Of a stretch of DNA of 48,078 nucleotides, positions 1 through 48,078 are shown one piece after another (position 1 is the stretch's first letter; each line of letters opens with the position of its first letter). The position numbers and the translations under genes are program-made. Source of the DNA: Nemertoderma westbladi (taxonomy: Eukaryota; Animalia; Xenacoelomorpha); NCBI GenBank assembly GCA_032718475.1, contig JAUCBJ010001358.1, positions 1 through 48,078 of the forward strand, written 5' to 3'. The notes beneath the pieces are model-generated. The model searched no databases. It was not told the DNA's origin and saw nothing but the letters and a program-made list of their open reading frames with translations.

Positions 1-134
1 ACAAAGACGGATCTTCCTATGATGGACAAATTTGGTATTTTGGCAGACTTAAATAATTTTCCAGCTCTTAATGAAATGGTAATCAAGCAATGTCCTGGTT
101 CAAGTAAGGATGACATATGGATAATTTGCGCAAG
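1..134 (+). CDS. Probable internal exon of the DEG/ENaC channel gene (5' end outside window)
   Basis: Open frame 1 (TKTDLPMMDKFG...WIICA) ending AG|GTGAAT; the phase-2 donor matches the phase-2 acceptor at 10519 (AG+A = Arg). Linkage inferred from phase only. Confidence 0.4.
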
Positions 135-429
135 GTGAATTTTACTATTTAGCTACCTTTACACTGTGTTTTTGTTAGATAATTGCCTATAAAGGTTACA
201 TAAATATGTCATGACCGTCTCCGTATAAGAACCTTTTAACTTATCCTTTTATTTTGCATATTATGTAGCTTTAACATGGAAATAAAAATCATATGTAACC
301 TGCGGACCCATCCCCATCATAAGTTGAAACTGTGCATTTTAATAATATTGTTCCTACCATTTTACATATTATGATTTGTTTTTATTGTGTATATATATAT
401 ATACCTCTGTTTATATATATATATATATA

Positions 430-740
430 CAAAAATGTTCTTATCTCTCTCAATACCAACCATACGTGTAGGTTTTCCTCAATTTTAAAATAATTATGGA
501 AAAATAATATTTTTATTTATTTTTTTGCATGTGTTTCGCCGGGATTTGGCTCATCAGCTACACTAACCCGTGCAGGACACATGTTAATCTAACTAACTAC
601 ACCAAAAACCAGCAAAACACACACACGCAAAAACAAAATAGGATTGCATTCCAGATCAAATACACAATCATTTCCTTAGCAACACTAAATAATTTTAAAT
701 AATTTTACTCTTGATAATTTTGGCCTAAGTACTAAAATTT
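430..740 (-). repeat. Inverted copy of the hammerhead-bearing 468-bp repeat unit (internally deleted)
   Basis: Reverse complement matches 4897-5160 and then about 4836-4880; segment order is consistent with the tandem unit. Confidence 0.85.
528..583 (-). ncRNA. Type III hammerhead ribozyme (copy 1)
   Basis: Minus strand reads CAUGUGUC-cugcac GGGUUA guguag-CUGAUGA-gcc AAAUCCC ggc-GAAACACAUG: intact core, GUC cleavage triplet, three stems. Confidence 0.9.
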
Positions 741-787
741 CGTACTAAAATAGGTAGTAAGTACTAAAATTCTGGCCTATTTTTCCA

Positions 788-3700
788 TACTACTACTACT
801 AGGTCGAGCGAACTCGGACAGTGGAAATGAGGTCCTTCCAGGCTTCCCGATTCTCCATAGTTGTCGCAATTTCGTTTCTCCCAAGTTCAGTATCCCTTTC
901 AAGTTGATCTATATATGTTATGGCCGGTCGTCCACGACTACGCTTTCCATGAGTTGGTTGCCAGAGAAGTAGATCTGGTATGACCTCGTCTTTACTTCGC
1001 CAGCAGTGCCCACTGAATCTTAATCTGCGTTCACGGAGGGTGGTTGATACAGGTGGTATTGTACCATAAAGCTCGGCGTTTGTCATGTGTTGTCTCCAGC
1101 TGATGTTTAGGGCTGCCCTTAGTAGTCTTGTGTAGCAACCATCAATTCGTTGTTCAAGTGATTTAGTCAGTGTCCAGGTCTCACCCCCGTATAAAAATAC
1201 ACTTTCCACTGTGGCTCGAAAGAACTTAGTCTTCAGGTGCCTGGAGAGATCTGATTTCCAGATGGTATCCATTTTTGATAGAGCTACCCAAGCCTTTGCT
1301 TTCCTAACTTCTATGTCCTTTTTGCTACTCTCTATCCATGATCCAAGGTACTGGAAGTCATCGACCTTCCTTAGTTGATTATTATCAATGGTTGTCAAGT
1401 TTCCATCAACATTAAAGTTCATGAATTCGGTCTTGGTAGCATTTATATGCAATCCAACCTCCTTAGCAGCCCTCTCCACTTTATTTAGTAGAAGCTGTGC
1501 ATCTGCTAGCGTATTAGAGAGCAGGGCGATGTCATCCGCAAAGTCGGTGTCTGTGACTGTAGATGCCGGATATCTACTACTTCTGCGTTCTTGAAGTGTG
1601 AATCCCAGATCTTCACCCTTTGTGGCCGTCCTCATTGCGTAATCCAGCACAATTACAAATAGTAATGGTGCTAATGTGTCACCTTGCAGTACGCCAGCCA
1701 GGATTGAGAAAAACTCAGTTTCACCATCTGGTGAGAGTACATGCGCTTCTGTGTCACAATATAACAATCCAATGCCAGCAACAATTACTTCTGGTATTCC
1801 ATAAGCTCTTAGGATTTCAAGCATTTTACCTCTATGGATGGAGTCGAATGCCTTCTTGAAGTCCACAAAAGTCATGACTGCGGGGAGATTCTTTGACTTA
1901 ATTCCTTCAATCAGTCTCTGTAGTGCAAGTATCTGAGCTATTGTTGTTCTACTTGGTCGAAATCCGTTTTGGCTCTTACGCAGTAGTTTCTCTATGTGAG
2001 GCCTAATCCTATATAGAATCATTTTATAGTATATTTAGGCAGCTACCACAAGCAGACAGATCCCACGATAGTTTGTTGGTATGCCGAGGTCTCCTTTCCC
2101 GGCTTTAGTTGACCTTTAGTCCAAATTGGTGGTGGCTTTTCCCCTTTTAACATCCGGTTGCAAACATTCAATAATGGTCTATTTAGCACTCCGGTTTTCC
2201 ATACCACCGCTGGGATTTCATCTAATCCACTCGCTTTATTATTGGACATGCTTTTAATGCTTCTTTGGAGTTCGGCAGGTGTGAAGTCCCCTGTTTCTAT
2301 AGGTAGTGTCTTGTCATATATTTTCCTTGTAGGGCTGACCTCGATGTTTGGTGGCTGCCCAAGCAAGTTGCTGAAGTGATTTTTCCACTTCCCAACACGT
2401 TCTTCAGGACTATCGGCTTTGAGGCGCCCCTTTGCACAACTTTTCCGACCAGATACCTCATTTACAGTTTGCCAGGTAAGTCTTGATTGTTGCTGTATGT
2501 GAGCAGTTGTAACTGCTTCAGTTTTATCCTGTATGTACTTTTCCTGGCTGATGTTGTAGGCCAATTTAAGATCGTCCTTAGCTTTCTCAACCTTGTTAAT
2601 GTTTTCGGTTGTTGGTTGTTCGGTTTTAACTTTGTAGGCTATCTTAAGATCTTCTCTCTTACAAGTAACCTCAGAGTTTTGCCATGGCACATACTGTTTT
2701 CGTTTAGGTTTCTGGGGGATATGCCTCTTAGCTGATTCTTTGTGGGCTGTTATTATATTCTGGTATATTGAATCGGTGGATTGGTCTTCATCCATTGACT
2801 GAAGTGCTTCAAAGCGGTTTTGAACTTCTACTGTATAAGCATCCTTTACAGCATTGTCAGTTCTGAGTTTCTCCCAGTCATAGTTGATTTGCTTGCTTGT
2901 CCTGGGTTTGCTGTCTCTCAAACTGAGTCTGATCTCTGCAGTCACAATTCTGTGGTCCGAACCAATTAGGTTGAACGAACTGTATGCCTCGCAGTTGATC
3001 ATGCTATTTCTCCACTTTTTGTTTATAAGGATGTAATCCAGTTGTGCTTTGGTTCCATTAGGGTATTGAAAGGTCCATAGCTTCCACTTACTCTTTTCGA
3101 ATGTGTTGTTTGTTGGTATCAATTCACATTCTTCCATTAGGTCTAAAAGTAAGTACCCATTTCTGTTAGAACTGGTGTTATAGGTGTAACCCTTGATGTC
3201 TTCTGGGCCAATTTGCGCATTCAGGTCACCAGCAATGACTTTAACATTGTGTTTCGGGATGTCCTTAATAAGTCCAGTCAGTTCTTCATAAAACTTGACT
3301 GCTTGTTCTGGCTCTGATGCATTGGATGGACTGTAGCAACATATAACTGTTGTCTTGGGATTCCCATCAAATGTTGCGATCATAACCCTGGAATTTATAG
3401 ATTCGATGTTGTTTAGGGTCTAAAGTGCAAATGGGCTTAGCAGAATTCCTACTCCACCAATTGATGCATTGGCCGAGTTTCTTACTGCTGAGCTTGTTAC
3501 TAAGTCCATCCATTTCCAATGCCATTGTACTTCATGGAAGTGTCTTCATGACAAATCCGATGTTCTTGGATGCAGATGATGTCGATGTAATATTCCATTG
3601 CCAGAGCGACCATGTCACCCTGTTTGCTCTGTGCTTTCAGCGTGTGTGCTTTCATTGTAGCAATCTTTAGTGTCTTTTTACATTTCAACAGGTTGGTTCT

Positions 3701-4330
3701 TCTTTCTTCTCTGTCTTCTGTTCCAGTAGCCAATTTATCGACCCCAGCCTGGTGTACCACTGAGGGACGCGGTCCTTGTTGACCCGGGCGACGACCGAGC
3801 CGGTATTTCTCCTGGAGGGTTCTCATACTCATATCTTTCAGTTGCGGGAGTAAACCGCTTGTGGTCGCAACTCCTACAAGCGTCTTCGCAGTAGGTCGCC
3901 GTTGGTTGATTACCTTCCGCCGACCTTGTCAGCATGTCTGTCTAGCCGTTGGTTGATTACCTTCCGCCTATCCATGGCTTACAGCCCTGCTGCCGACTGT
4001 AGGGGTCCATTTGTTACACCCTGAACCAAGTGTGCCTCCTGGGTTAGGTTACCTAACACCGGTAGAGGAGCATCCAGTATAGCCAGGGCGGGGCTTGTAT
4101 CATGTCTAATGCAGATGCGTATCAAGCCTTTGCCTTCAATGGTGCCCTAGGCGCTATAGCCCTCAATGACTTATTTAGTTGACGGGGCTGAACCAACCCA
4201 CTCTTGATCAACTAAATAATGAATAGGCTATGCTTATCGGGCCTGCCCTGCCCTACTGGGCTGACAGCTACAGATAGTACCACATTACTGCCATAGTGGT
4301 AGCAGGATCTGGGGACCTGACCTGACCTGA
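788..4330 (-). mobile_element. Near full-length, decayed RTE-clade non-LTR retrotransposon (family 1)
   Basis: APE endonuclease (IICIQEHR, AGDLNA, LDYIL, SDH) in ORFs 3500-3832 and 2043-3383; RT (FVDFKKAFDS, GVLQGDTLAP, FADDIALL, YLGS) in 799-2022; frameshifts/stops near 3500, 3420, 2110, 2035; (TAG)n 3' tail at 788-801; about 500-nt 5' UTR starting with (TCAGG)3. Confidence 0.95.
799..2022 (-). pseudogene. Reverse transcriptase portion of RTE family 1 ORF
   Basis: Non-LTR RT motifs QNGFR, DFKKAFDS, QGDTLAP, FADD, RRLRFSGHCWR; cut from upstream EN part by stop/frameshift. Confidence 0.92.
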
Positions 4331-4384
4331 ATAGTAAATATATAGTAAATATGAATGAAGAAGATTTTATTTAATAGTAGTAGT

Positions 4385-4576
4385 ACTAACTGCACCAAAA
4401 ACCAGCAAAACACACACACGCAAAAACAAAAGGAACCCTTCAGTATTGTTTTAAAAAGGGTTTCCTCAATTTTTGCATAATTATTTTAAAATTGAGGAAA
4501 CCCTTTTTAGAACAATACTGAAGGGTTTCTTTTGTTTTTGCGTGTGTGTGTTTTGCTGGTTTTTGGTGTAGTTAGT
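4385..4576. repeat. Long imperfect palindrome (about 90-bp arms) built from the hammerhead repeat unit
   Basis: actaactgcaccaaaaaccagcaaaacacacacacgc...cctcaatttt / aaaattgagg...gcgtgtgtgtgttttgctggtttttggtgtagttagt are near-exact reverse complements with a short AT spacer. Confidence 0.85.
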
Positions 4577-4584
4577 TAGATTAA

Positions 4585-4640
4585 CATGTGTCCTGCACGG
4601 GTTAGTGTAGCTGATGAGCTAAATCCCGGCGAAACACATG
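4585..4640 (+). ncRNA. Type III hammerhead ribozyme (copy 2)
   Basis: Same motif; stem II gcu/ggc (U-G wobble keeps pairing); predicted cleavage after 4592. Confidence 0.9.
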
Positions 4641-5052
4641 CAAAAAATAAATAAAAATATTATTTTTCCATAATTACTCTAAAATTGAGGAAAACCTTTT
4701 TAGAACAATACTGAAGGGTTGCGTTAAACCCGAAAATGTTCAGAAAATAGTAGCGATTTTTAAGTGACTGAGTGGTTTATATATATTTTTTGAGAAAATA
4801 TAATTTAATGTAATTTTTTATTGGTAAACCACCTGACACACATATGGTTGGTGTTGAGAGAGATAGGAAAAATTTTGTAAAGATAAATCCCAACCAATTT
4901 AGTACTTAGGCCAAAATTAGCAAGAGAAAATCATCAGTTAAAATTATTTAGTGTTGCTAAGGAAATGATTGTGTATTTGATCTGGAATGCAATACTATTT
5001 TGTTTTAGCGGGTGTGTGTTTTGCTGGTTTTTGGTGTAGTTAGTTAGATTAA

Positions 5053-5108
5053 CATGTGTCCTGCACGGGTTAGTGTAGCTGATGAGCCAAATCCCGGCGA
5101 AACACATG
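5053..5108 (+). ncRNA. Type III hammerhead ribozyme (copy 3)
   Basis: Identical to copy 1; predicted cleavage after 5060. Confidence 0.9.
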
Positions 5109-5287
5109 CAAAAAATAAATAAAAATATTATTTTTCCATAATTATTTTAAAATTGAGGAAAACTTTTTAGAACAATACTGAAGGGTTGCGTTAAAGCCGA
5201 AAATTATCAAATAAATCCTTAATGAATGAATGATGTCACAATCAGTATGATGTATTTATGAGGGAATGAGGGAGAGTTGTTTATGTA

Positions 5288-5668
5288 GTGTGCGTGCTGG
5301 GTGCTGGGTGCTGCGTGCTGGGTGCTGCGTGCTGGGTGCTGCGTGCTGGGTGCTGCGTGCTGGGTGCTGCGTGCTGGGTGCTGGGTGCTGCGTGCTGGGT
5401 GCTGGGTGCTGGGTGCTGCGTGCTGGGTGCTGCGTGCTGGGTGCTGGGTGCTGCGTGCTGGGTGCTGCGTGCTGGGTGCTGCGTGCTGCGTGCTGGGTGC
5501 TGGGTGCTGCGTGCTGGGTGCTGCGTGCTGGGTGCTGGGTGCTGCGTGCTGGGTGCTGGGTGCTGCGTGCTGGGTGCTGCGTGCTGCGTGCTGGGTGCTG
5601 CGTGCTGGGTGCTGCGTGCTGGGTGCTGCGTGCTGGGTGCTGCGTGCTGGGTGCTGGGTGCTGGGTGC
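5288..5668. repeat. 7-bp minisatellite (GTGCTGG / GTGCTGC)n
   Basis: About 54 interleaved copies of two heptamer variants; explains the four overlapping repetitive ORFs. Confidence 0.97.
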
Positions 5669-6455
5669 ATGCTCATGCGTCAGACATCATTACCTTCCCG
5701 CTTCCCAGTTATTTTAAATTTCTATGAATCTCAGGTAGAAGCGAAAACAATATCAGGATCCGACCCACCGATTATTGTAGCTGATGTTGCAGAGGATATC
5801 CCTTCAGATAGTCTGTGATTGACAGGAATTTAGGTATATAGAGAATCCTAAAAGTTTTGTTTGGAACTTATTTTGGAAATAATGATCTAATATTTCTTAA
5901 TATATTCTATTAAACGCTCCTGACTTAAAATGGGTAATTTTTCTTTGCGTCAAATGAAAATATATTAGTTATTAATATATCGTATATTAATATATTAGTT
6001 TGATCCAAGAATCTATTCTATAAACCCCATAATTTTACGTAATATGGCCACTACCTGGTGAACTGCAATAATTAATGCAAAAGTAAAATTCTTTATTCTT
6101 AAATTGTAAATTTTTGATCAAATATACTCCTAAATCATGAGAAAATTTAGTACTTTGGTATTAGTATTAGTAATTTAGTAATTTGAGTACTTTTTTTACC
6201 CTAGGGGAAAAAAATAACCTCATATAGTATTGCATTGATTTGATTTTTACTTGGGTTGAAAGAGCATCGAAGTAGGAAAGGTTTGCAAGTAATTGGAGCA
6301 AAATATAAACACAAACTGAAAAGTTATTGCAACTTTAGTGTATGAAAGGCGAACTCCAAAACGGAACTCAATATCTAATATTGGTTTGTGTAGTTAAGCG
6401 GCTCTCTAGTTACTTAATAAATATTTAACATTGAATTGAGTAAGGTAGCAGCTTC

Positions 6456-6487
6456 AAGGCGTCCTAAACTATAGTTTAGGACGCCTT
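6456..6487. repeat. Perfect 32-bp palindrome
   Basis: aaggcgtcctaaactatagtttaggacgcctt equals its own reverse complement. Confidence 0.9.
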
Positions 6488-6868
6488 TGGGCAGCATGAA
6501 GGAGTTGAAGAGTACAATATTGGAATGGTAGTAACTATGGAAGCGCAAATTATTTTTCCCTCAATTTCTTTTGTAACACTATTATTACGTTCTATCTCTT
6601 ATTAAAGAATTTAGCAAAAAAGGTACAAATTTAAGAAGAATATTACGTATTAATTGGGGAAAAACTTAGAACATGTTGATCACTATTCTCGAGGCATTAT
6701 ATTTACTGAGCGCCACCAGCGAGGTTTTAATGAGAAAAAAGTTATAATTTTTTCCCAAGTAATAAATTGTTACGAATTATATTTATTTATTTATAAAGCA
6801 CGTTAAAAGCAAAAAACCTTGCAGTTAAGTGTGTTAGTACCAAAGTATTTAAAACACTAAAAAGCAAC

Positions 6869-6942
6869 AAGAGAGAGGTGTGTAAGGAAGATTAAGAGAT
6901 AGGTCTGTAAGGAAGATTAAGAGAGAGGTCTGTAAGGAAGAT
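6869..6942. repeat. 25-bp tandem repeat x3
   Basis: aagagagaggtctgtaaggaagatt repeated three times with 1-2 changes. Confidence 0.85.
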
Positions 6943-6966
6943 AACTAACCACTGGGAAGCAGCACC

Positions 6967-7027
6967 ACAAACTTACGCCAATCACGTTTCTGCTGGTTGA
7001 TAGTGGGCTTGCGTGTTTGAATGTAAT
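6967..7027 (-). mobile_element. Short Penelope-like element 3' fragment
   Basis: Reverse complement matches 10293-10353 (YIQTCKPAINKQKRDWRKF). Confidence 0.7.
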
Positions 7028-7238
7028 CCAAACACACATGCTAATCCAACATGGTAAGACAGGCAGAGCAGTTAACTAGTTAACCAGTTATCTGTTCTTT
7101 TCTTGGACACAGTGGTACTAATACTGGTACTTGGGTAGGCCTAACTGGCTGGAACAAACTGTACAGCTGTACTGCTCTATTGAATAATTGATGTGTTTAA
7201 TACGCATATATATATAGTATAAAGAAAACGTCAAACGT

Positions 7239-8625
7239 GTGATAATGCCAAAATGCGTTGATTGTAGTACTGCATTCTCAAAGCTCTCTCAAAATGGTTT
7301 ATGTTCGAAATTTCGTGATGCCCGTTTGACTACACCCCCTAGTCAAACCACCGGAAATAGATGCTCACCCTACTCAGCCGAACCCAATCTTCAAGTTAAT
7401 CCTAATGTAAAGCGTTGTTCCAACTCATTGCAGACCTCAGCTTACTTCCCTGATGAGGAAAGCCGTGTTAAATCGCACAGTGATAACGATAATAATAGTG
7501 TGGATAAGATAAAGAAGACAATGCCGTTACTCATTCGGCATTCGCCCCCCCCCCCCCCCCCCCCCCCCCCTGGGAGAAGCTGTTATCAGGCCAACAGTGT
7601 ATTTAATATAGCTTATCCGATGTAAATAAACAGATCTCCTAACATATCTGTGCTATCTGTGCTAGCCGATCTAACAAATCGCCTTATTGGAGTCGAATTG
7701 GAGAATATGCAACTGCGTAAAGAAGTCTTTGGTATCTAGTTAAACAAACAACAACCGATTCCAAAATCATGATGCTAGAAAACGAAAACAGTGAGATTCG
7801 AAGAGAGAATGCTGAACTATAAAAACTGTTTGTGCGCAACAACAGCGGTTTTGTGAATCAGTCGATCGCTCTGTCGAGAAATCTTAATATCCTGGGTGTT
7901 TCAGAAGAGGAGAATATTGGATTAGCTGCGAATGATAAGGACAAATGTTATGTTATCTTTAACAGAATTTGTTGCCCAATGGATGTTTGCGCTCTGTATC
8001 GAATCGGGAATAATAAAACTGCCAATACACGTTCAATCCTTGTTTCTCTGGGACCAACAGATGATAGGAAGAAAATCCTAGAATCATCCAAATCTTTAAA
8101 AGGTTCCAGCGACCGTCAACACGAAAAAATATATATATAACCTGACATTCATCCAGTGATCCGGAAGGAGTAAGGGAGGATTAAAAAGAGGGAGGAAGAG
8201 GAGAAAAGAAAACCCTGTAATCAGGGTTGTTCTATTTGTTATTCTCACAAACACCGGTCCCTCTTCCGCAACGGTGTAGAAATTTACTTCTTTCGGCCTT
8301 CTTTTTTAGGGACAGCACACATAAACCAACAGACCAATTAAGAATATGCTCCTGGAATATAAATGGATGGATTATGGATAAAACTGATTGTGTATATTGA
8401 TTGTGGAAACCTGACAATGAGCAAGCTGGAGCTCAGCGTAACCGAAGCCGCTTTGAATATATTATTGCATTGCGTCTGATAATCGATTTTGCCAGGAAAA
8501 CAAAGTATAAATTATGCAAGCTGGAGCTCAGCGTAACCGAAGCCGCTTTGAATATATTATTGCATTGCGTCTGATAATCGATTTTGCCAGGAAAACAAAG
8601 TATAAATTATTCGTTGTTTATGTCG
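7239..8625 (+). mobile_element. Internally deleted LINE relic (ORF1 + ORF2 start + RT fragment), RTEX-like
   Basis: ORF1-like RNLNILGVSEE...YRIG...RSILVSL...KILESSKSLK...KIYI; APE start LRICSWNING at about 8338; RT piece EQAGAQRNRS...LRLIIDFARKTKYKLFVVYV duplicated in tandem (95 bp: 8421-8515, 8516-8610). Confidence 0.75.
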
Positions 8626-9343
8626 AGTGTGCTCCTGCAATGGAACCGACATACAGGACGAAAATCATGTACCGGTATTGTTTTACTGTCATAAAACAGA
8701 GAATGTCAGATTAAAACATCACATCAATTTCTTCCACTCACTAGACGACTTAGATAGCTTGACCAATAATTTACACGACTTATTTACACGTTCGTAGGGC
8801 CTTCGCGTAGCACGAGGTCAAATTAAACAGAGTCTATGCTCACCTTACTTCGTGGCTCGCCCCACATTGTTGTTGAGATATAAAATAACTTTTTCCTAAA
8901 GTTTTTTTACTAGTTGAAGCCAAATATTGCATTTGTTGGTCACTTCAAACCTAACTATCGGTTATATTTATTTATCTATTTATATTGTATGCATAATCAT
9001 TCTTGAACATTATCGTATTATAGTTATTTATTTAGAAACCTATGTAGTATTTGACCTAATATTCGTCTCAAACCTAACTAACAGTTACTGTATATTTATT
9101 TATTTATATTGTGAGTAAAATCATTCGTGAACATTATCGTATTATAGTTATTTATTTAGTAATCTATATTAATAGTGTAGTAGTATTAGTATCTATATTA
9201 ATCATGCAATAAATAATTATTTACTAACGTTTATTCATACACCATTATTGTGTCTTTATAAAGTGTCTCATTTATATTTGATGGTCATGTGTGCGCTATC
9301 TCATAACTGTTATTCTTAATGACAATAAACTAACTAACTAACT

Positions 9344-9666
9344 AATACATTTCAAGCTTTTGCAAGACTGCCCGCAATGGGTGTCTAGCAATTACTTTGA
9401 AGTGTTTAAACAATTCAAGCCAGCCAACGTGTATTGGGCTCGCCACGGTGCGTCATGATGTGGTTGTGCTTCAACATATTCCCCCTTACAAGAGGGACAA
9501 GAGAAAGAGTAAACGACTTTAGACGCAAGGATATCCGGGACGGGATGTTTTAGAGATGGGAGTGACTGGCGCAGTTTCGACGTAGTGAAAACGAACCAAA
9601 CTGGCCGTCTGCAAGACCTGGGCATAAGTCTTAGCCACTTTCGAACAAACAGATTGGTTTTCCGAC
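9344..9666 (-). mobile_element. Penelope-like element GIY-YIG fragment (inverted copy)
   Basis: SKVVYSFSCPSCKGEYV resembles the PLE GIY-YIG motif VVY..xC..C...YVG; reverse-complement similar to 9937-10295. Confidence 0.8.
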
Positions 9667-9936
9667 ATCGGTACTCAAACTTACAGATTATGGGCTTTGA
9701 ATCATCAGCAGCCGCCTGGTCCACCGAGTCACTGACCTTGGTTGGGACAACTGTTGGTGCCTCGCCCCCATAACCACTACTTGCACGCCCCCTAGCGGCT
9801 TGAACAACGGCTAGCTCATGCTCGACTACAGCATCAGCATATTTTGGTTCTTGCTCAGAATATACTTAGCATCCCCAATATCGGTATAGAGTTGGGAACG
9901 ATCCCCACCCTTACTGGCGTTAAAGATGCGACCAAG

Positions 9937-10390
9937 GTCGAGCAACCGATCTGTTTGTTCGAAAGTTGCGTGGACTTTCTACCCAGGTCTTGCACACGGC
10001 CAGTTCGGTTCGTTTTCACTCTGGAGTGGAACATGGACATCTAAACTGCGCCAGACATTCCCATCTTTAAAACATCCCGTCCCGGATATCCTTGCGTCTA
10101 ATGTCGTTTACTCTTCTCTTGTCCCTTTTGTAAGGGGGAATATGTTGGACACACCATCCAAGCACAACCGCATCATGACGCACCGCGGCGAGTCCAATAC
10201 ACATTGGCTGACTGACTGGCTTGAATTGTTGAAACATTTCAAAGTAATTGCTAGACACCCATTGCGGTCAGTCTTGCAAAAGCATGAAATGTATTACATT
10301 CAAACATGCAAGCCCGCTATCAACAAGCAGAAACGTGATTGGCGTAAGTTTGTTCGTAATTATTGGATACTCAAGCTTCTACTTCAATAA
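9937..10390 (+). mobile_element. Penelope-like element GIY-YIG fragment
   Basis: KHPVPDILASNVVYS...GEYVG (frameshifted)...HFKVIA...EMYYIQTCKPAINKQ, typical C-terminus of PLE endonuclease (E..yI...kP.lN). Confidence 0.8.
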
Positions 10391-10518
10391 ATTATTATTA
10401 TTTAATTAATATATTTTAGCTTAATGTATATTTTAATAATTTTTTTATTGTCAATTTATCCCGATGGGTGTGTATAATTAAATCACAATAATTTTCTGTC
10501 TTTTTTGTTTAAATTTAG

Positions 10519-11008
10519 AAATGCAATGCATGACAATGTGCTCGTTGTAGAAATGTACCTGGACGATAAAGAATACATGGAGATGACAGAAAAGTTAATT
10601 TATTCGAGTTTTATGACAATGTTCCGTAAGTACTGTGGATTTTTCAACAATGTTTTATCAGTACTGTGGATTTTGTGTCAATGTATTGAACATATTTGAA
10701 GTATAAAGTATATTTTAAACTTACTAATTTAAATTCTAAGAATTGTTAAATTCTAACCCTCATTGGGTGGGGGCGTTAGCATTGGCTAAGAGTTGGGAGG
10801 AGTGATAATTGTATACCTAATTATTATTGTATTATATTGTTGTATTATAATAATTACATTATTGTAATTTATATTTACAGCTGATATTGGAGGATCGCTT
10901 GGACTATACCTCGGTGCAAGTGCTTTTACATTCTGTGAACTTATTGAATGTCTTGTCACACTGCTGCAAAGATTTGCTTACAGACTACATAAGAAATATA
11001 AAAAATAA
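10519..11008 (+). CDS. Last two exons (10519-10625, 10881-11008) of a DEG/ENaC (ASIC-like) amiloride-sensitive cation channel subunit
   Basis: tttag|...NVLVVEMYLDDKEYMEMTEKLIYSSFMTMF c|gtaagt ... ttacag|ct DIGGSLGLYLGASAFTFCELIECLVTLL...stop; matches ASIC NILVLDIFF..LNYE.IEQK.AY...GDIGGQMGLFIGAS.LT.LE with GAS filter. Confidence 0.9.
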
Positions 11009-11822
11009 ATTAATTTATGAACAAATCCCAGATTATATAGATTGATAATTATAATATATATATAGTATATATATATAGTATATAGTATATATATATATAT
11101 ATACACACACACACATATATATATATATATATGTTAGTTTTCACTAATTTTTGTTTGTTCCACTAAATTTTGTATTACTAAATGTTATACCAATGTTATA
11201 TTTTTTATCTATATTGTTGTACCTTGGTTTTACATTTGTATCAAGTCTATGTATAAATAATAATCTATATATATTATGTATAAAATCTGTCATCTGCTCT
11301 GCTCCCAGTCGTATTTGTTTCATATGCTGCTTCACTGCTTGTTGTTCAATTGATTGATTGGTCTACATTTCCATTGTTAAGCTTGCTGATTTATCATCTA
11401 TCTGTTACATTTTGGCTCATTTTTTTAATATAGTCTATGTATGATAAATTCTTCATTCAATTCATTGTTATTGTCTGCCGTATATTAGAATCACTGCATA
11501 TCATCTATTAGACTGGTTATTCGTATATATTAATAATGTACCTCGGAGCTAGGACTATTGTGTACTGCCCGTTCTAATCACATAATTGCTGTGTATGTCT
11601 CTGTCTATATATAAGGCCTACATATATATATATATATATATATATTTATTTATTTATTGACATATTAATCGCAACAATTAATTTAGTCCAACTAGAGTAG
11701 TTATCAAGCAAACTGTATATAATGACATTTTCAAATAATAGACCAATAAACCGATAATATAATAGGCGCGTAACTCCTAAATAATGATGTGGTTACATTA
11801 AATATAGCAATATCAAGTACAG

Positions 11823-13777
11823 TTAAAGCAAATCGAGTGCACAATTTAAGTCGGACAAAAAATTACACCGAGGCTTGATATCTGCACACATAAAAATCGG
11901 AAGACTCAAGAAATGAATTTCACTGGCATATTTTACTCGTAGTGGCTGAGACAAAGGACATGTCAGACCGATATGTTTTTCGTCCTGTATAGATTCATTA
12001 TCACATCTACAGGTTGTTCGTTGCTCGGGTGTTAACGTCAACCGTCAAGCAAGATATAGAATTATATATACCGTTCGCAAGATATAGAAAATCAAATGAG
12101 GTGCTTATATATTCGTGGTAACTCTATGATTAGAAAATTTAAATCGTGTAGCAGCCCGGTTAAAAGTATTTTATTTCACGCTGAAGTAGACACGTTTATA
12201 ATCCGGAATAAATATACGCGTATGTTTATTATCTCCCTATAGTATGGGAGATAGTACTCCTATAGTACAAGAGACGGTATTCCTATAGTATGGGAGACGG
12301 TATTCGAATATACGCTGTGGAGGGATACCTCCGGATTAATCCCTAAGTACGTTACAAATTTAGTTTGTTTCCGAGACCGTGCGACAATTTCAGCCTACTG
12401 GCTGGCAGAATATTTTCGTCGCCTTTTAATGATTTATCTATGGCCATGAAACCTAGTGTATTACTACTTTTGGCCAGTTGGAAAGCGAAAAATATGGGGT
12501 CTTCCTCTTTCCAGGATTTTAAACAGCGCACGAAAAAACATTTCTTTCTATGTTTAATAACTGCATTAATATCAGCTAGGCCCAACTCTGCCAGACATAG
12601 TAGTTTAGGTGTAGTTACTCGTACGTTTAGTAAAGTCTTTACGAGTCGTACATATGTAGTCTCAATGGCTTTACATGCTGAGATACTAAACCACGCTTTG
12701 CACGAGTACAATAGGGAGGCTGTCACTGCGCTGTGGAATACCGCCTTTTTTAAATGAAATGGCATATTACTATTTGCGGCGCAAAACACCGCAAATTTGT
12801 TCACATTCTTCTGACATTGTTCCAAGTGGCAGTTAACAGTTAGAAAGTTTCCCGTCTTGTGTAATATAAGCTCCTAGGTAGACATAAATATCGGTATTAC
12901 AAACTACCACATTTCCTAACTTAAAATCGCCTTGATCAATAGGATTACCATTAATAACTATAAACTTTGTTTTTTTCTCGTTTATTACTTTACCATAAAT
13001 CGAACAAAATCGTCCTAATACATATAGCTTTTTTCAAACATTTCATGCAAGGTTGCGATGATAGCTGTATCATCCATAAGTAGGAGGGCGTGTAATGCAC
13101 ATTAATATCCATCTAAACTGACAAATCTCAACATATGTATCAGAGGGTCAATGAAAAATGTAAAAAGAAAACCACTGGATGGCGCACCCTGTCTGAGACC
13201 CAAGTTGGTTAGTATATCTAGAGAGTTAAGATGTAAGTAAGTCGTTCTGTATAAAGTGCAGATCGCGTTAAGCATTTTCTTGCCACAACCCATCTCTAAT
13301 AAACGCACTAATAATTTAAACCTTGGTACTCTATCGTATGCCTTATTGAAATCAACAAATGTTATAAATAACTTTTGTTTTTGTGACATGGCATAATCAA
13401 TTTAATAAACGGAGAGTTAAAATTTGTTCTATGCATGAACGGCCCTTCTGGCCACCGGCCTGGGCCCTGTCTGGTGCAGCCCAGTGCGACAACCGCTTAC
13501 CCAAAATACAATCATATATCTTAGCCAGTGAGTCTACGATTGAAATCTCCCTGTAGTTATCACAATTACTAACTTCGACTCGTTTAAATAATACACAAAG
13601 TTTACTGTACATCCATACTGTAGGTATCGCAGCACTATCCAAAACACAATTAAATATTACTGCAATTATAATAATTATATTAAATGGTAAAACCTTTAAT
13701 AGGTTAGGGGCGATACCAGAAGCACTTTAATTAGCCTTGAGTTCGTGTAACGCTTCGTCAACTTCGGTGGCGGTAAT
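11823..13777 (-). mobile_element. Decayed RTEX-like LINE, 3' part (RT and C-terminal CCHC finger)
   Basis: CDNYREIS, QAGGQKGRSCIEQILTLRLL, FVDFNKAYDRV, GLRQGAPSS, LLMDDT, YLG, C-terminal CRCD...DEKH...CP; several stops/frameshifts. Confidence 0.85.
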
Positions 13778-13941
13778 TGATAATACTAAATACTGCTATA
13801 TTATACCACAACGCTTATTTATTACCAACAAACACTTTCACGCAATACAATCCAGGATATATTAAAACTAACTATTCTAGAACTTGTTCGTTGCACACGT
13901 TACTACAATTACACATTTTACACATATCATAGATATTAACA
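13778..13941 (-). repeat. 3' LTR
   Basis: Direct repeat of 18748-18911. Confidence 0.96.
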
Positions 13942-14138
13942 TTAATACAAATACTTTTTTTTTTTAGTCCTTCTTTATCCTAAATATATGTAGATTTGCA
14001 TCCTAGAGATTCAATCATAGATTAGTATAAATTATGTTTTTTTGTTGTTGTTGTTCTAAATATCAATCACATGTCGTGGGTAATGATGTGTGCTATACTC
14101 CAATGGTTTAAAACATAGTCTACTGACGAATCGTTACA

Positions 14139-17100
14139 TTATCGTAGAAAGTCAATTCGACCATGTTGTATACTCTCCAGGAGATGAAATCCGGATGCTC
14201 CTTTTTTAGTCAAACAATCTGCTATTTGCATGGAACCTGGGCACCAACGCACATATTCAACTTCACCCTTCTCTAGGGATTGTTTTATAGCCCCAATATC
14301 GATTCGTAGTCGCTTGTCATCAACCAATTTCGTTGAGTGAATGGCTTCAACGACACTCTTGTTGTCGACATACGCGCGGATGGGTATCTTTAAAGAATCA
14401 CCGTCACCAATTATTTCTCTAATGACACCTCTTGTGTATATCGATTGCTCTAGACCTTCTTGAAGACTTAACGCCTCTGCAGCTATCGTAGACCGGACAA
14501 CGCGTTTAATCTTGCAAACATTCCAAGAAAGACGACAGGAGCGATTATCTATGCCAACTAGATACAGAACAAATGCCATAGTACTGCTCATTCCGTCTGC
14601 TAGATTAGCTAATGAAGCATCAGTAAATACAATTAGATACCAATTGATTGGGTTACCTAAGTTTGGGAACACAATGAAAGCATTTCTATCTTTGACATTT
14701 AGCAAAATTTTTCTGATTCGCAATAAGTGTTCCATTCGAGCATCCCTGAAGTGTGTGCTAAGATCTATTAGCTCAAAGGACCAGTCTGGGCGAGACCCTT
14801 GCACGAGCCAATTAAGTTTACCAACTAGAGATCGGTACATGGTAAGGTCAGATGGGCCTAAATTTTCATTTTTTGTTGACTTGCTCAAGGATAATGGTAT
14901 GTCTTTTATCTCAATATTCTTTAAGTATGATTCCTGGTTTAAAATTATCTCATTAGGAAGCTGACATAATTCAAAACCAACGTAAGTGAATTTATGAGCT
15001 TCTTCCTTTCCCGCAAGAAATCTATTGGTGAGATTCTGTATAACTTTTAACTCGAAGTTTTGATTTCCGGCATGCAGGAAATCGTCAATGTGTGAGACTA
15101 GAATACCGCAAAGATTGCCATCCTCTCTAAAATAAAATATAGCAGGGTCTAATGGAGATTGGCTGCAACCGAGGGTCAACATCTCTTCTACCACACTATT
15201 GTAGAACTGACGAGCTGCGTCATTCAAACCATACAAGCACTTATTTAAATGCCAAATATATCCCGATGGCGCATCAGCCTCCTGGGGTGGATTGAGGAAG
15301 ACATCATGTACTAGGGATTCACCTTGGAGAAAGGCAGATTTTATGTCAGTTGTTTTTAGAACCCATTTTTTACTGGAAACGATAGCCAAAAATGTGCGAA
15401 GTGTACATTTTGCAACTGTAGGAGAGTCTGTAGCTACCTCAATTTGCTTTTCAAATCCTCTGGCAACTAGACGAGCACGAATCTCTCGATAAGTCGATAT
15501 GCATGGTTGTCCGTTGAAAGGTAGCTCTTGATAGACTTCAAAATCTCTCAATTTTTGTAGCTCCACTAATTTTGCTTGTTGGCACTCAGGGGAAGACTGC
15601 TCTTTTCTGGGAATGAGAACTAAATTTACTTCATTAGTCGCATCACCTTGGATCCAAGGGTTAGAACCAAAGTCGATGCTCCTCTGAACTCCATTAGACT
15701 CCTCCACGTTAAACCAATCCCTATACTTTCCTGATGCTATACCAGCACGACCCATAACAGTCGCTGTAAGCCATTGCTGTGTGTCATGATCAAGAAATTT
15801 AATACATTGTGCTGAATGTGGCAAGGAGTTCACGTTATTTGTGGATTTTTGTTTGGACTTTAGATTGTCTGAGTTATTGTCTACATTTGTGTCTTTGTTA
15901 GATGGCACAATTGTCGAGATCATTTCCTGATTGTTGATTCCAGTTGAAGTGGTTGGTACAGTATGCTTTAATACTGGTGTCAGAGCTGCTGTATTTCTTA
16001 TTTTTCTACAATTGTTATCCACAAGTTTGGAAACTGCCTCTGGCTTGAACTCATCAGGAACTTGAACTGCGGGAATTTGTTCAAGTGAATTGATAGCAAT
16101 GAGACGATTAGGAGAAAGACGAATGAATACACCTCCGTGACGCACGAACACCACCTTGCCATCCTGAAAAACCACTTTGGCAGGGCCCAGCCATCTATCT
16201 TTACTATCATGTTTATAATAAACAAGATCGCCATTCTGAAAAGTCTGTTCTGATGCTCGTACTTTATGTCTCAAAGCTATACGAATACGCTCATCAGCTT
16301 CAGATTGTACAAAAGCTTCTCTAGTTGCATGAAGGGCGTTCAAATGGTTAGCAAATGCTTTACTTGTGGTTGAACCTTCCAGTGCTGGGGGATTTGAAGT
16401 CATAGTACATGGTAATTTAGGATTTTTGCCGAACACAAGTTGATGACTGCTGAAACCGTTCCACATCTGGAGAGAGTTTTTAGCCATATTTGCCCAAGGC
16501 AATAAGATATGTTCTGAGATCTGAGGATTATCCTCTTTAAGTTTACTGAGCATACGGTCTGTAATAGAATGATTTCGCTCACATAACCCATTTTGATAAG
16601 GTGCTTGAGCAGCTGTGGTATGTAAATTTACATTTAATATTGAAGCTACTTCCCGTATTTCATCTGAGTTGAATTCCCCACCATTATCACTCATTATACC
16701 GCCCATAATACCGAAAATGGAAAGCCAGTTAGTCATCATTTTATCAACAATGACACAAGGTAATTTACTTGAAACGAAGACGGATACAGTATAGCGAGAC
16801 CATACGTCTACCATATGGAGTATCCACTGTTTTTCCCAAACCTTAAGATTGATAGCAACAACTTGATTAAATTCACTTGCCATTGGTAGTCCAACAATGG
16901 GAATCGGTGGAGATTTTTTGAATCGCTTACAAACTTCACAATGTTCTACAATATCGTCAACTATAGGTTTACAACTATCTTGCCATACCTTAGCATCTTT
17001 TAGGAGATTTATCAGTTTTTTGGCTGATGGATGAGCAAATTGACGGTGTAATTTCAGAATAGTTTGATGAAGGTGCTTGTCATCCATTGCAGTAAAGTTA

Positions 17101-18593
17101 ACTGCACGGATGTAATCTTCTGGGATATCTTTCATAATTGGAATACAGTAATGTCCAGTTGATGTAGTATTTAAAGATATGCGTCTGCCAAAAACTGTGG
17201 CTTCATCAGAATTCAAGTCCAAAGTCATTTGAGCACGCTTCATAGATTCCCTGGAAAGGAGTAGTGGAATATCGGATTCTACAACATCTGTTCGAATTTG
17301 AACATCCCGCCCGGCTATAAAAGCTGGAATTAAACATTCAGAAATTGATTTCAGCTTGGTGCCACCACCAATTTTGAATATTTTGTGACCCTCATTCAAT
17401 TGAATTTTGGATCTGTAAGTATTGCATAAACTAGAAATGTAGTTGTTGATCCAATCCTTTCCACATACAGTGCTGGTACAGGCGCTATCCAATACAGCAC
17501 AATTGGAAGCTTCAACGCCAAGTTGATAAATCTCAGTGGATGATGAGGTCGTAGTGAACACACTTAGCAGAACATCTTCACAATCATACTCCTCCAATAT
17601 TTCCGATGGGGTCGTCTTTTCAGACAGGTTTAGTTCTGCAGGCATCATAGAATCGTGAAATTTGTGATCATTATTAGTGTAGTGGACTTTCTCCAGATTT
17701 TCCCAACTATCAGGACAATCTCTTAAAAGATGTCGAAATGAACCACAGCAGCGACAAGTAAGAGGTTTTCCATCAGTACCAGCGGGATTCACTTTCCTGT
17801 CTTGGGCTCGAACTGCACTAATTCGGTGACCTGAACAGCCCAAATTACCAGCATCTTTCTTATAACTGGGAGGAACATACCGCCTTGTGGAATCAAAATG
17901 TCCAACGTCCCTCCGAACTCTACCACCACCACGTTGCCAATTAGGGCTACTCCTAGAGGAATGATAGTAACCAGCAGCCGCTAGTGCCTCTTCATTTTGG
18001 GCAAGAAAGGTTGGTTCAAGTTTAATGGCCGCACTTTGTAATCCGGATGTTCCCTTGATAATGAATTTTTTTAAAGACTTTTGTGCTTGATCATATAATG
18101 TCACCTTCTGAGAATAATCCATTCCGGTGAGTACTAACACTTTTTCTTCTTTAGAAATGGCAGATCTCCTTAATAATTTAAAGGCCAAAATTTCTGGAGG
18201 GAGACTCATACCAAGTCTCTTTATTCGCTGATATTTCTGATCAAACATTGAAACATATTCTGATATATTGCAGATCTCGTCTCGATGGAAATCTTCGAAG
18301 TCCTCAAACTTTTCGAGACAATCTTCTAAATCGTCTTTACCTAACTTCTCATCTAGGTACTTTATAAGTTCACCTAGTCCATCCTCGCCCTTTAAATCTT
18401 CAATGGAAATCTCATCGAATACTTTCTCTCTAATCTTAGAATCCCCTTCCTCTGGAAGGGATAATGCAATAGCTATACCCTGTTTAGATTTAGGAAGATC
18501 AGTTATTTCTCGCCAAGCTAATAGTTCTCGTTTATAACGCTCATAACTCTTTGAGTCTTTCTTAAACTCAGGTGGATTCAATCTTAACGCCAT
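14139..18593 (-). CDS. Copia-type Gag-Pol polyprotein (1484 aa)
   Basis: CX2CX4HX4C knuckle (CRCCGSFRHLLRDC), protease LDSAC, integrase HHCC + SDNGGEF...NGLCER, RT RARLVARGF/DIKSAFLQ/LYGL/HIDDF, RNase H TDAS...AEA...DNKS...IADCLTK. Confidence 0.96.
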   Translation of the reverse strand: MALRLNPPEFKKDSKSYERYKRELLAWREITDLPKSKQGIAIALSLPEEGDSKIREKVFDEISIEDLKGEDGLGELIKYLDEKLGKDDLEDCLEKFEDFEDFHRDEICNISEYVSMFDQKYQRIKRLGMSLPPEILAFKLLRRSAISKEEKVLVLTGMDYSQKVTLYDQAQKSLKKFIIKGTSGLQSAAIKLEPTFLAQNEEALAAAGYYHSSRSSPNWQRGGGRVRRDVGHFDSTRRYVPPSYKKDAGNLGCSGHRISAVRAQDRKVNPAGTDGKPLTCRCCGSFRHLLRDCPDSWENLEKVHYTNNDHKFHDSMMPAELNLSEKTTPSEILEEYDCEDVLLSVFTTTSSSTEIYQLGVEASNCAVLDSACTSTVCGKDWINNYISSLCNTYRSKIQLNEGHKIFKIGGGTKLKSISECLIPAFIAGRDVQIRTDVVESDIPLLLSRESMKRAQMTLDLNSDEATVFGRRISLNTTSTGHYCIPIMKDIPEDYIRAVNFTAMDDKHLHQTILKLHRQFAHPSAKKLINLLKDAKVWQDSCKPIVDDIVEHCEVCKRFKKSPPIPIVGLPMASEFNQVVAINLKVWEKQWILHMVDVWSRYTVSVFVSSKLPCVIVDKMMTNWLSIFGIMGGIMSDNGGEFNSDEIREVASILNVNLHTTAAQAPYQNGLCERNHSITDRMLSKLKEDNPQISEHILLPWANMAKNSLQMWNGFSSHQLVFGKNPKLPCTMTSNPPALEGSTTSKAFANHLNALHATREAFVQSEADERIRIALRHKVRASEQTFQNGDLVYYKHDSKDRWLGPAKVVFQDGKVVFVRHGGVFIRLSPNRLIAINSLEQIPAVQVPDEFKPEAVSKLVDNNCRKIRNTAALTPVLKHTVPTTSTGINNQEMISTIVPSNKDTNVDNNSDNLKSKQKSTNNVNSLPHSAQCIKFLDHDTQQWLTATVMGRAGIASGKYRDWFNVEESNGVQRSIDFGSNPWIQGDATNEVNLVLIPRKEQSSPECQQAKLVELQKLRDFEVYQELPFNGQPCISTYREIRARLVARGFEKQIEVATDSPTVAKCTLRTFLAIVSSKKWVLKTTDIKSAFLQGESLVHDVFLNPPQEADAPSGYIWHLNKCLYGLNDAARQFYNSVVEEMLTLGCSQSPLDPAIFYFREDGNLCGILVSHIDDFLHAGNQNFELKVIQNLTNRFLAGKEEAHKFTYVGFELCQLPNEIILNQESYLKNIEIKDIPLSLSKSTKNENLGPSDLTMYRSLVGKLNWLVQGSRPDWSFELIDLSTHFRDARMEHLLRIRKILLNVKDRNAFIVFPNLGNPINWYLIVFTDASLANLADGMSSTMAFVLYLVGIDNRSCRLSWNVCKIKRVVRSTIAAEALSLQEGLEQSIYTRGVIREIIGDGDSLKIPIRAYVDNKSVVEAIHSTKLVDDKRLRIDIGAIKQSLEKGEVEYVRWCPGSMQIADCLTKKGASGFHLLESIQHGRIDFLR

Positions 18594-18732
18594 CTCAACA
18601 TGTATTTTTTTTTACATACCAACACGATAGTAAATTTCACAATGCCTCCACGCTACGCAATACTGAGTGAGAATTTACGCAATACACTATCTTTTTTTTT
18701 AACGCTAAAAAGAGGGATTAAGATTGGTCGGT

Positions 18733-18746
18733 ACGCTCTGCTACCA
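18733..18746 (-). promoter_or_regulatory. Primer binding site complementary to initiator tRNA-Met 3' end
   Basis: TGGTAGCAGAGCGT begins 1 nt inside the 5' LTR boundary. Confidence 0.9.
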
Positions 18747-18747
18747 T

Positions 18748-18911
18748 TGTTAATACTAAATACTGCTATATTATACCACAACGCTTATTTATTACCAACA
18801 AACACTTTCACGCAATACAATCCAGGATATATTAAAACTAACTATTCTAGAACTTGTTCGTTGCACACGTTACTACAATTATACATTTTACACATATCAT
18901 AGATATTAACA
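18748..18911 (-). repeat. 5' LTR
   Basis: Direct repeat of 13778-13941; followed by PBS on minus strand. Confidence 0.96.
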
Positions 18912-19190
18912 GTAATGAGGTCGTCCAGGATGGGTATATACGGTGCGCTTGACACATCAATTCAATCGATAAGACCATCCTCCGATTCGTCAAACACAAC
19001 GACTGAAAATGTTCCTTAAAGGTCTCGTCATCGGGTTTCCCAGCTGATCTCGATCGAATCTGTCCATTCCACCCGATCGCCTTCCAAATAGTTTTAGCAT
19101 CGTTTCCTTTTAACAGCCGTTTCCACTTGGCATAACCAGAGTTTTGTGGGTATTCCAACATGGGGCTCCTTTCAGTGGACCCCAGCGCCT
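18912..19190 (-). mobile_element. Upstream part of the RTEX-like LINE split by the copia insertion
   Basis: DAKTIWKAIGWNG...FKEHFQSL; removing the LTR element rejoins APYIPILDDLI|TATEVDEAL in frame. Confidence 0.85.
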
Positions 19191-19375
19191 ATATCGCGGC
19201 AACGAATGTATCAGTATACCATACTGATACCATACTGATCAGTATCAGGTTTACATACCTCTCAATTTTATCTATTGTCTATTTTTATTACTTCCTAAAG
19301 CGAAAGTGAAAGAATTATATACCATTAACTTCCACTGCACTGTACACTACAGTAATTATAAGTTCTCATGTCTCT

Positions 19376-20567
19376 ACTACTGTCTGACTGACTGGTATTT
19401 GTGAAGGCCTAATACTGTCTGACTGACTGTTATTTGTGTAGGCCTCATACTGTCTGAAAGACTGGTATTTGTGTAGGCCTAATACTGTCTGACTTACTGG
19501 TATTTGTGTAGGCCTAATACTGTCTGACTGACTGGTATTTGTGTAGGCCTAATACTGTCTGACTGACTGGTATTTGTGTAGACCTAATACTGTCTGACTG
19601 ACTGGTATTTGTGAAGGCCTAATACGGTCTGACTGACTGGTATTTGTGTAGGCCTAATACTGTCTGTGTGAAGATCTGGGATTTACACTTCAAGAACGCA
19701 GAAGTAGTAGATATCCGGCAACTACAGTCACAGACACCGACTTCGCGGATGACATCGCCCTGCTCTCTAATACGCTAGCAGATGCAAAGCTTCTACCAAA
19801 TAATGTGGAGAGGGCTGCTAAGGAGGTTGGATTGCATATAAATGCTACCAAGACCGAATTCATGACTTTTAATGTTGATGGATGCTTGACAACCATTGAT
19901 AATAATCAACTAAGGAAGGTGGACGACTTCCAGTACCTAGGATCATGGATAGAGAGTAGCAAAAAGGACATAGAACTGTTAGGAAAGCAAAGGCTTGGGT
20001 AGCTCTATCAAAAATGGATACCATCTGGAAATCAGATCTCTCCAGGCACCTGAAGACTAAGTTCTTTCGGGCCACAGTGGAAAGTGTACATACGGGGGTG
20101 AGACCTGGACACTAATGAAATCACTTGAACTCCGAATTGATGGTTGCTACATAAGACTAATAAGGGCAGTGCTATAAACATCATCAGCTGGAGACCACAC
20201 ATGACAAATGCCGAGCTTTATGGTACAATACCACCTGTATCAACCACCCTCCGTGAATGCAGATTAAGATTCAGTGGGCACTGCTGGCGAAGTAAAGACG
20301 AGGTCATACCAGATCTAGGTAACCAACTCATGGAAAGCGTAGTCGCGGACGACCAGCCATAACATATATAGATCAACTTGAAAGGGATACTGAACTTGGG
20401 AGAAACGAAATTGCGACAACTATGGAGAATCGGAAAGCCTGGAAGGATCTCATTTCCACTGTCCAAGTTCACTCGACTTAGTAGTAGTAGTAGTAGTAAT
20501 ACTGTCTGACTGACTGGTATTTGTGTAGGCCTAATACTGTCTGACTGACTGGTATTTGTGTAGGCCT
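19376..20567. repeat. 35-bp minisatellite (aatactgtctgactgactggtatttgtgtaggcct), about 8 + 2 copies, split by an RTE insertion
   Basis: Period 35 at 19411/19481/19551/19621; resumes at 20497. Confidence 0.93.
19668..20496 (+). mobile_element. 5'-truncated copy of RTE family 1
   Basis: High identity to reverse complement of 788-1616; (TAG)6 tail; flanked by taatactgtctg (19655-66, 20497-508), consistent with a TSD. Confidence 0.95.
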
Positions 20568-20700
20568 AAAATGATGCAAACGATTTTTCTACTAGTGGTA
20601 CCTCTAACCCTCCATTAACTGCAGTGCGAAATTTGCGTAATGCCATAACGGCTTTAGCTAATGGATCGATTGACGAGAGTTCGTCAGATAACACTGACAA

Positions 20701-21145
20701 TATGGGTACTGGTAGCATATTCCCAATCCTTACACCAGTAGGAACACATCATGAATTGGTGCTTGGGATTGGTTAATAAACTATTATTTGATTGGACATT
20801 GAAATCATGTAAGGAATATCCATTGCTCTCAAACACACTTCAGCCAATTATTAGACGTCGGTGTGCAAATCAACGATAATTTGTCATTGATTGCTTATTA
20901 GTTGTAACCCATAATCAATGCTCTACTGTGCCATTCAGCTGTATTGATTTCTACCTACTTCTAATCTGCTTTCTACCTACCAACTGAGTATAAACTCCTT
21001 ACACTAGTTCGATCCCCTCTCTCCATTCCTTACATGATTTCAACGTCCAATCAAAATATAGCTCATTAACCAATCCCAAGCGTCAATTCAAGATGTGTTC
21101 CTACTAGTGTAAGTATTGGGAATACGCGTACCGGTATTAGCATAG
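20701..21145. mobile_element. MITE-like element with about 115-bp imperfect inverted repeats
   Basis: tattcccaatccttacaccagtaggaacacatc...aaatcatgtaaggaat (to 20818) mirrored by attccttacatgattt...gatgtgttcctactagtgtaagtattgggaata (from 21025). Confidence 0.75.
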
Positions 21146-22059
21146 GGAGGGGAAGAGGGAGAGGGAGGCGTAATATTATATTATCGAGGTCGGGGTCGGG
21201 GGACAGTAGGACGACCACGACCACCTTATACAATGAGGAGGGCAAGGTTTAAACTTAAAGTTGGTGGAAGCATTATTAGAAGTACTCTTCGAGATAAATC
21301 AACATCTGTATTTGCTATAGAATACTGTACACAATTGCATACGATGGGGTTGTAGCAGTCCTAGTAAAAAGCAAATACTTTCCCTATGAAATTTCTCCGG
21401 CCTTGGGAATTTGCAATTGTTTAGAAATTTTCGTATTGAAATAGTTTTGGATAAATCATAGAACAGCTCTATTCAGCTTCAATGAACCATTTTAACTTGG
21501 AAGCCTATTTTAAGGCTGTTTGAGTTTCTGGCACTATGCAGTTATATTTTTGCGTCAATGCTATACAATCTGCTCCTCCTATGAGACTCGGTCCCATACC
21601 AATAGTGACTTCCTCAGCTGCGATTTATAGTAGCTTGGAAACAACCGTGCCTTCTAGTACTTTGGAAACACCCGTGCCATCTAGTCCAACGCCTACTGCT
21701 ACTCTGAGTAATGTCATATTCAAAGACGTTCCTTCACCAATAGATGACGAACTCTTCCTGAAGAAACAGTTCAAATAGAAGCAGATAAAACTCTTACATT
21801 TGAAGTTAACGTTCCTGGAGTGGAAGAAAAAGAACCTCAACATCAAACCATGGCAGATACCCATAGGAGATGTGGCAGCAGTGCTTCTGATTCTCAAATG
21901 TCTTTCTGTGTACACCACCCACGGGAAATGGCTTTGCCAGTCAGATATGTGCAATCAATTGGCGAACCAATTGATGGCACAAGCCTCAATATTCTAGCAA
22001 CAGATGTAGAAGAAAGCCTAATGTGTGTTTTACTTGACTAGTGTACAGAATATCTGCTG

Positions 22060-23704
22060 AGGGTACTAGCGTTGTAAATTGTAGCAGGGAAAATGTTCTT
22101 GATGGGGGTGTTTAGAGCTTTTGCTCGAAAATCGTTCGACCCATGGCGCCCCCTTTCTGTTAGTTTTCAATAGAGGAGGGGATCGATGCCGGTGGCCCAT
22201 CTCGTGAATTTATGAGACTCGCTCATAAAGCCACTCAATCTACCTATATTCGCTGGTGGTGATGATTCAAAATACCTTGTTCTAGAATACAAACTGAGTA
22301 GTCTTATTGTTCTAATATTTATATTTATTGTTATAAACTTTATTAAACTTTACTTACATTGTTTTATGTCTTTCTTATTCCTTGTTTAATAAATATTATT
22401 TATTTATTATAATATTATTAAAAATAATATATATTATAATATTTATTACCTCAGATCAAGGACAGCAGAAATGCGCTAGAATTCGAAACGGCAGTGAACG
22501 TCGTTGAAGACTTGATCAACCTCGCAGGGTGTACCATGATGTCCATACGTTTCTCTCCCGAGTCTAGAATTGCCCTCATCAGTGCTGTTACGAGATTCCT
22601 TGTTATTGACAAAATTCGATTAGCTATTGATCAGTCAGTAGCTTCGTACAAAACCTGCCACATATACTATTATTATTACTACAAAATTGTAATCCCGATC
22701 CCGAAAAACGGGATCCCGAGAGTGGCAATTCCGGTCCCGATCCCGGAAATGATCATTTAAGCCTTGGTATAATGATTAACGAATTCTTATATCACGAACT
22801 CAATAAAAAATTATTAAATACATATTTTATAGATTCACACATGGATTCGACAATGATTTGCTGCTAGAAATGAAACGGTACCCAAATTCTTTTAAAGAAT
22901 CTTTCTTGCACACCAAGATCGAACTAACAGCTAGCTGCCGTGTTTGAGAATATTTTTTATTTCAAGCTTTTGGAAGGAAACAATCTGATAGGACAAAGTA
23001 GAACACTCGCTTACTGGAGAGACTTATTGCAGGATCTAGAAGTTAACTATATATTTTATATTTAAAATACATTATAAAAATATAATAACGTCGTAAAAAT
23101 AATAATGTTGTTCTACATTATCAGTGCTTATTTATCAGGCAATAAATACAGTCTCATTATCCTTCTATCTCATTCTGAATATCACCGTGTTGGAAGGGTA
23201 GGTGTTGAATCCACTTGCCCCCCCCCCCCCCCCCCCCTTATGTTTTAAAGTGTAAATAAAGTTCATAATTAATAAAATAATGTTGATATTTATGAGTCAA
23301 ACATATTTTATAAATGTAATTGAGAAGAAAGAACTTCTGTTTAAATAATTTATCATGAATAATTCTGATTATATTCAAAATAAAATTATTATTCAAATTT
23401 AATTTTAGAGGGCATACCCCATCCAGTTGATAGTGAAACTATCTTGAGTCTCTCAGATTTACTGGTATTCGCCACTGGCTGCAGTTTGGTACCACCATTG
23501 GGATTTGATACACCACAAACCCTTCACTTTATACACCCAGGCAGTGCCGAATCCATATTCAAGGAGGGGCTTCCAACGGCGAATACTTGTGGATTGGTGC
23601 TTGGCATCCCAGTACTAGATGATTACGATATGTTTCGAGAGCTAATGATCAACACTATAGCTAATGTTACAACATTTGTTAATGAAGTAATCCCAAACCA
23701 ATAA
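22060..23704 (+). pseudogene. Degenerate G2E3-like HECT E3 ubiquitin ligase gene (multi-exon)
   Basis: Fragments SRENVLDGG, GIDAGGPSREFMRL (22180-22220), exon IKDS...IRLAIDQ (22456-22633), FTHG...YPNSFKESF...LTA, AYWRDLLQDLE (about 23010-23041), LSDLLVFATGCSLVPPLGF...LPTANTC; stops/frameshifts in first and third pieces. Confidence 0.75.
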
Positions 23705-24240
23705 GCTACATAATTAGAAGGGTAGTAACAGGGGATGTGATATTGGTTATAGCGTGAGTGATGGTGTGACATGGTTACAAAGCCATTGAGAAAGGTGTGA
23801 ACGCATACCGGGGTCCAAATCGAGTGTTAAACATTATGTATTGGCAGTCCGAACAATGATGCAATAAAGTACTGTAGGAATATAATACAGTAGGAACAAT
23901 GCATCTGGTTATTTTTTACGGTAAAAAGGGCCTATTATTACATAGAGTGAAATACCAGGGGTCACTCACGGCTGATGAATGATAACTAACAATTTGTGAA
24001 TAACAGGTGAAGATGATACCTAGATTATTAGAGAATAGTCAGATGTTGGTAGTGATTATTGTCAATATTGCGGTGTATATAAATAATATTGTGTTTTTGG
24101 TCAAGTACATCATTTCTTAGATGCATTTCTACATTAAATGTCACTTTTCTCATATATCAATTCATTAGTACTTTAGTATTATATTATGTGTTATTGGTAT
24201 TACGCTTCTTTGCACCGTACATGCAATAGCTCCCGGGTAA

Positions 24241-24704
24241 GTAGTTCCAGTACTCCTCTATGGGAGTCCGTGCTGGGCTCTAACTGCTGAGGATACCAAA
24301 TCTCTGGATGGCACATTCACAAGAATGCTGCGCCGGGTTCATTGTGTCAAGTACAATGCACACATCTCCAACCAGACACTATATAACATTGGAGGTGTCT
24401 CATTGGTTCCCCCAAGCTTGACACTAGAACAAAATCGCCTCAGCTTTGCAGGACGTTGCTTTCGCCGTAAGGACCAGCCAGTGCATAATCTTGTACTTTG
24501 GCAGCCTCATGGAGTGAATAAGCATGGTGGACAGCCCATGACTTTCTTCAGACGCATCTTAAAGGACACTGGCCTTGAAGATGCAGATGATCTAGCAAAT
24601 GTCATGGGTGATAGGGAGTTGTGGCGGCGCAATTTTGTCGACAAGCATTCTTAAAAATGCAGCTGCAATGCAGCATGCCGATCCTAGTAGTAGTAGTAGT
24701 AGTA
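24241..24704 (+). mobile_element. 5'-truncated RTE-clade LINE (family 2)
   Basis: VLLYGSPCW...RLSFAGRCFR...LVLWQP...DRELWR, short 3' UTR, (TAG)n tail; near-identical to 35586-36049. Confidence 0.93.
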
Positions 24705-24856
24705 ACCTTTACTGAAGGAGTTCCCTTACAACATTCAATACATATTGAAATTTAAACTGTATAAGTGTATACCCTGCTTCTAAACAAAAACTAGTTGTAA
24801 TATACTCTTTAATACTGGTACCACTGGAGGTACCAACTAGCAATCAGTAATTAAGT

Positions 24857-24905
24857 GGATCTCATTTCCACTTCTGAGTTCGCTCGACCTAGTAGCAGTA
24901 GTAGT
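24857..24905 (+). mobile_element. Ultra-short 3'-end copy of RTE family 1
   Basis: ggatctcatttccact..gagttcgctcgacctagtagcagtagtagta matches the family 1 terminus and tail. Confidence 0.75.
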
Positions 24906-25718
24906 ACTAAGCCCAGAATATATGACATTTTTGTCGCCGCAAAAGGGGTAGAACTGGGGCAAAAATTATAAATATTTAAAAAATATGGTTCCGTTTCAGT
25001 GTCACAGACCACCAGCATGCTGCTAATCTCCGACACTTTGTTAGGTTCACATGATTTTATATTCCAACCCCCCAACAAACTTACCATCCGATAAAAGGGC
25101 GCATTCAAGGCGCAGCGTACTTCGTGGCTCGCCCCACTCACTGATAAAGCACATCATTTAATCATTAACTTTTTAATATTCGAAAGACTCATTATTGTAA
25201 AACTAATTTATATACCACTGCAACAATTTCATACATTTTTAATTATTTTATTCGATTATGGACATCACACACTCGGCACATTTCACAGCTATTTGTATTT
25301 CTTACGCATAGGAAGAGTTTTAAACTACTGTGTTTTTAAGTTTATTTCCCAATTGAAACATATTTCATGCAGAAAATATCTTGACTGGCATCTAAATCTC
25401 GCAAACCCGACCAGAGACGAAGATACCGACTATCAGAATGCAATCTACACCAGATTTTTTACCAGACCTTTTTTTTATATTGAAAGATACACCCCCGTTC
25501 AGGGTAAATAAGCACAATAAGACAGTATAATAATTGTATAATAAGCACATCAACCAATTAAGGCTATTAGTGACCGCACAATTAACTGCACAAGTAACTA
25601 TAAGGAAATAATAAACACAAAGGAAATCTACTAATATAAAAAATAAATGTTTGGTTTGAAAAATAAACTGACGAAAGCACATACTGTATAATTCCCACAA
25701 AAATAATTGATATGAATA

Positions 25719-25950
25719 TTATATGGAACGACATTGCATAATGTTCTCCCTAACGCGAAAAGCCTCGTTAAGGTAACGACCTAACTTTAGTAGTTTTTCC
25801 CTGGTAGTTGCCCCCATTAGCTCATGGTATTTCAATATAGTAGGATTCACATTGTAGCGCCCAGAGAAGTGCTTCATGCGCAGATCTCGATAACCATCAC
25901 ACACCAACAAAAAATGATATTCATCCTCTATATCATTTTTATTACAAAAA
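25719..25950 (-). mobile_element. LINE 3'-end relic (RTEX-like CCHC region)
   Basis: FCNKNDIEDEYHFLLVCDGYRDLR motif followed by stop. Confidence 0.75.
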
Positions 25951-26109
25951 ATATTTTTTTTAAGAAAAAATAATTAATTAATAATAATTAATTTTTATAA
26001 GAAAAAATAAAGATTAAACCGTCTATATTATTATTGTCTAGCACTATCACCATATACTGTAGTGTAGTAGTTAAAAACAAAGACTAGTTAGGGGCATTTT
26101 GGCGGCTGG

Positions 26110-26650
26110 CTATAGTTGGGCGAGTGTACCAAGTGGGGGACAAGATGGGCAAACGAGTACATAATATCGGTCCTTGGATGAGTGGTTGCAGTAGTGACAG
26201 CGACACGAATCGGATAGGTCGTGGAATGGATGACTGTCAGTGCAGAGAAGGTGGTGAAATCCATGAGCTGTAGCGTGAGTTAGGACATGCCTGTTGCGTT
26301 GACCAGGTCGGCGCCATGACGAGTTGTTGAACGCCGGCCCATGTGTGTATCCTTCTGTAACGAAATTCTGCCCACATACCATCCGGAATTTATTATAATG
26401 ACGGTTTTGAACATCTTGTCTGAAAACTGTAGCTGGTGAGTCCCTGAGAATGTCTTGGACGAGTGTATTCTGATTTAACAGATTAAGAACCATTGTAGAT
26501 GAGGCTGATTTATGTAAGCTGAGCATCCGTTTGCAGTAGGTCGAGTTGACCCTTTCGATATCTTTCAAGTTGGCTAGAGTTAGGAACGCGGAAATTTCTG
26601 TATAATACAATGGGGGCAATTTTTGCTTTGAATATTTGAAGGCCGGTATC
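26110..26650 (-). mobile_element. LINE ORF2 C-terminal relic
   Basis: LKDIERVNSTYCKRMLSL post-RT motif and terminal C-x-C-xx-C...Y/H...C finger. Confidence 0.6.
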
Positions 26651-27595
26651 AATAGAGGAAGATTATGTGCCCCTATGTGGCGCTGTACGTTTTTTTCTTT
26701 TTCTTGATTATATGACGAGTGAAGCAAAGATATGGTTGCATTGTAACACCAAGATATTCATACTTGTTTGTGATAGGGAAAGTGTCACCTACGAAAGTGA
26801 ATTGATCAGTGTTAGATAGACGACCTGCTTTTCTGAATTTTATATTTTTTGTCTTAGTGAGGTTAACTAAAATTCCGTTTTCTAGAGACCAGCCATGTAA
26901 TATATTTAATGCATTTTGACATCAGTATTTGTTACTTGAGTAGAAGACCAAATGTATGTTAACTTTTTAAACAGTTAACAGTTAGTTTGTTAACAGTTAA
27001 CTTAACTGTATTTATAAACACACAGCCCAATGACTTGCCTTTCTATGTTATGGATCACACTATTTCTCTAAAGTGCCGCAACCATTATGTGCCAAACACC
27101 ATCGGAAACGTATGACTTGATCGTCGTTACCTGTTATATTCCATTCCGGTATCTGTGAAATGCCACCATTACCTTTATTTCTTTTATTTCTATAACAGGT
27201 TATAATATCTTAAACTAGGTTAATATGATTCATTCATATAGTTAACTAAGCTTTATTTTGTTGGCATTCATTCTTAAGTAAATCTTAGGTATGTACAGAC
27301 CACACCCTAATTTATATTATTATTAATTAGTCAGCATTTTCCCAATTGCAGGTGACATTTAATGTTTGCTAGAAATTTGGACGTGATTTAATACATATTT
27401 AATTTAATTAATTAACTGTACCCATTTAAGGGTCTACTTAAAATTGCACAACTCCTGTATAATAGTCGGTAAATTAGAATTATTAAATACATTTTACCGG
27501 AATATATTATTACAGAACAGAGAGCAAATATAAAGAAATAACCATTTGGTTAATAACCATTGGTATACAAGTTGTAAAAATAAAATTAGGAAGCA

Positions 27596-30500
27596 ATGAA
27601 TGCAATTGTAAACTTCGTTCTTATGTTACCCTTCATCCATGTTGTCTACAGTCTCGGCGGTGAACATGAAATCGCCTTAGCAATGCCACCACATGTGGTG
27701 ATAGTCACCATGTCAACAAGTGGTAAGATTGAGACGAGGGACACATCCCAATCCACCAAACCTTATGGGGTGGATTACGATAAACAGAAGTCGTTGTTTG
27801 TAGGCGACTACAACGGTGAAATATACAAGTTTAGTGTTGATGCTGATTCTATCAGCGACTATGAAGTTGTCCTCTCTACTGAGACTGGCAGTAAAATTGA
27901 AGCATTGCAAATAGCGGATGGGAAAATATATTGGGTAGAAAGAGGAAGTGCTACCATAAATAAGGCCAATATGAATGGTACAAACCATGAAATATTGTAT
28001 AGAGGCACACCAGAACAGAAGTTACGTGGACTTGCGATTGCCCCTGTCAGCGGGTTTCTATATTGGACAGATTGGGGGAACACTGGCGGAGTTCAGAGGT
28101 GCAACATAGATGGTGGCGAATTGCAAGATATTGTTAGTGAAGGTTTAATATGGCCGAATGGAATAGCTGTGGATGAGGATACCCAAACATTTTATGTTAC
28201 GGATGGAAAACAAAAAAAAATCATCAGGTATAACTTGTCCGGGGAAGTTGTTAGTGTGTTTCTAGACACTGATGATACAGCTAATGCTACAACTAACGGG
28301 TTGTTTGGCATTACCATTATAAACGATTATCTATATTGGTCAAACTATGTGAAATATGTAAATCCCTTTACAATCTACACAACTGCCATTTACAGAGCCA
28401 ACAAGTACACTGGGGAGGATGTCACCCAGTTATGGATCAGCTCTGCAAGGATTTACCACGGTTACCAGATAGCTGGAAGGTTGAACACAGGTTAGGAAAC
28501 ACACTTATAATTTTTTTTATATACGGTAAATATGATACTAAAGGCTTAGTTGCACTCTATTATATCAACATACAGTAATCAGACAGTCTGATGAATATAA
28601 ATTCTATAATGGACATATTTGTTGTTGAGGTTTTAGCCAGTAAGTCGTTTGTGGTCATTTGGTGATATCTAATTGATTGATCATGATTATGATCGAAACA
28701 AACAGATAAATTAGGCGAAACATGATTCAGTAATCGGTCGAATAGTGAAACAATATAAAAATATAAATATAACTATAAAAGAAAAAAGAAAAAGAAAAGG
28801 AGATTTGGTTTGTGAAAACAACTAAACATTAAAATCACTAACTTGATAACAAATCCAAAATGTATATATATCGAACAAAGCCAAAAATATACTACAAATT
28901 CAGCCACTAATATACTACAAATTCAGCCACTAATATACTACAAATTCAGCCACTAATATACTACAAATTCAGCCACTAATATACTACAAATTCAGCCACT
29001 AATATACTACAAATTCAGCCACTAATATACTACAAATTCAGCCACTAATATACTACAAATTCAGCCACTAATATACTACAAATTCAGCCACTAATATACT
29101 ACAAATTCAGCCACTAATATACTACAAATTCAGCCACTAATATACTACAAATTCAGCCACTAATATACTACAAATTCAGCCACTAATATACTACAAATTC
29201 AGCCACTAATATACTACAAATTCAGCCACTAATATACTACAAATTCAGCCACTAATATACTACAAATTCAGCCACTAATATACTACAAATTCAGCCACTA
29301 ATATACTACATTTAGACACAAATAAACTACATATTCTGAGCCACTAGTGTACTACATTCCGCATTTACAACATACCAGAGAAATTACATTTCGAGATATA
29401 AGCTTCAGGGAACATTAATCTATAAAAATGTATTTTATTTATATCAGATTTTATATATAATTTTCAATGTATCTTTTCCAGTTTAGTCTATTGTCGACTC
29501 ACATGCGTAAGGATTAAATTTTTTCCATATTTTTTTCATTATTTGTTTTTTTCGTACAAGTGGTATTGTAAAGGAAATATTATAATAATATTTAAAAAAA
29601 AACTCACAAATATTAGAAGACAAGCCATTGACAATGAGAAAGGAGCATGAATATCAATAATTTCGTAAAAAAATTATATCAATTTAATATTTAACTTCTA
29701 CTCATCCGAAGCAAGTCCCCAATATTATTGATTATATATTTATATAATTATTTAAAGGATATTCTACACCATCCACAGTATCAGAGACCAGGACACCATA
29801 TAAAGGATATTCTACACCATCCACTGTATCAGAAACCAGGACATCATTTAAAGGTTATTCTACACCATCCACAATATCAGAGACCAGGACACCGTTTAAA
29901 GGATATTCTACACCATCCACAATATCAGAGACCAGGACACCGTTTAAAGGATATTCAACACCATCCACAGTATCAGAAACCAGGACACCGTTTAAAGGTT
30001 ATTCTACACCATCCACAGTATCAGAGACCAGGACACCGTTTAAAGGATATTCTACACCATCCACAATATCAGAGACCAGGACACCGTTTAAAGGATATTC
30101 AACACCATCCACAGTATCAGAAACCAGGACACCGTTTAAAGGTTATTCTACACCATCCACTGTATCAGAAACCAGGACATCATTTAAAGGTTATTCTACA
30201 CCATCCACAATATCAGAGACCAGGACACCGTTTAAAGGATATTCTACACCATCCACAATATCAGAGACCAGGACACCATTTAAAGGATATTCTACACCAT
30301 CCACTGTATCAGAGACCAGGACACCATTTAAAGGTTATTCTACACCATCCACTGTATCAGAGACCAGGACACCATTTAAAGGTTATTCTACACCATCCAC
30401 TGTATCAGAAACCAGGACACCATTTAAAGGATATTCTACACCATCCACAGTATCAGAGACCAGGACACCATTTAAAGGATATTCTACACCATCCAAAGTA

Positions 30501-31976
30501 TCAGAGACCAGGACACCATTTAAAGGATATTCAACACCATCCACTGTATCAGAGACCAGGACACCATTTAAAGGTTATTCTACACCATCCACTGTATCAG
30601 AAACCAGGACATCATTTAAAGGTTATTCTACACCATCCACAGTATCAGAGACCAGGACACCGTTTAAGGGATATTCAACACCATTCACAGTATCAGAGAC
30701 CAGGACACCATTTAAAGGTTATTCTACACCATCCACAGTATCAGAGACCAGGACACCGTTTAAAGGATATTCAACACCATTCACAGTATCAGAGACCAGG
30801 ACACCATTTAAAGGATATTCAACACCATTCACAGTATCAGAGACCAGGACACCATTTAAAGGTTATTCTACACCTGGTACTGGAATATATACCGAACCAA
30901 CGACCAGTTACAGTAGCCAGTGTAATGTGTGTCTCGATGACAGTTCAGGAAGTGGAAACTGCCTCCCTAGCAATCCATTATATTGGACTGGATTGCACGA
31001 CATTGTGAATGGTTGCGAATCTTGTACTATGGAAACAGTGGCAAAGTTTGGAGATGACGGGTGAGTAGAATACCGGTAATGTAATGCAGCCCAATAGAGA
31101 GGACCCACTAGCTGAATAGCTAAATAAATGAAATATTTTAAGAGCTGCAGCTACAAAACGCTAAATAGATGCACCCATCATGGAACTGTATCTATTTTTT
31201 CGTTTAATGTATTTTTATTAGTCTAACTTTTTTTGGGTTTGATTATCATTAGGTCTGCGACAAAGCAAAGAAATAACAGACCGAACTGAACCTAAAATGT
31301 ACTATAGGTTGTATAGATACTTCAGTCAAATACAGTATTAACATGTGAAAAAATGTTGCCAACTTGAGAAAAAATGTTGCCATCATGTGAAAAAAGTTGC
31401 TTGGCCCAATTATTTAGATTTGGAAGAGGCGATACAAACCAAAAAACTAAGCAGTACGGAATTCAGGTAACCAAAGGCATCTGTTGTATTGAAATTGAAA
31501 TGAAATGCAGATGTAATTCATCCAAGTCAATTCTCAATCTTCATTGAGATATGGACTTCCTCATCTCCCAAAGAGGAAGTTGTATGTAAAAAGGTTCATG
31601 ACAAAGAGATAATAAGAAAAGTAATAGTAATGAGAAAAATACCCTTTTTTTAAGAGAATTTAAATTTGTTAAAATTGTTTGTAAATTTTACAGGGTTGCT
31701 TATCAAGTATATCGAGGATGTGGGTCGAATAGCTGCCCACCAATTCCAGCGCTTTTTGAAAATCCCCGAGAAGCTCAACGGATGAAAAAAGATTGTACAG
31801 TTCGGCATAATGAAGTGAGATGTCTTTACTGTTGTCAAGGAAACTGGTGCACAGACAGTGTGAATGTAATGCAAGATATCAGCAAAGCGATTACAGCAGG
31901 AGCGAAAGGTTCTGCAGAAATAACGACTTTCATGATTGTGTCAGGAGTTCTACTGATATATTTCCTCTACCATTGA
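27596..31976 (+). CDS. Three-exon gene (27596-28490, 29758-31060, 31694-31976; about 826 aa): signal peptide, YWTD beta-propeller, mucin-like stalk, Ly6/uPAR-like Cys domain, GPI-type hydrophobic tail
   Basis: Exon 1: hydrophobic N-terminus, IYWVE, LYWTDWG, WPNGIAVD, FYVTD, LYWSN. Phases match (G|GA; GG|G), joined length 2481 nt is a multiple of 3 with no stops. C-terminus QCNVC...C...CESC...RGC...C...C...CLYCCQGNWC then AGAKGSA + hydrophobic end. Confidence 0.85.
28886..29310. repeat. 23-bp intronic minisatellite (aatatactacaaattcagccact) x about 18.5
   Basis: Perfect head-to-tail copies, no spacers. Confidence 0.97.
29757..30874 (+). repeat. 48-bp coding tandem repeat x23 (GYSTPSTVSETRTPFK)
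   Basis: Period 48; most variants are third-position synonymous in this frame (gga/ggt, aca/act, cca/ccg, gag/gaa, tct/tca). Confidence 0.95.
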
Positions 31977-33892
31977 CTGCGTTGACAAACATGTAACACA
32001 AATTGTATAAAGTGGCCAAATTCATGATTTAATCCCAATTAATTTATATTAATTAACTAATTATATGTTGGATATCTAAGATATAGTCGTAAAGTATTTT
32101 CAACGTAAAAACGTATTTTTTTTTTCAACGTAAAACCCGTATTTTTTGTACATTAATTTTAGTATCTGTAATCGTTCTAACGAATATTTAAATTATTCTG
32201 GTGATGATAAAGAGCTAGTCTGACACCCATTAGGTTTGTTTCAATTATTACATTAATTAACAATAATTAATAAATTCAAAATTATTTTGTATTTAATACT
32301 TACGATCTGTAGTTTGAACTGATAATGTTTACATTCCACATTGATTCACCAATATTTTAATATCCAGCCACTCTAACTTGTCATTGTCACTTTCACAGTA
32401 TTGGTAATTATTTTTTAGAAGAATTGAAATTATCCACTGGAAAAAAGATCCCTGGTTTACCATTTGCCTACGATTTTAGAACCAGAAGGGCACTATTTAA
32501 TTAAAACAATGCCAACATCCATTTTGTCACTTTAACTTAACACGATTTCCTTATGCTTATATTATACTTTATGATCTTGCCTTATTTTTGTTTAACGCTT
32601 GTTTATAAAAAATATTAATGGTTAATGTATCGTGTATTAGTATATTAAAAGTGTTGCCTGTGGGTCGGTGCCAGCTTTTTATATTTTAATTTGTGCTACA
32701 GTACAGGCATTATCTATTACATACAGTATTACTATTTACATGACCTATCTCATTGTATTGTATACTAGGTGGTGGTGGCATTATTTCTCTGTCAAATTTC
32801 AACAATAGCACACTTGGTGCTTGTCGCTAATGATGATTAAACAATATATGTTTTTTACATTCTTAATTTTAGGCAAACCAGGTCCTTTTTTTTGGAGGTC
32901 TTCAGCAAATCTCAGAATCCAATACAATTATATCTTCTATGTGATTACGACTGAACCCCATGATGGTCGATGGTGTTTGGCGGATCCGTGTTTACAGACA
33001 TTGTGACATTTTTATTTCAATTACAATTCAAAAAAGTTAATAATAAACCCAGACGATCATCAACCAAGTTGAGGTCCTGTAGTTACATTTTTGGTTTACC
33101 TCTGGCTGGTTGTATTTTAACCCTATTATGTTTGGCAATAAACATTTGCAGGACATCGGTAAGGAGCAAGGGAGGACAGCCCTCTGACTAATCGGTGTGC
33201 CTACTGCATACCAAACTGTTTTAGAAATGCGATATTTTTATCTACAGTGCTGCTCAATTGTTCGTTCATACCATAAATTTTTGGAAATTTGGAATTTAGT
33301 AATTTAAAAGTAATTTAAATTTCCTACCAATTTTTATATGAATTAAGCTTTCAAATGATATACAATAAAGTAATGCTAAAGGCATCTGAATAAAATAATA
33401 AAATAGTAATAAATATATAATAAGTAATAATAATAAAAATAAAGACAATTCCCATTTTGAGAAAGATATCGAATACCCGCAATATTTACTTGATGGATAC
33501 CATAAGGCGAGACGAGCAATTTCATGAAAAGGTAAGAACATCACTATGATGCAAGGACTTTTAAAAATTGTACAAATATCATTGCTAATAGATTTTCTTT
33601 TTTGATGATAATAATTCTATGAAAACTGAAGATATATAAGTTCCAAGGTGTTTCCAACCAATATTTAAATTAAAGGAACGAAGCAGGTTACACTGGCATC
33701 TCATTCTAACCAAAACAGCAAATGGAAGTCAATAGCACAGCTTTAATTTTAATATTTGTTTGTAATTAATGATATATCATTTGTGCAGATTTTACCCTCG
33801 GCAGTGTTGAACATATTTTATCAAGAATTCCCAAATTCCGGGATCTGCTCTGATAATAGCCTTTCTATAGGAACCTTGTCAGAGAACCGTTA

Positions 33893-34020
33893 TAATTATA
33901 CTACGGCCGTTTTCCAAAAGGTTTTCCAAAATGTGTAAGTTGGTGGGTGGGGGTAGTGTTGATGTGTCCTTGTGTGTGTCGGAAGCATATCAGAACATAT
34001 AACTAGCCGTAGTATAATTA
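33893..34020. mobile_element. Small MITE-like element with 15-bp perfect inverted repeats
   Basis: taattatactacggc ... gccgtagtataatta. Confidence 0.55.
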
Positions 34021-34641
34021 AAATTGTTTGCTAAGATGGATTGTAGTTCTGTTGTATGAAGGCCCCACTCAAATTTCTACTGAGCATAATTCGGTTGAAT
34101 AACTTGCACAATTGATGTCATTTTTAATTTTATAGTATCGCTTTTCATTATGAGTGGTGTATGTATATTTTGTATCTTTTGTACTTTTTGAGGTTCATTG
34201 GATATTTAAGAAAAATATTAATAATTTAGTTCCTTCCTATAATTACAGATGAATTATATTATAAATAAAAAAAAACATGATAATAAAGAATAGTAAATAG
34301 AACCAAAAGAGAGAAAATTAGTATAAAGTTAAACTCCTCAGAAATTAAATGAAATATAGACTACAGTGATATAGAACTACAATAATATAGACTATAATGA
34401 GACTACATGAATAATTAAATTAATTTGGATTGAGCTGATAATGGAACTGCAATAAATAATATATTAGGATTTTGTGCAGAAGTTGAAAAATGTGGAAGGA
34501 CGTCTTTGTGGCTTGTACTAAAGCTATATAGTTTCGGTATTGAATATCATTTAATTTATTACAGTTAGTTGTATTATTAGCACAATCATCATTTGGTCAT
34601 TATCGCCTGGCAGCTATATTTGAGAAATGAAAACAAATAAG

Positions 34642-36049
34642 TTGGTGCTAGTTCCCAAGAAGGGCAACCTAACACTCTATGGTTCTTTTCGGGGAATCTC
34701 ATTGATCTCGATTGCTGCAAAGCTATACAATAGAATTCTATTAAATCGCATCAGGGATCCCATTGAGAGACTGCTCCGTGGAAATCAGAATGGGTTCCGT
34801 AAAGGTCGTGGGACCATGGAGCCCATTTTGGCACTTAGAAGGATAATTGAAGAGTTATCAAAAAAGAAAGACAGGCATCTGGCTGTTATCTTTGTTGACT
34901 TCTTCAAGGCCTTTGATTCAGTCTCTCGCTCACGTATGTTCAGCATACTTTCATTATATGGGATTCCTGATGAAATTATTGCAGCAATCAGATCAGTATA
35001 CTATGGTTCGACAACATTTGTGTCTACTGTTGACGGTGACACAGAACCATTTGAAGTGTTATGGGGCGTCCTCCAGGGAGACACACTTGCACCATTCTTG
35101 TTCATAATTGTTGTTGACTATGTTCTACGCATGTCCTTAGATCATCATAATGGTGATGGGGTGACGATTACTCCACCACTGGCTCCAGAAGTCGAGGAAA
35201 TCCTGCCAAGTACCTAACTGATCTAGACTTTGCTGATGACTTAGGAGTACTCTCAGAATCACTAGAGGGAGCCCAACGGCTCCTCAGCTCATTAGAACAT
35301 GCTGCTTCTAGTGTTGGTCTTTTTATTAACTCCAGAAAGACCAAAATTTTGACAGTTAACTTTGAAAGTCCTCAGCAAGTCTCTGATCGGATGAGCATAA
35401 GCTCAAAAGATGGTATGCTTGAGCATGTGGATGACTTCTGTTACCTGGGATCATGGGTCCGGAAGTCAGGTGAAGACCTTCGAATACGTAAGGGAAAGGC
35501 ATGGGCAGCCTTGAATAGGCTTTCCAGGATTTGGAAGTCACCGAGAATTAATCAGAAACTTAAGGTCCGGTTATTTAGAGCAGCAGTAGTTCCAGTACTC
35601 CTCTATGGGAGTCCATGCTGGGATCTAACTGCTGAGGACACCAAATCTCTGGACGGCACATTCACAAGAATGCTACGCCGGGTTCATTGTGTCAAGTTCA
35701 ATGCACACATCTCCAACCAGACACTATATAACATTGGAGGTGTCTCATTGGTTCCCCCAAGCTTGACACTAGAACAAAATCGCCTCCGCTTTGCAGGACA
35801 TTGCTTTCGCCGTGAGGACCAGCCAGTGCATAATCTTGTACTTTGGCAGCCTCATGGAGTGAATAAGCATGGTGGACAGCCCATGACTTTCTTGAGACGC
35901 ATCTTAAAGGACACTGGCCTTGAAGATGCGGATGATCTAGCAAATGTCATGGGTGATAGGGAGTTGTGGCGGTGCAATTTTATCGATAAGCCGGCACAGC
36001 ATTCTTAAAAATGCAGCTGCAATGCAGCATGCCGATCCTAGTAGTAGTA
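34642..36049 (+). mobile_element. 5'-truncated RTE-clade LINE (family 2), frameshifted RT
   Basis: VPKKGNL...FRGISL, QNGFRKGR, FVDFFKAFDS, GVLQGDTLAP, DFADDL, YLGS; frameshift near 35170; (TAG)n tail. Confidence 0.95.
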
Positions 36050-36352
36050 TATTTGAGCTGAATATTGACTTATGTGTATTTCCTATTTCACTATACTATA
36101 CAACACTACATATACTATAAGAGATTAATGTTAAATACTAGGGATAATGGCTAAACTGGTTACCGCTGCTCGCTATGGAAGGATAGGCCTACAGTATAGT
36201 TATGGATCATCTGCCAGAGATGTTATCCGCATATTTTTCCGCTTCTGCACCAATCCTATTATATTATATAAATATTAATCATTAAATAAGGGAACATTTT
36301 AAAACGAAATGTTTATTAAATTCAGAATGAACAGAGCTTATCTGAACCTAAT

Positions 36353-37469
36353 TTATTGCAAATGTAATTCTTTCACAAAATCAGTTCCAATTTTAGGAAA
36401 AGACTCGCAATCAGGTAAACCAAATGACTTCAAAACCACATCGACATCCATAATTTGTTCCTTTGTAAGTGGCTTCTTAAAATTTTTAAGTTCCTTCCTA
36501 GCTAATACAGAGTTGCTCTGACTGTCGTCCTCAGGAAGTGAACCATCTACACCAGAATTCAGTTCGATTTTACAGAAGTCAGCGATTTGTGGGAGAAACC
36601 ATCCAAAGTTGTTAACCAATTCCTCGTAACTGATTACCATCAACTTGACATTGTAGACCTGTGCCAGCTCCTGTGTGCTCAGGATGTTCGCTACGAACAC
36701 AGAGGCCAGTCGACTTATAATGTGACCGATGAAGAAGTTGGAGTAGAAGTAATCCAACTTCTGCGCTCTAACGCTCATCTTATCCCGGAAATGGTTCATG
36801 ATAAACTCTTTCAAACTCTCGAATTGCATCAGTATAGATATTGTTGCGAAGGGGATACTCTTAAAAAGAATTGGCGGAATTAAACTGTAGAAAATGGACT
36901 GAATAGATTGTATATATTCTATTGGATGACGATAAAGATACAAGGCTCGCGCAGATGGATATATATGAGCCACCTCAGATACCATAGCGATCGCCTGGGC
37001 TGATATCTTAAAAACTATGTCAATTTGACCGCGTTGTTTTGAGCTGGAGATAATGAGACAATCAAGGCATGATTTGAGAAGATCGTGTCTCGAGTAGTAT
37101 GAGCAACCAAAATTATAATTTTCTTTCATAATGGTGAACACAGATGATTCATTCAAGGCTATAGCATTTGATTGATCCTCAAGGACTGTTGTGATTAGTG
37201 TTGATCCGCATCTCCCTGTGTTTGGTATCAATGTGATGTTGAAATGATTTGTGGATGGGGCTTCTCTCTCCATTATTGTCACAAAGTGTCTCAATGGAAT
37301 GGAGATCACTTGGTAGCAGAATTTATATTGGTTCTGATAGAAGAATGGCCCACAACTGTGCAGATGACATTCAACATCACATTTTGCAAACATGGCGTAA
37401 TCTTTATCAATTGACATTAGTGTCACTTTATCATCAAATATGACTCTTGGATGAGTGTAGCAATGGTGT
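36353..37469 (-). CDS. Terminal exon of a sulfotransferase-fold (P-loop) protein
   Basis: Acceptor tttgcag at 37470; 357+ aa open frame with 5'-PSB-like PNTGRCGSTL, 3'-PB-like LYLYRHP...S and ISYEELV; upstream exon not identified. Confidence 0.75.
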
Positions 37470-38508
37470 CTGCAAATAAATTATATATATCATGAAGAAT
37501 TACAATACCAAACTAATCTATATTCACTCACTATCTGTACAATCGGAAAAATAATCGGAAAATATAATCGGAAAAAATTTAATAAATATTATTGACAAAC
37601 TCTCTAGGCCTGATAAGTAATCCTCCTGATACGGTCACTTCCAATGTATGTGTACATACCAATAGAAAATAAACATACAGTCGCTTCCAGTATATTCTTT
37701 CCGTTCAATACCAAAAAAGATAGGTCCACGATAATACCAACAATGGACTGGACAGTCATATAGTAAATGTGATAGGCAGTTGGATGGATAGGTATTCAAT
37801 AATCCAACTAATTCCCAACTGGCATCATTGAGGATTTTCCAAAAAGTGGACAAATTTAACACCGAATATTGAATTTTTCATATACAAAACCACTACGAAA
37901 TTAGAGTCACTTTGAGATGTTTTACGAAAACATTTTTTTATTATCTATTATTCAGCTGGGAAGAGCACACCTTCTAAGTCATAATGCGCGTTATATCTTA
38001 CGGATAATAATTATTTCTAAGTTAGAGACACAAATTAACTTAATTTCATACCATTCTATTAGTTTCAATCTGAAATTAAAATTTCTCGTTTCATATTAAT
38101 TTATGATGGAATCCAATCCAGTATTCCACAAATAGAATGGGTGCATTAAAGATCATTGAACTTCCATCGATATACATACAATACTAAACTTCATATAAAC
38201 ATCTGGAAAACAACATTTATGTGGCCAAATAAAAAATTATTATGTCACAGCGCGCCGTATCATTATTACTATTATTAATGAATAATAATAATAGGGTTAA
38301 CAATAATGAGATTAAAGAGCGATTATATTTACTGACGGTTTCCTAGCAGAAAAATTGTTAGGAACTACTGTTAAAAACATCAATAAAACTACATAAATAC
38401 TACTTAATTAAATTTATCATTGTAATACATACATTCAGTGGTAATTATTTGTGTATAAAGTAACGTTTCAGATTTTCTAATCAAATTAAATAAATTAAAT
38501 GTTCCTAA

Positions 38509-38814
38509 AGAACGTTCACCTATCCAACAGTGCGTGAGCGGTAAAGTAGTCGGGTGGTATTGAAGCGGTAAGCCAGCGGTGCACTACCCGGAGCCCGTTC
38601 ACATCCAACGGTACCGTTGTTGCGGTAAATGATCTGGACTGATCTATCTGTTCAACAGGAAATTACATTAATTGTTTTAACATTGTTTAAATGGGCTGCG
38701 GTAAACCGCGCGTTTCAGCGCACAACTACCTGTTGGGTCGTTCACAGTCAGCGGTGTACCGCTGGCCCTGCGGTACACCGCGCGGTGTACCGTTCCGTTG
38801 GATGTGAACGGGCC
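38509..38814. mobile_element. PIF/Harbinger (Tourist)-like MITE
   Basis: gcccgttcacatccaacgg (38593) inverted at ccgttggatgtgaacgggcc (to 38814) followed by TTA; degenerate outer left end agaacgttcacctatccaac preceded by TAA; internal gcggta/taccgc repeats. Confidence 0.7.
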
Positions 38815-39879
38815 TTATAGTGTGTTTAATAAAAATTGAAATCTCGTGAAAATGGTATCACGTCTTGCAATGTCAAAATTCCCCTGCCTTATCAATCCTG
38901 GCCTCGTCATCTTGAAGAAAACTTTAAATTAACATAAATATTTCTTTTATGGTACATATTTTTACCTATTATTTCTTATTTTCATGTTTTTCAAATATAC
39001 TGCTAATAAACCCGTGAAATATTTTTAAGTACAATATTTTTATAGAGTTACTGTGCTAATATTTTATATTTACTGCGTTGTCTTATCCTCTTGGTGTGTT
39101 CTCTCTTCTCTTTTACGGTCATGACCGTTCACCCCGACAGGGGGTGTTTATTATAATTAAAAAAAATAAAAAATGAAATGGGTCGTGCTAAATATGAATA
39201 CATAAAATGAAATAAATATCCAAAGTAAAGAAATGAGACAGGGGGGAACCTGGACGCAAAACCCGCCTCAATGTTAAATTCTCAATTTAACCAAAACAAT
39301 AAACTAAACACAATAAACAGGTTACAGTTTAATTTTTAAAAGAATCAGCTGTTATTTACGTCGAATTTCCCCTGGAGAGGCTTGAATTTTTATTTCCAGT
39401 ACCCCCCCCCCCCCCCCCCCCCCCTCCCTCCCCCACCAGTACATGCACTCCCCACTCACAGTTCAATGAAAAAAAACAATAGATATCTGCTTGACTGCAA
39501 CGGTAGTGTTCCTCTGTGTGGGATTGACCTGTACAGAGTGTACAATTCTGACATCCCAATGTTGTAATATCCCCAAATAATGTTTATCCATTATTATTAA
39601 CAATGCACATCCCAGCATTTTCTGACAGAATTGAATAAATACACTGTATGCTAATTAATGTGAATAAACCAAACTATTTTGATGCATGCTGGAAATAAAT
39701 ACTAATGCAATGACAAAGTTCATTTAGCCAAACACTCGCCAATTGTCGTCGGCCGGCAATCCTACATTTGTGTTAATAGGCGTGGGAATATTTTTGCCAC
39801 GCCTGATATTTGCGCGGTCACATTTTTTAAGTGATTGGGTGACTTTATATACATAATAATATACATAAATTGGAGGATT

Positions 39880-40177
39880 CTCATTGCTCCCCCCAAGTTT
39901 GAAACTTGCACGAAGCCGCCCCCGCTTTGCAGGACATTTGCTTTCGCCATGAGGACCAGTCTGTGCATAATCTAAATGTTGCTCTTTGGTGAATAAGAAT
40001 TTAAGCATGGCAAATAAACAATAACTTATTAGAGACGCGTCTTAAAGGACTCTGGCCTTGAAGATGCGGATAATCTCGAGAAGGTCATGGGTGATAGGGT
40101 GTTGATAATTTGATAAGTTGATAACTTCGTCGATAATCCAGCATAGCATTCTTAATGCAGCTGCAATGCAGCAGGCC
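39880..40177 (+). mobile_element. Old degenerate 3' fragment of RTE family 2
   Basis: cgctttgcaggacat...ttaaaggactctggccttgaagatgcggat...gcagctgcaatgcagca aligns with 35745-36035. Confidence 0.88.
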
Positions 40178-43100
40178 GTATATATATATAGATAGACTAT
40201 AAATATAAATTATTCTTACCGCAATATGAAGTGATTAAACGTTGCAGGTTCCAGGGCTGATAATTGTAATCGACCCAAAATATCGGCCACGTGCGCGCAA
40301 TGCTCATATCCGTTCCCCTTGGAGCCCGCATGTTGGCGTCTTGGTCCCAGACACAATGAATAGTTAAACAAAATACACAACAAATTGTCGATGAGATAAT
40401 AAATGAATTGAATGATCACAAATAACGAATAACGAGTGTAGTGTAAATATTTCATGATGAAGATGAGTTACCTGAAGATTTTCAACAACATAAATGTACT
40501 GGTTGATAACATTTATAAAATATGTTACATTAAACAAATATGTGATTATACCAATTGCAGAAAGCCTACACAATACAAAGACAATAAAACCTACAACATA
40601 ATATTTAATGTAATTTATTTGATCGTTTGATCGTCAATCCCCCGCATGGGGGCTATGGGAGTTTTCGTTTCGGCACGAATGCATTGAATGGGCTAGCCCC
40701 TTAAATGGTAGCTTAATGAGTACTGGAGTTTCCTCTGGGGAGTATAGTTCAGGGGGGACCGCACTGGAAATCAGTCGACAGAATTTGTGCGTAATCCCTT
40801 GAATAACGGCCGAAGAAAATTTACTTTTACTTTATTTACTTGTGTTTATTGACTGCGAGCCCTGCACCTGGTGGCTAAGAGAGGACAGCGGTCCAATAGT
40901 ATATACAACTTAATTTTAATTTATTTTATTGTGCCATTTCATTTCACTGGTGCCGTTTTATTTATAAACATACTACTTGTATTATTTACTTAAATTTGTA
41001 TAGTTTGACTTCGTTAAATTAAAGAATCAAAGATCAAATTACTATTCGTTATAGTAATATAAAATTAATAGTAATTTAGTTTCCAGTTTGTATTTATTAC
41101 AATTATACTACACTTTATCGGCCATTTCTATTATCTATGGCAGCTGTTGCTATCTGAATAGAACAATGTTATTTGAATAAAAACAACAGGTAAGCAGTAT
41201 TGGCGGTGTGTGACACAATAAGACATGTACAATATTTATCAGTGCTATCTGTTTCACATAAATTGATACTGCGAGAAATTATATTATCAAAAATTCTATA
41301 CTTATTATATAACAATTAATTACATAGAAAGAACCACACTCCATTAATAAAACACGAATTGTTTCTAATGAGTAGCGAATTGTTAAATTAAATGGTTTTA
41401 CTTTCAATGGTTTTTTTTTCTCGCTTACTCTGTCACATCTTTAATCGATATTATGTCATGAAACAAACAAACTCCCCAGCGCGAACTAATTCTACACATC
41501 GATTGCGATAAGGTAAAGCTGCAAATATACACTAAAGAATAAGCTAGTTTCCCTGGAAACTATTAATTGTAAGAGAAAAGTACGACCAATTGCAAACAAG
41601 GAAATAGTAACGAGTATTCGAGAAATAATAATTAATGCTTCTTAAGAGCTTCAGGTAGGAATAATGAGGAATTGTATCCTGAACCGGATACCTGTTGTTT
41701 ACCCCTTTTCCCTTGTGAACGTAAATAATACTCATTAGGCCTTAGGTATGCCAATTAGTGTGTGATAAAAGGAATAAAGGTTAAAGACTTACAGGTCACC
41801 ATCTAAACGTTTATCTAAACGTATTCACTGTCCTATCTCCGCAGATACAATACATACCTTTGTATTTATACTTATATATTATATATATTGTTAGCTTAGT
41901 AACTGTTACACTTTTATCTTTAGGTTTATAAATATATTAGTAAGTAACTGATTAACTTTTTCAAATTACTATGCTTGCTGTTACATATTTCTGACAACAA
42001 ATAAATATGTTACTCAATTAACGTTTGCTATTACTTCTCTCACAGAAAACTAATACGTTAGTCGTGAAAAGATTTTGATCCAGTCAGGAACAAACATAAA
42101 AGAGTTCTGACTACGACAGACGATCCTGTAGCTGGAATGTCTCCCTCAACACCGTGAACTCGTATTAACTCGTAGTCTAGTTCGCCCGGGAACTTGCGGG
42201 GTCGACCATCCTAGACTACTGCAAGTCAGTTGTAATTGTACGGCACAAGTTAGGAATCACCCCCCTGTATGCTCTTCCTACAATAATGTGGTTGATAAAC
42301 AACTACAATCTGTTTACTTTCGCAATTCCATACCTCTATTTATTAATAATTAATAATATAACATCATTATTTTGCAGAATAATACTGTAATGTTTCAAAT
42401 TTCGAATATAATTATTGTGTAAGGAGGGCTACAGCAGTCCGACTCCAATCAGAATATTATACTTTACAAGAACACTGAACTCTTTTCTAATGAACCTTTT
42501 AAGCGATTTTATTGTAATTTTGAATAGTGGTAATCATGGTGATTATTAGTTTCAAATATATTATTGTAAATTATTATAGAAATAATTAAATAATTATACA
42601 TATTAGTAGGTCTATTCCATAACGTTTAACACAGTTAATAACACATAAAGCCAACACAAATCTCTTTAGTTTCTAACAACATGTGCTCATACATAAAGTT
42701 GTAATTAAATTGCTTTATAAATTATTCCATAATGGACACATTATAGCAGCGAAAATTTACAGTAAATTTTTGGGTTTAATTTTAAATTCCGATAAGATAC
42801 TGAGTGACAAGCCAGTATATATATTTTTTTATTTTTCACTAATTCACATAGAATTTCATTGAACTAATGTTACCATCATATTCTAACATTTGCTAAGTAA
42901 AAAATGCAATAATAATAAAAATTATTTGTAAAGCCAATGTACAAAATATATACTTATACAGGTCTACTAATTTATTATTACTAGCCAAGAAGTCCTACAA
43001 ATTCTTTGTACTGATTAGATCACTGATAATTTCCTGTATTTTAAATAAGATATATTTACCGGTATTATGAATGCTGGTAATATAATCTTATAGCTATTGG

Positions 43101-43490
43101 ACCTGCGAAAGGTTGAGTTACCACAACCCAAGCAACAATAGTTTAGTGTATATGGCCAGTTATTATTTGGCTATGCCGTTAAAAGGCGGTGTCTTTCAAA
43201 TAATATTGCATGCATTTCTTGGCAAATATTACTATTTAACATGTAAACCACATGTCCGTAAATCCTTAAAATCTAAGGAAGAATTATAGCCTTCTACTCA
43301 AAAACCAAAGATATTCGCCGGTATTATAACTGGGATTACTTTCAATATTGTAATAACTGTTACAAAGCTGGTCTGCAACAAAATCATTCTGTAGCAGGCT
43401 ATTAAAAGTAAGCAGTTCTGGAGCCTGTGATGCTCAATGGCAATCCTATGCTCTTACTTATGAGGCACCAAATTACTACGTTACACTTAC

Positions 43491-43684
43491 TTTTTCTTTA
43501 CATACATACTGTAAGTACTGCACTTCGAATACACCCCTAGGAGACATCGCTTCCGGCCCGGAGCACAACAACTCCACAGATCGCGATCTGTCATTCAATT
43601 CAGCTACAATATCAAGACCAATGTCGTAGTACCAGCAGGGAGGTACTGGGTTTCTCAAATTCTCGGTTGTAGTAAAGAACGTTA
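43491..43684 (-). CDS. Possible isolated coding exon, product unknown
   Basis: ttttacgcag acceptor, stop-free frame TFFTTTENLRNPVPPCWYY...QYVCKEK, gtaagt donor; locally higher GC; no recognisable motif. Confidence 0.35.
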
Positions 43685-44616
43685 CTGCGTAAAATATATA
43701 CCAACCTATAAGGTGACAATAAGCTGTATACAGACCTATACTGATCTATACCGTAATTATTTGACTAGTCATCTGAAGTCAACAAACCTGCCTGCGACAA
43801 TCACAAAGTTTTTATAAAATTAACGGGTTAAAACGTTAAAAGTACAATACTGTCAGCGTCCAACCGAGTCTAGATGCAACAACGTGTAGAAGCTAATAGG
43901 AAAACTAGTTCACTCTTAAAACTTCCCTAAGCGGCATTTGAAAATAATTTACTAAGCAACAAATCAGCATATTTTTAAGCTGAAAAAAAACGCTTTAATA
44001 TTTTGGTCAATAAAACACCACGATCGATCAATGCAAATAAATTGTTACCGGAAATACAAATGAAAAGTAGGCTATTTATTATTTTCCAAAATAATAAATG
44101 AAACGAATAAATCTTGTAATAACGGACAATTAAAATATATACGTACTGCTACACATTGTGCAAAAACAGCTACTGATCCATTAGCTACAACTCCGTGCAA
44201 CAAATTGTTTGTCCTGAATCGATATCTCACTGCAATGCGAATAACGCATGAATGAGTTACACGCAACAGGGGACCATGTAGAGAGATCGACTGAAAAGTT
44301 AGGGTTGTTAGAAGTGTACCAGTACAACACAGCAGTATACATACAAGTAGAATGCTGTGTAGGTTGTTAATTTATCATACGTAGCTACTCATAGAACTGG
44401 TGAGCGCCGGTATTAGATAATTTGTAATAATGTAATAACAACTAACAACAAAATAATGCGACTTAGTATATTTTGCAAAAAATTCGTAAAACGTAAATTT
44501 TTATATGGACTAGTTAGCATATAAAATGAATTAAATAATTTGGATATATGCAACTTAAGACTGCCCGTTCAATATAAGTGGATTGGGTGGGAGAGCAAGT
44601 GTCAGGGGAAAGTGGC

Positions 44617-44678
44617 TGAACTGGTTAGCGCTACTGATGAGGTCTGAGAGGCCAAAACGTACGTATAGCGCTGGTTCA
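44617..44678 (+). ncRNA. Type I hammerhead ribozyme (Penelope/retrozyme style) with mutated core
   Basis: ugaac-uggu-uagcgcua CUGAUGA gguc ugaga ggcc AAAA c guac GUA uagcgcug guuca; GAAA is AAAA; palindromic mini stem III. Confidence 0.8.
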
Positions 44679-45283
44679 ACCCCCTGTGACATGCTTTCTC
44701 ATTTTTTCCATTTATGAACAAAACCATTACATTATAAAATAAATTGTGTAACACACCATAATGTACGGCTCTAAAAGTTTATAAATTATTTAATGCTCAA
44801 TATTTTATCCATTAAATAACGACTTGAACTACATCAGCACTTTATATTCTTGGTGTATAAAGTTTCTTTTAATTTTTGTATTCCCTTATGAATTGAACTT
44901 TTAATTCATTTATGAATACATACATATTCGGCCTACATCAAGACCGGCCACCTCGACATTCCCTCCATAGTTTGCGATCAACTTTGTATGAATAATTAAT
45001 ATGGGTACGAATATGAATGAATGAAGGAATTATAATGATATTAATTTTTTTCCAATTCATTGCTTATTCGATCACAATGTCTCAGCGTAATGCAATGTTA
45101 CACGGCATATCGGACGCTATACGCGCAAATAATAATAATAATGCAACCTCATTATTTAATTTATCCATCTAAAATATGGCAATGCGAGTGCAGCATCTAA
45201 TATAACTGGGCCTTTGTGACGCAGATCTCTTGTGAGCCACTAGGGAATGTACAGTTCATACCAGGGCTGCCATCAAAATAACC

Positions 45284-45437
45284 ACTTTAAGGTAAACACT
45301 ATAGACTTACAAACTTTAACTACAAAAAAAAAAAAAAAAGGTGATACCTGGGAGGTATTTTGGGCTTAATGTCCTGATTGTATATTTTTTTTTTTTTGTA
45401 GTTAAAGGTTGTAAGTCTCTAGAGTTTACCTTAAAGT
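45284..45437. mobile_element. MITE-like inverted repeat (about 40-bp arms plus poly-A/poly-T)
   Basis: actttaaggtaaacactatagacttacaaactttaactac(A)n ... (T)n gtagttaaaggttgtaagtctctagagtttaccttaaagt. Confidence 0.7.
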
Positions 45438-45649
45438 TGATATATACATCCAACCCCCTGTTAGTCAGTATGTCGGTACATTCAATTATCAAAATAACCG
45501 TAAGTAAGTAGTTAGAGTGGTACCGTGCTGTTAACCAACCGTGAGGGAAAGGTTACAGAGTCAGTTTTTTCTAACCAAAACAATAAAGTAATCGTTACCG
45601 ATTTGATGGAATGGATTAATAATTAAATGATATACATTGTGGAGTACAG

Positions 45650-47358
45650 GAATGGGGCAGGGGGAACAGCGCTGGGGGATGGGGAACAGCGCTGGGGGAG
45701 GGGGAACAGCGCTGGGCGATGGGCAACAGCCCTGGGAGAGGGGGAACAGCGCTGGGGGAGGGGGAACAGCGCTAGGGGAGGGGAAACAGCGCTGGGGGGG
45801 GAACAGCGCTGGGAGAGGGGGAACAGCGCTGGGGGAGGGGGAACAGCGCTGGGGGAGGGGGGAACAGCGCTGGGGGAGGGGGAACAGCGCTGGGGGAGGG
45901 GGAACAGCGCTGGGGAGGGGGAACAGCGCTAGGGGAGGGGAAACAGCGCTGGGGGAGGGGGAACAGCGCTGGGGGAGGGGGAACAGCGCTGGGGGAGGGG
46001 GAACAGCGCTGGGGGAGGGGGAACAGCGCTAGGGGAGGGGAAACAGCGCTGGGGGAGGGGGAACAGCGCTGGGGGAGGGGGAACAGCGCTGGGGGAGGTG
46101 GAACAGCGCTGGGGGGAGGGGGGAACAGCGCTGGGGGAATGGGGAACAGCGCTGGGGGAGGGGGAACAGCGCTGGGGGAGGGGGCAAACAGCCCTGGGAG
46201 AGGGGGAACAGCGCTGGGGGGGAACAGCGCTGGGGGAGGAGGAACAGCGCTAGGGGAGGGGAAACAGCGCTGGGGGGGAACAGCGCTGGGGGAGGGGGAA
46301 CAGCGCTGGGGGAGGGGGAACAGCGCTGGGGGAGGGGGAACAGCGCTGGGGGGGGGGAACAGCGCTGGGGGAGGGGCAACAGCGCTGGGGGAGGGGGAAC
46401 AGCGCTAGGGGAGGGGAAACAGCGCTGGGGGAGGGGGAACAGCGCTGGGGGAGGGGGAACAGCGCTGGGGGAGGGGGAACAGCGCTGGGGGAGGGGGAAC
46501 AGCGCTGGGGGAGGGGTAACATCGCTGGGGGAGGGGGAACAGCGCTGGGGGGGGGGGGAACGGCGCTGGGGAGGGGGAACAGCGCTGGGGGAGGGGGAAC
46601 AGCGCTGGGGGAGGGGTAACATCGCTGGGGGAGGGGGAACAGCGCTGGGGGGGGGGAACGGCGCTGGGGGAGGGGGAACAGCGCTGGGGGAGGGGAACAG
46701 CGCTGGTGGAGGGGGAAATGCGCTAGGGGAGGGGAAACAGCGCTGGGGGAGGGGGAACAGCGCTGGGGGAGGGGGAACAGCGCTGGGGGAGGGGGAACAG
46801 CGCTGGGGGAGGGGGAACAGCGCTGGGGGAGGGGTAACATCGCTGGGGGAGGGGGAACAGCGCTGGGGGGGGGGGGAACGGCGCTGGGGGAGGGGGAACA
46901 GCGCTGGGGGAGGGGGAACATCGCTGGGGGAGGGGGAACAGCGCTGGGGGGGGGGAACGGCGCTGGGGGAGGGGGAACAGCGCTGGTGGAGGGGGAACAG
47001 CGCTGGGGTGGGAACGGCGCTGGGTGAGGGGGAACAGCGCTGGGGGGGCAGGAATAGGGGAGGGGGAACAGCGCTGGGGGAGGGGAACAGCGCTGGGGCA
47101 GGGGGAACAGCGCTGGGGGAGGGGGAACAGCGCTGCGGGAGGGGAACAGCGCTGGGGCAGGGGGAACCGCGCTGGGGGAGGGGGAACAGCGCTGGGGAGG
47201 GGAACAGGAATGGGGCAGGGGGAACAGCGCTGGGGGAGGGGGAACAGAAATGGGGGAGGGGGAACAGGGATGGGGGAGGGGGAACAGGAAAATGGCAGGG
47301 GGAACAGCGCTGGGGGAGGGGGAACAGGGATGGAGGAGGGGGGACAGGAAAAGGGCAG
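45650..47358. repeat. G-rich 20-bp minisatellite (gggggaacagcgctggggga)n, about 1.7 kb
   Basis: Roughly 80 copies with variable G-run lengths; explains all Pro-/Gly-rich ORFs here. Confidence 0.97.
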
Positions 47359-48078
47359 GATCTTTAAGGCCAGTGTCCTTTAAGATGCGTCTCAAGAAAG
47401 TCATAGGCTGTCCACCATGCTTATTCACTCCATGAGGCTGCCAAAGTACAAGATTATGCACTGGCTGGTCCTCACGGCGAAAGCAATGTCCTGCAAAGCG
47501 GGGGCGATTTTGTTCTAGTGCCAAGCTTGGGGGAACCAATGAGACACCTCCAATGTTATATAGTGTCTCGTTGGAGATGTGTGCATTGTACTTGACACAA
47601 TGAACCCGGCGTAGCATTCTTGTGAATGTGCCATCCAGAGATTTGGTGTCCTCAGCAGTTAGAGCCCAGCATGGACTCCCGTAGAGGAGTACTGGAACTA
47701 CTGCTGCTCTAAATAATCGGACCTTAAGTTTCCGATTAATTCTCGGTGACTTCCAAATCCTGGAAAGCCTATTCAAGGCAAAGCTTTCCCTTACGTATCC
47801 GAAGGTCCTCACCTGACTTCCGGATCCATGATCCCAGGTAACAGAAGTCGTCCACATGCTCAAGCATACCATCCTTTGAGCTTATGCTCATCCGATCAGA
47901 GACTTGCTGAGGACTTTCAAAGTTAACTGTCCGAATTTTGGTCTTTCTGGAGTTAGTAAAAAGACCAACACTAGAAGCAGCATGTTCTAATGAGCTGAGG
48001 AGCCGTTGGGCTCCCTCTAATGATTCTGAGAGTACTCCTAAGTCATCAGCAAAGTCTAGATCAGTTAGGTACTTGGCA
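47359..48078 (-). mobile_element. RTE family 2 copy (continues beyond window), 3' end replaced by the G-rich satellite
   Basis: Reverse complement of about 35205-35925 with high identity. Confidence 0.95.

Follow-up and report, generated by a model that had tools for sequence, protein, structure and literature searches.

Metazoan non-LTR retrozymes are defined by type I hammerhead motifs, and in most of their RNA circles the ribozyme is predicted to be unblocked, unlike in plant retrozymes and viroids (PMC7229834); how animal circles avoid re-cutting is left open in the Discussion of that paper. Plant LTR retrozymes combine type III motifs with a blocking arm, a PBS, a purine tract (PPT) and 4-bp TSDs (PMC4918200). 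Penelope-like elements (PLEs) leave partial tandems with an adjacent inverted copy and show a bias towards (TA)n (PMC8557442), and internal priming has been shown for the Poseidon RT (PMC11167929).

We analysed a window of 48,078 nt from Nemertoderma westbladi (the whole stretch, positions 1 to 48,078 of contig JAUCBJ010001358.1, assembly GCA_032718475.1), near the start of which lie three copies of a small hammerhead-bearing element. Like metazoan non-LTR retrozymes (PMC7229834; 10.64898/2026.07.22.740005), it consists of short, non-coding units in tandem, each with one hammerhead, and has a GC content below 50%, no LTR, PBS or PPT, a dispersed multi-copy distribution and a proposed Penelope partner. 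It differs from them in its motif, which is type III and not the type I that defines the class, in the position of the hammerhead body at the 5' end of the monomer, and in the blocking of the hammerhead by a complementary arm, where the prediction for most animal circles is a free hammerhead; the unit, at 468 nt, is also slightly above the 150-450 bp quoted in PMC7229834. With plant LTR retrozymes (PMC4918200) it shares a dimeric type III arrangement and a hammerhead paired with its complement in a long arm of the predicted circle, but it lacks PBS, PPT, LTR ends and a 4-bp TSD, has 31% GC as opposed to more than 55%, is smaller, and differs in its fold-back and (TA)n junctions and in a loop contact predicted to be Watson-Crick.

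Two further systems are close. As in the type III hammerheads of termites and dipterans and the HDV-like ones (PMC7936874, PMC3088659), the motif lies in an animal genome and has complementary loops 1 and 2; helices I and II are extended in all of these, and the termite copies are isolated (PMC7936874), whereas those studied here are compact, tandem and multi-copy. Penelope pseudo-LTRs, or pLTRs (PMC4209133, PMC8557442), likewise show a partial tandem, an adjacent inverted 5' copy, a microsatellite target and a hammerhead within the repeat. Unlike those, the present element has no attached RT/GIY-YIG ORF within the window, its motif is type III and not type I or minimal, and its inverted arm mirrors the 5' end of the direct copy itself. 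Judged from its sequence, the element is retrozyme-like in its presumed workings and fails one defining feature of each described class. Our search of the full-text literature found no animal retrozyme that is tandem, of type III and equipped with a blocking arm, although an earlier mention is possible in subscription papers and supplements, which lay outside that scope.

Hammerhead motifs, blocking arms and the predicted monomer

The hammerheads and the unit that they delimit are as follows.

4585..4640, + strand: type III hammerhead A, predicted cut after C4592, with an apparently private C>U at 4620
5053..5108, + strand: type III hammerhead B, predicted cut after C5060
528..583, - strand: type III hammerhead C, predicted cut after 576, identical to B
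4593..5060, + strand: predicted monomer, cut to cut, 468 nt, 31% GC, non-coding

A type III descriptor matched three times in the window and not once in 200 dinucleotide shuffles (both strands), confirming the three motifs of the original prediction at their places. Each has the CUGAUGA and GAAA core and three stems of a type III hammerhead. Read from the sequence, stem III has 6 bp plus U16.1-A15.1, next to a GUC site, and is open at its end; stem I has 6 bp and a GGGUUA loop, and stem II has 3 bp and an AAAUCCC loop. The motif occurs in one polarity only of the unit. Hammerheads B and C are identical in sequence, and A differs from them by one C>T, at 4620. The predicted cut sites at 4592 and 5060 lie 468 nt apart, and the longest ATG-started frame between them has 24 codons on either strand, so the spacing is non-coding, as originally predicted. 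The motif is atypical for curated models, however: the proposed check against Rfam gave no gathering-level match, and none of the 25 matches at E<=10 over 300-5400 belonged to a hammerhead family.

The two loops are complementary over three G-C pairs, or over five pairs in a shifted register, and a Watson-Crick kissing contact of loops 1 and 2 probably replaces the usual non-canonical one. Pseudoknots of this kind are predicted in ~40% of hammerheads (PMC3088659). In an energy model without pseudoknot and without Mg, the isolated hammerhead fold is not the nearest-neighbour minimum, lying 4.7 kcal/mol above it.

Public DNA runs of the species (six listed, of which four, from three studies, hold part of the stretch; X1 to X5 denote individual runs) were used to follow variation. 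No RNA run was listed as a carrier of the stretch, which has no bearing on its expression. Loops 1 and 2 are invariant in them at the >1% level, without covariation, and neither the window copies nor the runs gave any two-sided covariation in the hammerhead stems. The change at 4620 (gcc to gcu), at first read as preserving pairing, does keep a U-G pair, yet it favours a hairpin over the catalytic core, with a penalty for the hammerhead alone of +9.7 kcal/mol in A compared to +4.7 in B; it thus favours a misfold and is not evidence of selection. Since it is absent from the variants above 1% in runs aligned to copy B, it looks like a private mutation and not covariation. Nor did the flanks prove to have diverged more than the hammerheads, as had been claimed (1/56 against 6/152 differences, Fisher p=0.68).

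Each hammerhead is preceded by a 48-nt arm that is a decayed reverse complement of the whole hammerhead.

4544..4591, + strand: blocking arm A, -50.1 kcal/mol, z -9.0
5012..5059, + strand: blocking ('anti-hammerhead') arm B, complementary to 5063-5109 and rich in G-U pairs; the 3-nt tip holds the cut site
577..624, - strand: blocking arm C, -52.4 kcal/mol

The hairpin 5012-5109 folds at -52.4 kcal/mol in the sense strand (z -9.1; 0 of 200 shuffles) versus -24.5 in its reverse complement, and none of 500 shuffled arms folded as well as the real one. Among 44 opposed positions of arm and hammerhead, counted in two registers either side of a bulge and excluding the three loop positions 5036-5038, there are 30 Watson-Crick pairs, 10 G-U, no A-C and 4 others, a bias of G-U against A-C with p=0.002. 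A DNA inverted repeat in random decay accumulates G-T and A-C about equally often. The G-U excess without A-C, together with the greater stability of the sense strand, therefore points to pairing in sense-strand RNA, and not to a DNA palindrome.

This upstream arm is predicted to lock the hammerhead shut. With nearest-neighbour energies, which leave pseudoknot and Mg outside the model, the hammerhead fold costs 30-35 kcal/mol in a short local context with the arm, compared to 5-10 without it. The original prediction had the monomer released by plain read-through transcription; as the arm outcompetes the hammerhead by ~30 kcal/mol in a short local context, such release is not expected, and cleavage would need a special context.

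The monomer as a circle has an MFE of -116.8 and a z of -4.9 against 60 shuffles, with 66% of positions paired, compared with the >70% reported for retrozymes in PMC4918200. Its interior alone is neither unusually structured (z -1.4) nor rod-like, and it is thus the arm that carries the structural signal. In the cut monomer, the 3' arm is predicted to lie on the 5' hammerhead strand (4595-4641) through 41 pairs. Only 2 and 1 nucleotides would stay unpaired at the two ends, which are accordingly predicted to be juxtaposed and held together for ligation.

Copy family, insertion anatomy and neighbouring features

Contigs aligned to 4985-5135 numbered 74 in X1, 48 in X2, 28 in X3 and none in X5; X4 gave three contigs on the stretch, none of them on the hammerhead. 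Summed contig depth (X1, X2 and X3; two studies) was 4,700-83,000 over 5015-5104 versus 31-500 at 5117-5135, and contigs pass into unlike sequence at ~5012 and at 5107-5114. A 50-nt contig of X3, identical to 5047-5096, reaches a depth of 2,775, as against 9-29 for long contigs on the stretch. This suggests a copy number of roughly a hundred or more, a rough figure given that depth is not copy number. The element is multi-copy on two grounds, its three window copies and the contig depth in three DNA runs, and a core of ~160 nt is common to subfamilies with different interiors. Five variants are listed above 1%, none of them in 5053-5105: one falls in stem III (5106 A>G, turning U-A into U-G) and four in the arm, where 5022 and 5032 each break a pair, 5028 repairs one and 5046 makes a G-U. 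On copy number and covariation, the runs thus show a multi-copy core, conserved without covariation in the hammerhead. A second conserved segment lies upstream of arm B.

4949..4997, + strand: second family-conserved box, a 9-bp stem with an internal-loop cap, z -3.0; summed X1 depth 14,008 at 4960-4992

We regard this box as a candidate RT-binding signal. Outside the species, an exact 26-mer of the element had no matches in metagenomes, and a degenerate pattern had none in viral contigs or in prokaryote genomes. The sole match of the degenerate pattern, in a metagenome locus, was rejected as chance, having 60% GC and neither hammerhead fold, repeat nor likeness to the window.

The array occupies 4481-5209 and consists of a ~193-nt unit piece, one full 468-nt unit and then ~149 nt.

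4385..4480, - strand: fold-back inverted arm of 96 bp, mirroring 4481-4576 (90/96 Watson-Crick) and covering most of blocking arm A
4481..4529, + strand: ~193-nt unit junction, a copy of 4674-4720 fused directly to the arm region
5061..5209, + strand: partial next unit, the array stopping ~149 nt beyond the second cut site
419..736, - strand: copy C, about one turn, circularly permuted, without ~137 nt
390..430, no strand: (TA)n microsatellite that copy C enters at its 3' end, with the junction near 428

Copy C starts at the equivalent of 4898, crosses the cut site and ends near the equivalent of 4880-4888, and short duplications of its start fill 737-786. Neither of the two insertions ends at a cut site. 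The partial tandem, the inverted 5' copy and the microsatellite target are marks of Penelope-type insertion, seen here in two insertions only. The ~193-nt junction recurs in an X1 contig of depth 178.

The fold-back is centred on a small palindrome of the unit (the equivalent of 4661-4672), as would be expected from the self-primed fold-back of a cDNA. Three mismatches outside its loop are also G-T, too few for interpretation. An assembly artefact is unlikely, since the arms differ and a 120-nt contig spans the centre in X1, which is possibly the source sample. In RNA, the fold-back arm would sequester most of arm A, and the modelled penalty of hammerhead A falls from 34 to 9.7 kcal/mol. Separately, a 12-nt match to the palindromic site 4661-4672 at 776-787, between copy C and the tail of the adjacent LINE, is either coincidental or a possible trace of another fold-back.

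Between copy C and the array lies a LINE, which we take to be RTE-like.

787..4331, - strand: broken AP-endonuclease/RT LINE with Exo_endo_phos_2 and RVT_1 domains and a (TAG)n tail

Its 5' end was set by a drop in depth at 4332/4333, where there are short direct repeats. The LINE is very deep in the DNA runs, and its best homologues are 52-65% identical. With ends and a depth profile of its own, it is unsupported as a partner or part of the element. A GC-rich minisatellite of 7/14/21 nt follows at 5291-5668, from ~80 nt past the end of the array. Further along the window we identified a MITE-like element with long segmented inverted arms (9343-10296), to which a 64-nt piece at 6967-7030 is related; an open frame of 1490 aa that carries an integrase domain and RVT_2 (copia-type; 14139-18611, - strand); a single-exon ORF (27590-28495, + strand) that encodes ~300 aa, begins much like a signal peptide and contains LDLR class B (YWTD) repeats, without a homologue at E<=1e-3 among 830 candidates; and a 375-aa sulfotransferase-like ORF (36353-37480, - strand), for which one homologue was found, at 32%. 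Additional broken RT pieces, together with a fragment of a HECT domain, occur at 34624-36008 (+), 13105-13401 (-), 19658-19999 (+) and 23384-23701 (+), and satellites at 45653-47347 (20 nt, 86 copies, G-rich), 28879-29356 (23 nt) and 29750-30874 (48 nt). The LDLR-B ORF, the AP-endonuclease LINEs, the copia ORF and the HECT fragment are consistent with an animal host.

Origin and possible mode of spread

On these sequence features, we consider it probable, at roughly two chances in three, that the element is a non-autonomous non-LTR retrozyme, with a transcript that would be cleaved into monomers, each then ligated to form a circle that locks itself and is likely reinserted by a Penelope-like RT. 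The retrozyme-like, circle-forming interpretation first put forward is strengthened by the sense-only arm, the multi-copy, near-invariant core and the Penelope-type marks, while the arguments from gcc/gcu, flank divergence and plain read-through release have fallen away.

The insertion marks could also be read another way, the copies being truncated pLTR fragments of an autonomous PLE elsewhere in the genome that uses a type III hammerhead. The inverted 5' copy, the partial tandem and the (TA)n target all fit PLE insertions, one core with many unlike flanks fits the pLTRs of several families, and Xenopus retrozymes match pLTRs (10.64898/2026.07.22.740005). We nevertheless think this origin unlikely, because the 468 nt between the hammerheads hold no ORF, because the PLE hammerheads described in PMC4209133 are type I or minimal, and because an arm joining the ends of a short monomer would be without clear purpose on a 3-kb mRNA. 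In addition, a GIY-YIG domain is absent from the 106 window ORFs scanned, namely 31 of the 59 with 100 aa or more (the remaining 28 lying in satellites or antisense to other ORFs) and 75 of 62-99 aa outside large repeats. No Penelope ORF is attached to the unit within the window; by the original prediction, attachment to an RT ORF would have recast the unit as an ordinary pLTR. It is quite improbable that the hammerhead is permanently locked, while the element spreads in the form of DNA or uncut RNA and its motif serves as a fold or a protein-binding site instead of a working ribozyme. The local penalty of 30-35 kcal/mol, the missing covariation and the finding that hammerhead mutants left Poseidon insertion in vitro unimpaired (PMC11167929) would suit such a state; set against them are a core and stems that, the end of stem III at 5106 apart, stay invariant above 1% in a family whose flanks can no longer be aligned, a cut site placed exactly at the hairpin tip, and plant retrozymes, which cleave while being transcribed despite having this lock (PMC4918200).

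The dimeric layout, the type III motif and the blocking arm are traits of plant LTR retrozymes, and the locus can be drawn as a plant-like LTR retrozyme or TRIM moved by Gypsy, with 208-bp LTRs (4530-4737 and 4998-5204) around a 260-bp interior. This we hold to be extremely improbable: there are no TG..CA ends, neither a PBS after repeat 1 nor a purine tract before repeat 2 was found at the repeats (relaxed ARAGORN gave two low-score tRNA-like matches on 301-5400), no 4-bp TSD was seen, GC is 31%, the permutation of copy C crosses the supposed LTR edges, a fold-back arm is present, and the three window copies have no fixed ends. There is also very little to be expected of an endogenised viroid-like or satellite-like circular RNA, replicating from RNA to RNA and captured by reverse transcription. 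Its locked rod arm and its type III motif with likely kissing loops, as in insect genomic and HDV-like hammerheads (PMC7936874), would be in keeping with one, but the hammerhead is present in one polarity instead of both, the interior is not rod-like (z -1.4), the unit is AT-rich, and the degenerate pattern had no match in viral contigs.

A non-autonomous non-LTR retrozyme of this build might work as follows. The array would be transcribed by Pol II read-through, the presence of T5-T6 runs arguing against Pol III. A hammerhead would fold only while its upstream arm is held elsewhere, by the released hammerhead strand of the previous unit, by internal sequence or, at this locus, by the fold-back arm. 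In stepwise folding after a cut at A, arm B lies on the strand of A at all lengths tested up to 5102, and stem I of hammerhead B has formed by 5078; at 5108 the blocked state is ahead by 1.9 kcal/mol, and once hammerhead B has folded, a direct path away from it has to cross a barrier of ~18 kcal/mol. A kinetic hand-off of the arm to the upstream strand is therefore plausible in the model. The fold of hammerhead B costs +11 kcal/mol after a cut at A and +14 without any upstream hammerhead; the hand-off would not be specific, because the interior also pairs with the arm. For comparison, 8 of 9 Xenopus retrozyme dimers were without cleavage in vitro (10.64898/2026.07.22.740005).

The juxtaposed monomer ends would next be ligated by an RtcB-type enzyme, as shown in vitro for animal retrozymes (PMC7229834), and in the resulting circle the arm would pair with the hammerhead and block re-cutting. 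Target-primed reverse transcription could then start from internal points of the circle or of an uncut multimer, and such internal priming would give permuted and partial-tandem copies with inverted 5' arms. The array mixes 193-type and 468-type junctions, which is not expected from repeated copying of one simple circle and speaks against simple circle copying.

Implications for animal retrozymes

The published division sets plant retrozymes (type III, locked, LTR) against animal ones (type I, mostly unlocked, tandem), and a plant- or viroid-like ribozyme and lock combined with animal-type, Penelope-like insertions breaks it, with a bearing on the origin of viroid-like circles. On present sequence evidence, the element would likely spread by way of an RNA circle whose build follows that of plants and viroids and departs from the known animal circles. 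A type I motif would then not be needed for the propagation of such repeats, a possibility raised in PMC3088659.

More tentatively, and with well under an even chance of being right, the locus may represent a third retrozyme design, carried by an animal lineage: a Penelope-mobilised, portable cassette of ~160 nt, made up of the box, the arm and a pseudoknotted type III hammerhead, which would cut only on hand-off of the arm to a neighbouring unit or an inverted copy, present both ends to a ligase and then lock itself. The cassette is short, and its arm predicts both the timing of cutting and the presentation of ends for ligation, which could be of use in circular-RNA expression designs. If true, this would make the cassette a context-sensing circularisation switch of natural origin and an animal counterpart of the plant retrozyme and viroid architecture.
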